In this document: one piece after another, positions 1-64,000 of the stretch
Position numbering within the stretch: position 1 is the first letter of the stretch
Layout of the letters: the number at the start of each line of letters is the position of its first letter
IMG/VR virus record: IMGVR_UViG_3300023176_005537
Location: 92,946-156,945 of that record
Reading direction: 5' to 3' (one strand)
From: a virus
Length of the DNA stretch: 64,000 nt
Position numbers and translations under genes: made by a program
The notes under the pieces: model-generated
The model's input: the letters and a program-made list of their open reading frames with translations, nothing else
What the model was told of the DNA's origin: nothing
Database searches by the model: none

Positions 1-1
1 T

Positions 2-3000
2 TTAGACAATACAAAGTTGATTATGGACAACAAAAAGAAAATCAACTTTAAAGATCCAGACAACAACTCGGCAACCATTCATCAGTTTAGTTCATCGGCA
101 GAGCCAAGCAAATCATTTATTTCAGGCTCTGGGGTTGGTAAATATTACTACACCCCGATTACAATTGATTCTTGTTTGACGCTACCTTCTGATAAGATTG
201 GAGCAAACTTTTATTATCAAGCGATAACAAATTCTTACTTGACTTGTTCTTTGTTTGGCTTTCACGATGTTGACGAAACACAGGCCGAGACAGATTTAAC
301 TTGGTTGGCAAGTGATCAAAATCAAGTTCAAGCACACGCTATTAGACCAACTTTGAAGACACCAGATGGTTATTTCTTGTTGACTGGTTCAGTTGGTGGT
401 GCAAATATTGAATTAACCAGCAGCACTGTGAAAGATCTTTTCACAAATACAAACTGGAACGTGTCAGTTCGCTTTAAACATATCAATTACCCTCTGACAC
501 AAAGGGTGTCGGGCGCTTTTGATGTTGACGCAGATGCTTATCTCTTGGAGTTTTCCGGCTATAATGCTTCAACAAACTACATTGAAAATGAATTTAAAGT
601 AACAGCATCAGTAAGCGAAGTACAAGGCCTTCTTTTTTCCGAAGCATCAAAAAGACTTTATGTTGGAGCACACAGAGAGAACTTTACTGGCTCTGTTTAT
701 CAAAACGGATACTCTTTTGCGAAGATTTCAAATATCAATTTCTGGTATAACTACCTTTCTGATAATGACTTGAAATCTCATTTAAGAGATCTTCACAATT
801 ACGGGATAACGAACAGCGAAAGAGACGCTTATCTCTTGGATTCAAACTATCCAACGAAAGTTAAGAACATTGATACTTTGATGTTGCGTTGGGATTTTGA
901 GACCGTAACAGGTTCAGACTCCTCCGGAAACTTTACTGTAAATGATCTTGGAAACTTCCAAGGAGATACAGAAAATCAGTATTACCACAGTGGAAAAGGC
1001 TTTGGTTTCGAAGCATCTTCTACAGATGTTGTTAAGAAAGAAAAGGTTGCAACCTACAAGTTAGCACCTTATGATACAGTATCTTCCAATGAGATGATTT
1101 CCATCTTGTCGCAAGACGATGATGTGTTTTCTTTGGATAAAAGACCCATCAACTATTACTTTGCAGCAGAAAAAAGCTTTTACAAAGCAGTTGATGATCG
1201 TATTTTGGAATACTTCTCGACCTTGAAAGACTTCAACAACTTGGTTGGTGAAACTGCAAACAGATATAGGCCAGAATATAAACAATTGAAGAAGTATAGG
1301 CAATATTTCTTCAACAAAGTCCAGAACGAATTGGACTTTGAAAGATTTTTAGATTACTACAAGTGGGTTGATACCAGTATTGCAATGGTGATCGAGCAAT
1401 TGATCCCTGCGACTGCCGAGTTTTCAAGCACAGTTTGGAATGTTATTGAAAGTCACGTTTTGGAAAGAAACAAGTTCCAACATAAACTGCCTGTAATCAA
1501 GCCACAGACTGTTTATGAGACGACAATACAAGCTGCGCCAAACTCTTATCCTTTTTCAACAAAAGGCAACAAGGCGTTGAACTTGCAAAATGCTAATCCG
1601 CTGACTGCTAGTTCATTTTTGTCTGCATCTGTGGGGGCTCAATCAACGTTTTTCCTTTCGGGAACGGTGAAGAACATTGCGAGCATAAACACCAACAATG
1701 TAAACAGAAAACTTTATATCTCTGGCTCGGATCAATTGAATACAATTGGCGTTCCTAGAACCCTCCTGAAAGACCAAAAAGGAAGTGTCGCTTCTGATGG
1801 TTTCCATTCGGTAATGATCACAGAGATCAAAGGAAACGACGATTACTTCCTAGATCCTTTTGCTTCCGTTGTTACAACAACGGACTCCATTCAAATCTCC
1901 GGAGTTGTTGATTATACTTTGCCAACAAGACTATCGCAGCCCCAGTTTATAAGAACTAGATTTGCTGCTCCCGGCGGTTATGAAGTAACTTCCTTGGGTT
2001 ATTTGGATTTTGAGACAAGTCAATACTCTGTCTATAACAATATGAACTATAGAAACGCTATTGTTCGCAAAGCTTTGGATGAGATTTACAGTGCGCCAGA
2101 TGATGATCCAACAATCTTGGCAAATCCCGAAGATGGTTCTTACTTTTTGGGTGTCTATCGCAACCCAAGAAAAGAATACGTCACATCAGCAGCCGGATTT
2201 GTAACGCAATCTTTCTTTGATAATGGATTTGTTCAATACCCCATCCCAGCGTCTGATTTGCAGTATGATTGGATTGAAAAAAGCTACTCTTCTTCAAACT
2301 TGGAGTTTCTTTTGAACCAGACTGGTTCGGAAGAGATTACATTCAAGCCGGAAACTTTCTTTTCTTGGGTTGCAAGTCCCGGTTCGGCAACAAACATTTA
2401 TGGAGCAGAGGTTAATTCTAACACAAACACATCAACAGTGGTACTAGAAACGCCTTCTGCCAGTAACAACTATTTTAGTTCTATTGGAAAGTTTGGTTAC
2501 AACACTTGGCTTCAGACTAGAAATGGTGATAGTTTAGTTGTACGGACACACAAAAAGAATAATACATTATCTGTTGATGATAGACTTCCGATTTTGCAGT
2601 TGGAAAACTCCAATGGTCAGAGAGTTGTTGAAAAAGGTTTGGTTGCCAATTCGTTCACAAATTATACCGAGCCCCTAGTGATCAAAAAGTACAAACCAAT
2701 TCGTCACGTCTTTGTTTTGAACACAGAGGCAGAAGAATTTATTGAAGTTCAAAGTTCGTATGCCGGAAAGTTGGCTTCATTCTCTAACCGAGAATTGAAT
2801 GCGAAGTTCAATTTAGACAATGTGAAAGTTGATACTGGATATGAAAAAGTAAAACAACTTTATCTTAACAATGCAAAGATTGATGGAAACCCAATCAAAG
2901 GATGGACTTCTGTCGAATATTCAGAAAGAGTTTGGCCAAAAGAAAAGTTTGAAGGCGTGAGTTCTCACAGAGATAAGCCAAACTATGATTCAACCAGTGA

Positions 3001-6000
3001 GCAATTGCTAGACATTTTGGGAACTGCTAATACATTCTGGCAAAAAGAGGGTGAGCAAACCATAAGAAAACGTGGCGGTCGTTTGGATGCTGAAGTGCGA
3101 AAAGCACCAGTTTATACTAATGCTAAAAACTCAATGGGTCATAAATCAATTTATTCTGAAAATGTGTTTCCATTGTCAGATTATGCGGTTACACCGGAAG
3201 AAGATCGCTACTTCGATGGCGAAGAGTTCTATATAGCATCTGCAAACGCTGGAACTTCAGGACTGGGCGGGTTACCGGCTACATTCACTGTTGGTGATAA
3301 AGTAACTTTTACCATTAATGAAACAGCATACGAATTAACAGCGTCAGCAACAGATAATGATGGTTATAATAGTTGGTTTAGGCATACAGAGTATGGTCAA
3401 AGTTTACAATATTTGGCAAATACGATCAACCAACACCCGATCGTTTCGCAACACGTTCTTGCTGGGCATCTGATTATTAGCTCTTCTTCGCCGGCAGACT
3501 CTCATAAGTTGGGTCTTTATTTGACCACCCCCAATGGAGGCAACAATATCTCTGTCGAGGTTAGCTCCAGCGAGGAGGGTGCTTGGGTAGAGACGTCTGG
3601 CCCTAATGTTCGCACTGTCTATTCAAAAGAAGATGGAGAGTTAAACTCTTCTTTTTATGCTTTCTATACTCCTGTGAAGTATAAAGAAAATTATTTTTAT
3701 CAAACAAAAGAATTTGGACACGCTGCTCCTTTGAACAACCGTGGCTTTAAAAACGAAGGTATTTTTGGCTCTGGGCGAGCAATGAAAAACGCACAATACC
3801 TTGTGGACTTTGGATTAGACGAGTTAGCAGTCGCGGGTATTACAATTACAGCGTCTGTTTCCTCTTCTTTGTTTGCCGATGGCATCTATAATCACTACTT
3901 GCCAACTGCATCTTTATCTTATGTTAATAAGGTTAAATCGCCGGTTGGAACGGGCTCGGTTTATCAGTTGAGGGAGATTACTCCCTACCACGGGCACACA
4001 TACAGAGTGCCTGCTTTGAGTGAGAGAGAGCCTTTCTTTGCTTCTTTTGCAGAGTATAATGAGAGTATTAAGTTTCTCACGGATGACTACGCTATTGTAC
4101 CAGAATTCAACATTTCAGAGCATATGCCTTACTATGTTGATCAGAAAGGTGCAAACTTTAGAGCAACAAACAAAAAGTTTTTGGATTTAAAAGGTGCAAT
4201 CAACACCACTTCAAGTGCTGAAACTGAAACTTCCAATTACAGCGCAGATTTTTATAAAGATTATGTTAATACTGAATTTTTGCAAGGTTTTAAAGTAGTT
4301 AAAGAAGATCACGATAAGATAGGAAAAACAGGCGAGGTAACCCTTACTTGTAAGGGCGTGAAAAAGTTTCTCCCAAAGCAAGGTTTTTATCCGATGAACC
4401 GTTCGGTTCAGCTTGGAACACTGTTTTCTCAATCAGTTGGGCCAAACTTAACCGCATATACCAGCACAGAGCATGGCGCGGTTGAGACAAACCAAAACTC
4501 GGCAAAAGGGATATTCAAGACCAGCACCACAGATGGCGAGCTATACGGAACGTCATTATATAATGAAGAGCAAATCAATGCCAATATGAGGCCGGCAATG
4601 CTTCAAGCCGCGCTGCAACCTTTCTTCGCCCCCGGCATTTTCTTTAATACTATCAAGTCCGGTATCGCTGTTGACTTTCTCTTGGAAAGCCAGCAAGGGT
4701 GGGCAACAGATTCATACACTAGCTTTATAAAAGGAAACTTTGACCATTTTCCATCTTCTTCAAACGTGATTACTGGAATGGGTGATCCAATTCGAGTTCC
4801 ATTTGAAGCATTGACAGATTTGAACAAGTTTCCAACTAATTTGGACATTCCTTATTTGTGCCCTAGTTTCGTCACTGGCACACTAGAGTTTGGAGGTCAA
4901 TCTAGACCTTTTGTGACTTTTAAATGGGATGGGACAAAGGCTTCTAATCTTTATGAAAAGGCAATGAACAATTACTTGGCAGAGTCTGCCAACTTCTTTT
5001 TGAGAGAAAAAAGCTTTACTTCTTTTGTGTCCGATGTCGAAGAAAACTTTAAATTGTTTGAGACCGGTAAAACTTATTATATGGATATCGCTTTGCAACA
5101 AACTTCCAACCATGTCATGTTTAACGAGATTTGGGTTGAAAACGAAGGAACAGGCTCTAACCTTTTACAGACAATTTTTACAGATCCGGGAAGAAAAGGA
5201 AGAGCATTCGGTCCTCCTTTTGGTGTCGATCGCACCGATGGCGAATGGTATGCAGGTGGTAATGCTGGGTTGGACATTTCTGCTTCCTACATAGCTTCTG
5301 ATCCATCTTATGCGCCTTATACTCCGCCTTATTTTTATGGGAAGAGTGTGGCTAGGGTTGCATTTACACCGACAGAAACTAGAAGATATACATTAGAAGA
5401 AGTTCAAAGAAGTTCTAGTATCACCTACTTTAACGAAGGGTTGGATGGAGATCCAATTGAGGGAACTGCAACTTACAATGGTGCGGCTATTGATTATCAA
5501 ATGCTTCTCTCTTCGAGTGTCAATTTACTGGGTAAAATAACACAGCCAGATATCAAGGTTGTGACAAGAGATTTACAGTCAGTTGTTCGGCAAAAAGAAC
5601 TTTCTTCAACGTCCGATCTATCAATTGAGACGACAAATGTCTTAACGGACAACCTTTTAAATATTAACAACGTATTTCAACCACAAGCCGATGTATCAAT
5701 TGAGCTTGGCGAACCTTTGAATACGAACAAGGCATCTTGGAGAATTTCTACTAAATATGAATGCCCCGTTTTGAACTTCTACGAACAAGAAGCGGTTGCT
5801 TTCCACTCTCGTGGGATGTGGAGTGGCTTGGGTGAATTGCCAACCAACGAAAAAGAAGGTATCTTCCTTTCTGTTTTGCCAAGTTTTTCCGGTTCTTACT
5901 TTGCAGTAAACAATACCGGCTCTTTGGCGGATCAATTGGGTTTTAAACCAGAAAAGAAAAGAATTGGAGCAATCGCAGAAAAAACTGTTATCAAAGAAGC

Positions 6001-6622
6001 AATTGTTGCTATTCCTTTCTTGGAAAGAGAAAATATCTCACAAGAAGAAGCGGATTTGACTGTTATTGAAAAGCAAAACTTCTTCTCTGTTGACCGTGAT
6101 GTCTTGGAGCAGCAGATAAAAGACAATAAAGACACTACGCTAACAAGAATGTATAGAAGAATGCAAAACTATGTTATTCCGCCTAACTACAACTTTGTTA
6201 AGTATAGAGATATCAATCCTTTTGTTATGTATCTTTTTGAATTTGATGTTGAATTCGACCAACAAGACCTAGCCTATATGTGGCAAGGTGTTATGCCAGA
6301 CGCTTCCTTGACTGGAAATGAAGAATTTGACGAAGTTACAATCAAGCATATGACTGGAAAAGATGAATTCTTCCATGGAAAAGAGATCCCATCAGATGTT
6401 CGTTGGTTGATCTTTAAAGTTAAACAAAAAGCAAGAAAAGATTATTTAGATGTAGTTAATTTGAGAGAGACAGCAATTGACGATTATGGTTACAACTGGC
6501 CATACGACTACTGCTCCATTGTTGAGATGGCAAAAGTGGAAGCAACTCTTAAAATTGTGCCAAAAGATACAACAGAAGAAGCAGGTGTCAAACTTGGAAA
6601 GATTTTGGAAGGTGAAGAATAA
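2..6622 (+). CDS. Very large virion structural protein (baseplate wedge/tail-associated), 5'-truncated by the window edge
   Basis: Frame is open from nt 2 (TTA GAC AAT ACA AAG TTG...), so the real start lies upstream; >2200 aa, S/T/G-rich, repeated xSGS/TGS motifs, LamG-like N-terminal part (WNVSVRF...LYVGAHR...INFW); heads a run of structural genes. Confidence 0.6.
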   Translation, partial: LDNTKLIMDNKKKINFKDPDNNSATIHQFSSSAEPSKSFISGSGVGKYYYTPITIDSCLTLPSDKIGANFYYQAITNSYLTCSLFGFHDVDETQAETDLTWLASDQNQVQAHAIRPTLKTPDGYFLLTGSVGGANIELTSSTVKDLFTNTNWNVSVRFKHINYPLTQRVSGAFDVDADAYLLEFSGYNASTNYIENEFKVTASVSEVQGLLFSEASKRLYVGAHRENFTGSVYQNGYSFAKISNINFWYNYLSDNDLKSHLRDLHNYGITNSERDAYLLDSNYPTKVKNIDTLMLRWDFETVTGSDSSGNFTVNDLGNFQGDTENQYYHSGKGFGFEASSTDVVKKEKVATYKLAPYDTVSSNEMISILSQDDDVFSLDKRPINYYFAAEKSFYKAVDDRILEYFSTLKDFNNLVGETANRYRPEYKQLKKYRQYFFNKVQNELDFERFLDYYKWVDTSIAMVIEQLIPATAEFSSTVWNVIESHVLERNKFQHKLPVIKPQTVYETTIQAAPNSYPFSTKGNKALNLQNANPLTASSFLSASVGAQSTFFLSGTVKNIASINTNNVNRKLYISGSDQLNTIGVPRTLLKDQKGSVASDGFHSVMITEIKGNDDYFLDPFASVVTTTDSIQISGVVDYTLPTRLSQPQFIRTRFAAPGGYEVTSLGYLDFETSQYSVYNNMNYRNAIVRKALDEIYSAPDDDPTILANPEDGSYFLGVYRNPRKEYVTSAAGFVTQSFFDNGFVQYPIPASDLQYDWIEKSYSSSNLEFLLNQTGSEEITFKPETFFSWVASPGSATNIYGAEVNSNTNTSTVVLETPSASNNYFSSIGKFGYNTWLQTRNGDSLVVRTHKKNNTLSVDDRLPILQLENSNGQRVVEKGLVANSFTNYTEPLVIKKYKPIRHVFVLNTEAEEFIEVQSSYAGKLASFSNRELNAKFNLDNVKVDTGYEKVKQLYLNNAKIDGNPIKGWTSVEYSERVWPKEKFEGVSSHRDKPNYDSTSEQLLDILGTANTFWQKEGEQTIRKRGGRLDAEVRKAPVYTNAKNSMGHKSIYSENVFPLSDYAVTPEEDRYFDGEEFYIASANAGTSGLGGLPATFTVGDKVTFTINETAYELTASATDNDGYNSWFRHTEYGQSLQYLANTINQHPIVSQHVLAGHLIISSSSPADSHKLGLYLTTPNGGNNISVEVSSSEEGAWVETSGPNVRTVYSKEDGELNSSFYAFYTPVKYKENYFYQTKEFGHAAPLNNRGFKNEGIFGSGRAMKNAQYLVDFGLDELAVAGITITASVSSSLFADGIYNHYLPTASLSYVNKVKSPVGTGSVYQLREITPYHGHTYRVPALSEREPFFASFAEYNESIKFLTDDYAIVPEFNISEHMPYYVDQKGANFRATNKKFLDLKGAINTTSSAETETSNYSADFYKDYVNTEFLQGFKVVKEDHDKIGKTGEVTLTCKGVKKFLPKQGFYPMNRSVQLGTLFSQSVGPNLTAYTSTEHGAVETNQNSAKGIFKTSTTDGELYGTSLYNEEQINANMRPAMLQAALQPFFAPGIFFNTIKSGIAVDFLLESQQGWATDSYTSFIKGNFDHFPSSSNVITGMGDPIRVPFEALTDLNKFPTNLDIPYLCPSFVTGTLEFGGQSRPFVTFKWDGTKASNLYEKAMNNYLAESANFFLREKSFTSFVSDVEENFKLFETGKTYYMDIALQQTSNHVMFNEIWVENEGTGSNLLQTIFTDPGRKGRAFGPPFGVDRTDGEWYAGGNAGLDISASYIASDPSYAPYTPPYFYGKSVARVAFTPTETRRYTLEEVQRSSSITYFNEGLDGDPIEGTATYNGAAIDYQMLLSSSVNLLGKITQPDIKVVTRDLQSVVRQKELSSTSDLSIETTNVLTDNLLNINNVFQPQADVSIELGEPLNTNKASWRISTKYECPVLNFYEQEAVAFHSRGMWSGLGELPTNEKEGIFLSVLPSFSGSYFAVNNTGSLADQLGFKPEKKRIGAIAEKTVIKEAIVAIPFLERENISQEEADLTVIEKQNFFSVDRDVLEQQIKDNKDTTLTRMYRRMQNYVIPPNYNFVKYRDINPFVMYLFEFDVEFDQQDLAYMWQGVMPDASLTGNEEFDEVTIKHMTGKDEFFHGKEIPSDVRWLIFKVKQKARKDYLDVVNLRETAIDDYGYNWPYDYCSIVEMAKVEATLKIVPKDTTEEAGVKLGKILEGEE

Positions 6623-7674
6623 TGGAATTTTTTGATAAAAAAGAAGAAGTTATGGAAATTCAATTAACTTCCTATGGTCGTCAATTACTTTCCAAAGGAA
6701 TGATGAAACCAGCTTATTATGCTTTTTTTGATGATGGAATTATGTATGATGGTGCGAAAGGTGGCTTAACAGAAGTTCAAAACGATGTTCAATATCGTGT
6801 TAAAAACGAAACAATCTTTATGAAAGATGTTGACGATTATGAACAAGCAGATCGTTTTGCAAAAAATCCCATTCTTATTCCAGATGAATTTGAAAAAAAC
6901 GTTTTGCCACTTATGGATTTCAACTCAACGTTTGAAAACCAACTTGGGGCATCTAGAAATACAAATAACAACGCCCCTGCTTGGGCTGTTTCTTGTTTTT
7001 CAGCAGAGATTACAGGATCTAACAATTTCCTAACAGCATCAGCAGAAAGCAGAGACATTCCAATCCCGCAGATCAATATTGATCGAGAAAGCATTCAATA
7101 TGAAGTTAGACCAAGTTCTGAAAACGTTGATCAATTTAATGAATTGGAGCCTTGCGAGAGAGAGGAAAGTGCTTTCTTTAATTCAGAGGTTGTTTTTGGA
7201 GATGGAACAACTTTGGAAATCAAAGAAGGCAAGATTTTATTGAAGGTGGAGGAGAAAAACACCCTCTCTTTGAAAGATAACTTTGAAATTGAAGTGTTTG
7301 AAGTTGTTGATTTGAAAGAAACTCCTGTATCTGCGACAAATACTGAATTTTTAGTACCATTAAAGTTTCTCAAAGAAGAAAAACAAATTCAAAACAATCT
7401 TTTGGTTGAACCTGATACGGAAATTCTAGATTCATTAGACAAAGTTAACAATGGATTTGTTTCTTATTATTTAGATATATCATATGATGCAGACGTTGAT
7501 GAGGTTTTGGTTTGTAAAAACGAAGAAAAAGACGACACAACACTTTTCTTTAAAAATCCAATCAACTGTGAGGAAGTAATTTCTCGACAAGGAGCAGAGT
7601 CTGTTTATGATAACAACCTAGGAGAAGGCGGAATTGATTTGTTTATTTCAACGTTGGACGAGGAGTGTGAATAA
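6622..7674 (+). CDS. Baseplate/tail structural protein (LTxxGRxLLS family, paralogue of 13486)
   Basis: N-terminus QLTSYGRQLLSKG..YYAFFDDGIMYD parallels VLTDLGRDLLSR..THFALGDDEIDY at 13486; TAATG coupling. Confidence 0.55.
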   Translation: MEFFDKKEEVMEIQLTSYGRQLLSKGMMKPAYYAFFDDGIMYDGAKGGLTEVQNDVQYRVKNETIFMKDVDDYEQADRFAKNPILIPDEFEKNVLPLMDFNSTFENQLGASRNTNNNAPAWAVSCFSAEITGSNNFLTASAESRDIPIPQINIDRESIQYEVRPSSENVDQFNELEPCEREESAFFNSEVVFGDGTTLEIKEGKILLKVEEKNTLSLKDNFEIEVFEVVDLKETPVSATNTEFLVPLKFLKEEKQIQNNLLVEPDTEILDSLDKVNNGFVSYYLDISYDADVDEVLVCKNEEKDDTTLFFKNPINCEEVISRQGAESVYDNNLGEGGIDLFISTLDEECE

Positions 7675-10097
7675 TGTCGATATTTGATGACTATATGGAC
7701 GCAATACAGATTCCCTCAACAGACGGGGTCGGGCCAAGTAACGCTCCAACCCCATCTGTTGGAACTCCAACTTTCTCACCCGGAGAAGATCCATCTATTA
7801 CTCCATCTCCGGCAGAAAATGCAGGATTTATCCCCGCTGCGGAAGATGCTGACCCAGTTCCGATGCCAGTTTCAAGTGGTGGTGGGGACATACACCCTTT
7901 TTTGAAGACTATTCACGCTTCTTTTCCTATGCCAGAGATTATTGATCTTAAGTTGAATGACCGTGGCCCTCTTTTAAACAAAACTTTGTCAATCAAAGTT
8001 AAAGTTTCCGGAGATTTCTTATCAGATGAGTGGTTTTGGGAAGATTTTCTAGAATATTTCAAACTCAAAGCTTATTTGGTACCAAACACAGACAAATTAG
8101 AGAATGAAAGTATTACAAGGACTTCTCTTTTTGATGATTATGTCGGCTATACAGGTCAAATCGACTTTAAAAGAGAGAAGAAATCACTTTTAAGCATAAC
8201 TGATCTTGAAAATAAGAGCAATAAATTAGAAAATAAGTATTTCTTCGAAGCACAGATTGAAATCCCAGAGAGGCTCTTAACAGACCAATACGAGCATTAT
8301 GTCGTAGTTCGCACTTTTTTCAGCCAGCCTGACTTTTCCAGAGATTTTTTGAACAATACGAAAAATCAAGTATTAGATATGTTGAATAGTGAAAACAATG
8401 GACTATGGGATGCAATAAAGATTGAGAAAACATCTAGTTCCGAAGTTGTTTCTTATAAAAGGATTAGAGCTTACTATATTAATGATGGCTCCCAAGAGTT
8501 TTGGAACGGTGCATTCTCTTTTTTCTCTCAAAATCAGAAATACTATGCAAGTGGTGATGTCAGTGATGATGTTAGAAACAATCTCTCACCCAGACAGCTT
8601 TTCTTTATGGATGTTTTGTTCTCAAAACAAGATCTCTCTGATGATCTGTTGAAGCCGGTTGTAAGTAATTTAAAAACAGTAGATAAAAAACTGGACATTG
8701 GTTTAAACAAGAAAATACAAACAATTCAAATCCCAACTCCAAATTCTGATATTTATTTATCAAAGGAAAAGAGCGGAGATGTAAAGGTTTTGTTTTCTTT
8801 GGATCTGTTCGAGCTTATTAAACAACATTCAGAACTTCCAGAAAGCCTTTTAGATTTTGTTCAAAAAGGGTTGACAGGGAATACAGTAAAAACATTTGAA
8901 ATATATGACAGGGGAGCCGCAACAGTAGCTTCTGGTCGTCATCAATACTCGCTGGAAGTTAAAATTTCAGAAACATTCAGGCAGAATGTGGAAACTTTGA
9001 TCAAAAGGTTGACAAATTCTCAAAGATTGTTGAATAATGCCTTTGAAGAGGCCAAAAAAGAAGAAAATTATGATGAAGTAACAAAAGAGTTTTCTAGAAG
9101 TTTCGCTGAAACTGGCGGAAATGGTATGCAAAATGACATTGATCAGGTTGCAAATGAAGTTTATGATGCTTTAACTACCAACTTTTTAGCTGATTTTGCG
9201 ATTGGCTCTCTTACTTTGAAGAGAAAAAGAGTAAAAGAAGAGATCTTCAAAAAAGAAGAAGACCAATTCACCGGTGAAGACGTTGTTTTAAGTTATACCA
9301 CACCCATAACTCTTTTTACAGATGTTATTTCAGCCGGTGAAATACAAATGTTTTCTTTTGAAGAAGTTACTTATAGCCCAAGCCTTTCCTACACTAGGGA
9401 AGAGTTTATGCAAAGCTACAATCTGAATAACACAGACGTTGAGCAGTTTAAAAATCTTCAAAAGAATATCGAAGACTTTGTCGTTTCTTTGCAGCAGTTG
9501 ACAAATGCAAAAGATTTAGAAACTAAAAATGTGAAAAACCAATCAAATCAAAATAAAGCCAGACAAGTTAGGCTAGATCCAATTAAATTTGTATTTAAAA
9601 ACATTTTTGTTCCTGCTAGCTACAATGAAGCGTTTGAATATAGCGAGGAAGTTCTTTTCTCTGGTGAACAAGAAACAATAGAGAAAGAAGAGGTGTTGAC
9701 TTTCCCACAAGGTGTCGTATATAACTTTATTCCATCGGCAACCACCGGTGAACAGCCGGATAAAAAACTGAAACAGTTAGAAAGATTGGATGAAGGAGAC
9801 AAAAAGTTTATTTTCTCTGATAATTTGGGAATGTCTTTTGAGAATGTTGCATTTAATGATGCACTTTCTAAAGTTGGTGCAAAAGTTCCGACTGCAACAG
9901 TCAGATTGGAATACCTTTCAGGGTATCAAAAGAGCCCAAACAAAGAAAATATTATGAGATCGCCCATCTTCCTAGAGTACAGCGAGCCTCTGGAAGAAGG
10001 AAAGACTTACTTATTTAGAGCAAAGCCGATCCAGAAAGATTCTCAATTTGCTATTTATAATGAATACTTCATTAGAGAAGAGAGGTCTAGAGAATAA
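7674..10097 (+). CDS. Hypothetical protein, probably virion structural; Pro-rich N-terminus
   Basis: 807-aa ORF translationally coupled (TAATG) within the structural block. Confidence 0.5.
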   Translation: MSIFDDYMDAIQIPSTDGVGPSNAPTPSVGTPTFSPGEDPSITPSPAENAGFIPAAEDADPVPMPVSSGGGDIHPFLKTIHASFPMPEIIDLKLNDRGPLLNKTLSIKVKVSGDFLSDEWFWEDFLEYFKLKAYLVPNTDKLENESITRTSLFDDYVGYTGQIDFKREKKSLLSITDLENKSNKLENKYFFEAQIEIPERLLTDQYEHYVVVRTFFSQPDFSRDFLNNTKNQVLDMLNSENNGLWDAIKIEKTSSSEVVSYKRIRAYYINDGSQEFWNGAFSFFSQNQKYYASGDVSDDVRNNLSPRQLFFMDVLFSKQDLSDDLLKPVVSNLKTVDKKLDIGLNKKIQTIQIPTPNSDIYLSKEKSGDVKVLFSLDLFELIKQHSELPESLLDFVQKGLTGNTVKTFEIYDRGAATVASGRHQYSLEVKISETFRQNVETLIKRLTNSQRLLNNAFEEAKKEENYDEVTKEFSRSFAETGGNGMQNDIDQVANEVYDALTTNFLADFAIGSLTLKRKRVKEEIFKKEEDQFTGEDVVLSYTTPITLFTDVISAGEIQMFSFEEVTYSPSLSYTREEFMQSYNLNNTDVEQFKNLQKNIEDFVVSLQQLTNAKDLETKNVKNQSNQNKARQVRLDPIKFVFKNIFVPASYNEAFEYSEEVLFSGEQETIEKEEVLTFPQGVVYNFIPSATTGEQPDKKLKQLERLDEGDKKFIFSDNLGMSFENVAFNDALSKVGAKVPTATVRLEYLSGYQKSPNKENIMRSPIFLEYSEPLEEGKTYLFRAKPIQKDSQFAIYNEYFIREERSRE
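10051..10059 (+). promoter_or_regulatory. Putative late promoter (CTATTTATA)
   Basis: Recurrent motif, ~40 nt upstream of ATG 10100, embedded in the preceding gene's 3' end. Confidence 0.5.
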
Positions 10098-10099
10098 AA

Positions 10100-13000
10100 A
10101 TGGCTGATACAAAAATTACTAATATTTGCCAAGAAGAGTCCGACTTTTTCTTGGATTTGTCTCCAACCGGCCCGAGCACTTTCTTGCCATTTACACTGGT
10201 TGAATCACAGCCGAATATTATAAAAGGCAAGAACCTTCGTTCAAAGCATTTGAGAATTATTTCCAAAGACATTTATTTTGGTTCTTTGGGTAGCAGTGTT
10301 GATATCTTTCGCTCTTCGGAATATGGATTTGGTGGATTTGACACCTCTAGAGATAACGGTACACTCTCTTTAAGAAAGAGGACAGCACCCAGTCAGGTAG
10401 AGTTTTATACGCTTGAAATTAATAAAAATACTATATCATATGATGTTCCCTCGACTGCGGAAGGTAAGGCTCTCCTAGACTTTGAAAAATACGTTAAAGG
10501 AAAAGAATTTGTTTATTTGAACTTTGTTTTAGATGTGCCTTTCTCTCAAGAGGAGGTGAGACAAAACCAAATCTCTTCTGGAAGACCAGACCATCAATCA
10601 GGGTTTGTTGACAATGATCCTAGGATTTCTACTTTTCAATCTGAATTTGTTTATAACCTTTATTTGAGAGATTATGAAAAGCTGATCGAAAGAACAAATC
10701 AAGAAGAATGGATTATTCCAAATGCACATATGTTTTCTTTCTTGAAGGAAAGTTTGACAGATCAAGATGTTAAAAACTTTGATAAAGAATATTTGGAACT
10801 TATGTCGTATGGCGGGAATGAGGACGAACTGAAAGGTAGAATGACTGCCAAAAACTTTAGCTTTCAAGAATATCAAAATGGTTATCTTCCGGCAAAAGAA
10901 AATTACTTTAAAAGTGCTCCACAAACTACAAAAAACAAAGCAAAAAACTATGTTGTAACCCAAGATGATGTTATTGAATATAATCAATTGGCAGAACAAT
11001 ATAGAGGTGGTGCAAACTTTGGTTTCTATTTGGAGTTTCCATATGAACCCCCAACTCTTACTGGGAAAGAAGATGATCTGGATGACTTTAAAAACCTTTT
11101 CAAAAAAACAAACACTGATTTAAATTTGTATGACTTGGTGATCAAAACTGATAAAGATTTGCCGGCCAGAACTGCTTTTGGCATTCCTCCGGGGCAGTCT
11201 ATCGATCAGGAAGTGTCCGATTTTATCAATAATGCAAACCCTTCAAGCTTCGAGTATATTTCTCAACTTTCTTTTGTTGAGTTCGGAAATTTAGGGAAAG
11301 CAAAATTACCTTTAGATTTCTCCTTGGATAAAACGAAGTATAAAACTTGGGATTTGACAGAGTTTTTCTTAAAATATGGCAAGATAGTCAATAAAGTTCA
11401 AAACAATGCTGTATTATCCGATATCTTAAACATCTCTTCCAATGAAGATGTCACTGTTCTAGGTGAGTCAAGCGAAGCGATACAAAAATATCAAACAAAT
11501 CCAACATACAGCTTTTTTCAAAAACTTATGACAGAGACGGCAAATATAGGTTTCAGTAATTTGGTCAATAAAAACAGCTTAACAGCAAAGCAGTGCTTTA
11601 TTGACTCTAGCGAGACCCCTCACGAAATTTTGTTTTATAAGATCACTAAAAAAGATCGAAATGGTAATCAACTTCAAACATTTATATTACCATCACCGGC
11701 AGAAGAAAGCAAAACAAGAAGAAAGTTGTTGAACTTTTTCGATGCACAAGTTAAGTATGATAAACAATACGAGTACGAGATCAATGCTTATCCTCTTGTA
11801 TTAGCAAAGAAGTATTCTTATCTAGATAGTAATATAATTCAAACAACGGACGAATTGAGATTTAGTATATTTTTTAAGTTTATGAGTTATTTTGTAATTG
11901 ATTTTATTAAGACTATGAAATTTAAGATTGTAGTTGTAGGTAAAAAATTAAAATATGATTTTAAAGTTATTTCACAAGTTATAAAAGATTACATCAATAA
12001 CTTTCCCAAGAAATCAAAAATGGCGTTCCAAAATGCAAAATCCAAGATTATCTTTTTTGAAATTTTGGCAGATATTCAATTGGATTTTGACAATTTGTTA
12101 AAAAAGATAGAAAATTCTTTAGACTTCAGTAAGATTAACTCTGCTAGTAAGATTTCTGTAACAGAATTAAACACAATCAAGACAGTTGTTGCAAAACATT
12201 ACTACAATCAGAGTATTTTTAGCTATAGAAAGACAGCAGCTATACCCAGAGACTCACAAGTGGGCAAAAAACTGCTCTCTCTTTTGGGAAGTTTTAAATA
12301 CGATAATAGCCTCGCGCAGCTATTTTTAGACAAGTTCACGCCCGGAGCAATAAACCTGCAAGGTGTCAAGCTTAAAACGTCTGAAACGAAGCTTTTGGCG
12401 ATATCAAAAGATTTTACAAAATTAGAAAAAGAATTATCTTTGTACAAAAATGCGAACTTGAATCAAACTACCTTTGATGTTTTAGAGATTAAAGTAGAAG
12501 ATTACATTGTTCTTATGGAGGTTCCATTATTCTCTATTGAAGGGAGGGTTTTGGAAAATCCCCCAATCTATCCGGAAGTCAATTTTTCTGGTGTGAAAGG
12601 AAAGAACAATCAAATCTTTATTAGTTTGAAAACGCAAACTACAAGAATGTATGAAAAGCCTATCCCTTTTAATGACATTGAAGAAGATTATTTTAATAAT
12701 CTGATCAAAAGCAAGGGAACTGATCGGAACGGAAGGTTGCTTTTTAAAACAGACGATGAAAATAGAAAGTTCCAAATATTTAGATTGGAAGAAAAGCCAA
12801 AGTCCTACAAAGACTTTGATCAAAAAATAAGAAGAGAGATCAATCTTCAAGGAAAGTATGCCGGAGCAACCTATAAAGACCGCTTGCTTCCAAATAAAAA
12901 GTATTATTACACTTTTAGATCGATGGATGTCCACGACAACCTTTCAAATCCATCGCCGGTTTATGAAGTTGTCGTCAATGATCAAGCTGGGTTTATATTC

Positions 13001-13444
13001 CCAGAGTTTAAAGTAGTTCAATTGGAAGACAAAGATTACTACCAGTACACACAATCTTTCAGAAAATACTTGGAAATCAAACCAAGCTTCGAAAATACAA
13101 TCATAGATACAGAAATAACTGACAACTTTAAATCAGCATATGGCTTGGGGCTTGGAGGTGTTGCGCCTTTGGGTTCTGGAGTGGATAATGCTTGGGGTAA
13201 AAAGTTTAAAGTTAGGATTACATCGAAATCAAGTGGTAAAAAGATCGATGTTAATTTTGACTTTACAAAGAAATACGTTGGTGATATTGTGACAACCTCT
13301 GATGTTGCTGGATATGGAAAGTTGGATGAAGAAGACAGGAAAAACATGGTCACACTACCAGAAAGTCAAAGACCACCAACACAAGAGTTAGGACAAACAA
13401 CAATCCTAGAAGATAGTGACTTCTTTAAACGAAAAGAAGAATAA
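10100..13444 (+). CDS. Large hypothetical structural protein with FN3/Ig-like segments
   Basis: 1114 aa; FN3-like motifs DAQVKYDKQYEYEINAY and DRLLPNKKYYYTFRSMDVHDNLSNPS. Confidence 0.5.
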   Translation: MADTKITNICQEESDFFLDLSPTGPSTFLPFTLVESQPNIIKGKNLRSKHLRIISKDIYFGSLGSSVDIFRSSEYGFGGFDTSRDNGTLSLRKRTAPSQVEFYTLEINKNTISYDVPSTAEGKALLDFEKYVKGKEFVYLNFVLDVPFSQEEVRQNQISSGRPDHQSGFVDNDPRISTFQSEFVYNLYLRDYEKLIERTNQEEWIIPNAHMFSFLKESLTDQDVKNFDKEYLELMSYGGNEDELKGRMTAKNFSFQEYQNGYLPAKENYFKSAPQTTKNKAKNYVVTQDDVIEYNQLAEQYRGGANFGFYLEFPYEPPTLTGKEDDLDDFKNLFKKTNTDLNLYDLVIKTDKDLPARTAFGIPPGQSIDQEVSDFINNANPSSFEYISQLSFVEFGNLGKAKLPLDFSLDKTKYKTWDLTEFFLKYGKIVNKVQNNAVLSDILNISSNEDVTVLGESSEAIQKYQTNPTYSFFQKLMTETANIGFSNLVNKNSLTAKQCFIDSSETPHEILFYKITKKDRNGNQLQTFILPSPAEESKTRRKLLNFFDAQVKYDKQYEYEINAYPLVLAKKYSYLDSNIIQTTDELRFSIFFKFMSYFVIDFIKTMKFKIVVVGKKLKYDFKVISQVIKDYINNFPKKSKMAFQNAKSKIIFFEILADIQLDFDNLLKKIENSLDFSKINSASKISVTELNTIKTVVAKHYYNQSIFSYRKTAAIPRDSQVGKKLLSLLGSFKYDNSLAQLFLDKFTPGAINLQGVKLKTSETKLLAISKDFTKLEKELSLYKNANLNQTTFDVLEIKVEDYIVLMEVPLFSIEGRVLENPPIYPEVNFSGVKGKNNQIFISLKTQTTRMYEKPIPFNDIEEDYFNNLIKSKGTDRNGRLLFKTDDENRKFQIFRLEEKPKSYKDFDQKIRREINLQGKYAGATYKDRLLPNKKYYYTFRSMDVHDNLSNPSPVYEVVVNDQAGFIFPEFKVVQLEDKDYYQYTQSFRKYLEIKPSFENTIIDTEITDNFKSAYGLGLGGVAPLGSGVDNAWGKKFKVRITSKSSGKKIDVNFDFTKKYVGDIVTTSDVAGYGKLDEEDRKNMVTLPESQRPPTQELGQTTILEDSDFFKRKEE

Positions 13445-13447
13445 AAG

Positions 13448-13456
13448 ACTATTTAT
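13448..13456 (+). promoter_or_regulatory. Putative late promoter (ACTATTTAT)
   Basis: Intergenic, followed by AGGAG RBS and ATG 13486. Confidence 0.65.
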
Positions 13457-13485
13457 TTTAAGTTTTATAAATTAGGAGACTAAAA

Positions 13486-14412
13486 ATGGGTTTTATTGAC
13501 AACAGTGGGGACATTATTTTAGATGCAGTCCTTACAGACCTAGGGAGAGACCTGCTTTCAAGAGCAGACGGAAGTTATAAGATTACGCATTTTGCTTTGG
13601 GCGATGACGAGATTGATTACAGTCTTTATGATGCTACTGCTAGCACTGGAACCGAGTCTACTTCTTTACGTCAGTTGCCTGTTTTTGAAGCATCTACTGA
13701 AAGTTCAATTGGCTTGAAGTACCGTTTGGTTTCAATGACAAACAACAATACTTTGTTTATGCCGATTGTGAAGCTGAACGAACTTCAAAGAAATACTCAA
13801 AAAGCATCTGGTGGGTATTTTGCTGTTTGCGTTGATAAGAATACAGAAGATTTGATCTTCACCAACAACACCACTGTTCAGGGTGTTCTGGCCGGTGCAA
13901 ACCCAACCGAACAAGACACTTTTGTTCTTTTGCATCAAGGTTTAGATACAGACCTTATCTCACCAAAGCAATCTTTGAGCCCAGAGTTTTTTGAAACTGG
14001 CTATGTTGCTGAACTGGACAATCGTTTTGGCTCCGTAGTTTCAGTTGGAACTACCGCTGTCAATGCTCCTCTGACTTTTATTGACGATGATAATGTTGCA
14101 TTTTATGATATGTCTTTGGAGTCTGATGGTGGAGAAACAGTTTTCGTTCAGCCAATCAGCAACGACACTGATTCGAAATTTATGACAATCTTGGGACCAA
14201 GGGGAACTTTCCTGCAATTCAAAATTAAAGCTTCCGAACTTCTCACTACTTCCACTACAATCTTTACGGAACTTGGCGGAACAATGAGTTCAACAACTTT
14301 TGGAGCATCTGGGACAGACGATCTTTACTTTATTGATGCTATCATTCGAGTTCGAGCAAAAGTTACAGGATATCAATTGGATATTCCATTAAGATTTATC
14401 AAAGAAATTTAA
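13486..14412 (+). CDS. Baseplate/tail-collar structural protein
   Basis: MGFIDNSGDIILDAVLTDLGRDLLS...ITHFALGDDEIDYSLY motif typical of large-phage tail proteins; AGGAG RBS. Confidence 0.6.
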   Translation: MGFIDNSGDIILDAVLTDLGRDLLSRADGSYKITHFALGDDEIDYSLYDATASTGTESTSLRQLPVFEASTESSIGLKYRLVSMTNNNTLFMPIVKLNELQRNTQKASGGYFAVCVDKNTEDLIFTNNTTVQGVLAGANPTEQDTFVLLHQGLDTDLISPKQSLSPEFFETGYVAELDNRFGSVVSVGTTAVNAPLTFIDDDNVAFYDMSLESDGGETVFVQPISNDTDSKFMTILGPRGTFLQFKIKASELLTTSTTIFTELGGTMSSTTFGASGTDDLYFIDAIIRVRAKVTGYQLDIPLRFIKEI

Positions 14413-14428
14413 TTCAAAGGGATAAAAA

Positions 14429-15559
14429 ATGGCTGGTACGACTAAAAAAATTACCAAAACTCAACCAATTACAACCAAATTAAGGGAATCTATCCCTATT
14501 ACCGGTTCAATTGTGTCTGGGACATACGCAGAACCGAACGGTGCAGGAACAACCTCGAACATTAAAGAGTATACTCACGAGATGTTCCAATCTGTTTACG
14601 ACTATCCTTATGCTTCCTCCTCGGCAAACCATCTTTTTGATTTGACCGCTGGGTATAGTACGAATTCCGACTTGGATGGTGTCACTGGAGAGGTGTCTGG
14701 CTCCAAAAAGAACAACATTTACAACGAAATGGCACAAGTTCTTGTTGGTTTTGACATCAACAACAACATTCATCGCTTCGATAAAGATGGAGACCTTACT
14801 GGTGGTGCAAAGTTTGATGAAGTAATCACAATCAACGTTGCTCGTCTTTTGGCAAAAGATGGAATTCAGAAAGGAACGTTTGAGTTGGAGCTTGGCGTTT
14901 CTGGATCGGACGCTGGGTATGCTGCTCCGTTTACTCAAAGAATTAAGATTAAAGACCTTAATGGGACTTCTTCTTACAAAGTAAACTCCCCCAAGGGAGA
15001 GTACGGTATTCTTTACGCAAACAACTCCACAGGTACTCCTTTGGATGGTGTTGGTATTGATCCAACAGATAAAACTGCTCCTTGTGGTTTGATTTACTAC
15101 CAAGCCGGCGTGGCAGTCCTTTCTGCTTCGATGTTTATGCCATCTGCCAATGGTGGGATTATGAGTGCGTCTACCAACAACTTGCTTTGGCTTTCTTCTT
15201 CGTCTAGACAAGAAGATATTCACGAGATTTTGACTTCAGGCTCGATTGAAGAAGTTGCAACTGGACTTCGCAGAAGAATGTACAATATGACATTCAACAA
15301 CACTACGAACTTGGTTTCAACAATGTACTTCTGCGATATTGAGCCGGAAGATTTCAACTTCAGTGCCAACCCGACTTACCTGACGGGAAGCAAGATTAGA
15401 GTTAAAGGAAACGACCCACAATCTCCTCCCAAGGCTTATATCACCACTGTTGGCCTTTACAACGGAGCAGATCAGCTTCTTGCAGTTGCAAAACTTTCCA
15501 AACCAATTGAAAATAACCCCGCACAAGCCTTGAAAATCAAAGTGCGCCTTGACTACTAA
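14429..15559 (+). CDS. Baseplate/tail-collar structural protein
   Basis: C-terminal YITTVGLYN..QLLAVAKLSKPI...IKVRLDY motif, paralogous to 15579. Confidence 0.6.
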   Translation: MAGTTKKITKTQPITTKLRESIPITGSIVSGTYAEPNGAGTTSNIKEYTHEMFQSVYDYPYASSSANHLFDLTAGYSTNSDLDGVTGEVSGSKKNNIYNEMAQVLVGFDINNNIHRFDKDGDLTGGAKFDEVITINVARLLAKDGIQKGTFELELGVSGSDAGYAAPFTQRIKIKDLNGTSSYKVNSPKGEYGILYANNSTGTPLDGVGIDPTDKTAPCGLIYYQAGVAVLSASMFMPSANGGIMSASTNNLLWLSSSSRQEDIHEILTSGSIEEVATGLRRRMYNMTFNNTTNLVSTMYFCDIEPEDFNFSANPTYLTGSKIRVKGNDPQSPPKAYITTVGLYNGADQLLAVAKLSKPIENNPAQALKIKVRLDY

Positions 15560-15578
15560 ATTATTAAGGAGGTAAAAA

Positions 15579-16769
15579 GTGTCTTTGTATAAATTTAACA
15601 AGGGCGACACCCTGCTTAATACTTTGGTAGCGAGACCTTCCTATAATTTTTTCATTTATCAGAATGATCTCTACCTTAATGAACATGAGCCAATGTCTGG
15701 AGCTTACTCGTCTAGCGTTACAAATGTTCCACCGGGCTATGTCAACCTTTATGAACTAAACGTCAACCGATCTTCTAGCAATTTAATCTATCCTTTTGTT
15801 TATCCTAGGTACGATCAAACATTTGCCTTGTCCAGTTTGCCGACTTCTTCTCAAGTTCAGCAGATCACAGGTTCTATTTCGGGGTCTTATCCACTTTCTT
15901 CGTCGATCAGTTTGTTTTATTTTGCTAGTACTGATGCAACTGTAAAGCACAAGCTGCTTTCTTTGAAGAATACGATCAATTATTATCGCCCTATGAGCCC
16001 ACATTTCAACTATTCAGGTCAGATCCCTGCCGGCTCGACCTATAGAACAAGGAATTTGGACGAAGAAAACATTAATTTGATCAATATTCCTGCAATTATC
16101 ACTGGAAATAACATTAAAAAAGGCTCTGTTTCTTTGAAATATTATGTTTCCGGCACAATGGTTGCGGAATTGACAGATTACAAGAACGAAAGAGGCGAAT
16201 TGGTTCAAGTTTCCGGAGCAATTGCAGCAAATGATGGCAAAGTAGCAGGGTTGGTTCTTTATAATGAAGGATTTATCCTTCTTACGGGGGCTTGGGCTTT
16301 GGATACCAGCCACCAAGAAGATTACATTGGCGATGGAAATGACAATCCCAAGTGGATTTACTATGGAAGTGCCTTATCAGAGACCTTTACAGGTATCTCA
16401 ACGCCATCTTCCAGTTATACTTTTGACTTTCAAGCAACAGAAAAGATTCCAAACTTAACTATGTTAGCTCACGCTAATAGAGGGGAGTTGAATTATTCAA
16501 ATAATCCAACTTTTATCTCTTCTAGTTCAACGTTGCCGACGATTACAACAGGTTCTCTTTATTATAAAGAAAACCCAGAAAGAGCAATCAAGAACATTGT
16601 GTCTTCTTCTTTCACACAAACCACCGGTTCGTTTGAAAAGATCACTTACATCACCAAAATTGGTATTTATGATGAATATAAGAACCTGATCGCAGTTGCT
16701 AACTTGGCAAACCCTGTTAGAAAAAGAGAAAAAGATTCATTCACATTTAAGTTAAAAATGGATTTATAA
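15579..16769 (+). CDS. Baseplate/tail-collar structural protein (paralogue of 14429)
   Basis: GTG start after AAGGAGGT; C-terminal YITKIGIYD..NLIAVANLANPVRK...FKLKMDL; shares N[YF]SxNPT and GLxxYxxG motifs with 14429. Confidence 0.6.
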   Translation: MSLYKFNKGDTLLNTLVARPSYNFFIYQNDLYLNEHEPMSGAYSSSVTNVPPGYVNLYELNVNRSSSNLIYPFVYPRYDQTFALSSLPTSSQVQQITGSISGSYPLSSSISLFYFASTDATVKHKLLSLKNTINYYRPMSPHFNYSGQIPAGSTYRTRNLDEENINLINIPAIITGNNIKKGSVSLKYYVSGTMVAELTDYKNERGELVQVSGAIAANDGKVAGLVLYNEGFILLTGAWALDTSHQEDYIGDGNDNPKWIYYGSALSETFTGISTPSSSYTFDFQATEKIPNLTMLAHANRGELNYSNNPTFISSSSTLPTITTGSLYYKENPERAIKNIVSSSFTQTTGSFEKITYITKIGIYDEYKNLIAVANLANPVRKREKDSFTFKLKMDL

Positions 16770-16771
16770 TG

Positions 16772-16780
16772 TGGTATAAT
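16772..16780 (+). promoter_or_regulatory. Extended -10 sigma70-type promoter (TGGTATAAT)
   Basis: TGnTATAAT in the short intergenic gap before the RuvC-like gene; GGAGG RBS follows. Confidence 0.55.
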
Positions 16781-16798
16781 GTATCTTTGGAGGTTTAA

Positions 16799-17317
16799 AT
16801 GATATTAGGTTTAGATGTTAGCACAAGCATAACTGGAATTTGTGTACTTGACAAAGAAGAAAATATAGTTTATAATTCTGCTGTGGATACTAGAAAATAC
16901 AAAAATATGTACGAAAAAGCAGAAAAAGTAAAAGAAAAGCTTAAAGAATTAAAAAAAGAATATGATATTAATAGCATTTATATTGAAAAGTCTTTGCAAT
17001 CTTTTAGATCAGGCTTCTCCTCTGCGAAAGTTCTTTCAACATTATCTGCTTTCAACGGGATTGTATCTTGGTTCTGTTATGAGATCTATGGAATTTCACC
17101 AGAATACATTTCGGCTTCCTCCGCAAGAAAAGATTGCGGTATCAAAGTTCCAAAAGGCCAAAAGGCAAAGCCCTTTGTTTTAGGAGTTCTGGTGAAAGAA
17201 GGTCTAATAAATCCAGAATACACGAAAAAAGGAAATCCAAAACCTATTTATTACGATATGTCAGATGCGATTGTCATTGCAAAATCAGGATTTTTAAAAA
17301 GGAGAGCAAATAAATGA
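16799..17317 (+). CDS. ruvC: RuvC-like Holliday junction resolvase
   Basis: MILGLDVSTSITG (first catalytic Asp), IYIEK (Glu), DMSDAIVIA (Asp pair); 172 aa. Confidence 0.85.
   Translation: MILGLDVSTSITGICVLDKEENIVYNSAVDTRKYKNMYEKAEKVKEKLKELKKEYDINSIYIEKSLQSFRSGFSSAKVLSTLSAFNGIVSWFCYEIYGISPEYISASSARKDCGIKVPKGQKAKPFVLGVLVKEGLINPEYTKKGNPKPIYYDMSDAIVIAKSGFLKRRANK
16848..16876 (+). promoter_or_regulatory. Consensus sigma70 promoter inside ruvC
   Basis: TTGACA (16848-53), 17 nt, TATAAT (16871-76). Confidence 0.45.
17244..17252 (+). promoter_or_regulatory. Putative late promoter (CTATTTATT) inside the ruvC 3' end
   Basis: AACCTATTTATTA, identical to the site at 46701-46713; ~60 nt upstream of ATG 17314. 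Confidence 0.5.
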
Positions 17318-17754
17318 AAATCACTAAAAAGCTTTTGATGAAGATCATCAAAGAAGAATTGGTTAGAGAAAGTATGAGCGATTGGCAGGCACACGACCGA
17401 AGAGAACGAGGTTTGCCCCCGCTAAAGGCCAATTACGACATTTCCAATAGTATCCCTCCTGATGGATATGTCCCGCCTCCCGAGCCCAAACTCGAAAACC
17501 CCCCTCCCCTTCCACCTGCGACAGAGCAAGATCTGGAAAAAGGAAGAATGGTCAGTTTTGACGGCCCCTATGAACAACAGATTCATTTCTTGAAAATGCA
17601 TAATCAATGGTTAAGAAGAGTGTATATGAAGCCTCGCGTAAAGGGCTACGAGAGCCTAAGCCGGCTTGAGCAACTTAAAGTCCTAGCCAACGGTCCCAAT
17701 CCCGGTGCGGTCCACGCAGACAAGGGAAGCTTGGAAGACTACCCTCTGGCATAA
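17314..17754 (+). CDS. Pro-rich hypothetical protein with KIIKEE leader (putative internal head protein)
   Basis: Begins MKITKKLLMKIIKEELVRE; AAGGAG RBS. Confidence 0.6.
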   Translation: MKITKKLLMKIIKEELVRESMSDWQAHDRRERGLPPLKANYDISNSIPPDGYVPPPEPKLENPPPLPPATEQDLEKGRMVSFDGPYEQQIHFLKMHNQWLRRVYMKPRVKGYESLSRLEQLKVLANGPNPGAVHADKGSLEDYPLA

Positions 17755-17767
17755 TAAAACAAATCAC

Positions 17768-17796
17768 TTGACAACACCCCCCATTCTTGATATAAT
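17768..17796 (+). promoter_or_regulatory. Perfect sigma70 promoter upstream of primase
   Basis: TTGACA (17768-73), 17 nt, TATAAT (17791-96) with extended TG; intergenic. Confidence 0.85.
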
Positions 17797-17825
17797 GTGT
17801 GTAACTTTTTCAAAGGAAACCACAC

Positions 17826-18749
17826 ATGAAAGAACTATCCATCCTTAAAAACACATTAGATTATGCTTACTCCAAAGGGAGCGAGCATCTTTTCTATTGT
17901 CCTTTCTGCAAGCATCACAAACCAAAAATGTCTGTTAACATCTCTAAAAACGTATTCAAGTGCTGGGTTTGTGACACAAGCGGTAAAAACGTCTATTACC
18001 TTCTAAAAAGATTTGGCTCATTTGATAATCAACAAGAATGGCTGAAGATCACAAATCAGATCGATGTTCGCGATTTTGAACTGATCATAACAGGTTCGAC
18101 AGTCCAAGAAAAGATCAAACAAAAGATCGATCTACCAAAAGAATACAAGCCTCTTTTTACAGGTTCAATTGACCTTTATTCTCAAAAGCCCCTGAATTAT
18201 CTTAAATCAAGGGGTTTTTCGCAAGAAAAGATCCTAGAATGGAAGGTTGGATATTGCCCATCAGGAGAGTACAAAGGAAGAGTAATCATTCCTTCTTTTG
18301 ATGATGAGGGAGATGTTAGTTATTTTATCTCTAGAACATACGAAAAAGATTGGAAAAAGTACAAAAACCCAAAAGCATCAAAAGATATTGTATTCAATGA
18401 CCTTTTGATTGATTGGGAAAAACCAATCATCTTGGTTGAAGGTGTTTTTGATGCGATCCATGAAAAGAATATGATCCCGATCTTGGGATCAACCCTCTCA
18501 GAAAGATCAGACCTTTTTCAAAAGATTGTTGAAAAAGCCAAGAAGGTTTTTATTGCTTTAGATCCAGATGCTTACAAAAAAGAGCTTGACATTATCTCAA
18601 GTTTGATCAAATATGGAGTAGACGTTTGGAAAATAGAAGTTCCAGAAGGGAAAGATTTGAACGACATTTCAAAATATGAATATCAAAGACTAAAAATGAC
18701 AGCAGTTGAAGTTAGATTTGATACTTTATTTTCAATGATTAACATATAG
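17826..18749 (+). CDS. DnaG-type DNA primase
   Basis: Zn finger CPFC...CWVC; GRVIIP; TOPRIM LVEGVFDA and ALDPDA; KDLND. Confidence 0.9.
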   Translation: MKELSILKNTLDYAYSKGSEHLFYCPFCKHHKPKMSVNISKNVFKCWVCDTSGKNVYYLLKRFGSFDNQQEWLKITNQIDVRDFELIITGSTVQEKIKQKIDLPKEYKPLFTGSIDLYSQKPLNYLKSRGFSQEKILEWKVGYCPSGEYKGRVIIPSFDDEGDVSYFISRTYEKDWKKYKNPKASKDIVFNDLLIDWEKPIILVEGVFDAIHEKNMIPILGSTLSERSDLFQKIVEKAKKVFIALDPDAYKKELDIISSLIKYGVDVWKIEVPEGKDLNDISKYEYQRLKMTAVEVRFDTLFSMINI

Positions 18750-18758
18750 GAGACACAA

Positions 18759-19154
18759 ATGATTGAATTTTTGAAGCAACAAGGCGTTTATGAACTGGTT
18801 TGGTTTTTAGGTGGTATTCTAGCTTACATGACTCTGCAATTTGTTGTAGGTGTAACACAAGCATTCAAGCTTATGAGGTCTGCAATGTATCTATCTCTTT
18901 CTTTTCTTTTGCAGGTTTATGTCGACACTAGACAAGAAATCCAAGAGCAAAAAGAAAGCTTCAAAAGAATGAATCCAGATTACACAGACTATGCTCTAGA
19001 AAAAGAGTTTGATAAAAGAGAGAAAGACGTTGATCTCTGGAGAGACAAGGCATTCAAAGAATTGCACGGATTATCTCCGGTAGTGTTTAATGCTGTAAGA
19101 AGTGAAATTAATGAAAAAATAGAAGAAGTTAAAAAGGGAGGTCTTAATGACTAA
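18759..19154 (+). CDS. Hypothetical membrane protein
   Basis: Hydrophobic N-terminal segment(s) LVWFLGGILAYMTLQFVVGV; AGGAG RBS. Confidence 0.55.
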   Translation: MIEFLKQQGVYELVWFLGGILAYMTLQFVVGVTQAFKLMRSAMYLSLSFLLQVYVDTRQEIQEQKESFKRMNPDYTDYALEKEFDKREKDVDLWRDKAFKELHGLSPVVFNAVRSEINEKIEEVKKGGLND

Positions 19155-22100
19155 GTTCGCTCACATCGCAGATACCCATATCAAAAACCTTAAATATCAC
19201 TACGAGTATGATCTAGTTTTCAAGCAACTTTACAAAGAATTGAAAAAAGAAAAGCCAGATTATATCATTCATTGTGGTGATATTGCCCACACCAAGACCC
19301 AAATCTCACCAGAATTTGTTGAAATCTGCTCTGATTTCTTCAAGAACTTGGCAGAAATTGCACCAACTTATATTATCTTGGGGAACCACGACGGAAACCT
19401 ACGCAATAAAAGCCGTCAGGATGCCATTTCTCCCATTGTAGATGCCCTAGGTATAGCTAACCTCCATTTGATCAAGAACGCGGCTAAAATAAGGCTTCCA
19501 GAGCCTTTTACGCTGAATGTGTTGAGCATCTTTGACGAAGACAATTGGGATCTAACACAAGATCTCGATCGCATCAACATTGCTCTTTACCATGGAGCAG
19601 TCAAAGGGTCGAAAACCGACGTTGGGTATGTGATCGAACACGGTGATGTTGAGATCAAAGATCTTAAAAAGTTTGATTATGGTTTTTTGGGAGACATTCA
19701 CAAGACAAATCAGAAGATCGATCGCAAAGGGAAGATCAGATATGCTGGTTCGACTGTACAACAGAACTTTGGCGAGACAGATGACAAGGGTTTTTTGATT
19801 TGGGAGATTGAAGATAAGGACAAGTTTTCTGTTCGGCATATTCTTTTGGAAAACCCAAAACCTTTTGTTACAATTAAGCTAACAAAGAAAGGCAAAATTC
19901 CAAAATCCGCCAAGCCAAAGCCCGGCTCTAGGATCAGGTTGGTGTCTGAAAGCAACATCACGCTCGATGTCCTTAAAAAAGCCATTGAAGACGCTAAAAT
20001 TGACTTTAAAGCAGAGTCTGTCACTCACTTGAGCAAAGCAGAATTGGCTAAAAAGAGCGTTGAACTGAAAGACAACGAGATTGAGAACCTTCGAGATGTA
20101 GAAGTCCAGAAAAAACTGATGAAAGAGTATCTAGAAGAATTTGAAGTTGAAGATGACATTATGGACAAGATTGTAGAACTTAATGCAAAGTACAATTCAC
20201 TGGTTGAAGGTAATGATGATCAGTTTCGCAATTTAAACTGGAAAATGAAATCCATGGAGTGGGAAAACCTTTTCAACTATGGGGGTGATAACTCGCTAGA
20301 CTTTGAAAAAATGAAAGGAATCATCGGGATCTTTGGGAAAAACTACTCCGGAAAATCCAGCATTATTGACTCTTTTCTCCTAGGAGCGTTTAACACCACT
20401 TCAAAGCCGGCAAAGAAGAATATTTCCTTTATTAATCAAAACAAGGAAGATGCTAGCATCGAGCTTAAATTTGACATTGGAGGAGAAGAGTACACTATTT
20501 CCAGAAGTATTGAAAAATACGTTAAAAAACTGAAAGGAAAGACAACAGACGAAGCAAAAGTGAATGTTGATTTCTCTTATTTTGACCCTGCTGCGAAGAA
20601 AGTTGTAGAATTGAACGGAAACACAAGAGCAGAGACAGATAGAAATATTCGCAAATATATTGGTTCAATTGAAGATTTTCTGATCACATCAATGTCGGCA
20701 CAGCATGGAGCATTGCAATTTGTGAACGAAGGCTCCACCAAGCGTAAGGAAATCTTGGCAAAATTCCTAGATTTGGTGTTTTTTGAAGAAAAATTCAAAG
20801 CAGCAAAAGAAGACTCCAGAGACCTTAAAGCTCTGATCAAAAAAGAAGAAGAAAGAAACTTTAAAGACGAGATTTTTGAACAAGAAAGCGCCTTAATCTA
20901 TAATCAATTAGATTTGGATGAGAAGAAAGAATGCTGTGATCTTCTGAAAGAAGAGAAGAAAGAAATGGAAAAAGAACTTTCTCTTTTAGAGCACAAAATC
21001 AAGTCAGTTCCAGCAAAAATCATCAACGTTGAAAAGTGTAGAAAAGAGTTGAAAAACTCAAATCAAATCTTGGAAACCTTGAAGTCAAGCCAAGCTGCGT
21101 TGGAAAGCCAGAAAGAAGAGAAAAGTGCTTATTTGAATAAAATCAAAGAGTTCCTTTCTACTTTTGATCCGGAAGAATATTACCAATCTTACGAGGTCGG
21201 TAAAGAAAAAGCCAAGCAAGTTAAATTGATCTTAAATGAGGTAAAACAAGAGGAAATCAAGAAGAAGATGGAAGAGAAAAAGATCTCTCTTCTTGATCAA
21301 GTTCCTTGTGGAGATCAGTTCAAAACTTGCAAATTCATTAAAGACGCTTTTGTGGCAAAAACAACAGTTTCAGAGTTGGAATTGGCACTAAAAGGACTTC
21401 AGAAGGAAAAAGAAGAAGCACAGAACTATATTGACAGCGACGAATACAAGAAGGCAGAAGAGTATGTTCAAAACTACGAAAAATTAGTTGAGAAAAAGAA
21501 CAAAGTTAACTCTGAATTGCTTAAGTTGAAGAACAAAGTGCTTCAGGGTCAAACTAAGGTTTCATCCACTGAAAGCATTATTTCTGAATTGAAGTCCGAC
21601 ATTAAAGAATACGAAGATAACAGAGAAGCAATTGAAAACTTGGAAGCCCTAGCAAAAGAAAAAAAGCAACTTAAAAAAGACCTTAAACAAAAAGAAAACG
21701 AATATAACACCTGTGAAGCAGAATATATTCACCTTCATACTGTTAAGGGACAAATTGAGCAAAAGCTGGAAACTGTCAAAAAAGAGGCAGAAGAATATGA
21801 AGAAAATAAAAAGAAGTTCGCAGCATATCATTTGTTCATGACTTGCTATCATAACTCTGGCATCTCATATGAGATTATCAAGAAAAGGCTCCCAAAGATC
21901 AACGAAGAGGTTCAAAAGATCCTGACAGGAATTGTTGATTTCGAAGTTTTCTTTGAAACAGAAGAAAAGAAATTGAATATTCTTATTCAACACCAAGGGC
22001 ACGATCCTAGACCGCTAGAATTAGGCTCCGGAGCCGAAAAGTCCATTGCCGCCATGGCTATAAGGCTGGCTCTATTGAATGTCTCTTCTCTTCCAAAGAG

Positions 22101-22296
22101 TGATATTTTCATTCTAGACGAGCCGGGAACAGCATTGGATGAAAGCAATCTGGAAGGCTTTACCAGAATACTTCAAATGATTAAAAACTACTTTAAAACT
22201 GTTTTGATCATAAGTCATATGGATTCTCTCAAGGACATTGTTGACTCGACAATTGATATTGACAGAGTTGACGGATTTGCGAGAGTAAATCAGTAA
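19147..22296 (+). CDS. Fused SbcD/Mre11 nuclease - SbcC/Rad50 ATPase (gp47-gp46-like)
   Basis: Phosphoesterase motifs HIADTH, CGD, GNHD, GDIH; Walker A GKNYSGKSS; long coiled coil; signature GSGAEK; Walker B FILDEP; H-loop ISH. Confidence 0.9.
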   Translation: MTKFAHIADTHIKNLKYHYEYDLVFKQLYKELKKEKPDYIIHCGDIAHTKTQISPEFVEICSDFFKNLAEIAPTYIILGNHDGNLRNKSRQDAISPIVDALGIANLHLIKNAAKIRLPEPFTLNVLSIFDEDNWDLTQDLDRINIALYHGAVKGSKTDVGYVIEHGDVEIKDLKKFDYGFLGDIHKTNQKIDRKGKIRYAGSTVQQNFGETDDKGFLIWEIEDKDKFSVRHILLENPKPFVTIKLTKKGKIPKSAKPKPGSRIRLVSESNITLDVLKKAIEDAKIDFKAESVTHLSKAELAKKSVELKDNEIENLRDVEVQKKLMKEYLEEFEVEDDIMDKIVELNAKYNSLVEGNDDQFRNLNWKMKSMEWENLFNYGGDNSLDFEKMKGIIGIFGKNYSGKSSIIDSFLLGAFNTTSKPAKKNISFINQNKEDASIELKFDIGGEEYTISRSIEKYVKKLKGKTTDEAKVNVDFSYFDPAAKKVVELNGNTRAETDRNIRKYIGSIEDFLITSMSAQHGALQFVNEGSTKRKEILAKFLDLVFFEEKFKAAKEDSRDLKALIKKEEERNFKDEIFEQESALIYNQLDLDEKKECCDLLKEEKKEMEKELSLLEHKIKSVPAKIINVEKCRKELKNSNQILETLKSSQAALESQKEEKSAYLNKIKEFLSTFDPEEYYQSYEVGKEKAKQVKLILNEVKQEEIKKKMEEKKISLLDQVPCGDQFKTCKFIKDAFVAKTTVSELELALKGLQKEKEEAQNYIDSDEYKKAEEYVQNYEKLVEKKNKVNSELLKLKNKVLQGQTKVSSTESIISELKSDIKEYEDNREAIENLEALAKEKKQLKKDLKQKENEYNTCEAEYIHLHTVKGQIEQKLETVKKEAEEYEENKKKFAAYHLFMTCYHNSGISYEIIKKRLPKINEEVQKILTGIVDFEVFFETEEKKLNILIQHQGHDPRPLELGSGAEKSIAAMAIRLALLNVSSLPKSDIFILDEPGTALDESNLEGFTRILQMIKNYFKTVLIISHMDSLKDIVDSTIDIDRVDGFARVNQ

Positions 22297-22303
22297 AAAG
22301 CAC

Positions 22304-22320
22304 CTATTTATATATAAATA
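22304..22320 (+). promoter_or_regulatory. Putative late promoter within a 16-bp perfect palindrome (TATTTATATATAAATA)
   Basis: CTATTTAT motif at the replication-to-late cluster boundary; 22305-22320 is self-complementary. Confidence 0.6.
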
Positions 22321-22338
22321 TGTAAAAGGTGTCCAATA

Positions 22339-22758
22339 ATGATCAAGATTAAGTTCCTCAAAAAACTCCCCGTTTCAGGAGGCAAATGCCCTCCTGCCAC
22401 ACAAGATCTGAAACTAAACACCAAAAATAGAAACGCTTCAATTAAGGCAGAACACATCCAATACGGCCCTTTAAACCTATCTGACGAGGCTTATTGGGAA
22501 AGAGCCGCAGAACATTGGAACACCACTCCTGCCGTGGCTAAAAAGTCCAAATGCGGCAATTGTGTTGCTTTTGATATTTCACCTAGAATGGATGATTGTA
22601 TGCCCGGCCCTGTGTCCGATAAGGATGGCCGTTTGGGTTACTGCTGGATGCACCACTTCAAATGCCACAGTGCGAGAACATGCTACACATGGGCAGCAGG
22701 TGGGCCAATCAAAGAAGACAAAGTTTCCCTTGAATGGCAAGAAAAGGGTGAAAAATAA
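22339..22758 (+). CDS. Cys-rich hypothetical protein, possible metal/Fe-S binding
   Basis: CGNC...GYCxxxxFKCxSxRTCxTW. Confidence 0.55.
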   Translation: MIKIKFLKKLPVSGGKCPPATQDLKLNTKNRNASIKAEHIQYGPLNLSDEAYWERAAEHWNTTPAVAKKSKCGNCVAFDISPRMDDCMPGPVSDKDGRLGYCWMHHFKCHSARTCYTWAAGGPIKEDKVSLEWQEKGEK

Positions 22759-24029
22759 TGCCCTATAAGATCAGGAAAACAAAGTGCAAAAAATCAGATG
22801 GTTCTTCCGGAACTCACGTTGTTTATAAAAAAAGCGGTAAGCGTGTCGGATGCACAGATGAGCCAGAAGATTACAAAAAAGCTCTTTATGCAGCAGAAGT
22901 TAATGAAGTTTTGATCTTGGAAGATACGCTGTATAAAAACGTAGAAGATGACGTGTTTCTACACTTTACCTTGCGAGATAGAGCTTATAAGATCAGAGAA
23001 ATGGGAGAATTACTTCGACAGCCCGAAGGTATAGAGAAGTTTGGAACAGATACAATTGACGCAGTTTCTTTGATTTGGGGAGATTTTGTCCCCAAAGTGC
23101 AGACCAATCACCTAGGCGGCGAAGACATTGTAGCAATCATTTTCAAGACTGATGTGCCTCCAAAATATGGCTATGTTGAAGAGGTGAAATGGGACGTTGA
23201 AAGACTTCCTATTTACGATGTTAGGATTGTGCCTTTCGAAGAAGCAGTTCAAATGTTGAGAAATGCGCCTGAATATGTCGATGAAATGGATTATGTTCTT
23301 TACAAGGAAAATAAACAAATGAATATTGAAGACCTAAGTGCGATCATTCGAGAGGAAGTTAAGCTTGCACTGGAAGAAGCCAAAAAGAAGAAAAAGAAGA
23401 AGAAAAAATCTAAAAAGAAGAAGGGCAAAGACGATCGCTGCACTCGTATTGCAAAAAGAAAGTATGATGTGTGGCCGTCAGCCTACGCTAGCGGCGCAGT
23501 TGTTCAGTGCCGCAGAGGAAAGATTTGGAAAGGTCTAACAGAAGAGAAGGAAATCACCCCAGAAGACAAAGAGACAATTTCTGATATTGTAGCCAAATTG
23601 AGAGCAGCATCGGAGTCTCACGCTCAAATGGCAAAAGATTTGGAAGATGGTGCAGCAAAGCTTGAAAAAGGTTCAGAAGCCCATTCTAGCCAAGCAGACA
23701 AATTAGAAAAGATGATCCAAGAAAGAAAAAAGAAGAAAAAGAAGTCTAAAAAAAAAGTAAAAACTGACTTCTCCAAAGAAAAGGACAAAGGCCTTCACGG
23801 TTGGTTTGAAAGGCAAGGTGGTAAAGGAAAAAGTAAAGGCTGGGTTGATTGTAATACTTGCCGAACAGACAAGAAAACAGGAAAGAAAACTTGTAAATCT
23901 TGTGGTCGTCAAAAAGGCGAGAAAAGAGCAAAATACCCCTCTTGCCGTCCAACCCCTGCTGCTTGTGGGACTGCTGGCAAAGGAAAGTCTTGGGGTAAAA
24001 AGTCTGCTAAAAAAGGAAAAAAGAAATGA
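22758..24029 (+). CDS. Multi-module, Lys/Cys-rich putative internal head polyprotein
   Basis: Distinct modules (MPYKIRK..; LHFT..EE; AKRKYDVWPSAYASG; GLHGWF..WVDC..CGR..YPSCRP) separated by VNE/ILE, LEE, LTE and IQE sites; poly-Lys runs. Confidence 0.6.
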   Translation: MPYKIRKTKCKKSDGSSGTHVVYKKSGKRVGCTDEPEDYKKALYAAEVNEVLILEDTLYKNVEDDVFLHFTLRDRAYKIREMGELLRQPEGIEKFGTDTIDAVSLIWGDFVPKVQTNHLGGEDIVAIIFKTDVPPKYGYVEEVKWDVERLPIYDVRIVPFEEAVQMLRNAPEYVDEMDYVLYKENKQMNIEDLSAIIREEVKLALEEAKKKKKKKKKSKKKKGKDDRCTRIAKRKYDVWPSAYASGAVVQCRRGKIWKGLTEEKEITPEDKETISDIVAKLRAASESHAQMAKDLEDGAAKLEKGSEAHSSQADKLEKMIQERKKKKKKSKKKVKTDFSKEKDKGLHGWFERQGGKGKSKGWVDCNTCRTDKKTGKKTCKSCGRQKGEKRAKYPSCRPTPAACGTAGKGKSWGKKSAKKGKKK

Positions 24030-24871
24030 AAATAAAGATTTTGAAAGAGATGAAAGGGTGCGGTGGTGTTTATGAAAGATGCCCACATTCCGGGTGCTCC
24101 CATTGCAGGAGTGAACACGGTCGAGATTTTGATAAGCACGATCACGAAGGTTCAATGGCAAGAACCAATCTTTGGAAAACCAAAAAGTATTGTGAAAAGT
24201 TATTAGATATGCTTAATGACAAAGATGATCTTCCAGAGTGGGTTGACGCAAAGATCACAAAAGCAACAGACTATCTTTCCTCTGTTAAAAGATATATGGC
24301 TGGTGAGATTGCCAGAGATCAGGGAATGCTTGAAGAAAGGCTTTCCGAAGGAATGAAATATCATATGGATAACAATATTACGATTGATAAAAATATTTAT
24401 CGCATCCACTCTGACAACTTCTTTTCTCTTTTCAAAGAAGCAAGAAATCTTTGGAAAAGAGGTTTGGTTAATTTAACAGAAGCTGAAAGATATTACATCT
24501 CTGAAACTGAAATTGGAGAGTTTGGCATCTTTGAGGGCAAAAGAGTTCCATTGGACTTTCCAATGGTTGAGGAGTCTCTTTTGGAAGCAAAGTATAAAGG
24601 AAAGGATGTTAAACTTAACAAGCCACAAAGAGGTGGTTCCAAGAAGTTTTATGTTTACGTTAGAGATCCAAAAACTAAAAACATTCGCAAAGTTTCTTTT
24701 GGAGACAAAGGAATGTCTGTAAAGGTGGCAGATCCAGAGAGAAGAAAGTCTTTTGCAGCACGACATAAATGCAAGGAAAAAAAAGACAAAACAAAAGCAG
24801 GATACTGGGCTTGTCGTATTGGGCGCTACCCTCATCTAACTGGTTCAAAGAAAAGGTTTACTTGGTGGTAA
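24026..24871 (+). CDS. Multi-module putative internal head protein
   Basis: EGSMA...LPEWVDAKITKATDYL module; LSEG..YH module; KPQRGGSKKFYVYV..FGD..RRKSFAARHKC..AGYWAC module, all of a type seen in T4-like phage late regions. Confidence 0.6.
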   Translation: MKIKILKEMKGCGGVYERCPHSGCSHCRSEHGRDFDKHDHEGSMARTNLWKTKKYCEKLLDMLNDKDDLPEWVDAKITKATDYLSSVKRYMAGEIARDQGMLEERLSEGMKYHMDNNITIDKNIYRIHSDNFFSLFKEARNLWKRGLVNLTEAERYYISETEIGEFGIFEGKRVPLDFPMVEESLLEAKYKGKDVKLNKPQRGGSKKFYVYVRDPKTKNIRKVSFGDKGMSVKVADPERRKSFAARHKCKEKKDKTKAGYWACRIGRYPHLTGSKKRFTWW

Positions 24872-24872
24872 T

Positions 24873-25151
24873 ATGGAATTTCCTTTCAAAGAAAAGAAGT
24901 TAGAAAACAATATCGTGATCAGAGAGTTCAAAGAAAATGTTGATTCCGAAGAGCTTATCTGGCATAGAGATAGAGAAAACAGAGAAGTTACAATCTTGCA
25001 ATCTTCTGGATGGCAACTTCAAATGGACAATGAAATTCCAAAAACCCTTGAAGAGGGAAAAACTTATTATATTCCTGCTTTTGTTTACCACAGAGTGATC
25101 AAAGGCAGCGGCAATCTTATTGTTAAAATAAAAAAGGAAGAGATTAAATGA
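24873..25151 (+). CDS. Small cupin-fold protein
   Basis: WHRDxE motif 1 and GxTYYIPAFVYHRV motif 2. Confidence 0.7.
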   Translation: MEFPFKEKKLENNIVIREFKENVDSEELIWHRDRENREVTILQSSGWQLQMDNEIPKTLEEGKTYYIPAFVYHRVIKGSGNLIVKIKKEEIK

Positions 25152-26965
25152 AGATGAAATTAATCATGGAAAGTTTTCGAAAAACAATGAAAGAATTCAA
25201 AGAGAGAGAAGGCAAAACAATGTCTTATGATTCTTCTTTGGGTGGCTTTGTTGTTTCAAAAGAAGACTTGTCAAAAATCAACCAAGCAATCGAAAAGATC
25301 TACAAAGCATTTGAAGAAAGAACCGGAGGAACTGCTGAAAATATCCCTAGGATTGAAGCAGAAGATCTAGAGCCTGTTGCGGGAGCTTTGAACGAATCGG
25401 CGGAACAAGGTGGGGAGCCCACCGAAGAGGAAAAGGATTATATTGCTCTACGACATTTTGGATACGATTCATGGAACGAATTGCCCGAAGAAGACAAAGA
25501 TCTTGTGATGAGAAGGTTGGAGCTTTTCACTTCGGGCGGCGAAATGAAGCAAACCATTGGAGCCGTTAGTGGCTTGAAAAAAGGTCTGGGACGTATGAGC
25601 CCAGAGGACTTTGAAAAAGGGGGATACGTCCTTCCCGTTTCCGCAGAAGTTCTGGAAGATTTTCAGGCTATGGTCAATGAATTGAAAGAAGGTGGTGAAG
25701 TCGATAGCCTTTTTGAAAAAGCTAGGGACTGGTATCATAAAATTAGAGATCTCCTCGATGAAGAAACTGGAAATGATCAAGACGCTACTTTGCTAGGTCT
25801 TCTTATTGCAACGTACAGCCCCAGAGCAAAGTTTGCTCTGAACTTGGCTGAAGCTGCTTTTATGTTCAAAGCAGTTGAAATGGATGCAAAGGACAACAAA
25901 GAGCTTTTGAGAGAATATATTAATATCTTTCCCGGTGGTAAAAAGAAAAAGCAGGGAGAATTTCGAGGGTTTACAAAGGCGCACAAAGTTCCAAACTTCA
26001 CCCTGAACCTGATCGCCCCAGATTTGTCTGGTGGGCGAGATAAAGAAGGGAAAATTAGCTATGATGAGCTTTATATGTGGAACTCCACAATTGACACTTG
26101 GATGATTGACGCTTTTTATCCAAATGTCAGAGGTGTTACAACGGCAAAAGAATGGGAAAAGATCAAAGGCAAGATGATGGGTAACGTTGTTACTTATCGG
26201 TATATGGCAGGGTTGGTCGCACAGGAAGCGAAAAAACTAGGCCTCTTACCTCATGAGCTTCAAGCTATTGTGTGGGTTGCTTCTCAAATCAGAAAGACTG
26301 GAGAGAAAGGTCTTGGTGTCACTACTGAGTTTGCAATCAATCAAATTAAACAATCCATTGTCAACCTAGAAAAGATTAAAGAACAATTCAACGAAGAGGA
26401 AAGGATTAATAAGAAGTTGGTCGGACCATACCTTAAAGAGTTGGATATGGACAAAGAATATACAGAACAGTTTGGAGATCAAAGCTGGCTTAAAGTTATT
26501 TTGGATAAGATTGAAACAGATGGTTTTGATGAGGCTGCTGATTATATCTTAGGAATTAAAAAAGGAGACAAAACGGTTGTTCCCGGTGTGCGCTCTATCA
26601 CAGCCTCTGGTAAGAAAGGGAAAGAACCAGATCGCTTTAATCCTGTTCGCCCAGAGTTTAAACCAAAGAAAGAGAAGAAAGAAAAGGAAGAAAAGAAGAA
26701 GAAGCCAAAGGACACAAGATATCAAGACGCAGAAAAATATGGAGAACTTAAAACATTTTATGTTATGAATGAAGTCATTCAGATGCGAACCGGAAAGTTC
26801 AATAACCTTCACGACTCAATTCTTTTGTATTTGAGTGATGATTTCTCTAAAGAAAAGGCTGTTGATTATATTCTAGGCAGGTTCGACTCCGAAGCAAAAG
26901 CCTCCAAAGATTATTTCATCAAAGAAAGCAAAAGAAGATTTGTTGTAAGGATTTTGAAATCATGA
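25148..26965 (+). CDS. Protein with a helical DNA-glycosylase-like domain and MKxKLIME leader
   Basis: WY...IATYSP...NLxxA; TIDTWM; Y...AKKLGLLPHELQAIVW. Confidence 0.55.
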   Translation: MKMKLIMESFRKTMKEFKEREGKTMSYDSSLGGFVVSKEDLSKINQAIEKIYKAFEERTGGTAENIPRIEAEDLEPVAGALNESAEQGGEPTEEEKDYIALRHFGYDSWNELPEEDKDLVMRRLELFTSGGEMKQTIGAVSGLKKGLGRMSPEDFEKGGYVLPVSAEVLEDFQAMVNELKEGGEVDSLFEKARDWYHKIRDLLDEETGNDQDATLLGLLIATYSPRAKFALNLAEAAFMFKAVEMDAKDNKELLREYINIFPGGKKKKQGEFRGFTKAHKVPNFTLNLIAPDLSGGRDKEGKISYDELYMWNSTIDTWMIDAFYPNVRGVTTAKEWEKIKGKMMGNVVTYRYMAGLVAQEAKKLGLLPHELQAIVWVASQIRKTGEKGLGVTTEFAINQIKQSIVNLEKIKEQFNEEERINKKLVGPYLKELDMDKEYTEQFGDQSWLKVILDKIETDGFDEAADYILGIKKGDKTVVPGVRSITASGKKGKEPDRFNPVRPEFKPKKEKKEKEEKKKKPKDTRYQDAEKYGELKTFYVMNEVIQMRTGKFNNLHDSILLYLSDDFSKEKAVDYILGRFDSEAKASKDYFIKESKRRFVVRILKS

Positions 26966-27678
26966 AGATGGACGAAAAATATCCTCTCCTTCCACACGAC
27001 GAAGAGATTTCAGATTGGCAATGGTGTATCAAAAAAGCAATCATTGATATTCACGCCAAAGCAATGCCTTATAAAAGAGGCACTTGGGGTGGTTCAACCG
27101 AAGACATTTATTATGACAAAAGAAGGATCTTGAGAAAAGGCGAAGGAACCTACTGTGTTGGATGCACTTCTGAAATCTTCTTCCGCGCTTGGAAAGAATT
27201 CACAGGGGATTACCTTGAAACACCAGAAGGCAACTTTACAGGCAAAGAAGCTTGGGAAGTTGCAAGAGCCTTTTTCTTTGCTTACAAAGACGAAGAGATT
27301 GACGGAATGCGAACAGACGAATTTGGAGCAATGGGTTGGTTTAAATGGTTAGCAAACAGACCAGAACGCTTTGATTGGATTGAAACCTTCACAACACACA
27401 ATCCTTATGAGATCCAATTTGGAGATTGGGTTTCAATGCAGTTTGCAGAAGATTATTCATCCGGCCACGCTACAGTGGGGTTGGGATTGGACAAGTACAA
27501 AGGCAATGATGTTGTCAACGTTTATTCTTCAACTACTTATTATGATAAAACTTGGATGAAAGAAAAGGGCGTTGAAAATCCCTACTCAACAGGGAACGGC
27601 TTTGATTATTACCGTTTAAACGTAACAAAGAGTGGATTTAAAAGAAAGTTCTTTGTTTCAAGATTAGTTCAAAAATAG
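26962..27678 (+). CDS. Putative NlpC/P60-like (papain-fold) cysteine hydrolase; candidate endolysin
   Basis: GTYCVG (Cys) and GDWVSMQF...SGHAT (His); directly upstream of a holin-like gene. Confidence 0.5.
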   Translation: MKMDEKYPLLPHDEEISDWQWCIKKAIIDIHAKAMPYKRGTWGGSTEDIYYDKRRILRKGEGTYCVGCTSEIFFRAWKEFTGDYLETPEGNFTGKEAWEVARAFFFAYKDEEIDGMRTDEFGAMGWFKWLANRPERFDWIETFTTHNPYEIQFGDWVSMQFAEDYSSGHATVGLGLDKYKGNDVVNVYSSTTYYDKTWMKEKGVENPYSTGNGFDYYRLNVTKSGFKRKFFVSRLVQK

Positions 27679-27687
27679 GAGTTTAAA

Positions 27688-27999
27688 ATGGCTAGAAGAA
27701 CAGCTTTTGTTGATAAATATTTATCATCGTTTATTTCAAAAAAGTTATTGGTTTGGATTGTCGCAACAGTCGTGTTTTTGACAACTGGCAATCTTAAATC
27801 AGGAGATTGGCTTGTGATCTCTGCTATTTACATTGGTGGGCAATCTGTTATTGACGCAGTGAAAGCAATGAAAGGCTCGACCAATGTTACAACGAAAGTT
27901 GAAACAGCAGTGAAGACAATCTTGTCCGACAAAGACAAGAAAGATGAGAAAGGGAAAGTTCCCCTTTCTGATACAACAGGCGATACGGTGACAAAATGA
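27688..27999 (+). CDS. Holin-like small membrane protein
   Basis: Two short TM segments (LLVWIVATVVFL; WLVISAIYIGGQSVIDAV) and a charged C-tail. Confidence 0.55.
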   Translation: MARRTAFVDKYLSSFISKKLLVWIVATVVFLTTGNLKSGDWLVISAIYIGGQSVIDAVKAMKGSTNVTTKVETAVKTILSDKDKKDEKGKVPLSDTTGDTVTK

Positions 28000-28409
28000 G
28001 TGAGATTTGGGCAGAGGTTAAAAGAAAGTGGACAGAGTCCAAATATTTTATAGCAGTTGTTTTTGTTTTCTTGACAGTTGCTATTTTTCTTTTGACGACC
28101 AGCGATGGTCAAAAAAGATTGAGACAAATCATAAGGTCTTTGCAAAAAAGAAGAGAAGATGAATTGTACGAAATCCAAGAAAAACAAAATCAAAAAGAAA
28201 AAGAAAAGAAAGATTTAAAAAAGAAACATGAGAAGATTTTGGAAGAGATTGGAAAAGAATACAAGATTGGAAAAGAAAACGCCAAGAAAGAATACGACAA
28301 GAAGGTTAAAAAGATCTTGAAACAAACAAAGAAAGATCCTTCTCAGTTGTCCAAAAGATTGGCAGATGAATTTGGTCTTGACTACAAGGAAGATAATAAT
28401 GAAAATTAA
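27996..28409 (+). CDS. N-anchored coiled-coil protein, i-spanin-like
   Basis: Single TM (FIAVVFVFLTVAIFLL) followed by a charged coiled coil; ATGA coupling to the holin-like gene. Confidence 0.45.
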   Translation: MSEIWAEVKRKWTESKYFIAVVFVFLTVAIFLLTTSDGQKRLRQIIRSLQKRREDELYEIQEKQNQKEKEKKDLKKKHEKILEEIGKEYKIGKENAKKEYDKKVKKILKQTKKDPSQLSKRLADEFGLDYKEDNNEN

Positions 28410-28935
28410 AAAAAAACAACTCTTAAAAATCATCAAAGAAGAGCTTTTAAAAGAAAACATACAAGAACTTTTTGCAACAATAAGACAGCTTATCAATGCC
28501 GGCCAATATGACAGGGCATATGCTCAAATCATGGTGCAAATTGATGAAGACGATCCAAAGCACAAAATGGCAATTGATTATCTTGTTAGGCACAGTGGAG
28601 ATGATTCGTATGAAGATAAGCTAAATAGTTGGCCTGATAGCGATTTTAGAAAATTAATTGCATATGGCTTTCTGCAATACGATCATGATTTTGATGACTT
28701 TCTGTCGAACTATGTCCAAGGTATCTTCGAAAGTCCCGAAGATTATCTTAAATATAGGTGGGAAGAGTACACTTGGGACATGATTGAGGAGCTTCCACTT
28801 CCCTCCGACATAGAACGTTATATCGATATCGAAATCAATTGGGCTATGTGGGCAAGAGACAGTGAGCTTAATGGCGAGTTTGCATCTTGGGAGCTTGATG
28901 GCGTTCCCGGAGTTTTGATTATATCCCCAGCATAA
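28399..28935 (+). CDS. ArdA-like antirestriction protein with KIIKEE leader
   Basis: Start reassigned to ATG 28399 (AAGGAAG RBS). Acidic C-terminal region YVQGIFESPEDY...LPSDIERYIDIEINWAMWARD..LNGEF resembles ArdA C-terminal domains. Confidence 0.65.
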   Translation: MKIKKKQLLKIIKEELLKENIQELFATIRQLINAGQYDRAYAQIMVQIDEDDPKHKMAIDYLVRHSGDDSYEDKLNSWPDSDFRKLIAYGFLQYDHDFDDFLSNYVQGIFESPEDYLKYRWEEYTWDMIEELPLPSDIERYIDIEINWAMWARDSELNGEFASWELDGVPGVLIISPA

Positions 28936-28948
28936 GACAGGAGTAGAA

Positions 28949-29389
28949 ATGATTACCTTTAAACGCGTTTTAAGCACCATTCTAGCCACTTTCATCACAA
29001 TTTCGCCCTGCTATGCCAATAAGTCCACAAGGCTTCAAAAAGGGGCAAAAGCGCCCTTTTCTGGAACGCTCTTGGATGATGAAGCGGTAGCAAAGATTTT
29101 GGCAAAACAAGATTACTTGAAAAAAAGCTTGAAGTTGGATTGTTCTTACCAAAGACAAAAAGAAAAAGCAAAGCTTCAATTGAAGATTGATCAATGCAAA
29201 GTAGATTTCAAAATTGAGAAAGAATTGAGAAAAAACTTAAGAAAGATTGATCAAGAAGAGATTACAAGATTAAGAAAGATTGCAAAGCCGCAAAACAATT
29301 GGACACCTCTTTGGATCACAATTGGCTTTGTTGCAGGAGCAGGAACAACAATTTTAATTCTTTATGGAATACAAGGAATTCAAAAGTGA
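28949..29389 (+). CDS. Exported protein with signal peptide, coiled coil and C-terminal TM; possible spanin component
   Basis: N-terminal hydrophobic signal, APFSGTLL, C-terminal TM LWITIGFVAGAGTTILILY; AGGAG RBS. Confidence 0.45.
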   Translation: MITFKRVLSTILATFITISPCYANKSTRLQKGAKAPFSGTLLDDEAVAKILAKQDYLKKSLKLDCSYQRQKEKAKLQLKIDQCKVDFKIEKELRKNLRKIDQEEITRLRKIAKPQNNWTPLWITIGFVAGAGTTILILYGIQGIQK

Positions 29390-29841
29390 AGATCAAAAAA
29401 GAAACCATTTTCAAGATCATCAAAGAAGAGATTGAAAGAGAACTTTCAAAAGAAGAAAAGCACAAGATTGTTTCTTTTGATTTTGATGATACCTTGACCT
29501 TTGCTCCTTTTGATCCGGAAGAAGAACATTCTGTTTACAAAGGGCCTCATGAGGAAATGATGAAAAAGATTAGAGGCTATATCGAAGATCCAGAAGTTAC
29601 CGTTTATATTGTAACAAGCAGAAAGCAGGGCGGCATGGGACAAGTTAAAGGTTTTGTCGAAAAATATAAATTAAAAGTTGACGGCATTTATTGCACAGAC
29701 GGAGATTGGAAAGCCCCCACTTTGAAAGAATTGGGTGTAACTTTGCATCATGACGATGACAGTCAAGAAAATGAAAGAGCAGAAGCAGTAGGAATCCAGA
29801 CAGTTCCAAGTGATCCATATGGCGATTACGGCACATTTTAA
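29386..29841 (+). CDS. HAD-superfamily phosphatase with KIIKEE leader
   Basis: GTG start at 29386 (GTGA overlap, AAGGA RBS); motifs FDFDDTL, IVTSR, K, HHDDD. Confidence 0.8.
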   Translation: MKIKKETIFKIIKEEIERELSKEEKHKIVSFDFDDTLTFAPFDPEEEHSVYKGPHEEMMKKIRGYIEDPEVTVYIVTSRKQGGMGQVKGFVEKYKLKVDGIYCTDGDWKAPTLKELGVTLHHDDDSQENERAEAVGIQTVPSDPYGDYGTF

Positions 29842-29868
29842 AGCAACAGGCCAATGGAGAAGTTATAG

Positions 29869-30663
29869 ATGAAAAGTCATAATAGCAATATAAAAATTAA
29901 AAAGAATCTTCTCTTCAAAATTCTGAAAGAAGAGATCAAAAAAGAATTTTTGAAAGAAGGTATTTTAAGGATTCAAGATTATATTTCAAATGAAAATTTG
30001 AAATTGATTGAAGATACGTTTCGCAACCTTTTAAATACATATTTAACTTCCGATAGAGAAGAAAGCCTTTATTGGAATGTTGAGAAATTTGAATTTATAA
30101 ATGTTGCCGGAGAGGAGGAGGTTGTTGACTTGATGCTTTCCGTTGGTCGGCCACCAAGAGGAATGGAAGGGGCTGTTGCATATCTAGATGCTAGGCCCAG
30201 TATTGGCTATTACCACTTAGCAATGTGTGTGTTAAACAAGGAAGATTATGATATAGAGGACGGTATTGATACCATGATTAATCATGAATTAATTCACTTG
30301 ATAGATTCAAAATATTTTAAACGAAAAGACAGGAAAAAAGCTTACTTAGCTAGGCGAGAAGAAATTTTAGCTTTTTCTAGTCAGATATATAAACAGGTTG
30401 TTGACTTTTTAAATTCGGAAGATGAGCAGGACAAAGATTATTTGAATATTTTGCTTAATCTTTATAAAGATGGTGCGATAAAACAATTACAATTATTTAA
30501 AGCTATATTAAAGACTAGTCAACAGCTTGGAGCGATAGGCAAAGATCCCAGATTTATAAAATCTATAATGCATCAGCACACAATGAAAGATAAGCAACCT
30601 TATTTAAAACATCTTTACAAAAAATTGTGGCCATTGATTCAAAAGAAACTTCAGGAGGTTTAA
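29869..30663 (+). CDS. Zincin-like metallopeptidase with KILKEE leader
   Basis: INHELIHLID (HExxH) followed by Y...EEILAF. Confidence 0.65.
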   Translation: MKSHNSNIKIKKNLLFKILKEEIKKEFLKEGILRIQDYISNENLKLIEDTFRNLLNTYLTSDREESLYWNVEKFEFINVAGEEEVVDLMLSVGRPPRGMEGAVAYLDARPSIGYYHLAMCVLNKEDYDIEDGIDTMINHELIHLIDSKYFKRKDRKKAYLARREEILAFSSQIYKQVVDFLNSEDEQDKDYLNILLNLYKDGAIKQLQLFKAILKTSQQLGAIGKDPRFIKSIMHQHTMKDKQPYLKHLYKKLWPLIQKKLQEV

Positions 30664-31004
30664 TGAAAGATCAGAATTATGTTGTGAAAATGGAGAAAGC
30701 AATCTCCGAAAAGTGGGGTGCAGAGGCAATTCAAAACCCAAAAGCAGGATGGGATCAAGAAAAAGAAAAAGAATATCTTGAACAGTTGAAAGAAAAAGAA
30801 AGAAAAAAGAGAGATTTAGAGAAAAAAGCAAAACAAAATCTTTCAAAAGTGGCAAGAGCGTGTCCTATTTGTGAACAAGACAAGATTAGTTCAAGGCACG
30901 ATGTTTATTTCACAAAGTTTTCTTGTTGTTTTGATTGCTATGTGCAGTGGATTGAAGGTAGAGAGCAAAGATGGAAGGAAGGTTGGAGACCAGACAAAAA
31001 ATAG
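30663..31004 (+). CDS. Hypothetical Zn-binding protein
   Basis: Start reassigned to ATG 30663 (AGGAGG RBS, TAATG); CPIC...CCFDC. Confidence 0.6.
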   Translation: MKDQNYVVKMEKAISEKWGAEAIQNPKAGWDQEKEKEYLEQLKEKERKKRDLEKKAKQNLSKVARACPICEQDKISSRHDVYFTKFSCCFDCYVQWIEGREQRWKEGWRPDKK

Positions 31005-31022
31005 TCTTTTAACCTTCTAATT

Positions 31023-31031
31023 ACTATTTAT
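31023..31031 (+). promoter_or_regulatory. Putative late promoter (ACTATTTAT)
   Basis: Intergenic, ~33 nt before ATG 31064 at the start of the packaging/head operon. Confidence 0.65.
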
Positions 31032-31063
31032 TACAAACAAATTGTTTTATTGGAGATTTAAAT

Positions 31064-31576
31064 ATGTCAGAAATGTTAGCAGTAGTTAGAGGAATTTCCC
31101 AAGTATTGGCAAATACCTATCACGGCGCTTACGATCCTAGAACTGGTGAAAAAATTAAAGTGGGTTTGAAACGAGATGAAGAAGTTCCCCATACGGAGCA
31201 TCAACTTCTGGATGGCTTTAAAGTTCGTTTTCACGGAAACAAACTTGTTATCACTTATCAGGCCGATGTTGATCTGAAACATCTTCACAGGGTGGATTAT
31301 GAGCGAGAAGTAGAAGAGATTTATGCTAATATCGTCAAATATCTTCAAACAGAATACAAAAAACACACTGGTCGCTCCCTTCGTTTGACCGAAGAAGGCG
31401 AATGTGACATTCTTATGCAGTCGGTTTCTAGAAAAAGAAACTTTGTTCAGTGTGTCAAGCATTACAAGATTAACAATATCAAGGGAGAGCCTAACCCCTA
31501 CGATGATGGTGAAGATCTCGTAAGAGACGCAACCAAAAGATTTATCGCTATGGGTAAAAACAACACTCCGTTTTAA
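31064..31576 (+). CDS. Hypothetical protein upstream of terminase
   Basis: 170-aa ORF with GGAG RBS. Confidence 0.55.
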   Translation: MSEMLAVVRGISQVLANTYHGAYDPRTGEKIKVGLKRDEEVPHTEHQLLDGFKVRFHGNKLVITYQADVDLKHLHRVDYEREVEEIYANIVKYLQTEYKKHTGRSLRLTEEGECDILMQSVSRKRNFVQCVKHYKINNIKGEPNPYDDGEDLVRDATKRFIAMGKNNTPF

Positions 31577-31584
31577 GGATTGAA

Positions 31585-33183
31585 ATGTCTAAAAATGCTG
31601 CAAGAATTCCAAAGAAACAAATTAAAGCGGAAATCCTCAAATCAGGTAGAGATCCGGTTTATTTTATCAATAACTATGTAAAAACTGTCCACCCAGTTCG
31701 TGGAGCAGTCCCTTTCAAGACTTACCCTTTCCAAACAGAACTTTTAAAAGAATTTCAAAACAATCGCTACAATATCATCCTTAAAGCAAGGCAGTTGGGT
31801 ATCTCCACCTTGAGTGCGTCTTATATTCTTTGGATGATGTTGTTTTCTCAAAACAAAAACATTCTTGTTATTGCAACAAAGCTCCAAACAGCCGGGAACT
31901 TGGTTAGAAAAGTCAAACAAATGATGAACTCTCTCCCCAGTTGGATGAGGATTGCATCAATCAAGATTGATAACCGAACTTCTTTTGAACTTTCAAACGG
32001 TTCGCAAATCAAAGCATCTGCCACTTCCGCTGATGCAGGTCGTTCGGAAGCTCTTTCTCTTTTGGTTATTGATGAAGCTGCTCATATTGAGAACATGGAC
32101 GAGCTTTGGGCTGGTCTTTATCCCACAATTTCAACCGGTGGTCGTGTTATTGCACTTTCTTCTCCAATGGGCGTTGGGAACTGGTTTCACAAGATGTGCG
32201 TTGGAGCAGAAAACAGCGAAAATGACTTCTTTTTGACCACTTTACCTTGGGATGTTCACCCTGAAAGGGACGATAACTGGTTTAAAAAAGAAACAAACAA
32301 CCTCCCGCAAAGAAAGATTGCACAGGAATACCTTTGTTCATTCAACGCTTCCGGTGAAACTGTTGTTCACGCTGACGATCTTACTTTTTATGAGAAGAAA
32401 GTGGAGATCCCAAAGTACAAATCAGGGTTTGACAGAAACTATTGGATCTGGAAAGAAGCAGAAAAAGGCAAAAACTATCTTATTTCAGCAGACGTTGCTA
32501 GGGGTGACGGAAGAGACCATTCTGCTTTTCATGTTGTTGACGTTGAAGAGATGGATATCGTAGCAGAATATTGTGGAAAACCTTCAATTGACCTTTTTGC
32601 CACTTTTCTGCAAGATGTTGCTAGGGAATATGGAAATCCTCTTTTGGTTGTGGAAAACAACAACATTGGATACGCAGTTTTAGAGAAGCTAATCGAAGCA
32701 GGGTATCCAAATCTTTACTTTTCCATCAAAGGTTCGGGTGAATACATTGATTCTTTTGCTGCCGAGACAAGAACTGGGTCTGTTCCCGGCTTTTCAACAT
32801 CTCACAAGACCAGACCCCTGATCATTGCAAAGTTGGAAGAATTCATCAGAAATAAACTACTTAATATCAAATCAAACCGCCTTATACAAGAGTTAAGAAC
32901 GTTTGTTTGGAACAATGGCCGACCAGAAGCAATGAAAGGTTACAATGATGACCTTACAATGTCTTTGGCGATTGCTTGCTGGGTTAGAGACACCGCCATT
33001 GTCCAAGGAAGAAGGAACGATGACTTTAAAAGAGCCTTGATTGGTGGAATTATGTCAACAAGATCTGGATTGGATGTTAGAGTTCCGGGTCAAAGAGATT
33101 ACAATAGAAACGCAGATCTGCAAAGAAAAGCAAGACAAGCTGCGAAACAACAAGAACAATTCAGTTGGGTATACAAAGGATAA
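31585..33183 (+). CDS. Terminase large subunit (T4 gp17-like)
   Basis: YPFQ; KARQLGIST Walker A; LVIDEAA Walker B; LSSPMG; nuclease ADVARG, VENN, NDDLTMS. Confidence 0.95.
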   Translation: MSKNAARIPKKQIKAEILKSGRDPVYFINNYVKTVHPVRGAVPFKTYPFQTELLKEFQNNRYNIILKARQLGISTLSASYILWMMLFSQNKNILVIATKLQTAGNLVRKVKQMMNSLPSWMRIASIKIDNRTSFELSNGSQIKASATSADAGRSEALSLLVIDEAAHIENMDELWAGLYPTISTGGRVIALSSPMGVGNWFHKMCVGAENSENDFFLTTLPWDVHPERDDNWFKKETNNLPQRKIAQEYLCSFNASGETVVHADDLTFYEKKVEIPKYKSGFDRNYWIWKEAEKGKNYLISADVARGDGRDHSAFHVVDVEEMDIVAEYCGKPSIDLFATFLQDVAREYGNPLLVVENNNIGYAVLEKLIEAGYPNLYFSIKGSGEYIDSFAAETRTGSVPGFSTSHKTRPLIIAKLEEFIRNKLLNIKSNRLIQELRTFVWNNGRPEAMKGYNDDLTMSLAIACWVRDTAIVQGRRNDDFKRALIGGIMSTRSGLDVRVPGQRDYNRNADLQRKARQAAKQQEQFSWVYKG

Positions 33184-33186
33184 AAA

Positions 33187-35154
33187 ATGGCTGCTCCGAA
33201 AAATGATAAAAGCAACAGAAACCCTAATTCTGGTCTTTTCCAAAGGCTGACTAGGCTTTTCTCTGGTCCGATTGTTAACTATCGCTCTCAAACATACAGA
33301 AAAGAGCGAAGAAGACAGATGGACAAGTATAACTTCACGTCTGCTTCTGGTAAGCAATTCAAAAAATCTATTCATGATCCATTTGCCAATACAACCTATA
33401 ATTATGTTGCGTCTCAAGGGCGAGCAGAAAGGTACGCAGACTTCGAGCAGATGGAGTATATGCCAGAGATCGCATCAGCAATTGACATTTATGCAGATGA
33501 AATGACAACCTCTACCTTCATCAACAATCTTTTGACAATTGACACCAGAAACCAAGAGATCAAGCACATTCTTGAAGAGCTTTACATGGACATCCTTAAC
33601 GTTGAGTTCAACCTTTTTGGATGGTGTCGCTCAATGTGTAAGTTTGGAGATTTCTTTCTTTACTTGGATATTGAAGAAGGAAAAGGAATTACAAATGCCA
33701 TTGGTCTTCCGACCCACGAGCTTGAAAGAATGGAAGGTTTGGACAAAACAAATCCAAACTATATCCAATATCAGTGGAACTCTGGTGGTCTAACTTTTGA
33801 GAACTGGCAAGTCGCTCATTTCCGTATCTTGGGGAATGACAAGTATTCTCCTTATGGAACTTCTGTTCTAGAGCCGGCAAGAAGGATTTGGCGGCAATTA
33901 ACTCTTATCGAGGACGCAATGATGGCTTATCGCATTGTTCGCTCTCCGGAAAGAAGGATTTTTAAGATTGAAGTTGGCAACATTCCTCCGCAGGAAGTGG
34001 AACAGTATGTCCAAAGGGTTATGACCCAGATGAAAAGAAATCAGGTTATCGATCCTGATACTGGCCGTGTTGATCTTCGCTACAACCCTCTTTCAGTTGA
34101 AGAAGATTACTTCCTTCCTGTTCGAAATGGAGTTGGCTCTGATATTTCTTCTTTGGCAGGTGGGCAGTTCACTGGTGATATTGATGATGTAAAGTATCTT
34201 CGTGCTAAATTATTTGCAGCACTCAAAGTTCCAGAGTCCTACCTTGCAGGTGGAGAAGCTGGCGGAGAAGTTGAAAAAGGTGCTCTAGCACAAAAGGACA
34301 TTCGCTTTGCAAGAACTATCCAAAGGCTGCAAAGATCGGTGATTTCCGAATTGGAAAAGATTGGGATCATCCATCTTCACACTTTGGGTTACAAAAACAA
34401 AGATCTTGTTTCTTTCAAGCTGCGTTTGAGCAACCCGTCTAGAATTGCAGAGCTTCAGGAGTTGGAATACTGGCGAACCAAGTTTGATATTGCTGCGTCT
34501 GCAACTGAAACTTACTTCTCTCGTCGTTGGATTGGTGAGAACATCTTCAATCTTTCCGAAGCAGATCAGTTAAGAAACGAAAGAGAGCAATTCTACGATC
34601 GCGTGTTTATCGCAGAGTTGGAAAAAGTCGCAGAAGTTGCAGAGAACGAAAGAGGTGGAATTGGAGGTGGTGGAGACGACCTAGCCGGAGATGCTACCGG
34701 AACAGATGCTGGTGATTTAGCTGGCGATCTAGACTTAGGCGGTGATACCGGTGGGGACACGGATCTAGACTTAGGCGGTGATACCGGTGGGGACACTGGT
34801 AGTGGAGGGGAAGAGCCTATGCTGCTAGCCACTCCGGGTAAAAGAGATGATGAAGAGTACAAATATGAAAAAGATGGAATGACAACAACCTCCAAATCAA
34901 AAGGAAAATGGTATAAACCAGTTGGTCATGACAAAAGAAAATCATTAGCCCCAAAGAAGAAAAGCTACAAAGCAAAGTATTCAGATCGTTCCGCTAGCCG
35001 TTCCAAAGAAAATGTTTTCCCAGACTTTAATTCATTTTTAAGATCTTCTAAGGGAATGTATGAGGAAAAAGGATCTAATTATTCAGATGTTATAAACAAT
35101 ACAAGAGAAGTGGACAGACTCTTGAAAGAACTGGAGAAGAAAGATGAAAACTAA
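33187..35154 (+). CDS. Portal protein (T4 gp20-like)
   Basis: YGTSVLE..RRIWRQL.LIEDAMMAYRIVRSPERRIF.IEVGN; EEDYFLP; DIDDVKYL..KLFAALKVP. Confidence 0.95.
   Translation: MAAPKNDKSNRNPNSGLFQRLTRLFSGPIVNYRSQTYRKERRRQMDKYNFTSASGKQFKKSIHDPFANTTYNYVASQGRAERYADFEQMEYMPEIASAIDIYADEMTTSTFINNLLTIDTRNQEIKHILEELYMDILNVEFNLFGWCRSMCKFGDFFLYLDIEEGKGITNAIGLPTHELERMEGLDKTNPNYIQYQWNSGGLTFENWQVAHFRILGNDKYSPYGTSVLEPARRIWRQLTLIEDAMMAYRIVRSPERRIFKIEVGNIPPQEVEQYVQRVMTQMKRNQVIDPDTGRVDLRYNPLSVEEDYFLPVRNGVGSDISSLAGGQFTGDIDDVKYLRAKLFAALKVPESYLAGGEAGGEVEKGALAQKDIRFARTIQRLQRSVISELEKIGIIHLHTLGYKNKDLVSFKLRLSNPSRIAELQELEYWRTKFDIAASATETYFSRRWIGENIFNLSEADQLRNEREQFYDRVFIAELEKVAEVAENERGGIGGGGDDLAGDATGTDAGDLAGDLDLGGDTGGDTDLDLGGDTGGDTGSGGEEPMLLATPGKRDDEEYKYEKDGMTTTSKSKGKWYKPVGHDKRKSLAPKKKSYKAKYSDRSASRSKENVFPDFNSFLRSSKGMYEEKGSNYSDVINNTREVDRLLKELEKKDEN
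34726..34796 (+). repeat. Tandem duplication, 36-nt period (DLDLGGDTGGDT x2), in the portal tail
   Basis: GATCTAGACTTAGGCGGTGATACCGGTGGGGACAC at 34726-34760 and 34762-34796. Confidence 0.95.
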
Positions 35155-35956
35155 AAAGCTCAAACATAATAAGAAAAGAAACACTGCTTTTCTTTATGAG
35201 TGTTTAGTAAGAGAAATGACAATCTCGGTATTAAACAAAGATAAAGAAAAGACCGCGAAGATTAAAGATTGTCTTAAGGAGTTTTTCAAAAAAGGAACCA
35301 ATCTGAATAGGCAGTTGGATACTTACAAGACCCTTTATAATACCACTAATTGTTCTTTGGATAATGCTCATCGTCTTCTTCATGAAGCAAAAGACAAAAA
35401 CTACAAGATTGATGAAAAAGAACTTTTCAACGAGCAGACAAGATTGATCAACTTTATGAACAAAGAGTTGGGTTCTGGTATTTTCAATTACTTTCTGCCC
35501 AATTACAAAACAATCGCTTCTATCTCACAGATCTTCAACAGAGACACTTCTGTTAAAAACAGAGTTATTCTTGAGAACGAAATTGTCAAAACAATGTTGA
35601 AGCCAGTTCAAGAAAAGAAAGAAGTTGTCACAGACAACCTTGTTTTTGATGTTTTTATGAAAAAGTTCAATGAGAAGTACGGAGAAGATCTTTTCGAAGA
35701 GCAGAAAGATCTGATCAAAAGGTACCTTTTCTCCCTAGATGGCTCCAATTCTGAAGTTGTTCTTTTCTTGGAACAAGAGATGGAAAAGATTGAAACCGAT
35801 CTCCGTTTGATGGAGGTAAAAGAAATCAATCCACAAGTTAAAGAAAAGATTTCTAAAGTAAAACAAACTCTCAAAGAAGCAGAACAGATTGACGACAAGA
35901 TGGTCCTTAAAATTCTTAAAATCCAGCAACTTATAAGAGAATTCAAGAATGTTTAA
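35144..35956 (+). CDS. Head-module hypothetical protein (possible prohead core component)
   Basis: KHNKKRNTAFLYECLVRE start; helical; lies between portal and protease. Confidence 0.55.
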   Translation: MKTKKLKHNKKRNTAFLYECLVREMTISVLNKDKEKTAKIKDCLKEFFKKGTNLNRQLDTYKTLYNTTNCSLDNAHRLLHEAKDKNYKIDEKELFNEQTRLINFMNKELGSGIFNYFLPNYKTIASISQIFNRDTSVKNRVILENEIVKTMLKPVQEKKEVVTDNLVFDVFMKKFNEKYGEDLFEEQKDLIKRYLFSLDGSNSEVVLFLEQEMEKIETDLRLMEVKEINPQVKEKISKVKQTLKEAEQIDDKMVLKILKIQQLIREFKNV

Positions 35957-36500
35957 GATTAAAATTCAACCTCCGGGTTATCACAAAGAGATTGAGATTG
36001 AATGCGTCAAAACCTTAAGTGGCGATCTAATGTTCAATAGTCACCCTGAATTTGATATTCATCTAGATGTTAAAAACAAAAAGATTGTCACTGTTGCAAA
36101 ACAAGAACATGGCTCGGATGCATACCCTATTCAGGATGAGTTCTTGGATTATATTTGCAAAAAAGGTGCAGCAGACTATACTTCTATCAAAGCAGGTTAT
36201 GTTCCAAACTCTTTGGGTGCAAAATTGTTAGAACCAAAAGATGATAGTTTAAACTCTTTCGATGTTGTTATTTTTCTAATCCACAAATATTTGAAAGAAA
36301 ACGAAAAGTATATTAATTTTATTGAAAACTTCGAAGATCAATATGAAGAAGATTTAACCAATCCAACACCGGAAGAATCTACAGAGCTTGGTGAAGTTCC
36401 ACACAAAGAAAGGCAAGGTTCAGTTCCTCCTAATAAGTATTATGGATATGGCTACGGATACAGGCCCTATGTCTATGAAGGTATTGAGAAGGATAATTGA
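35949..36500 (+). CDS. Head-module hypothetical protein
   Basis: 183 aa, acidic C-terminus STELGEVP. Confidence 0.5.
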   Translation: MFKIKIQPPGYHKEIEIECVKTLSGDLMFNSHPEFDIHLDVKNKKIVTVAKQEHGSDAYPIQDEFLDYICKKGAADYTSIKAGYVPNSLGAKLLEPKDDSLNSFDVVIFLIHKYLKENEKYINFIENFEDQYEEDLTNPTPEESTELGEVPHKERQGSVPPNKYYGYGYGYRPYVYEGIEKDN

Positions 36501-36784
36501 TGGATTTATTTTATTTTTTGTTAGTTGGTTTTGGAATGACACAAATTTTGGTTTATGGTTTTATTTTTGACAACATTCGTCCAAAGCATCATTTTTTTCA
36601 TTGTCCGATGTGTGTCGGCTTTTGGGTTGGGGTTTTTTTGTGTACAATAAATCCCTTTGTATCACTATTTAATTTTGATGTCACAATAACAAATTGCTTT
36701 TGTTTGGGTTGTTTGAATTCAGGCACGGCATATGTTTTGTGCAATCTTTTTGGAGACTCTGGAATAAGAGTAGAAAGGAGCTAA
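36500..36784 (+). CDS. Small membrane protein with CxxC (CPMCVGFW)
   Basis: Hydrophobic segments around HCPMCVGFWVG; ATG 36500 (TGATG coupling). Confidence 0.6.
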   Translation: MDLFYFLLVGFGMTQILVYGFIFDNIRPKHHFFHCPMCVGFWVGVFLCTINPFVSLFNFDVTITNCFCLGCLNSGTAYVLCNLFGDSGIRVERS

Positions 36785-36786
36785 CT

Positions 36787-36843
36787 ATGTGGATCGAAAA
36801 ATGGAAATTGCAACCAGTTCGCCGCTGCTGTAAAGGTAAGTAG
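36787..36843 (+). CDS. 18-aa peptide MWIEKWKLQPVRRCCKGK (below the ORF-track cutoff)
   Basis: Strong RBS AAAGGAG 6 nt upstream; fills the gap; TAG followed by a GC hairpin; in frame with the protease. Confidence 0.6.
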   Translation: MWIEKWKLQPVRRCCKGK

Positions 36844-36866
36844 CTCGCGCCGCTCGCGGCGGCTTT
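36842..36866 (+). other. GC-rich hairpin (weak terminator or recoding/regulatory element)
   Basis: CGCCG-CTCG-CGGCG stem-loop extended by AGC/GCT; only a short T run follows. Confidence 0.5.
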
Positions 36867-36888
36867 CAAAAGTAAAAGGACTTGTATA

Positions 36889-37488
36889 ATGTCAAAGAAG
36901 TTGTTAACAGAGTTTTATGAATTATGCCCCAATGGGGTTTGCGAAGATATATTAACGGAATCGGAAAAAAGAATGGTTAGGGAGAACGGTGCTCTTTTTC
37001 TTTCTGGAGTGATCCAAAGAGCGGAGCATTTGAATGGTAATGGTAGAGTTTATCCCCGACCTATCTTACAAAGAGAAATGAGCACTTATCGTAAGCTGAT
37101 CGAAGAAGGAAGAGCAGTTGGAGAACTGGATCATCCAGACTCTTCTGTTGTGAACCTTCGTAATGTTTCCCACAAAGTTACTGACTGCTGGTGGGATGGT
37201 GATAATGTTTATGGAAAATTGCAAGTATTGAATACACCTTCTGGTCAAACTCTTCGCGCTTTGGTTGAAGGAGGTGTTAAGATTGGGATCTCATCGCGTG
37301 GATTGGGCTCTGTTGTTGAGTCTGCCGGTAGAACATTAGTAGAAGATGACTTCCAGCTTATCTGCTTTGACATTGTACAAGAACCTTCTACTTCTGGTGC
37401 TTTCCTTTTCCAAGAAGAAAAGCAAAGGCTTCATGAAAACAAAAATGTAAAAATCAATTCACTTTTAGATGACATTTTAAAGGGATAA
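36889..37488 (+). CDS. Prohead maturation protease (T4 gp21-like)
   Basis: NGNGRVYP, GELDHP, VSH, TPSG, GISSRGLGS, FDIVQEPST. Confidence 0.95.
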   Translation: MSKKLLTEFYELCPNGVCEDILTESEKRMVRENGALFLSGVIQRAEHLNGNGRVYPRPILQREMSTYRKLIEEGRAVGELDHPDSSVVNLRNVSHKVTDCWWDGDNVYGKLQVLNTPSGQTLRALVEGGVKIGISSRGLGSVVESAGRTLVEDDFQLICFDIVQEPSTSGAFLFQEEKQRLHENKNVKINSLLDDILKG

Positions 37489-37489
37489 A

Positions 37490-37885
37490 ATGAAAATCAA
37501 CCTTGAAAAATTAAAAAACATTATTAGACCTATTGTTAAAGAAGTTATTGAAGAGTCTTTGACAAAAGATGGTCTTTTAGCTTCCATTATCCAAGAGACA
37601 GCAATCGGGTTGGCAAAAGCACAAGTTATTGTTGAAGAAAAGAAAACCAACCAATCTCAAAAGATTAGAATGGAACAGCAAAATAGAAAAAATCAAGAAG
37701 CAAGAAAAAAGCTTTTGGACTCTATTGGAAGTCAAAGGTTCAATGGTGTGAATGTTTTTGAAAACACAAAGCCAATGACCGCTCAAGAAAGCAGCCGTTC
37801 CCCCTTGGCCAACCAAGATCCAAATGATGCGGGTGTGGATATCACAGCGCTTCCGGGAATGGGAAACTGGTCAAAACTAATTTAA
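37490..37885 (+). CDS. Head-module hypothetical protein with leader-like N-terminal helix
   Basis: MKINLEKLKNIIRPIVKEVIEESL. Confidence 0.55.
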   Translation: MKINLEKLKNIIRPIVKEVIEESLTKDGLLASIIQETAIGLAKAQVIVEEKKTNQSQKIRMEQQNRKNQEARKKLLDSIGSQRFNGVNVFENTKPMTAQESSRSPLANQDPNDAGVDITALPGMGNWSKLI

Positions 37886-37894
37886 GGGAATAAA

Positions 37895-38143
37895 ATGGCT
37901 ACAAACGTAAAAATCTTTAAGAGAAAAAATGAAACAGAAGAAAACCTTGTTAGGCGATTCATCAAGAAATGCAAGAAAGAAAGGATCGTTGAAGAAGCAA
38001 GGGAAAGAAAAGAATATCTTAAACCTTCTGTAAGAAAGCGAAGAAAGCGCGAAAGAGCGCAAAGACAAAGAGAAAGAGACGCTCGGAAAGCTGCAAAGCA
38101 GTTGGAAAAGTTCAAAACAAGAAAAAGGAATAAATCAAAATGA
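37895..38143 (+). CDS. rpsU: Phage-encoded ribosomal protein bS21
   Basis: VKIFKRKNETEENLVRRFIKKCKKERIVEEARERKEYLKPSVRKRRKRERA matches the bS21 pattern (E..L.RFK......E...R..Y.KPS..R). Confidence 0.85.
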   Translation: MATNVKIFKRKNETEENLVRRFIKKCKKERIVEEARERKEYLKPSVRKRRKRERAQRQRERDARKAAKQLEKFKTRKRNKSK

Positions 38144-38574
38144 GTTGGAAATATTATGACGTTGGACTTCACAATGTTGGAAGTTATCAGGTCTCAGGGA
38201 AGCCTTTTTTAACATCTTCAACTGCTCCAGCTTCTGGTTCCGCAGTAACACCCTTGAAGATTACCTTTCCCTTTGTCACGAAAAAGATCGTATTGACAAA
38301 CAATGAGCAAACAGCAAACGAAGATATGCGCCTTGCAATGTCTGCTAGAGGTGTTCGTGATGAAGTTTCAAATTACTTTGTGGTCCACGCAGAGAAAGAT
38401 GGGAACGGCTATTTGGAGCTTGACATTAAATGCACAGAAATCCACCTTATGTCAGACGGCTCACATACTGCTGACTTCTCTGTTTATGCTGCTTTAACTT
38501 CAATTCCTGTTGAAAGAGTTACAAACATTAGCCCGTCTGGTTCAAACTGGTCTGGCTCTGCGGGAATTGGATAA
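38140..38574 (+). CDS. Hypothetical virion protein (beta-rich)
   Basis: GLHNVGSYQVSGKPF start; lies in the head module. Confidence 0.5.
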   Translation: MSWKYYDVGLHNVGSYQVSGKPFLTSSTAPASGSAVTPLKITFPFVTKKIVLTNNEQTANEDMRLAMSARGVRDEVSNYFVVHAEKDGNGYLELDIKCTEIHLMSDGSHTADFSVYAALTSIPVERVTNISPSGSNWSGSAGIG

Positions 38575-38580
38575 ATCAAA

Positions 38581-39075
38581 ATGGCTAGAAGGTATACTGA
38601 TTCTTCTTTTGTTATTCAAACTTTGGCAGAACTTTCCAGCCAAAGAGATAAGACGATCGATCAAGTTCCTTTTTCGATTGGGCCATTTGGAGCAGCAGGG
38701 TTGCACCAAAGAAACAATGCTTATATTGTTTCAGAAAGAGAAAACCCAAAAGATTTTTTATTTGAGGTTGAAAACATGAACTTTAATTTTAGAGAAATTA
38801 CAGAAAGCACAACGGCCAATGCAAATGATCGTGTGATTGGTGTTAAAACAACCACTGCCGAGGCTTCTGTTACAATCAATCTTCCCCCTGCTGCAACCGT
38901 TAGAACCGGTTTTGTGCTTATCGTCAAAGATACCGAAGGAAGTGCAGCAGATTATAACATTGTTGTGGATGCTGCTGGCTCTGAAACAATTGATGGTGCA
39001 GCAACTTTTACAATCACTAAAAACTATGCTGCTATCAACTTTGTTACAAACGGCTCCAATTGGTTTGTTTATTAA
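38581..39075 (+). CDS. Fibre-associated virion protein
   Basis: C-terminal TINLP.A...G..LIVKD..G.A..NI......ETIDG.........Y.......NGSNW domain typical of phage fibre/decoration proteins. Confidence 0.55.
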   Translation: MARRYTDSSFVIQTLAELSSQRDKTIDQVPFSIGPFGAAGLHQRNNAYIVSERENPKDFLFEVENMNFNFREITESTTANANDRVIGVKTTTAEASVTINLPPAATVRTGFVLIVKDTEGSAADYNIVVDAAGSETIDGAATFTITKNYAAINFVTNGSNWFVY

Positions 39076-39091
39076 TAAAAGGATATAGAAA

Positions 39092-39925
39092 ATGGCTTAT
39101 AAACAAGGTGCAGAAGTAGACGGTGTTGGTGGCGCGGGAGCAGTTCAACATGTATCAACTGGCACCACCTTATCAGGAAGTCAAAACTTTAAAGTATCAG
39201 AATCTTCTGTTGCTGTGGAAAATAAACACCTTTCCTTAACTGGCGCTGTTGGGGAACTTGAAACCCCGGCAACTCTTTATTTTTATTCTGGCGTTGAAGG
39301 TGGTGATAATATTCAAGTAGATGGAAACGGATTTCAAATTAACTCTTCCACGTCTGCTTATCTTAACGGTTCCACTATTGGAGAGATCTCTGCCCAAGAA
39401 GTTGGCCTTTCTGGTTCAAATTCCGTTGCTCTACATTCGGACTCTGGCTTGGTACAGTTGAGTGCTTCTTCTGGAACGCAGATCACCGGTGCTCTGGGTG
39501 TTGATGGGACTACCACTTTGGGCACAACAAACTTGGGAACAACCTCTGTGCAGGGCAACCTTTCTGTTGAATCCGGCCAAGCATACGCAGTGATGTATGG
39601 AACAACAATTGAAAGCGCCGGCACAGTTTCTGTTAACTTGAACAACGGAACAAGTCAAATTTTCTTTGTTAACGCCACCAACGTAACAATGTCAAACCCA
39701 ACGAACGGTCAAGATGGCGGAGTATACAACTTTATTTTCAAACAAGATGCAACCGGCTCTAGAGCCTTAACGTTCGGCTCTAAGTATTTGTTTCCGGGAG
39801 GTACGCTCCCTACTCTGACAGAAGCCGCAAACGCTGTTGACGTTGTTTCTTGCATTTACACAGGGGATGTTGATGGTGGCGCACTTCTTTGCTCCGCTGT
39901 TAATAACTTCTCTTCGAGCGCATAA
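39092..39925 (+). CDS. Fibre-like virion protein
   Basis: G/S/T-rich shaft; C-terminal QDATGSRALTF...FPGGT.PTLT.AANAVDVVS domain. Confidence 0.6.
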   Translation: MAYKQGAEVDGVGGAGAVQHVSTGTTLSGSQNFKVSESSVAVENKHLSLTGAVGELETPATLYFYSGVEGGDNIQVDGNGFQINSSTSAYLNGSTIGEISAQEVGLSGSNSVALHSDSGLVQLSASSGTQITGALGVDGTTTLGTTNLGTTSVQGNLSVESGQAYAVMYGTTIESAGTVSVNLNNGTSQIFFVNATNVTMSNPTNGQDGGVYNFIFKQDATGSRALTFGSKYLFPGGTLPTLTEAANAVDVVSCIYTGDVDGGALLCSAVNNFSSSA

Positions 39926-39936
39926 GGTAAGATATC

Positions 39937-40743
39937 ATGTTTACTATGCCAATGGGAATATATGGTAGAGCTAGTGGTGGAGGAGCTAGCTATATCCTTC
40001 CAGTTGTTTATTACAAATTTGAAAGTCAAGACGGCTCAGATACTTCCAATGCTGGTAATTCTTTTGATTTTACCTTAAACGGCTCCCCGGCTTTTACTGG
40101 CTCTGTCCCTACGGGGGGTGGGTCTTATTCTCTTGTTATCGACGGTGTTAACGATTACGGCTCTACCTCTGACAATGCTACAATTGGTTCCGCCATAGAT
40201 GGAGGCTACTCGGTCTCAGCTTGGATCAACCTTTCCCCAACTCAGTATGGCAACACAGGCGTACCATTCTGGAATATATATGACAGCGGTAATGGGAACG
40301 CTAATTATAAAAACGTTGCACAAGGTACTTTATATGGTCACAACAGTACAACGTATGGCTGGGGAGTGCAGGGTATGCACAGAGGGACTGGCGGATTTAG
40401 CAGCATTAGTGTTAGTTACGGTGGTATTGATTTTTCATATGGCTCTGGTTGGAGCGCTGCAACATCTTGGTTCCACGTTGTCTGGACTTATGATCCAACA
40501 ACAGACACACACACGCAATATGGAAATGGCAGTCTGCTTCGCTCAGGAAACCCAGCATCTGGCGATCCTTTGATACCGACCAGTGCTAAGTTTGAAATAG
40601 CTAGAAACGATACCTCAACAGCGAACCAAGATTTCTTTGTTGATGAGCTTGCGCTTTGGGGGCAGGTTTTAACAGCAGATCAGGTAACAACTCTCTATAA
40701 CTCAGGTGAAGTTATTGATAACAATACCGCACTAGAGGAATAA
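39937..40743 (+). CDS. LamG/concanavalin A-like lectin-domain protein
   Basis: YYKFE, DGVNDYG, YSVSAWI, WFHVVWTYD, VDELALW..VLTADQVTTLYNSG. Confidence 0.8.
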   Translation: MFTMPMGIYGRASGGGASYILPVVYYKFESQDGSDTSNAGNSFDFTLNGSPAFTGSVPTGGGSYSLVIDGVNDYGSTSDNATIGSAIDGGYSVSAWINLSPTQYGNTGVPFWNIYDSGNGNANYKNVAQGTLYGHNSTTYGWGVQGMHRGTGGFSSISVSYGGIDFSYGSGWSAATSWFHVVWTYDPTTDTHTQYGNGSLLRSGNPASGDPLIPTSAKFEIARNDTSTANQDFFVDELALWGQVLTADQVTTLYNSGEVIDNNTALEE

Positions 40744-40745
40744 AA

Positions 40746-40967
40746 ATGTCAAAGTATGCAATTATTTCATCTTCAGATTTATCTTCTTATGATTTCTCTT
40801 ATTTGGGCAACGTGAGAAAGTCGTTGGATGAAATTTTAGCTGTTGTAGAGTGGGAAGGCTCAGATCCTCAGTGGGTTGTAGACCTTTCAGCATCAGTTTT
40901 AACACAAGAAGAGGCACAAGCAACAATGTCAACGGCAGCATGGACTGTCTTAACAGGCTCTTCTTGA
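40746..40967 (+). CDS. Small fibre-associated protein
   Basis: 73 aa; VRKSLD...VVEWEG..P....LTQEEA...M...AW pattern, directly after the lectin gene. Confidence 0.5.
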   Translation: MSKYAIISSSDLSSYDFSYLGNVRKSLDEILAVVEWEGSDPQWVVDLSASVLTQEEAQATMSTAAWTVLTGSS

Positions 40968-40996
40968 TCAAAATAAAGTATTTATTAGAAATAACA

Positions 40997-41005
40997 ACTA
41001 TTTAT
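40997..41005 (+). promoter_or_regulatory. Putative late promoter (ACTATTTAT)
   Basis: Intergenic, ~33 nt before the scaffold ATG; AGGAG RBS. Confidence 0.7.
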
Positions 41006-41038
41006 TTATAAAATTTAAGTTTACTAGGAGTATAAAAC

Positions 41039-42088
41039 ATGTCTTCTTTGTTAGAGCAAGCAATCGTAGATGCAAAGGCATTAAAAGAAGTTGCAATTCA
41101 AAACGCTGAAAGAGCAATCATTGAAAAGTATTCTGATGAAGTTCGTTCTACTTTGGATCAACTTCTAGAACAAGAAGAACCTCTTGGCGAAGAAGTTGGC
41201 AATGGTGATCTGGAACCTGCATTGGAAGAGGAAATTCCGTTCGCACACAGAACTTCTGATGTCGAGCCTCAAATGGTCTCTATCGATCTTCAGCAATTGG
41301 AAGAAGAGATCAACAAAAGGTTTGAAGGTGTTCTGGCAGAGAGAAAGTCTTTTCTGATTGCAGAGCCGGAAGTTCTGGAAGAAGCAAGCTGCGGCGGCCC
41401 TCACAAAAAAGATGAAGATGAGCCGGTTTATATGGAAGACGAAGAAGAAAAGCTTGAAGAAGCTAAATGCCCTTCGGATTGTAAATGTGAGAAGTGTAAA
41501 GACAAGCTTGAAGAAGAAATTGAATTGGATGATGAACTTTTCTTGGAAGAAGGCTTCTATTTGGATTACAAAACCCAACCCACAGGACATGTTGGTGCTT
41601 TCACCGACTCTGAAATGGAATTGGCAATGGATCTTGAAAGAATCAAAGAAAAATATGAAGACAAGATCGAAAAACAACAAGGCATTATGCAAGAAGCAGT
41701 TGAGATCATTGAAGATCTTGAAGCCAAAAACAAAAAATATGAGAATTACTTTAAGAAACTGAAAGAAAGTTTTGAAAAAGTTAAATTAGACAACACAAAA
41801 TTGATGTATACCAACAAGGCCCTGATGAACGACTCCCTTAATGAGCGGCAAAAACAAAAGATTGCCGAAAGTTTGTCAAGCGCCAAGAATGAAGAACAGG
41901 CCAAGATAATTTTTGAGACATTATCACAAAGTTCAATGGGAAGCAACAGAGTTGCTCCAAAATCATTGAGCGAAGCAGTCGAAAAACGAAGTCTGTTGAC
42001 AGTGGCTCCTCGAAGAAAAGAAAACAAGGAGACCATTGAAGAAGCAATCTCTAGCCGTTGGAAGAGATTGGCAGGAATTAAAAACTAA
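41039..42088 (+). CDS. Prohead core/scaffold protein (gp22-like)
   Basis: Acidic coiled coil with many LxE sites, ends RWKRLAGIKN, directly upstream of the MCP. Confidence 0.8.
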   Translation: MSSLLEQAIVDAKALKEVAIQNAERAIIEKYSDEVRSTLDQLLEQEEPLGEEVGNGDLEPALEEEIPFAHRTSDVEPQMVSIDLQQLEEEINKRFEGVLAERKSFLIAEPEVLEEASCGGPHKKDEDEPVYMEDEEEKLEEAKCPSDCKCEKCKDKLEEEIELDDELFLEEGFYLDYKTQPTGHVGAFTDSEMELAMDLERIKEKYEDKIEKQQGIMQEAVEIIEDLEAKNKKYENYFKKLKESFEKVKLDNTKLMYTNKALMNDSLNERQKQKIAESLSSAKNEEQAKIIFETLSQSSMGSNRVAPKSLSEAVEKRSLLTVAPRRKENKETIEEAISSRWKRLAGIKN

Positions 42089-42112
42089 AATTATTAATTA
42101 AGGAGAAAACAA

Positions 42113-43912
42113 ATGTCTGTATTGAAAACTTTGACAGAAGGCATTGTTGAGCGTGACCTTGCACAAGAAGGCAAAGCACTTCTTTCCAAGTGGGAAAGAA
42201 CTGGTCTTCTCGAAGGTCTCACTTCTGACTATCAGCGTCAGTCGATGTCTCGTCTGCTTGAAAACCAAGCAAAACAACTCTTGAAAGAAGCATCCTCGAT
42301 GGCTGCTGGTGATGTGGAAGGCTTCTCTGCTGTTGCTTTCCCGATTGTTCGTCGTGTCTTTGGCGGTCTCGTTGCTAACGATATCGTTTCAGTTCAGCCC
42401 ATGAGCCTCCCCTCTGGCCTGATCTTCTTCATGGACTTTACCTACACCAACTCACGACTTGGTGAAACCGCAGGTCGCTCCATTTATGGTACTGACAAAG
42501 TGGCAAAAGGCATCAGAGATGGTGTCAACATCATTGATAGTACCTACACTACCAATAACGGTGGCCCCTACTTGATGGGTGGAACTTATGCTTCCCCTAC
42601 CGCTTCTTGTCGGGTTACCTCCAGTGCAGTCTCTGCTATTGACTACATTGATCTGGACGCCATCACCGATGCAGAAGCAAAGAAAATTCGCTTTGACCCG
42701 GACCTCTCCGGCTCGACCTCTCTCAACCTGTGGGAGATTGCTCTTACTCGCGCCGATCTGGAAGTATTCGGCGAAACTACTGATGATCTGCTTGACTATG
42801 ATAACTTGCCGGCGTTTACTATGACTGGCGACCAGTTGGCAGAATTTGTATCTGGTGGTGTTGATGCAATTGTTGACATCGCTTCCGGCAACACCAAGCA
42901 AATTCGTCGCCTGACCCAGCAGACTTCGACTCTGCTTAAGCTTTACTTTGTGTCCGAGCTTGGTTGGGGTGCTAACTTGGCAATTAAAACCGGCGTTGAA
43001 AAACAAGGTAATCTGGTTGCTCCGGTTAAAGACGACTTTGATATCGGCGGCGCGATTGGTTCCGTTGTCGGTGGAGATCCTTGGGGCCTTGAAGGTGCTG
43101 GTTCTGCTGCTGGTACTTTTGATGGCAGGGCTCGCGACTTGATCCCCGAAATCGATATTAAAGTTGATTCGGTTGCTGTCACCGCGCAAACCAAAAAGCT
43201 CAAAGCAAAATGGTCTCCGGAACTTGGTCAAGACCTCAACGCATACCACAACTTGGATGCAGAAGTTGAACTTACCTCGATCCTTTCCGAGCAGATTGCT
43301 CTTGAAATTGACCGTGAACTTCTGAATGACCTCGTGAACGGCGCTACTGCTGCTACCCGTTACTGGTCGCGTTCACCCGGTCTTTTTGTGGACCGAACCA
43401 CTGGCGCAGAAGTTGGTGCAAACACTGCTGCTCCGGACTTCACCGGTACTGTTTCCGAGTGGTATGAGACTCTTGTCGAGACCATCAACGATGTGTCCGC
43501 AGAAATCCACACCAAAACTCTCCGTGGTGGTGCAAACTTCATTGTTTGTTCGCCGCAGGTTGCAAACATTCTTGAGTTTACCTCTGGTTTCCGTGCTTCT
43601 GTCACTGCTGATGTTGCCAAAGGCGACATTGGTGCTGTCAAGACTGGCAACCTTTCCAAGAAGTTTGACGTTTACGTTGACCCCTACTTCCTCAAGAACG
43701 TGATTCTTGTTGGTCGTAAAGGTTCCAGCTTCCTTGAAAGCGGTTATGTGTACGCACCTTATGTGCCCCTGCAAGTGACCCCGACCATCTTTGGTGTCGA
43801 AGACTTCGTGCCCCGAAAGGGTGTCATGACCCGTTACGCCAAGAAAATGGTCCGACCCGATATGTACGGTCTGGTTGTTTGTCGCGGACTTAACGGCGAA
43901 AGCGGAGCATAA
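42113..43912 (+). CDS. Major capsid protein (T4 gp23-like)
   Basis: LLENQ, FPIVRRVF, VSVQPMSLPSGLIF, KLKAKWSPELGQDL.AYH.LDAEVEL, EIDRE, YAPYVPL, GVMTRY. Confidence 0.97.
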   Translation: MSVLKTLTEGIVERDLAQEGKALLSKWERTGLLEGLTSDYQRQSMSRLLENQAKQLLKEASSMAAGDVEGFSAVAFPIVRRVFGGLVANDIVSVQPMSLPSGLIFFMDFTYTNSRLGETAGRSIYGTDKVAKGIRDGVNIIDSTYTTNNGGPYLMGGTYASPTASCRVTSSAVSAIDYIDLDAITDAEAKKIRFDPDLSGSTSLNLWEIALTRADLEVFGETTDDLLDYDNLPAFTMTGDQLAEFVSGGVDAIVDIASGNTKQIRRLTQQTSTLLKLYFVSELGWGANLAIKTGVEKQGNLVAPVKDDFDIGGAIGSVVGGDPWGLEGAGSAAGTFDGRARDLIPEIDIKVDSVAVTAQTKKLKAKWSPELGQDLNAYHNLDAEVELTSILSEQIALEIDRELLNDLVNGATAATRYWSRSPGLFVDRTTGAEVGANTAAPDFTGTVSEWYETLVETINDVSAEIHTKTLRGGANFIVCSPQVANILEFTSGFRASVTADVAKGDIGAVKTGNLSKKFDVYVDPYFLKNVILVGRKGSSFLESGYVYAPYVPLQVTPTIFGVEDFVPRKGVMTRYAKKMVRPDMYGLVVCRGLNGESGA

Positions 43913-43950
43913 TTTTAATTTAGGTTAAAATTACAACCCTCCTTTTATTG

Positions 43951-43986
43951 AAACCCCCTTCCTTTCAGGTTGGGGGTTTTCTTTTG
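43951..43986 (+). terminator. Rho-independent terminator after the MCP
   Basis: AAACCCCC (43951-58) / GGGGGTTT (43972-79) stem followed by TCTTTT. Confidence 0.85.
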
Positions 43987-43992
43987 TCTTCA

Positions 43993-44001
43993 ACTATTTA
44001 T
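43993..44001 (+). promoter_or_regulatory. Putative late promoter (ACTATTTAT)
   Basis: Immediately after the terminator, ~32 nt before ATG 44034. Confidence 0.7.
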
Positions 44002-44033
44002 TAGAAAACCTTATAAATCGGGAGATCTAATGA

Positions 44034-45308
44034 ATGGCTATCCCCACATTAACACCTGTCAGTCAAACAAGCAAAAATATCTTACCTGAAACTGGGTCTG
44101 TTGCAAATGTAACAAGCACATCAGTTCCTTTTGGGGTCTATCTTAATTCCAATGACTTTCTTTCCGGAGCGGCAGATCAGGTTAACTACACTTACCGTAA
44201 GTTGGGTGGTGATCTTCTTGAAATTGAATTATCAGAAAAACAAATCTATACTGCTTATGAAGAAGCAACTTTAGAATATTCTTACCTTGTCAACATCCAC
44301 CAAGCAAAGAACTCTCTGGGCGATTCTTTGGGGGCTACAACGGCTTCTTTTGATCATTTGGGGGAATACAAGGCAGGAACCCTTTCTTCGTCTTTAAGCG
44401 GCGGAAACGTGGCTTTAAAGTACACAAAATTCTCTTATGGTTATGCTAGAAGGTTTGGAGATGCAGCAGCCACAGAAGCAACTGTTGGTGGCACTCAAAA
44501 CTTTTATTCCTCTTCTTTTACTTTGCAAGATGATGTACAGGATTATGATCTGATTTCCGCAATCTCTTCTTCTGTTGCATCCGGTTCACTGCCGGCGACA
44601 ATTGATTATGAAAACAAAAGAATCATGATCAGAAGAGTTTATTATCTTTCTCCTAGAGCGATCTGGCGGTTTTATGGGTATTATGGCGGCTTGGGCGCAA
44701 CTGGTAACTTGAGCACCTATGGGCAGTTTGCAGACGATTCTACTTTCCAATTGGTACCAGTTTGGCAAAACAAAGCTCAAGCAGCCGAGTATGAAGATGC
44801 AATTAGAACCAGAACGTCTCAATATTCTTATGAGATTAGAAACAACAAGATTAGGATTTTCCCAATTCCACCTTCTCTTTTGAACAATAAAAAGATGTGG
44901 TTTGAGTTTACAGTGGATTCAAATCCTTGGGAAGACGATGCTGATCGCCCCTCTGGTGTTGATGGTGTCAACAATATGAACACCCTTCCTTTTGCGAACA
45001 TTCCATTTGAAAGCATCAACTCGATCGGAAAGCAGTGGATCAGAAGGTTTGCTTTGGCTCTTTCAAAAGAAATGTTGGGACAGATCCGAGGAAAATTCAG
45101 CACTCTTCCAATTCCGGGTGAATCTGTTACTCTTAACCATTCTGAATTGCTTTCACAAGGCAAAGAAGAGCAAGATAAATTAAGAGAAGAATTAAAAACA
45201 ATTTTGGATGAGATGACTTATCCAAAATTAATTGAATCAGATGCTCAAATGACAGAGAATGCGCAAAAGGTTTTCACGTCTGCTCCAAATTACATTTTGA
45301 TGGGATAA
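44034..45308 (+). CDS. Neck protein (gp13-like head-tail adaptor)
   Basis: RKLGG..LEIEL...QI; WIRRFALALSKEMLGQIRGKF..P.PG..VTLN. Confidence 0.85.
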   Translation: MAIPTLTPVSQTSKNILPETGSVANVTSTSVPFGVYLNSNDFLSGAADQVNYTYRKLGGDLLEIELSEKQIYTAYEEATLEYSYLVNIHQAKNSLGDSLGATTASFDHLGEYKAGTLSSSLSGGNVALKYTKFSYGYARRFGDAAATEATVGGTQNFYSSSFTLQDDVQDYDLISAISSSVASGSLPATIDYENKRIMIRRVYYLSPRAIWRFYGYYGGLGATGNLSTYGQFADDSTFQLVPVWQNKAQAAEYEDAIRTRTSQYSYEIRNNKIRIFPIPPSLLNNKKMWFEFTVDSNPWEDDADRPSGVDGVNNMNTLPFANIPFESINSIGKQWIRRFALALSKEMLGQIRGKFSTLPIPGESVTLNHSELLSQGKEEQDKLREELKTILDEMTYPKLIESDAQMTENAQKVFTSAPNYILMG

Positions 45309-45319
45309 GGAAGTAACAA

Positions 45320-45811
45320 ATGTCAACAAATAACAAATGGTCACAGCCAGACGCTCCGCCTCCTCCAATGTTCTTGAACCAGAAGGAAAGAGATCTGGTC
45401 AAGCAAGTTAACGATGAACTGATCGAGCGTGTTATTGGGCAAACTATCCTTTATTATCCTATTGATTTGGAGTTGACAAACTTCCATCCTCTTTATGGAG
45501 AGTCTATGGAAAAAACCTTTCTCCCTCCTGTCAGGGTTCACGCAATGGTTAAGTGGGACTCACAGGCAACAAACAACACAGGATACGGAATTGATCGCTT
45601 GCAGAAGATCTCAATCAACTTTCACAAAAGAAGATTAACAGAAGATCAAAATCTTTTTGTTAGGGAAGGGGATTTTGTTCTTTATGCAGATCTTTTTTAT
45701 GAAATTGTCACCTTAACAGAACCCAAGTGGCTGTTTGGACGAGGAGACAAGTCTTTTGAGATAATGGCAGAATGTATCCGAGCAAGAGAAGGAACTTTCA
45801 ATGCACAATAA
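45320..45811 (+). CDS. Neck/head closure protein (gp14-like)
   Basis: ELIE..IGQ.I.YYP......HPLYGE; REGDFV; synteny. Confidence 0.75.
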   Translation: MSTNNKWSQPDAPPPPMFLNQKERDLVKQVNDELIERVIGQTILYYPIDLELTNFHPLYGESMEKTFLPPVRVHAMVKWDSQATNNTGYGIDRLQKISINFHKRRLTEDQNLFVREGDFVLYADLFYEIVTLTEPKWLFGRGDKSFEIMAECIRAREGTFNAQ

Positions 45812-46682
45812 AAAAAGAGATGAAAAACTAGAAAATGGAGAAGTTGTTTATCTTCAGCCTTCAAACTTGGAAAACATTGACTTCTCTGTTTTTGAGTGGG
45901 TTGATGAGCACCTTAATATTTCCATAGAAACAAACAAAGGCTTTGAAAAAGTTCCAGTTATTTGGACTTCCGCTGAAAGATCTTTTCAATCCAAGAACGA
46001 CAAAGAATTGCGCGATTCCGAAGGTGGATTGATCTACCCTATCATGACAATTGCTAGAACAAGCGTTACAAAACCTAGGAATAAACGCGGTGTCTTTTTT
46101 GCTCCAATGCCGGAGATCAACGACTATAGAGGCGGAGCAGTAAAGATCACAAAGAAACTAAATCAAAACAAAACAGCAAACTTTGCAAACGCTGACGCTT
46201 TTAAAGACCCCGGAATAAGACAAATCAACTTTGTTCTTCCAAAGAAAAGAGAAGAAAAAGATGTTTTTAAAACAATTTCTATTCCGCTCCCGGTTTACAT
46301 TGAAGCAAATTATCAGATTAGCATTAAAGCTCAGTTCCAACAGCAAATGAACCAAATGATTAATCCATTTATTTCCAATGTTGGTGGAATTAACTATTTC
46401 CCTCTTTCTAGGAATGGGCACTTTTATGAAGCTTTTATCCAAGATGACTTTGGAATTGCAAACAATGTTGAGAATATGGGCTCGGAAGAAAGAACATACG
46501 AAGCAAAAGTAAATATAAATGTCTTTGCTTACCTTGTTGGCGAAGGCGACAACCAATCGAAGCCTTTCTTGGTTGAAAGAGAAAACCCAGTTCAAGTTAG
46601 GTTTATGAGAGAGAAATCTAGTTTAGGTGAAAAGAATGATCGAACTGATCCTGTAAAAGATTATAGAAACTTTGGAGAATAA
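45801..46682 (+). CDS. Tail terminator/sheath stabiliser (gp15-like)
   Basis: KVPVIW..ER; P.MTI.R; P.PVYIEANYQI; synteny before the sheath. Confidence 0.7.
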   Translation: MHNKKRDEKLENGEVVYLQPSNLENIDFSVFEWVDEHLNISIETNKGFEKVPVIWTSAERSFQSKNDKELRDSEGGLIYPIMTIARTSVTKPRNKRGVFFAPMPEINDYRGGAVKITKKLNQNKTANFANADAFKDPGIRQINFVLPKKREEKDVFKTISIPLPVYIEANYQISIKAQFQQQMNQMINPFISNVGGINYFPLSRNGHFYEAFIQDDFGIANNVENMGSEERTYEAKVNINVFAYLVGEGDNQSKPFLVERENPVQVRFMREKSSLGEKNDRTDPVKDYRNFGE

Positions 46683-46703
46683 TTCTTTTTGAGCCTGATC
46701 AAC

Positions 46704-46712
46704 CTATTTATT
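46704..46712 (+). promoter_or_regulatory. Putative late promoter (CTATTTATT)
   Basis: Intergenic, ~39 nt before the sheath ATG. Confidence 0.7.
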
Positions 46713-46750
46713 ATAAGAAAAATGATATTTGATGTATAGGAGATTATTGA

Positions 46751-49732
46751 ATGTCCGCTAAGAATTTTAGATTTAGATCCCCCGGAATTCGAATTGAAGA
46801 GATCGATCAAAGCTTCATTGACGAGCCAATCCTTTCCAATGTTGGTCCTGTTATTGTTGGGCGTTCCCAGCAAGGGCCTCTGATGAAACCGGTTGTTGTT
46901 AGTTCTGTTGATGAGTTTATTCGAGTTTTTGGCGTTCCTGCTGCTGGAGGAGTTTCAGCAGGGGACGGATGGCGAGATGAAAACACAACTTCCCCCCACT
47001 ATGGAGCACACGCTGCTGTTGCTTACTTGAGAAACGCTGCTCCTGTTACTTTTATCCGATTGGGCGGATACCAACACCCACAAGCATCAGAGGCCGGCTA
47101 TGCTGGTTGGAAAACAACTGATATTACACCTGATTCTGACTTAGCAGCCAACGGCGGTGCTTATGGCCTTTGGCTGTTACCTTCAGCTTCTAGCGGTGAG
47201 CACGGAACAGGCTCTCTTGCTGCTGTTTTCTACATTGATGAAAAGGCCGGATTGGCTGTCGGACAAGGTTCAGATGCTGCAACTCACTTTTTGGGTAAGT
47301 TTACGGGCAAAATGAGCACAGCAGACATTGATTTGTATTTTACATCTTCTATCGCTGCTGGATATGATGAAGTTCAGAAAAAACAATATAAAATCTCTTT
47401 GAACCCGGATAAGGCAAACTTTATCCGTAAAGCAATGAACACAAGCCCAGTTGCTTGTAACTCTGCTTTGAATGATAAAAGAGAGCTTTTCTGGGTTGGT
47501 GAGACCTTTGAAGACAACATCAAGAAATTGGCTGATGCAGATTCTAATTCAGACACTCTTGCTTTCATCACAGCGCTGGATAAAGAAACCGAAAACAACA
47601 AAGCTGATTATCGTTATCCCGCACAAGCTGCAAAGACTGGATATGTATTCTCGCAAGACTTGGGAGCAGCCGGCTCTTTTGACCCGATTGATAACCCTCC
47701 CCAGAGATTGTTCAGACTTGTTGGCCTGACCGAGGGAAGCTGGGCTTCGAAAAACCTTAAAGTTTCTATCTCAAATATTCGATATACTAAAGTGGATTCC
47801 GCAGCAGATCCTTATCCTACTTTTAGTGTTCAGGTTCGCGGGGTTTCTGATCGTGATGATGCTCCAGAAATCTTGGAAGCATTTGATAACCTCAATCTCA
47901 ATCCTCGTTCTTCTGATTATGTTGCTAGAAGAATTGGAGATCAATATCTTAAGCTGGATCAGACAACTGATAAATTTGATGTTGTTGGTGAATTTCCAAA
48001 CCGGTCTCGCTATATTCGAGTTGAAATGCACCCAGCCGTAAAGGCAGGTAACGCAAATCCTGAACTGGTTCCGTTTGGCTTCTTGGGGCCGGCTCGACGA
48101 CAGAAGTTTCAAATTTGTTCTGGCGCTCTTGATCCTGCGACCGGATATCTTAACTGGTCCGGTTCTTACGCTTCCTCTTCAGTGGCGTATGACATTAACG
48201 CGACTGGAGATGTAGATTGCATTGTGTCAAACAACGCCGGCGAAAACCAAGCGTTTACTGGTTCCCTAGAGTGGCCTGATTATCTTCTTCGTGTTACTGC
48301 CTCTAACGCTACTCGCGGATTGGCGAGAGGGGCTTACTTTGGTGTTCGAACGACACGCGAAGATACCGGTCGTTACTACTCCAGAGCTTATTTGGACCTT
48401 ACTTATCCACTGGAAGGCAAAACTGGAGCCGGAATTGATCCTTGGGAAAAAGGTACTGGAACTGTTCACACTTTCGCATTCTCTTTGGATGACGTTCGAC
48501 AAGCTTCTTCTTCTGCAAAAGGGTGGCAAGATGATGCTGTGTACGCTAATACAAACCGCACAGGCGGCTCTTCTATTTCTGCTACTGGTATTTACTACAA
48601 GCCGCAGGGAGCCAACGTTGCAGCAGCCTCTTGGACGCGCCTTTACAGCAACACTTCCGAAGGTTGGAAGATTGTTTTGGACGCTGGTTATAATAAGTTT
48701 ACGATGCCTCTCCACGGTGGTTTTGATGGTCTGGACATCAAACAAAAAGATCCTTTCTCCATCGATGAATTGGACGGTGGCGCTGCAAATGATGGCCGAA
48801 CAAACTATGCTTGGTACTCCGTCCTCACGGCTATCAAAATGTTCAAAGATCCTGAGTTCTTGGACGCAGATGTTGCAGCAGTTCCCGGCCTGATGGAACC
48901 CAACTTGAACGTTCAACTGGCTGATTATGCTCGTGAAAGAGGCGATATGCTTGCAGTTCTTGATTTGGATTCTCAATATCGACCGCTTGAAGTTCTCAAA
49001 CCTTCCGAGGTTGGAACAAACGCGAAAAGAGGAACTGTTTCTGGTGCAATCAACCACAGACGGGGCGACTTGGCACAGGTCAATCACTCTTATGCTTGCA
49101 CGTTCTATCCTTGGGTTGATATTGTTGATGCAAGAAATGACGCAACTGTTACTGTTCCCCCCTCCGTTGCGATGCTTGGCGTGTTTGGGCGAGTTAAACA
49201 AACTTCTGATGTTTGGTTTGCTCCGGCAGGGTTCAACCGAGGTGGTCTTTCCTCCGGTCTGGCTGGTGTGACCGTTGTCAACGTGAAAGATAGATTGACT
49301 TCTTCTGAGAGAGATGACCTTTACGATAACGGAATTAACCCCATTGCTAACTTCCCCGCAGAAGGTATCGTGGTCTTCGGACAGAAAACCCTTCAACTGG
49401 AAAGGTCGGCATTGGATAGGATTAATGTTCGACGACTGCTTATCTTCCTGAAGCGAAGAATTTCGGCAATTGCAAAAACTGTTCTTTTCGAGCAAAACGT
49501 TCAAGCAACGTGGTCTGACTTCTCTAGAAGAGCAAACGAAGTTCTGGAAGGAGTGAAAGATGGATTGGGTCTGGTAGATTACAGATTTGTCTTGGACAAC
49601 ACAACCACCACACCTGACCTTGTTGACCAAAACATTCTTTATGCAAAGCTTTTCATTAAACCAGCAAGAGCGATTGAGTTTATTGCTCTGGACTTCATTA
49701 TCACAAACACTGGTGCAGAGTTTCCAGAATAA
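46751..49732 (+). CDS. Tail sheath protein (gp18-like)
   Basis: SPGIRIEEIDQS; YPWV; WFAPAGFNRG; RDDLYDNGINPI; FGQKTL; RINVRRL; P..AIEFI.LDF. Confidence 0.97.
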   Translation: MSAKNFRFRSPGIRIEEIDQSFIDEPILSNVGPVIVGRSQQGPLMKPVVVSSVDEFIRVFGVPAAGGVSAGDGWRDENTTSPHYGAHAAVAYLRNAAPVTFIRLGGYQHPQASEAGYAGWKTTDITPDSDLAANGGAYGLWLLPSASSGEHGTGSLAAVFYIDEKAGLAVGQGSDAATHFLGKFTGKMSTADIDLYFTSSIAAGYDEVQKKQYKISLNPDKANFIRKAMNTSPVACNSALNDKRELFWVGETFEDNIKKLADADSNSDTLAFITALDKETENNKADYRYPAQAAKTGYVFSQDLGAAGSFDPIDNPPQRLFRLVGLTEGSWASKNLKVSISNIRYTKVDSAADPYPTFSVQVRGVSDRDDAPEILEAFDNLNLNPRSSDYVARRIGDQYLKLDQTTDKFDVVGEFPNRSRYIRVEMHPAVKAGNANPELVPFGFLGPARRQKFQICSGALDPATGYLNWSGSYASSSVAYDINATGDVDCIVSNNAGENQAFTGSLEWPDYLLRVTASNATRGLARGAYFGVRTTREDTGRYYSRAYLDLTYPLEGKTGAGIDPWEKGTGTVHTFAFSLDDVRQASSSAKGWQDDAVYANTNRTGGSSISATGIYYKPQGANVAAASWTRLYSNTSEGWKIVLDAGYNKFTMPLHGGFDGLDIKQKDPFSIDELDGGAANDGRTNYAWYSVLTAIKMFKDPEFLDADVAAVPGLMEPNLNVQLADYARERGDMLAVLDLDSQYRPLEVLKPSEVGTNAKRGTVSGAINHRRGDLAQVNHSYACTFYPWVDIVDARNDATVTVPPSVAMLGVFGRVKQTSDVWFAPAGFNRGGLSSGLAGVTVVNVKDRLTSSERDDLYDNGINPIANFPAEGIVVFGQKTLQLERSALDRINVRRLLIFLKRRISAIAKTVLFEQNVQATWSDFSRRANEVLEGVKDGLGLVDYRFVLDNTTTTPDLVDQNILYAKLFIKPARAIEFIALDFIITNTGAEFPE

Positions 49733-49776
49733 TATAAAAGAACTAGTTAATAATAAAAGTAGGAGAATATGAATAA

Positions 49777-50433
49777 ATGGCTAGAACAAAGAATAGATTT
49801 TGGCACCAAAGCACAATCCAACCGAAGCGGCAATTCAAGTTTGTCGCAGAGGTTGGAAACGGTAGGGTTCTTTATCCTTACCTGTTGAGGAAAATTACCC
49901 GACCCGAACTTACAATGCCGGACAAACAGCACAAGATCTTGGGTCATGAGTTTCATTTTCCCGTTGGAACCCAACAGTGGAATATTGTTAACATTGAGTT
50001 TATGGATATTGCAAAAGACTATGCAGACGATGGAGATGTTCAAAACGCTGCCTTGTTCCTTCAGAACGCAATTTATGCTGCGGGCTATATTTACCCAAAA
50101 AGTCTGCCCGATGCTACCGTTGGTCTTACTAAGGGGAAAGCAGTAGTTGCTATGAGTAACTTGGAGGTTTTCCAACTGGACGCAGAGAATCGCGTTTTGG
50201 AAACTTACACATTCCACAATCCTTTTATCACAAAAGTTAACTTTGGTGGTGAATTCTCCTACGATGCAGAAGATTTTGTTATGCCCAATATCGACATTCG
50301 CTACGACTGGGCAGAAATTCAGCCGGGACTTAGGGGTGTTCTTGACCAATCTTACGGCGGTCTCACTTCGGATGCAGACCGGCAAGCAGGTCGCGCAAGA
50401 ACTTTGAGTGGCGACCGTCTCCCGGACGTTTAA
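49777..50433 (+). CDS. Tail tube protein (gp19-like)
   Basis: PKRQFKF; ETYTFHNPFITKVNFG.FSY.......IRYDWA; follows the sheath. Confidence 0.85.
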   Translation: MARTKNRFWHQSTIQPKRQFKFVAEVGNGRVLYPYLLRKITRPELTMPDKQHKILGHEFHFPVGTQQWNIVNIEFMDIAKDYADDGDVQNAALFLQNAIYAAGYIYPKSLPDATVGLTKGKAVVAMSNLEVFQLDAENRVLETYTFHNPFITKVNFGGEFSYDAEDFVMPNIDIRYDWAEIQPGLRGVLDQSYGGLTSDADRQAGRARTLSGDRLPDV

Positions 50434-50459
50434 AATAAAATAGACTTATGAGGTGATTA

Positions 50460-51299
50460 ATGTCTTTAAGAAACAATTCAGAACGGCTTGGCGCTCATCC
50501 TACTAGCGAAGCGCCGGCTCCTGCCTTTGCAGAAAATCAATTTTCCTTTGTCCTTCCTACAATGTTTGTTGAACTCCCTTCAAAGGGAGAGTTTTATTTG
50601 GAAGGGCACCCTCTCCATGGCTTAGACGCAGTTGAAATCAGAATGATGACAGCTAAAGATGAAGACCTTTTGACAAACCCTGATTTGATCAAAAAGAAAG
50701 TGGTTTTGGATCGCTTGATTCAATCCCTTTTGGTTGATAAAAGATTAAGGGTTGATGATCTTCTTGTTGGAGACAAGAATGCTATTCTTTTGAATGCCAG
50801 AGTTGCAGGGTACGGCTCAGACTATGAAGTTGAAATTACATGCCCTAGTTGCGGTGCAAAAGAAAAGAAAGAATATGACATTGAAGAATGTCTTCAAACA
50901 AAAGAAAGCGAAGAGTTGGAAGAGGCTCAAAAAACAGAAAGAGGCACTTTTCTTGTTCAGCTTCCTTTGGTTAAGTACACTTGTGAAGTAAAGCTTTTGA
51001 CAGGTAAAGAAGAAAAGAAGATCTTGAAAAACTTTGACTTTAATTCGAAGAAAAAGAAAAACACAACTCTAACAGATCAGTTAAAAGAAACAATCGTTGC
51101 CCTCAACGGTGACGAAGACAAGAAAAAGATTGAGTTCTTTGTTGATCATATGCCAGCATCGGATGCAAGGTTCTTGAGAAAGGTTTATGATAAATTAGCA
51201 CCAGATGTTCAAATGGCCACAGAATTTGAATGCAGGGAATGCGAACACTTAGAGGTCATTGAGGTGCCTCTCACTGTTGACTTTTTTTGGCCTAAGTGA
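50460..51299 (+). CDS. Tail/baseplate-hub assembly chaperone (gp26-like)
   Basis: VELPSKG, MTAKDEDLL, LLVGDKNAILL.AR..GYG, CPSC...CREC, FFWP end. Confidence 0.8.
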   Translation: MSLRNNSERLGAHPTSEAPAPAFAENQFSFVLPTMFVELPSKGEFYLEGHPLHGLDAVEIRMMTAKDEDLLTNPDLIKKKVVLDRLIQSLLVDKRLRVDDLLVGDKNAILLNARVAGYGSDYEVEITCPSCGAKEKKEYDIEECLQTKESEELEEAQKTERGTFLVQLPLVKYTCEVKLLTGKEEKKILKNFDFNSKKKKNTTLTDQLKETIVALNGDEDKKKIEFFVDHMPASDARFLRKVYDKLAPDVQMATEFECRECEHLEVIEVPLTVDFFWPK

Positions 51300-51474
51300 T
51301 GAATACATCCAGCACGTATACGAAGAGATGTTTCTCTTGAAGTACCACGGTGGATGGTCTCTTTTTGAACTTTACAACCTACCTATCACCCTCAGAAGAT
51401 GGTTTCTTCAAAGATTGAATGAAGAGATCGAACGTCAGAACGAACAGATCGAAAAAGCCTACAAATCTAAATAA
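51282..51474 (+). CDS. Second chaperone ORF, probably reached by a +1/-2 frameshift at T7
   Basis: Overlapping frame FFGLSDEYIQHVYEEMFLLKYHGGWS..ELYNLPI.LRRWF; no convincing RBS/start; sits right before the tape measure gene. Confidence 0.6.
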
Positions 51475-51487
51475 TCTTACTTCCCAT

Positions 51488-51496
51488 CTATTTATT
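51488..51496 (+). promoter_or_regulatory. Putative late promoter (CTATTTATT)
   Basis: Intergenic, ~42 nt before the tape measure ATG. Confidence 0.65.
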
Positions 51497-51537
51497 GTGT
51501 GGTCTATAGAAATGACTAATTTAAGGAACTTTGTCAA

Positions 51538-53724
51538 ATGGCAGATCAAGATTTTACAAAAATTCAAGCAGATCTACAAAGAGTGATCGCATCAGAAAGA
51601 GAACTTTTGAAAGTTAGGGAGGAAAGGCTCAACCAAAGTAAACAAACCGTAGAAGTGCAGAACAAACTATTAAAAATTGAAACTCAAAGAATAGAAAATG
51701 ATATACAAGATCGTAAGCTGCAAGCGGACATGAAGGATGATGCCAAAGAAAAAGCAGAAATACTTAGAGAGATTGTTGAACTTGAAGAAGAGTTAGAAGA
51801 AGCCAACGAAAAACTTAAAAAGTCAGAAGAAGCTTTACAAGAATCAAAAGAAAGAAACTTTAAAACAACTTTAAAACAGATAGATGTCTACACAAAGTTA
51901 GAAAGTGTAATGAAAACACTTAAAAACCCATATGCGGCATTGGGGAAAGCTTTAAACTATCTTATCAACCTAAGTATTGCAGCAACAAAGACTTACGACG
52001 AACAAAGAGCAGCCCTTGCAAAATTAACTGGTGGTTTGTCTAGGTATAATCAAGAATTAGCAGATGGAATGAACCAAGCATCTTTGTATGGCGTAACAAT
52101 GGAAGAATTTGGAAAATCATTCAATGATGCTGCTGCCGAACTTACTTCTTTTGGCTCCTTGAATGCTAGCACAAGAAAAGAAATTGGTCTATTAGCTGGT
52201 CAAATGGGCCGGCTCGGTATGGACAACTTTTTGAAAAACTTGGAGATGGGAGTTCAAGGTTTGGGTATGACCCAAGATCAGGCAATGGAAACCCAAAAAG
52301 AATTGCTTGGGCTGGGTTCTGCGTTGGGGCCTAAGTTCAAAAAAATGATGGATGCCGACTTCGGACCAGCAATGGAATCTTTGGCTGCTCATACAAAAGG
52401 AAAAGCAATTCAAGTTTTCAAAGAGTTGGCAATCCAATCAAAGAAGACAGGCTTGGAATTGTCAAAATTAAGAGCATTTTCAGAGCAATTTGATACATTT
52501 GAAGGTGCTGCCTCTGCCGTTGGAAAGTTGAATGCTGCTTTAGGTGGGAACTATTTCAATTCTCTGGAGCTTTTAAAAGCATCGGAGTCCGAGAGAGTTG
52601 ATATTATCCGTCAAGGTATGGCCCTTTCAGGTAAGAGATTCCAAGATCTTTCTCGTTTTGAAAAGAAGTTTATGGCACAGGCGTTAGGGGTTTCTTCTGT
52701 TACAGACGCACAAAAGCTTTTGAGAACAGAGCAGGAAAAAGAAGCAGAAGAATTGGAAAGGTTAACAAAGCAAGGTGAAAAGTTTGGCCTTTCAGCCGAA
52801 CAAATGAAAGAGAGAATAAGAGCAACGCAAAAAGTTTCAGAACAGTTCCAAATGGCAATGCAAAACTTGGCATTTGCCTTCAAACCGGTTATTGATTTTC
52901 TTTCAAAGACGGCTAAATACCTAGCAGAGTTCATGGAAAAGTTTAAAAAAGCAGATCAATCAGGTCGTGCTTTCGCTGCTAGCTTAGGGATACTGGTTAT
53001 TTCCTTGGTGGCCATCAAATTAGCTTTGATGGGTATTAGTAAGGTAGTTGGCCTTATGGGGATCTTTGGGGGCGTAGGTGGTGGAGCAGCAGCAGCCGCA
53101 GGTGGTGTAGGGCTTTTAAAATCTCTAGGGATTGTTGTATTAGGGTTGGTAGTTGCTGGCGCTGCTTTGTACTTCTTAGGCACTACAATCATGCCTGCTT
53201 TGGGCACTGGCTTTAAAAAACTTAGTGAAGGACTAAAATCATTGGAAACTATTTCATGGGAGGCAATGGGCAAAGCAGCCGCTGGACTGACCGTGATTAC
53301 GGGTACTATATTTTTATTGGGGAAATTCTTGACCACGGGATCTCTAGGGATGGGGGCCATTGCCTTTGCAGTAGTAGTAGCCGCTTTTTGGGCCTTGAGT
53401 GGTGCGTTGTATGCACTTGGAGGAGGAATTTCATCCCTAGGTGAGGGGCTCAAATCACTTGAAGGTGTAAGCGCTGAAAAGAGTATAAAAAAATTAGCCA
53501 ATATTGCGAAACTTGTCAAAGAAATCAACACTAGAGGTGCTGATACATTAAAAATTAACTTAAACAAGATCAAAATAGAAGGCGATTTAGATTACACATT
53601 CACAGTTGATTTTGACAATATTCCTAAAAGTCGGCGTGATATGGAAAAGAAACTTGAAAAATTTGTTAAGGAAGTTGCTAAAAACACAAAAGCGATCAAT
53701 GCAATCAAGGGGTATGGTCGATAA
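51538..53724 (+). CDS. Tape measure protein
   Basis: Helical, Ala/Gly-rich, hydrophobic C-terminal helices; position after tube and chaperone. Confidence 0.8.
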   Translation: MADQDFTKIQADLQRVIASERELLKVREERLNQSKQTVEVQNKLLKIETQRIENDIQDRKLQADMKDDAKEKAEILREIVELEEELEEANEKLKKSEEALQESKERNFKTTLKQIDVYTKLESVMKTLKNPYAALGKALNYLINLSIAATKTYDEQRAALAKLTGGLSRYNQELADGMNQASLYGVTMEEFGKSFNDAAAELTSFGSLNASTRKEIGLLAGQMGRLGMDNFLKNLEMGVQGLGMTQDQAMETQKELLGLGSALGPKFKKMMDADFGPAMESLAAHTKGKAIQVFKELAIQSKKTGLELSKLRAFSEQFDTFEGAASAVGKLNAALGGNYFNSLELLKASESERVDIIRQGMALSGKRFQDLSRFEKKFMAQALGVSSVTDAQKLLRTEQEKEAEELERLTKQGEKFGLSAEQMKERIRATQKVSEQFQMAMQNLAFAFKPVIDFLSKTAKYLAEFMEKFKKADQSGRAFAASLGILVISLVAIKLALMGISKVVGLMGIFGGVGGGAAAAAGGVGLLKSLGIVVLGLVVAGAALYFLGTTIMPALGTGFKKLSEGLKSLETISWEAMGKAAAGLTVITGTIFLLGKFLTTGSLGMGAIAFAVVVAAFWALSGALYALGGGISSLGEGLKSLEGVSAEKSIKKLANIAKLVKEINTRGADTLKINLNKIKIEGDLDYTFTVDFDNIPKSRRDMEKKLEKFVKEVAKNTKAINAIKGYGR

Positions 53725-53736
53725 AGGAGTAGAGAA

Positions 53737-54666
53737 GTGGCAAAAGAATTTAAAGATGGGTTAAGAACAGGTGGAACAGATGTCTTCTCTAATAATGGTA
53801 TATACTTAGAGTTTTATCATATTCCAACAAACAAATCAATCAAGTTTAAAGCTTATATAACAAACTATAATGAAACTTATGACACTTCTTTTGATCCTGT
53901 TGATGTGTATGGACGATTAGATCCAATTACAATCTACAAAGGAACTAAAAGAACAATCTCTTTAGGATGGGATGTTGTAGCAGAAACAGAAGCAGAGGCA
54001 TACACAAACCTTCAAAGAGTTCAAAAATACATTCAAATGATGTATCCTCGCTACAATGAGTATGTATACGGAAGTGGGAAATCAAGTTACTCTGTTTCAG
54101 TTGTTGGCGCACCTCCGCTTTTGAAAATGAAGTTTATCAACCTTATTGCAGATTCTTCCAGATCTTCTTTCCAAAAGGTGGAAGAAGAGTTGGACACCAA
54201 GCGCGATCTAAACTCTGTTGGAGTTGGCCCATCTAGAGAGGCAGGCGGAAGTACTCCGTTTGAAGATATTAAACAAAAATTACTATCAAGCTTGTATCTT
54301 GGTGCAGAATCGTATCTTGGTGCAGAATCTGTACGAAAATCCAATCTTATAAAGTTTGGATACACTCACGGAACAGCAAAAACACACGGTATCATTGTTG
54401 CTCCGGGCTCTTTGACTGTTGATAATCACATTCACGATGAAGGTTCTCTTATTCGCTCTATAAATTGTGGTGTTGCTGTTTTGCCAACAAAAATTTCACT
54501 GGCAACCACTTATACAGTAATTCACAATCACGATCTTGGAGAATCTGATAGGTATTCAGTTGAAACAAAAGGTAAGAAAGTAAACAGGAAGTTTAAAAAT
54601 AAAAGTAGAAGGTTCCAACATTTCCCATACGGAGCCCAAAGAGATATCAAGAGGTTGAAAAACTAA
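53737..54666 (+). CDS. Baseplate tube-initiator-like protein
   Basis: FKAYIT...E.Y......VYGR.DPI..YKGTKRTISL.W; PPLL; GTG start with AAGGAG. Confidence 0.65.
   Translation: MAKEFKDGLRTGGTDVFSNNGIYLEFYHIPTNKSIKFKAYITNYNETYDTSFDPVDVYGRLDPITIYKGTKRTISLGWDVVAETEAEAYTNLQRVQKYIQMMYPRYNEYVYGSGKSSYSVSVVGAPPLLKMKFINLIADSSRSSFQKVEEELDTKRDLNSVGVGPSREAGGSTPFEDIKQKLLSSLYLGAESYLGAESVRKSNLIKFGYTHGTAKTHGIIVAPGSLTVDNHIHDEGSLIRSINCGVAVLPTKISLATTYTVIHNHDLGESDRYSVETKGKKVNRKFKNKSRRFQHFPYGAQRDIKRLKN
54294..54329 (+). repeat. 18-nt perfect tandem duplication (YLGAES x2)
   Basis: GTATCTTGGTGCAGAATC repeated twice. Confidence 0.95.
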
Positions 54667-55010
54667 TGCCAAGGAACAAAGAGTTAGGAAGAGGAAACTT
54701 TCTTGTAACAAAGTTTGATATGTTTAAACAAGTCAGCGAAAGAAGAAATATGGAAGCAATTGAATTCTCTTCAAATCTACGCTTCAATCCCATTCCAGAA
54801 AGTGTTGAAAGTCTTCTTTCTTATTATGAGCACGAATGGAAAAGAGGGGACAAGTTTTATAAATTGGCAGATCTTTATTATGGAGATGTTGACTATTGGT
54901 GGATCATCCCACTCTTCAACAATAAACCAACTGAATTTCATTTCAAAGCAGGTGACAAAATATTAGTTCCAGTTGAAATTGACTTTTTAATTGAACAGTA
55001 TGGGTTTTAA
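54666..55010 (+). CDS. LysM-like baseplate wedge protein (gp53-like)
   Basis: HEWKRGDKFYKLADLYYGDVDYWWII..N........GD.I.VP. Confidence 0.8.
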   Translation: MPRNKELGRGNFLVTKFDMFKQVSERRNMEAIEFSSNLRFNPIPESVESLLSYYEHEWKRGDKFYKLADLYYGDVDYWWIIPLFNNKPTEFHFKAGDKILVPVEIDFLIEQYGF

Positions 55011-55012
55011 AA

Positions 55013-57973
55013 ATGGCAGACGATAAAAAAATCAATAAAAATAAACTTTCTTCCAGAATTCACAGAGCAGAACAATGCCTCTTGGCTGGTAATGTTATAT
55101 CATTAACGGAGAATGATATAACTCGCCAAAAAATACAAGCAAATTTAAACTTATATGCTTGTGAAAACAAGCACCATTTTTCCTTGGGAACTCGTCCAGA
55201 CATTGTGGAGGAAACAATAGGAACAACTTTTGTAGGCTCTGGTATGCAAGAGTTTATGGATCTAGATGAAGAGGAGATTTCTTATCTGGCTCCAAGGATA
55301 AGGCTTTTTAGAGTACAAAGTGCAAAAGAAGCAGCGATACAAAAAACTAATTCAAATATTAAAAACTTACAAAATAAAAACAAGCAACAAGCTAGTGAAT
55401 ATAAGAAATCAAAAATAATACAAAGGGGCGATAAAGCTACAAAGAAATTTTATGACAGACAGTTGAAGATGGACACAAAAGAAAGAAAAGATGAAATAAA
55501 CAAAAACAAAAAAAGATTGAAAAAACTAAAATCATCTGATGAAATTCTAGAATTTAAATTTGAAAATTTTCAAAATAATGAAGATATCAACAATATTATA
55601 ACTGGAAAAAGAGACCGTGTGCAGGAAGCAGGGATTGTTAGCTGCAACTGGCGGTTGATGGGAAAAAACCCAGTTGAGGCAGAACGACAAGTCGATGTTG
55701 AAATTAAGTTTTTCTTTTCTTCAATCGAAACCCTACTTTCGAATGGCGCACCCGGAACAAATGCACCAAATTATTTAGATTTGATACCAGACTTTAAAAG
55801 AAGTGATGATTTTCAATATGACGTTCTTTTGTCGGTTGGATACGAAGTGCCAGATAAAAACTTTCAAACAATTGTTGGAAGTAAGCAAAGATATGAAAAA
55901 ATAATAAACGCGATTAAAATGTCCAACAAAGTGTTGAATTTAAAATTTACAACACAAGACATTGAATTTGATCAAACTGGTACGATCTATATGACAATTA
56001 GATACATTGGTTATATGGAAGAGAGGCTGGCAAAGATTTTATTGTTTAATGACCTTGGCCCTTCCAAGTACCAACAAGTCCAGTCAGAATATATAAAAGA
56101 AAATGAGAAAAAAGCATATAACGCAAAAGTTAAAAGCATTGCCCAGACAATTCTAAAAGCATATAGGAAATTTCCTCCTCCAAAAACTTTGTCTTCGTGG
56201 TGGTGGAAGCAGTCTGCGGTAAAAGAGGCAGAAGACAAATATAGACGGTATCAAAAAGTTTTAAATAAAATGGAGACAGTTGTGAATGCTGATTTAGCAA
56301 TTAATTTATCAGCAAAAATTGACACTTTAAAATTAATTAATCAAGAGATATATAAGTTAAAAAAAATTGCCGGCTCAACAAAGAAAGGCGCTCCAGCTAG
56401 TGAGAAAGGCCTACAATCTGGTGTTAAACAGATCACTATTAAAACACAAGAGCTTGCTCACGTTATAGGATTGAGCGATCTTAAGCAGTTTTTTGAAAAA
56501 GAGGATATCAAAAAACTTTTAAATAAAAGATCTTATAAATATTATTTAAGCTCTTTAAAGCAAGAAGAATCTGTATTGGTGCCAAGCTACTCATCTAACT
56601 CCGCTATAAAGGGGTTAGTGGATAATTTGGGAGACTTATCTAAAAACATCTCAAAAGGTAAACAAAGAACAAACAAGAAAGAGTTAAAAAAATCTTTAAA
56701 TAAAATAATATCTAAAGCATCTATTCAAAATGCCGATGCTTCAAAGCAAAAATACACAATCGAATATACTACCCTAGGTGCAATATTCGATGCTTTTATA
56801 GAAGTATGTTTAAAATCAAAAGTCAATATCGCAAAGAAGCCAGAGATAAACAATTTTTTAGAAAGGTCTAGATTTGTTTTTGGAAACATAAGAATGCTGT
56901 CATACCAAAGGGACGGCTCTTCAAAAGAAGTTATTGTTTCTTTAAACGATTTCCCAGTTTCTGTTAAGTATTTTAATGCTTGGTTTTTAAACACAATTGT
57001 TGATGGAGGATCTAAATCTTTAAGCTTATTAAGAGCTTTCAATTCCTTTGTCTCAAAATTAGTAGTTTCCAGTGTTGGTTCAAGTTGTTTTCGAAATCAA
57101 GACACAGACTTTAAATCTTTTCCTAGAAATAGTATAAGTGTGAGTTCGCATTTTATTAACAGCGATCTAGACCCCTTTACCTATCAAATGGGCAAGCAAA
57201 AATTATCAGAACTTCCAACAGACGAAAAAAGATTAGGTGGTTCTTTCTTTCTTAAAATGATTAGGAAATATGATCAAGAGAGGTTGATACATGAAAACTA
57301 TAAGTCAATATTTCATTATGTGATTATTGGCGCTAGGAATTCGTTTTTATCATCTAGACAGCAAAATATTATAAATGATTCTAAAACTGGAATTTTTCAC
57401 TTTTTCCTAGGAAGGGACAATGGTTTGGTTAAAACTATAAACTTCTCCAAGGCAGACCAAAAGTATTTAGAAGAAGTGAATTTAACTCGCCAAAACACAA
57501 ATACAAGATTAGAGACATTTAGAAGAATTTACAATGCACAAATAGAACTGTTCGGAAATTCTGCGTTTATCCCCGGACAAATGATTTATATCAATGCGGA
57601 TTCGATATCTAAAAACTCTAATATTGCCTTGGATTTAGGTTTGGGAGGATATTTTGTTATAACAGAAGTTTCAAACTCTTTTGAAGGGGGTGCTTACAAT
57701 ACTAGTTTGAAATGTATTTGGGTTGGCTTTGGCAGAGGGGGTCGATTAAAATACGGCTCTGCCGGGCGGCAAAAAGGACAATCCGCTTCTGATGTATTTT
57801 CAGAATTAAATGCCATTTCAGATATTGTGTTCAAGATAGCTAGAGCTTCAAACGTTAAAAATAAAGGAACAGTCATATTCACAAAAACATCAGTCGTCTC
57901 CCATGCCGAATCTTATAGAGAATATCTATATGAACAGTTTAAAAAAATATACCCAGATGTAGATCTCAAGTAA
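55013..57973 (+). CDS. Large baseplate hub protein (gp27/gpD-like C-terminus)
   Basis: AQIELFGN..F.PGQMIYI...GLGGYFVITEVSNSF..G.YNTSL; Lys-rich insertions. Confidence 0.6.
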   Translation: MADDKKINKNKLSSRIHRAEQCLLAGNVISLTENDITRQKIQANLNLYACENKHHFSLGTRPDIVEETIGTTFVGSGMQEFMDLDEEEISYLAPRIRLFRVQSAKEAAIQKTNSNIKNLQNKNKQQASEYKKSKIIQRGDKATKKFYDRQLKMDTKERKDEINKNKKRLKKLKSSDEILEFKFENFQNNEDINNIITGKRDRVQEAGIVSCNWRLMGKNPVEAERQVDVEIKFFFSSIETLLSNGAPGTNAPNYLDLIPDFKRSDDFQYDVLLSVGYEVPDKNFQTIVGSKQRYEKIINAIKMSNKVLNLKFTTQDIEFDQTGTIYMTIRYIGYMEERLAKILLFNDLGPSKYQQVQSEYIKENEKKAYNAKVKSIAQTILKAYRKFPPPKTLSSWWWKQSAVKEAEDKYRRYQKVLNKMETVVNADLAINLSAKIDTLKLINQEIYKLKKIAGSTKKGAPASEKGLQSGVKQITIKTQELAHVIGLSDLKQFFEKEDIKKLLNKRSYKYYLSSLKQEESVLVPSYSSNSAIKGLVDNLGDLSKNISKGKQRTNKKELKKSLNKIISKASIQNADASKQKYTIEYTTLGAIFDAFIEVCLKSKVNIAKKPEINNFLERSRFVFGNIRMLSYQRDGSSKEVIVSLNDFPVSVKYFNAWFLNTIVDGGSKSLSLLRAFNSFVSKLVVSSVGSSCFRNQDTDFKSFPRNSISVSSHFINSDLDPFTYQMGKQKLSELPTDEKRLGGSFFLKMIRKYDQERLIHENYKSIFHYVIIGARNSFLSSRQQNIINDSKTGIFHFFLGRDNGLVKTINFSKADQKYLEEVNLTRQNTNTRLETFRRIYNAQIELFGNSAFIPGQMIYINADSISKNSNIALDLGLGGYFVITEVSNSFEGGAYNTSLKCIWVGFGRGGRLKYGSAGRQKGQSASDVFSELNAISDIVFKIARASNVKNKGTVIFTKTSVVSHAESYREYLYEQFKKIYPDVDLK

Positions 57974-57985
57974 GGAACTAATCAA

Positions 57986-59296
57986 ATGGAAAAGTTTGAT
58001 CTTGATAAGATCAATTTAGATCTTAGCGAAAATTATACAAACGATGTTATTCCTTCAAACCAGTCCAACCAATCTTCCTTGAAAGAAGCATTTGTTGAAA
58101 GACTAAAGTTTATCAAAGGAGGCTCTCCAATCCTTCTTCCTGATGGCTTTGATTTTGTCAAAACAGGATTTTACTTTGGGAAAGTAAACGAAAAAGGACA
58201 AGTTATAATCCCAAAAAGATCTTCTTTTCAATTGGTTGATCCAAAATTCACAGATGACGAAGAGATCTACCTTAACAAAGACCTTTATAACATATATCAA
58301 AATTTTTATGATATAAGAAAATATGACTTTGCAATAGGCAAAAACCAAATTGATTTATTCTCAGAAGTTTTTCTTATTCAAAAGGGGGCACAACTTCCAG
58401 AAGAAGTAGAAGAAGATTATTTGGATTTTGCTTCTGATCTGATCTTGGATAAGTTTGAAGATTTTATCTTGGGAACACCCTTAGATCAAGCTTCCAACTT
58501 TGATCTTTTTATAAAAACAATCTATTCACTTTTCAAAGAACAAAGAATAGGCCCTGAGATCTTATATTCAAATTACATTCTTTCTTTTCGTAATTCAATG
58601 TTAAATTCAGGACTTGGGTTTGAAATCGGAGATGCTAATGCACCTTACGATAACAATGAATTTAAGTTTGATAACTTTTATAGAATCCCGCAGTATGGTG
58701 GATTGGTTTGTCTTTGTTATCTTTCCGGTATGAGATATGACAAAAATGTTCCTTGGCGGTTTTTTATGGATTTTAACTTATCTTCAACAAAAAGTCAATT
58801 AAAAAATAAACAATTAAAAGATTACTTCGAGGAAAACTTCGAAGTTGTCGAAGGTAGCTACAAAGAATTTGAACTTTTGTATTATTCTTTTTTCAAAGCT
58901 TATTTGAAAATATTAAAGCAATATTCTTTGATCTTTAAATCTGAACAAATTGTTAAATCTTGTTCTAAATCAAATACTAAAATCAATAGATCTTATTCTA
59001 TTCAAAGAAAGATCTTAACAGAATATGAATACCAAGATTATTATATTCAAAATTATTTGATAAACAATAATTTAATTTATTATTATTCAGATCTTTTAAG
59101 TTTTATTTTTAAAAGTAATAAGAATATAAATAAATTAAAATTTAATATAGAAAGAATTTTGAAAAAAGGTCTTGACAGGAAGTCAGTCATCGAGTATACT
59201 TACAACACGCTCAAAAATTGTTCCAAACAGACACGGAGGAAAAATGTACTTTCAAACACTTCAAAACAAGGTATTTCTTCAAGGTCAAGTTATTGA
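57986..59296 (+). CDS. Hypothetical protein
   Basis: 436-aa ORF; very AT-rich 3' part overlaps the promoter and start of the polymerase gene. Confidence 0.55.
   Translation: MEKFDLDKINLDLSENYTNDVIPSNQSNQSSLKEAFVERLKFIKGGSPILLPDGFDFVKTGFYFGKVNEKGQVIIPKRSSFQLVDPKFTDDEEIYLNKDLYNIYQNFYDIRKYDFAIGKNQIDLFSEVFLIQKGAQLPEEVEEDYLDFASDLILDKFEDFILGTPLDQASNFDLFIKTIYSLFKEQRIGPEILYSNYILSFRNSMLNSGLGFEIGDANAPYDNNEFKFDNFYRIPQYGGLVCLCYLSGMRYDKNVPWRFFMDFNLSSTKSQLKNKQLKDYFEENFEVVEGSYKEFELLYYSFFKAYLKILKQYSLIFKSEQIVKSCSKSNTKINRSYSIQRKILTEYEYQDYYIQNYLINNNLIYYYSDLLSFIFKSNKNINKLKFNIERILKKGLDRKSVIEYTYNTLKNCSKQTRRKNVLSNTSKQGISSRSSY
59172..59200 (+). promoter_or_regulatory. Sigma70 promoter for the replication block
   Basis: TTGACA (59172-77), 17 nt, TATACT (59195-200); GGAGG RBS at 59235. 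Confidence 0.8.
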
Positions 59297-60389
59297 CTAC
59301 ATCCCCAAGTCCGCAAACAAAACTTGGGAGTTCAACCCCAAGCTTAATCGTCCCTCCGCCAAATACGGCATTGTTCTGACAGAAGGCCAATCTCTTTCCG
59401 AAGTTTGCCCTGCCACCATTTCGAAAGAATGGGAAGAATGTCAGAAAAGAATGAAAGCATTCCTCAAATCTTTCCAGCACGTTGGATGCGATCCAACAAA
59501 AATGAACGTTCACACGATTTTTCCTTTTGACTTGATCAATAAGTATTTTACCCTGAAACAAGAAATTTGTCAACATGTATTTGAAACTTTTGAAGAAAAA
59601 GAAAACAACGACTTGATGACAGGCATCTACGGGCTTTGCTCCAAGATCGCAGAAAAGGATCTGAACATCAATCTTTCCAACATTCCCTTTCATTTGAGGA
59701 AAAAGTTTGAAGGAGTTCCAACTAGGGTCAAATACAACCCTTTCAAGAGCGTTACAGGCCGTTTAACGACGAAGAAAGGCTCTTTCCCTATACTGACCCT
59801 CAAAAAAGAATTGAGGGGCCTTGTTGAGCCTTATAGGGCCTGTTTTGTTGAACTGGATTTCAACGCTGCTGAATTGAGAACTTTCTTGGCTTTGGCCGAG
59901 CAAGAGCAGCCGGAAGGCGATCTTCACTCTTGGATCGCAGAAGAGGTATTTGGTGGAGAATTCACTAGAGAAAAGTCAAAGCAAAAAACATTTGCTTGGT
60001 TTTACAATCCCGAAAAAGAAAACAAAGCTTTGGAAAAGATCTTCAACAGAAAAAAGATCTTGCAAAGATGGTATAAAGATGGTATAATAACAACTCCATT
60101 TGGAAGGAAAATAGAAGCAGATCAACATCACGCTCTAAATTACCTTATTCAATCAACAACATCTGATCTTTTCATGGAGCAAGTTTTGAAAATTGACAAA
60201 ATGCTGGAAGGGAGGAGATCTGATGTGGCTTTTACTATTCACGATTCTTTGGTTATTGATTTCGACTTGGAAGATATGGAGATTGTCCAAAGCATACTTG
60301 GAAGGTTCCAAGAAACAAGGTTTGGGAAATTCAAAACAAATATTGCCGGCGGAAGAAACTTCGGACAAATGAAGGAAATGGACATATGA
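59244..60389 (+). CDS. Minimal family A DNA polymerase-like protein
   Basis: Start reassigned to ATG 59244; TGRL; motif A DFNAAELR; motif B REKSKQKTFAWFY; NYLIQS; motif C IHDSLVID. Confidence 0.85.
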   Translation: MYFQTLQNKVFLQGQVIDYIPKSANKTWEFNPKLNRPSAKYGIVLTEGQSLSEVCPATISKEWEECQKRMKAFLKSFQHVGCDPTKMNVHTIFPFDLINKYFTLKQEICQHVFETFEEKENNDLMTGIYGLCSKIAEKDLNINLSNIPFHLRKKFEGVPTRVKYNPFKSVTGRLTTKKGSFPILTLKKELRGLVEPYRACFVELDFNAAELRTFLALAEQEQPEGDLHSWIAEEVFGGEFTREKSKQKTFAWFYNPEKENKALEKIFNRKKILQRWYKDGIITTPFGRKIEADQHHALNYLIQSTTSDLFMEQVLKIDKMLEGRRSDVAFTIHDSLVIDFDLEDMEIVQSILGRFQETRFGKFKTNIAGGRNFGQMKEMDI

Positions 60390-61060
60390 AAAAGATTGTT
60401 ATCTCTCTTGATTGCCCTATGCAAAAAGCAATTAAGATTATGAAGCAAACAGGAGATATGGAAGAGGTTTATGGTTATAAGATTGGATTTCATCTTGTTT
60501 TTACATTTGGTTTGATCCGTTGTGTGAATGAGGTAAAGTTCAGAGCGCCAAACAAGAAAGTGATCTATGATCATCAAAAAGGAGGAAACGACATCCCACA
60601 AATGGGAATGAACTTTGCTTCTGCTATGAAAATGGCTGGCGTTGATGAAGCGATCTTGTTTCCTTTTGCTGGACCGGACTCTTTGGACTTTTGGTTGAAG
60701 GAATTGAAAAAAAGAAACATTGAAACAATTGTTGGCGGCAAAATGACTCATCAAGGGTTTTCGAAAGAAGAAGGGGGCTTCTTTTCTGATGAAGATTCTT
60801 TGAAGATTTACAAGCAAGCAGCAGAGTTTGGAGTGAAAAGGTTTGTTCTTCCTCCAAGTAAACACGAATTTTACAAGAAAGTTTCAAGCATCTTGGGAGA
60901 AGATAGGATCATCTACTCTCCGGGGTTTGGAGCGCAAGGCTGCGAAGAAAACTCATTCACAGATTATCCTATTATTGGAAGAAGCATTTACAATTCCGAA
61001 GACCCAAAAGAAAGTGTTTTGGAATGGTATGAAAAACTTTGCAAGGAAGAGAAACAATGA
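60386..61060 (+). CDS. pyrF: Orotidine-5'-phosphate decarboxylase (divergent)
   Basis: ISLD, YKIG, DHQKGGNDIP, SPGFGAQG, IIGRSIY...DP. Confidence 0.8.
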   Translation: MKKIVISLDCPMQKAIKIMKQTGDMEEVYGYKIGFHLVFTFGLIRCVNEVKFRAPNKKVIYDHQKGGNDIPQMGMNFASAMKMAGVDEAILFPFAGPDSLDFWLKELKKRNIETIVGGKMTHQGFSKEEGGFFSDEDSLKIYKQAAEFGVKRFVLPPSKHEFYKKVSSILGEDRIIYSPGFGAQGCEENSFTDYPIIGRSIYNSEDPKESVLEWYEKLCKEEKQ

Positions 61061-61872
61061 ATGTGATTGGTTTGGGCAACTGTGGTTGTAATATCGCAGA
61101 AAAGTTTAAACAATATCCTCAATACAATCTTTATCTTTTCGACACAGAAAGAAGGGAAGGGGGCTTTCTGATCGAAGAAAGAGGATCGCATAAGGAATAT
61201 GAAGATCATTTCAATATTCAAGTTGTTCCAAGACACTCCGAGACTCTTTTCTTTGTTTCAACTTCCGGAACAATCTCCGGATGTTCCTTGAAGATCTTGG
61301 AGCAATTCAAAGAAACAGAGATCAGGATAGTTCTGATCATTCCAGAAGAAGATCAACTTTATGAGAAGTATTCCTTACAGCACAGACTGATCTTCAACGC
61401 CTTGCAGGACTATGCAAGGTCTGGTGTGTTCAAGGATATTATCTTGATTTCAAATGAGAAATTAGAAAGTTCAATTTCAGGCTTGACATTCATGAACAAG
61501 TTTGATAAGATTAATGACGTAATCAGCTATTCGATCCATATGCTGAATTACTTTGAGAACACAAAGCCGATCACAGCAACAAAGTTCTCTTCAATGGAAA
61601 GAAATAGGATCTTGTCAATTGGATCATATGATTTTGAAAATAATTCTGAAAATGATTATTTTTTGCTTGACAATCAAAATGAGTTTTGGTATTATATGTC
61701 CATCAACAAAGAAAGGCTTGAAAAAGATGTTGATCTTATTTCGCTGATCAAAGGCAACTTTAAAGAAAAGAAGAATTTTTGTTATAAGATTTATCCGAAT
61801 GAATCTGGTTATGATTTTGGTTTGATTGTAAAAAAAACACACTTCCATCAAGGAATAAACTTAGGAGAGTAA
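61057..61872 (+). CDS. Divergent tubulin/FtsZ-family protein (PhuZ/TubZ-like)
   Basis: ATG 61057; VIGLGNCGCNIA (T1 loop), STSGTISG (degenerate GGGTGSG), IILISNEKL, FDKINDVI. Confidence 0.7.
   Translation: MNVIGLGNCGCNIAEKFKQYPQYNLYLFDTERREGGFLIEERGSHKEYEDHFNIQVVPRHSETLFFVSTSGTISGCSLKILEQFKETEIRIVLIIPEEDQLYEKYSLQHRLIFNALQDYARSGVFKDIILISNEKLESSISGLTFMNKFDKINDVISYSIHMLNYFENTKPITATKFSSMERNRILSIGSYDFENNSENDYFLLDNQNEFWYYMSINKERLEKDVDLISLIKGNFKEKKNFCYKIYPNESGYDFGLIVKKTHFHQGINLGE
61667..61695 (+). promoter_or_regulatory. Sigma70-like promoter inside the tubulin-like gene
   Basis: TTGACA (61667-72), 17 nt, TATTAT (61690-95) with extended TG. Confidence 0.45.
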
Positions 61873-61873
61873 A

Positions 61874-62125
61874 ATGAAGTTCAATGTTTATCACGGTTCG
61901 TTTAAAAAGAAAGATGGCTCTGTTCGAAGTATGAAGTTTGTGAAGCTGGATGAGATTCCAAAAGAAGCTCTTCCCGAAGGGAAAGGTGGAAAGAAAGCAA
62001 AACTCCAAGAAGGGATGGAGTTGGTTTGGGATATTGAGAACAATGGTTACAGAGTGATTAATCATAATACTCTATTGGGTGAATTGGTTTCTTATCATAT
62101 GTCTGGAACTTTGAATTTGAAATAA
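61874..62125 (+). CDS. Small WYL/SH3-like domain protein
   Basis: FKKKDGSVRSM...VWDIENNGYRVIN. Confidence 0.65.
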   Translation: MKFNVYHGSFKKKDGSVRSMKFVKLDEIPKEALPEGKGGKKAKLQEGMELVWDIENNGYRVINHNTLLGELVSYHMSGTLNLK

Positions 62126-62139
62126 TTTGAAAAAAGTTC

Positions 62140-62168
62140 TTGACTTTTTGAATTCGTTTTGATATGAT
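62140..62168 (+). promoter_or_regulatory. Sigma70 promoter upstream of SSB
   Basis: TTGACT (62140-45), 17 nt, TATGAT (62163-68) with extended TG; intergenic. Confidence 0.75.
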
Positions 62169-62211
62169 ATTACACAAGCTCGAAGCTGTTAACAACACAA
62201 AGGAGAAAACA

Positions 62212-62943
62212 ATGGCTATTGACATGAAAAAAATGAGAGAAAAGTACAACCGCTTGAAAAACAAAGGAGGCGGTAAAGACAATCTTTTCTGGAAACCGGA
62301 AGATGGAGAGCAAACCATTCGTATTCTGCCCACTTCGGATGGCGATCCGTTCAAAGAGTTTTGGTTCTATTACGGACTGGATAAAGCTCCTACTCTTTGC
62401 CCGAAGCGTAACTTTGGTGATGAGTCCCCTGTTTTGGACTTTGCATCCGAACTTTATCGCGAAGGCACTCCGGAGTCTATTGAAATGGCTAAAAAGCTGT
62501 TTCCAAAGCAAAGGTTCTTCTCGCCTGTCCTCGTTCGAGGAAAAGAAGAAGAAGGTGTGAAGATTTGGGGTTACTCCAAAACTGTTTATGAGCAACTGCT
62601 TCAATTGGTTTTGAACCCCGACTACGGTGATATTACCGATACTGACACTGGAACTGATTTGGTTCTTGCCTACGGTAAAGCACCGGGAGCGATGTTCCCT
62701 TCTACCACTCTCACTCCGAAGCGTCGAGCTTCGAAAGCATGCGAAGATGGTGATGAGGAATGCGCTCAACTTCTGGAAGCTATTCCGGATTTTGATGGCC
62801 TTTTCGAAAGAAAAACCACACAAGATGTTCAAGCACTGCTTGATAGGTATCTTGCTGGTGGAGACAAAGACGAAGTTGAGAAATACTCTTCTAATGTCGA
62901 AGACAAAGTTGGAAAGGCTTTCAACGAACTTCTTGGAGGTTGA
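62212..62943 (+). CDS. Single-stranded DNA-binding protein (gp32-like)
   Basis: ATG 62212 after AAGGAG; FWKP..G...IRILP; GVKIWGY.K; DITD..TGTD; acidic tail. Confidence 0.8.
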   Translation: MAIDMKKMREKYNRLKNKGGGKDNLFWKPEDGEQTIRILPTSDGDPFKEFWFYYGLDKAPTLCPKRNFGDESPVLDFASELYREGTPESIEMAKKLFPKQRFFSPVLVRGKEEEGVKIWGYSKTVYEQLLQLVLNPDYGDITDTDTGTDLVLAYGKAPGAMFPSTTLTPKRRASKACEDGDEECAQLLEAIPDFDGLFERKTTQDVQALLDRYLAGGDKDEVEKYSSNVEDKVGKAFNELLGG

Positions 62944-62946
62944 TAA

Positions 62947-64000
62947 ATGACCGCTGGTAAAGTAGACATGGATGTGTACCGCAAACTACTGAATAAAAAG
63001 GTAGGCATGACGGTTGCACACAACCTCAACAAAGAAAATCCAACAGAAGTCAAAGAGTGGATTCCCACCGGCTCACGCTGGTTGGACTCTATCATTTGCA
63101 GAGGGCAGTTGGCTGGGATTCCTGTTGGAAAGATCACGGAGATTGCAGGACTTGAAGCTAGTGGGAAAAGCTTCATGGCTGCACAAATTGCTGGTAATGC
63201 ACAAAAGATGGGCATTAGAGTTGCTTACTTTGACGCTGAATCGGCAATTGATCCTACTTTCTTGGCAAAAGCTGGTTGCAATGTTGATGACTTGCTTTAT
63301 GTCCAAGCAGCATCTGTTGAAAAAGTATTCGAAATGATTGAAACTCTTTTGGCAGATGAAGAGAAATGGCTGTTTATTTGGGATTCCCTAGCACACACTC
63401 CTGCGGAGAAAGATGTTGAAGGTGACTTCAACCCTCAATCTTCTATGGCAATGAAAGCTAGGATTCTTTCCAAAGCCTTCTCGAAGGTGACAATTCCTTT
63501 GGCGAACACACAATCAACTTTCTTGATTGTTAATCAGCTTAAAACGAATATCACCAGCAATATTGCAGAAGCTTTGACTACTCCTTACTTCACACCGGGA
63601 GGTAAAGCTGCTCATTACACCTATTCTTTGAGAATCTGGCTTACTGCCAGAAAAGCAAAGGCTGCTTACATTTTGGACTCTAACGGTGTTAGGATTGGTT
63701 CTGAAGTGAAAGTTAAACTTGAAAAGTCTCGCTTTGGTTCCGCTGGAAGGACTTGCAATTTTAAATTGCTTTGGGGCCAACAGGTTGGAATTCAAGACGA
63801 GGAAAGTTGGCTTGATGCCATCAAAGGCTCTGAAAGGCTGAAAGCCGGAGGAGCTTGGTACACTCTGACTTCGAAAGAAGGAAGAGAGTTTAAGTTTCAA
63901 GGAAAACAATGGGTCGAGAAACTTCAAGACCCAGAGTTCAGACAAGTTATCTTTGACGTTATGGATGAACATGTAATCTATAAACCAGCCGAAGATAGCG
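62947..64000 (+). CDS. recA: RecA/UvsX recombinase, 3'-truncated (absent from the ORF track)
   Basis: My translation: IPTGSRWLD, GIPVGKITEIAGLEASGKS (Walker A), YFDAESAID, FIWDSLA, IVNQL, TPGGKA; no stop before the window end. Confidence 0.95.
   Translation, partial: MTAGKVDMDVYRKLLNKKVGMTVAHNLNKENPTEVKEWIPTGSRWLDSIICRGQLAGIPVGKITEIAGLEASGKSFMAAQIAGNAQKMGIRVAYFDAESAIDPTFLAKAGCNVDDLLYVQAASVEKVFEMIETLLADEEKWLFIWDSLAHTPAEKDVEGDFNPQSSMAMKARILSKAFSKVTIPLANTQSTFLIVNQLKTNITSNIAEALTTPYFTPGGKAAHYTYSLRIWLTARKAKAAYILDSNGVRIGSEVKVKLEKSRFGSAGRTCNFKLLWGQQVGIQDEESWLDAIKGSERLKAGGAWYTLTSKEGREFKFQGKQWVEKLQDPEFRQVIFDVMDEHVIYKPAEDS

Follow-up and report, generated by a model that had tools for sequence, protein, structure and literature searches.

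Unrelated proteins of an uncultured marine T4-like phage begin with one and the same short leader, and we put the probability at about 0.6 that this leader is the portable N-terminal capsid-targeting propeptide of an uncultured marine T4-like myovirus clade, working like the capsid-targeting sequence (CTS) of T4 IPII and IPIII. The phage is represented by an IMG/VR record of 156,945 bp (86% complete), the terminal part of which is the 64-kb stretch analysed here (the window). The leader, a short helix that is rich in Lys and Glu and bears a hydrophobic stripe, has the consensus MKI(T/K/S)KxxLxxI(I/L)xEE and about 16 conserved residues. When all 156,945 bp of the genome are searched with a 20-residue profile (HMM), the leader turns up at 11 N-termini (E 3e-9 to 6e-6) and at one C-terminus (E 1e-3); a clean gap separates these copies from the next match, at E 0.06. 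Seven of the N-terminal copies map to genome positions 45294 to 50839 and thus lie outside the window. One 617-aa protein of the genome carries a leader copy at both ends. Within the window, the motif [KR][IVL][IVL][KR]EE occurs four times in six frames, always at the N-terminus of one of four leader genes (Table 1).

Table 1. Features of the window discussed in the text
Feature	Coordinates	Strand	Basis or remarks
Leader gene 1	17314..17754	+	146 aa; ATG start; AAGGAG ribosome-binding site
Promoter-like motif CTATTTAT	22304..22311	+	head of tightly packed gene run 22339-31004, including leader genes 2 to 4
Other window copies of CTATTTAT	10051, 13449, 17244, 31024, 40998, 43994, 46704, 51488		
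139-aa protein starting MIKIKFLKK	22339..22758	+	heads gene run 22339-31004
Probable truncated-leader gene (MKIKILKE...)	24026..24871	+	C-terminal part matches DUF5754 / phrog_7595
605-aa protein, N-terminus MKMKLIMESFRKTMKE	25148..26965	+	resembles class MK(L/V)IMENW(R/D)xF (regex)
Leader gene 2	28399..28935	+	178 aa; ATG start; homologues likewise begin MKIK
Leader gene 3	29386..29841	+	151 aa; GTG start
Leader gene 4	29869..30663	+	264 aa; ATG start; GGAGAAG ribosome-binding site
Prohead protease, T4 gp21 family (Peptidase_S77)	36889..37488	+	PF03420 E 2.9e-30; phrog_207 E 4e-54
Conserved head-module protein, N-terminus MKINLEKLKNIIRPIVKEVIEE	37490..37885	+	directly 3' of protease
Acidic scaffold-like protein, 21 [L/I]-x-E sites	41039..42088	+	position upstream of capsid gene, composition; kept in relatives
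Major capsid protein, gp23-like	42113..43912	+	phrog_138 E 6e-71

The four leaders lie on the plus strand where the original prediction had placed them, once two start codons are corrected: 29386 is GTG, and 29890 was rejected as the start of leader gene 4, its codon being ATA. As the true start of that gene is the ATG at 29869, its leader, IKIKKNLLFKILKEEIKKEFLKE at 29890-29958, sits behind a 7-residue extension; in the homologue P0010 the leader begins directly at Met1. The bodies behind the four leaders differ. Leader gene 1 (MKITKKLLMKIIKEELVRE at 17314-17370, HMM E 1e-8) has a Pro-rich body with no Pfam or PHROG match. Leader gene 2 (MKIKKKQLLKIIKEELLKE, E 1e-6) encodes a strongly acidic body, net charge -22, whose top Pfam match is ArdA (PF07275, E 0.049; 14.7 bits, with the cut-off at 27); its Atlas model aligns with an ArdA cluster at TM 0.54, a separate predicted model has a pLDDT of just 44, and the body may be called weakly ArdA-like, a sub-threshold lead. 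Leader gene 3 ((M)KIKKETIFKIIKEEIERE, E 2e-6) has profile matches that are likewise sub-threshold (phrog_1238 E 2e-7, PF06189 E 8e-4), and all four HAD motifs are conserved in its body (I, DxDxT; II, T/S; III, K; IV, an acidic pair), with FDFDDTL, T77/S78-R79, K109 and HHDDD (DDD123-125) invariant across 18 homologues; it is predicted to be a small HAD-type phosphatase. In leader gene 4, H139-E140-x-x-H143 and the downstream E165 are invariant in eight sequences, consistent with a possible HExxH metallopeptidase. Its AF2 model (pLDDT 79) sets the leader apart as a separate low-confidence helix, and a PDB fold search with this model gave no clear match, the best peptidase-like row being PprI at Z 4.5, within noise. 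The body labels of the original prediction have thus fared unequally: the HAD motifs hold, ArdA stays below threshold, and the invariant HExxH lacks a clear peptidase fold match.

The leader is restricted to phages and present in hundreds of uncultured marine contigs. A strict leader DNA pattern matched more than 118 IMG/VR stretches and, in 596 Gb of prokaryote genomes, only 12, all on MAG contigs. Of 358 leader copies in this genome and in related loci totalling 1.18 Mb, 350 have an ATG or GTG start as their very first codon, and the HMM matches are N-terminal and on diverse, variable proteins, as had been anticipated; also as anticipated, no ORF for a replication, neck or tail protein scores. 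The 337 leader-bearing bodies form 252 BLAST clusters, 206 of them singletons; their median length of 108 aa is similar to the size of T4 internal proteins, and many are tiny and without a recognisable fold. Leader genes are variable cassettes inside a conserved gene framework that runs from SbcCD to TerL, and close relatives carry different sets of them.

The end of the leader resembles a head-protease site. [I/L]-x-E occupies positions 12-14 in 11/11 genome copies and is thus invariant, although this match to the protease cut site is at motif level, [I/L]-x-E being common in any Lys/Glu-rich helix. Many leader proteins have a second [I/L]-x-E, with its Glu at position 21 or 22 (39% of proteins) or at 18 or 19 (14%); against a background of 1.1% per position, this is a 10-25x enrichment at positions 18-22. 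In the family of leader gene 4, the junction [L/I]-x-E-G is invariant both with and without a leader. The gp21-like protease that the capsid-loading idea presupposes is encoded in the window, its Pfam match lying above the cut-off. Aligned with T4 gp23, the putative propeptide of the capsid protein ends LLKE/AS at residue 59, so that L-K-E/A is retained where T4 gp23 is cut; the aligned sites are FLTE/AE in T4, LLKE/AS in the window, IVSE/AN in immuto and LISE/AN in Mel-JY01. Among leader-bearing contigs of at least 31 kb, 25/31 encode a gp21-family protease, as do 6/6 of those at least 90% complete; gp21 being common to all T4-like phages, shared ancestry confounds this co-occurrence.

The protein encoded next to the protease, at 37490, has homologues in 8/8 related head modules (the one in L151 called as a shortened ORF). 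The original prediction had listed its N-terminus as a looser leader; the window copy alone scores poorly (E 21), but alignment with seven homologues gives the family consensus MKKSELKKxIKPLVKECIxEVL, or in short form MKKSELKK(V/I)IK(PLV)KE, which by its residues is clearly leader-like. In the L146 copy, MKKSELKNIIKE, the PLV insert is missing.

The leader genes also appear to share expression signals with structural genes. CTATTTAT occurs 18 times on the forward and 0 times on the reverse strand of the genome, and 14/18 copies precede a start by 15-80 nt (P 2e-13). It precedes scaffold-capsid genes (at 40998, before the scaffold-like gene 41039), adaptor-like, sheath and terminase-proximal genes. 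Five leader genes follow a copy as well, among them leader gene 1, whose copy lies 70 nt upstream at 17244, and so does the operon with the other three. In closer relatives the core CTATTTA likewise lies before structural genes. On the identity of the genes it precedes, we regard CTATTTAT as a promoter-like motif of late type. No late sigma factor came up in the 86%-complete record when it was searched with T4 gp55 as a single query sequence.

Could the leader instead be a docking or oligomerisation helix that has nothing to do with the capsid and is never removed, pairing proteins or bringing them to a common hub such as a chaperone, a membrane, or a replication or transcription complex? We consider this unlikely. 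Its length, composition and hydrophobic stripe would suit such a helix, as would ordinary-looking enzymes such as HAD among the cargo, yet such a role would leave unexplained why Glu14 is invariant and has I/L at -2, why a second [I/L]-x-E is enriched, and why leaderless members of the 29869 family keep the [L/I]-x-E-G junction invariant. Nor would it account for the structural-gene promoter motif or the leader-like N-terminus of the protease-adjoining protein. Copies at both ends of one protein could mean that helices pair, but they fit capsid loading too: T4 Alt loses a propeptide from each end, with cuts at ITE-6 and LTE-619 (PMC5694885), and the 617-aa protein resembles it in carrying a leader copy where Alt has a propeptide.

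The conservation of 37490, its core-gene position and its N-terminus, together with the small, often fold-less tagged proteins, could alternatively point to a removable propeptide of prohead-core accessory proteins that build the core or are degraded, like T4 gp67, gp68 and gp22, and are not delivered. Core builders would be expected to be conserved, whereas the tagged genes are hypervariable cassettes whose sets differ between close relatives, and several bodies are folded enzymes or DNA-mimic-type repeats; we judge this explanation rather improbable. Least credible, to the point of being very improbable, is that the conservation serves the nucleic acid, by enhancing translation initiation or by giving cassettes a short stretch of homology at which to recombine: leader genes do open with A-rich codons (AAA at +2 in 80%), and the near-identical leaders of the adjoining genes 29386 and 29869 across homologues hint at exchange, but all synonymous codons occur at conserved leader positions, so that selection acts on the leader peptide, amino-acid conservation extends to residue 16, two or three leader classes occur on one body, and recombination at leaders is better read as consequence than function.

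Leaders of another type can replace the first. A second recurrent class, MK(L/V)IMENW(R/D)xF, was found by regex in 17 N-terminal cases in related loci. Some homologues of the HAD body carry a class 1 leader, MKIKKETIFKIIKEE, and others a class 2 leader (MKLLFENW...), MKLLFENWRKYLKE; we show here that the classes are interchangeable on one body. Among the other homologues, P0021/22 have a long extension at the N-terminus, and P0036 begins with nothing that resembles a leader. Three further looser copies had been proposed in the window. The one at 25148 finds its place in the second class, the same as on the HAD homologues. The one at 24026 has no HMM score, but its homologues begin with canonical leaders (MKITISELKQIIQEE in L197 at 9137, MKISISELKEIIQQE in L198 at 9287), and it is therefore probably a truncated leader. 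The one at 23319 is not supported, lying inside ORF 22758-24029 and giving no score. Separately, the N-terminus of the 139-aa protein at 22339 is loosely like the extensions MLKIKFKRSLNE and MLRVKFGKKNKKVITE on homologues of leader genes 3 and 4, a weak likeness, the sole regex match in 1.5 million residues being the window's own copy. A broader proposal, to which we give slightly less than even odds, is that a small code of interchangeable N-terminal tags, with at least two classes (MKITK..L..IIKEE and MKLIMENW..FL.E) both ending in a head-protease cut site, loads at least ten unrelated enzymes and DNA mimics into the capsid of each marine T4-like phage for injection.

Under capsid loading, leader-tagged proteins would be synthesised along with the structural proteins, and the leader helix would dock them on the prohead scaffolding core, to which the core-module protein 37490 may attach by the same type of N-terminus. 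The gp21-family protease (36889) would then cleave behind [I/L]-x-E, using position 14, the second site 4-8 residues further on, or both, and the mature cargo would be retained in the head with the DNA and enter the next host. What capsid targeting predicts of the sequences is borne out in the N-terminal position, the diverse bodies, [I/L]-x-E, the gp21 protease, the shared promoter motif, the head-protein N-terminus and leader swapping, while its functional core, docking, cleavage, head retention and injection, we infer. The further claim that the cargo serves anti-defence or host takeover is plausible just for the DNA-mimic-like part. Leader proteins include two pentapeptide-repeat proteins (PF00805, E 8e-56 and 8e-28), and these and the acidic ArdA-like body are DNA-mimic fold types; late synthesis of an anti-restriction protein, if it acts like ArdA, would be useful only if the protein is carried into the next cell. 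As a point against capsid loading, one would not readily expect a HAD phosphatase or a possible metallopeptidase to be injected. Flavobacterium phage immuto, a cultured relative, has leader-like N-termini; no virion proteome of a leader-bearing phage, immuto included, was found in the published literature.

The CTS concept of T4 internal proteins is set out in PMC3012670. T4 ipII and ipIII have MKTYQEFIAE in common and, as here, a short N-terminal peptide ending in [I/L]-x-E is shared by unrelated, hypervariable small proteins. The T4 system, in which gp21 removes the CTS of IPII and IPIII and the propeptides of IPI and Alt, is further matched by the gp21-family protease and by a capsid propeptide with its putative cut at the homologous site, and the cargo here, like T4 internal proteins, plausibly includes anti-restriction proteins. 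The leader differs from the T4 CTS in sequence and in having about 16 conserved residues rather than 10, at least 11 genes per genome are tagged rather than the two sharing MKTYQEFIAE, and the system described here, known from sequence alone, has at least two interchangeable leader classes and enzymes among its cargo. The leader profile finds nothing in T4, the resemblance being a loose MK.T...I.E pattern, nor in Syn9, HTVC008M or S-SRM01, and gives a single weak match in Mel-JY01 that is not N-terminal. The two systems are probably analogous or just very remotely related.

Head-packaged antirestriction proteins are known from phage P1, whose DarA and DarB enter the host along with the DNA and block restriction there, a logic that we take to be the same as that of a packaged ArdA-like or pentapeptide DNA mimic here. 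P1 Dar proteins and encapsulin cargo are both loaded into an HK97-fold shell, Dar loading following an ordered protein hierarchy without a common leader and encapsulin cargo-loading peptides being usually C-terminal and uncleaved. In phiKZ, 201phi2-1 and SPN3US, ejection and inner-body propeptides are cut at (S/A/G)-x-E by gp21-like proteases, and the SPN3US paralogues gp53 and gp54 have an identical 15-residue N-terminus with a cleavage motif (PMC5694885). These giant phages process many head-internal proteins after Glu by a gp21 homologue, as we propose here; in contrast, their shared N-terminus is confined to paralogues, whereas here one leader stands on unrelated folds, and their A/S/G-x-E is here [I/L]-x-E, as in T4.

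Most likely, the leader system would be an enlarged version of the load-then-clip head tag of T4. If it is a capsid-loading tag, hundreds of 'hypothetical' small genes of abundant ocean phages would count as candidates for encoding proteins that reach the host along with the DNA, at the first moment of the phage-defence conflict, and these would be recognisable by a 16-residue signature alone; the T4 internal-protein system would then be a small laboratory example of a much larger multi-tag cargo system. Should the tag code also hold, one could read the injected proteome of uncultured phages straight off their sequences and load chosen proteins into capsids by means of the tag.

The leader, a peptide of about 16 residues, is found by a 20-residue hidden Markov model (HMM) at 11 N termini in the genome. 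Four of these lie in the window, and the other seven are carried by genes that follow one another directly or almost directly at genome positions 45294-50839. One additional copy ends a 617-amino-acid protein that has an N-terminal copy as well. All of these copies score between E 3e-9 and 1e-3, while the next match genome-wide has an E value of 0.06. The original prediction placed the four window copies correctly, on proteins 17314, 28399, 29386, and 29869 (named by start coordinate), apart from two start codons: 29386 begins with GTG, and position 29890, taken as the fourth start, is ATA. The true start of the latter is ATG 29869, with the ribosome-binding site GGAGAAG ahead of it, and thus seven residues precede the leader. 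This extension is common to three homologues, while the homologue P0010 retains Met at the leader start. The stretch 29869-29892 holds a former leader start codon that now reads ATA and, 21 nt ahead of it, a new ATG that has a ribosome-binding site of its own. In six-frame translation of the window, [KR][IVL][IVL][KR]EE occurs four times, each at a leader N terminus, and, as had been claimed, none of the replication, neck, or tail ORFs scores with the leader HMM.

Looser copies had also been proposed, and these divide. The one at 23319 is unsupported, being inside an ORF and not scoring with the HMM. Protein 24026 probably starts with a truncated leader, as its homologues in two relatives start MKITISELKQIIQEE and MKISISELKEIIQQE, and the N terminus of 25148 resembles a second leader class, MK(L/V)IMENW(R/D)xF. 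The head-module protein 37490 represents a conserved family with the leader-like N-terminal consensus MKKSELKKxIK(PLV)KE, one member of which reads MKKSELKNIIKE, without the PLV insert.

A strict pattern back-translated from M K I T K x x L x x I I K E E has a chance expectation far below one per collection. It matches more than 118 IMG/VR stretches, often several per contig, and 12 stretches in 596 Gb of prokaryote genomes, all of them on contigs of metagenome-assembled genomes (MAGs) and none in isolate genomes. Two of the contigs, NHDW01000006.1 (305 kb; L123, L128, and L131; binned in a "Methylococcaceae" MAG) and PBIO01000025.1 (101 kb; L124 and L127; binned in a "Halobacteriovorax" MAG), carry five to six leader copies each and are probably mis-binned phage genomes. 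The HMM scan of this genome and its relatives that had been proposed as a check was run on the 118 IMG/VR loci plus this genome, and the iterated model gives 358 matches. In 350 of these, leader position 1 is itself the first residue, M or V, and one match is truly C-terminal. As iteration drifted to the majority form MKITKSQLKQIIKEE and lost some copies of this genome at E < 1e-3, the first profile was used for the genome itself. Conservation is strong from M1 to [L/I]16 and decays beyond, and the bodies are diverse: when 337 of them are compared by BLASTP without their leaders, 252 clusters result, and 206 of these have a single member. Leader proteins have a median length of 108 amino acids. 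Every synonymous codon is in use at the conserved positions (I3: ATC 56%, ATT 29%, ATA 15%; E15: GAG 55%, GAA 45%), and so it is the peptide that is constrained rather than the DNA or RNA.

With the leader profile, leader-like N termini are also seen in the uncultured 484-kb record LR756508 and in Flavobacterium phage immuto, where the candidates are immuto136C_190 (MKKSQLRQIIKEALDAS...), an ORF at 102247 (MKKSELVKLIKEELN...), and an ORF at 81490. The same profile finds none in T4, Syn9, HTVC008M, or S-SRM01 and a single weak match, not at an N terminus, in Microcystis phage Mel-JY01. A tblastn search of the phage collection with the 22-residue leader gave no match, the query being too short and subject to low-complexity filtering. 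Literature searches by motif strings or "capsid targeting sequence" (CTS) returned no paper on the leader, and no virion proteome was found in papers mentioning immuto or Mel-JY01.

It is evident from three protein searches that the leader is a module that can be swapped. In close homologues of 28399, seven residues are deleted from within the leader (MKIK-------IKKKLLKE), but the junction LLKE is kept. In the 29869 family, the leader stands at Met1, follows the 7-residue extension, or is replaced by a different N terminus (MLRVKFGKKNKKVITE, MLKVILRAKPRLLNE), and all eight members share the junction [L/I]-x-E-G. The 29386 family joins one body, with FDFDDTL and the other HAD motifs invariant, to four types of N terminus: a class 1 leader (MKIKKETIFKIIKEE), a class 2 leader (MKLLFENWRKYLKE, about a dozen members), a long extension starting MLKIKFKRSLNE, and none. 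Class 2 also begins 17 otherwise dissimilar proteins in related loci. The evidence for a third type is weak, since the expression M(L/I)(K/R)(V/I)KF, searched in related loci, matched only the window's own 22339. Across relatives, gene order is conserved from an SbcCD-like gene to the terminase, and the places where leader genes interrupt this framework, as well as their numbers, differ from relative to relative.

The window (92946-156945) is the final 64 kb of the 156,945-bp IMG/VR virus record (CheckV completeness, 86%), and every long ORF is on the + strand. The large terminase shares 46% identity with its counterparts in Mel-JY01 and immuto and about 34% with the terminases of T4-like cyanophages; together with the head module tabulated here, this indicates that the phage is a distant T4-like myovirus. 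The claim of a gp21-like protease is correct. The S21-like product is a basic head-module protein of 82 amino acids that looks like ribosomal protein S21; its syntenic gene in Mel-JY01 is annotated RpsU, and homologues occupy the equivalent place in six related contigs.

Head and tail genes of the window, in genomic order
Feature	Position	Strand	Assignment or remark
Portal	33187-35154	+	phrog_213
Two conserved genes without assigned function, then a small membrane protein	between portal and protease		
Protease	36889-37488	+	phrog_207; PF03420 Peptidase_S77, E 2.9e-30
131-amino-acid protein	37490	+	head module, after protease
S21-like gene	37895-38143		between 37490 and scaffold-like gene
Scaffold-like gene	41039	+	
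Major capsid protein	42113-43912	+	phrog_138
Adaptor-like gene	between capsid gene and sheath	+	
Tail sheath	46751	+	

Leader position 14 is always Glu and position 12 always I or L, and every leader therefore contains [I/L]-x-E, the T4 gp21 motif. In 39% of the proteins a second such motif has its Glu at position 21 or 22, and in 14% at 18 or 19, against a background deeper in the bodies of 1.1% per position. T4 gp23 is cleaved after Glu65. The N-terminal region of the capsid protein aligns with the gp23 propeptide (LLNKWKPLLEGEGL versus LLSKWERTGLLEGL), and the residues facing the T4 cut FLTE|AE are LLKE|AS in this phage, LISE|AN in Mel-JY01, and IVSE|AN in immuto. The protease of this clade therefore probably retains T4 specificity. 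The protease is encoded by 25 of the 31 leader-bearing contigs of at least 31 kb and by all six of those at least 90% complete, a co-occurrence that a single T4-like lineage would be expected to show and that does not count as independent proof.

Labels given earlier to the leader-bearing bodies hold to different degrees. The HAD assignment of 29386 stands at the motif level, making it a putative small HAD-type phosphatase. For 28399 (net charge of the body, -22), the best Pfam match is to ArdA, below threshold, and the Atlas model is ArdA-like, while an AF2 fold from seven sequences (pLDDT 44) is too low in confidence for an ArdA fold search. In 29869, the HExxH motif and a downstream Glu are invariant, but the fold has no clear structural relative: the confident model (pLDDT 79, the leader being a separate, less confident helix) has no Foldseek match at E <= 0.001, and its best VIA-align match (Z 5.4) is confined to the helical C-terminal part. 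A profile of this family matches only six proteins among 1.84 billion representatives; one of these, a repetitive protein of 2,391 amino acids, was judged spurious. Three leader-protein bodies compared with PDB sequences by phmmer give nothing significant, and 17314 and most other leader proteins have no match. Two upstream leader proteins are pentapeptide-repeat proteins; the one of 617 amino acids (genome positions 45294-47147; L002:2295-4148) has the leader at its N terminus and the copy FTKSKLFKMIKEEILKEMNDW at its very C terminus. The genes at 22758-24029 and 24026-24871 encode Lys-rich proteins with long poly-Lys runs (KKKKKKKKKSKKKKGK) and the modules WPSAYASG (phrog_727) and DUF5754/phrog_7595, and these products may bind DNA inside the head.

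The octamer CTATTTAT is confined to the coding strand of the genome, with 18 copies there and none on the opposite strand. Fourteen copies are followed by a called start at a distance of 15 to 80 nt, although positions at this distance make up only 7% of the genome (binomial P 2e-13). It heads the scaffold-capsid pair, the adaptor-like gene, the sheath, a 728-amino-acid gene at 51538, the gene before the terminase, two large genes (10100 and 13486), and five leader genes, 17314 among them. It also heads 22339, the first gene of an unbroken overlapping or abutting run to 31004 that includes 28399, 29386, and 29869. None of the 18 copies heads a recognizable replication gene. Closer relatives have its seven-base core, CTATTTA, before structural genes with equal strand bias, and the overlapping ACTATTTA is the octamer most enriched upstream of leader genes elsewhere. 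By these features CTATTTAT looks like a single-element promoter of the T4 late type; a single-sequence search of this genome with T4 gp55 found no homologue, which does not in itself show absence. In T4 itself, the internal proteins are likewise encoded among early genes. The copy belonging to 17314 lies inside the end of the preceding gene, and the neighbors of 17314, labeled by sequence reading only, are RuvC-like 16799, primase-like 17826, and 19147, a 1,049-amino-acid Mre11/Rad50-like fusion. A second enriched string, about GTATGAATGGATTAGCAAC, is found in the upstream 100 nt of some 16 leader genes (loci L003 to L120); it could be intergenic, or a preceding gene could have a conserved end there.

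The leader observation is thus confirmed and extended, and capsid targeting is its best explanation, with a probability of roughly 0.6, its functional steps being predicted. The main rival, in which the leader is a docking helix that works independently of the capsid, we consider unlikely. A complex prediction that combined residues 1 to 40 of 17314 with the scaffold and the 37490 protein scored 0.00 and has no bearing either way. T4 ipII and ipIII share an identical start, MKTYQEFIAE, and T4 propeptides are removed by gp21 after loading. Reviews present the internal proteins as diverse anti-defence proteins that have only a conserved CTS in common, by which they are loaded onto the scaffolding core (PMC3012670). 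SPN3US gp53 and gp54 share a 15-residue N terminus containing the cut motif, and in T4 Alt both termini are trimmed, one at ITE-6 and the other at LTE-619 (PMC5694885), which parallels the leader copies at both ends of the 617-amino-acid protein. The leader system matches the logic of the T4 CTS system point by point, whereas its sequence has no detectable homology to the T4 CTS, and it differs in leader length, in the number of tagged genes, and in having interchangeable leader classes.

Pentapeptide-repeat and ArdA proteins are DNA mimics, and T4 IPI* and P1 Dar are precedents for carriage into the next cell. A DNA mimic expressed from a late-type promoter, if antirestriction like ArdA, would be useful mainly if it were so carried.
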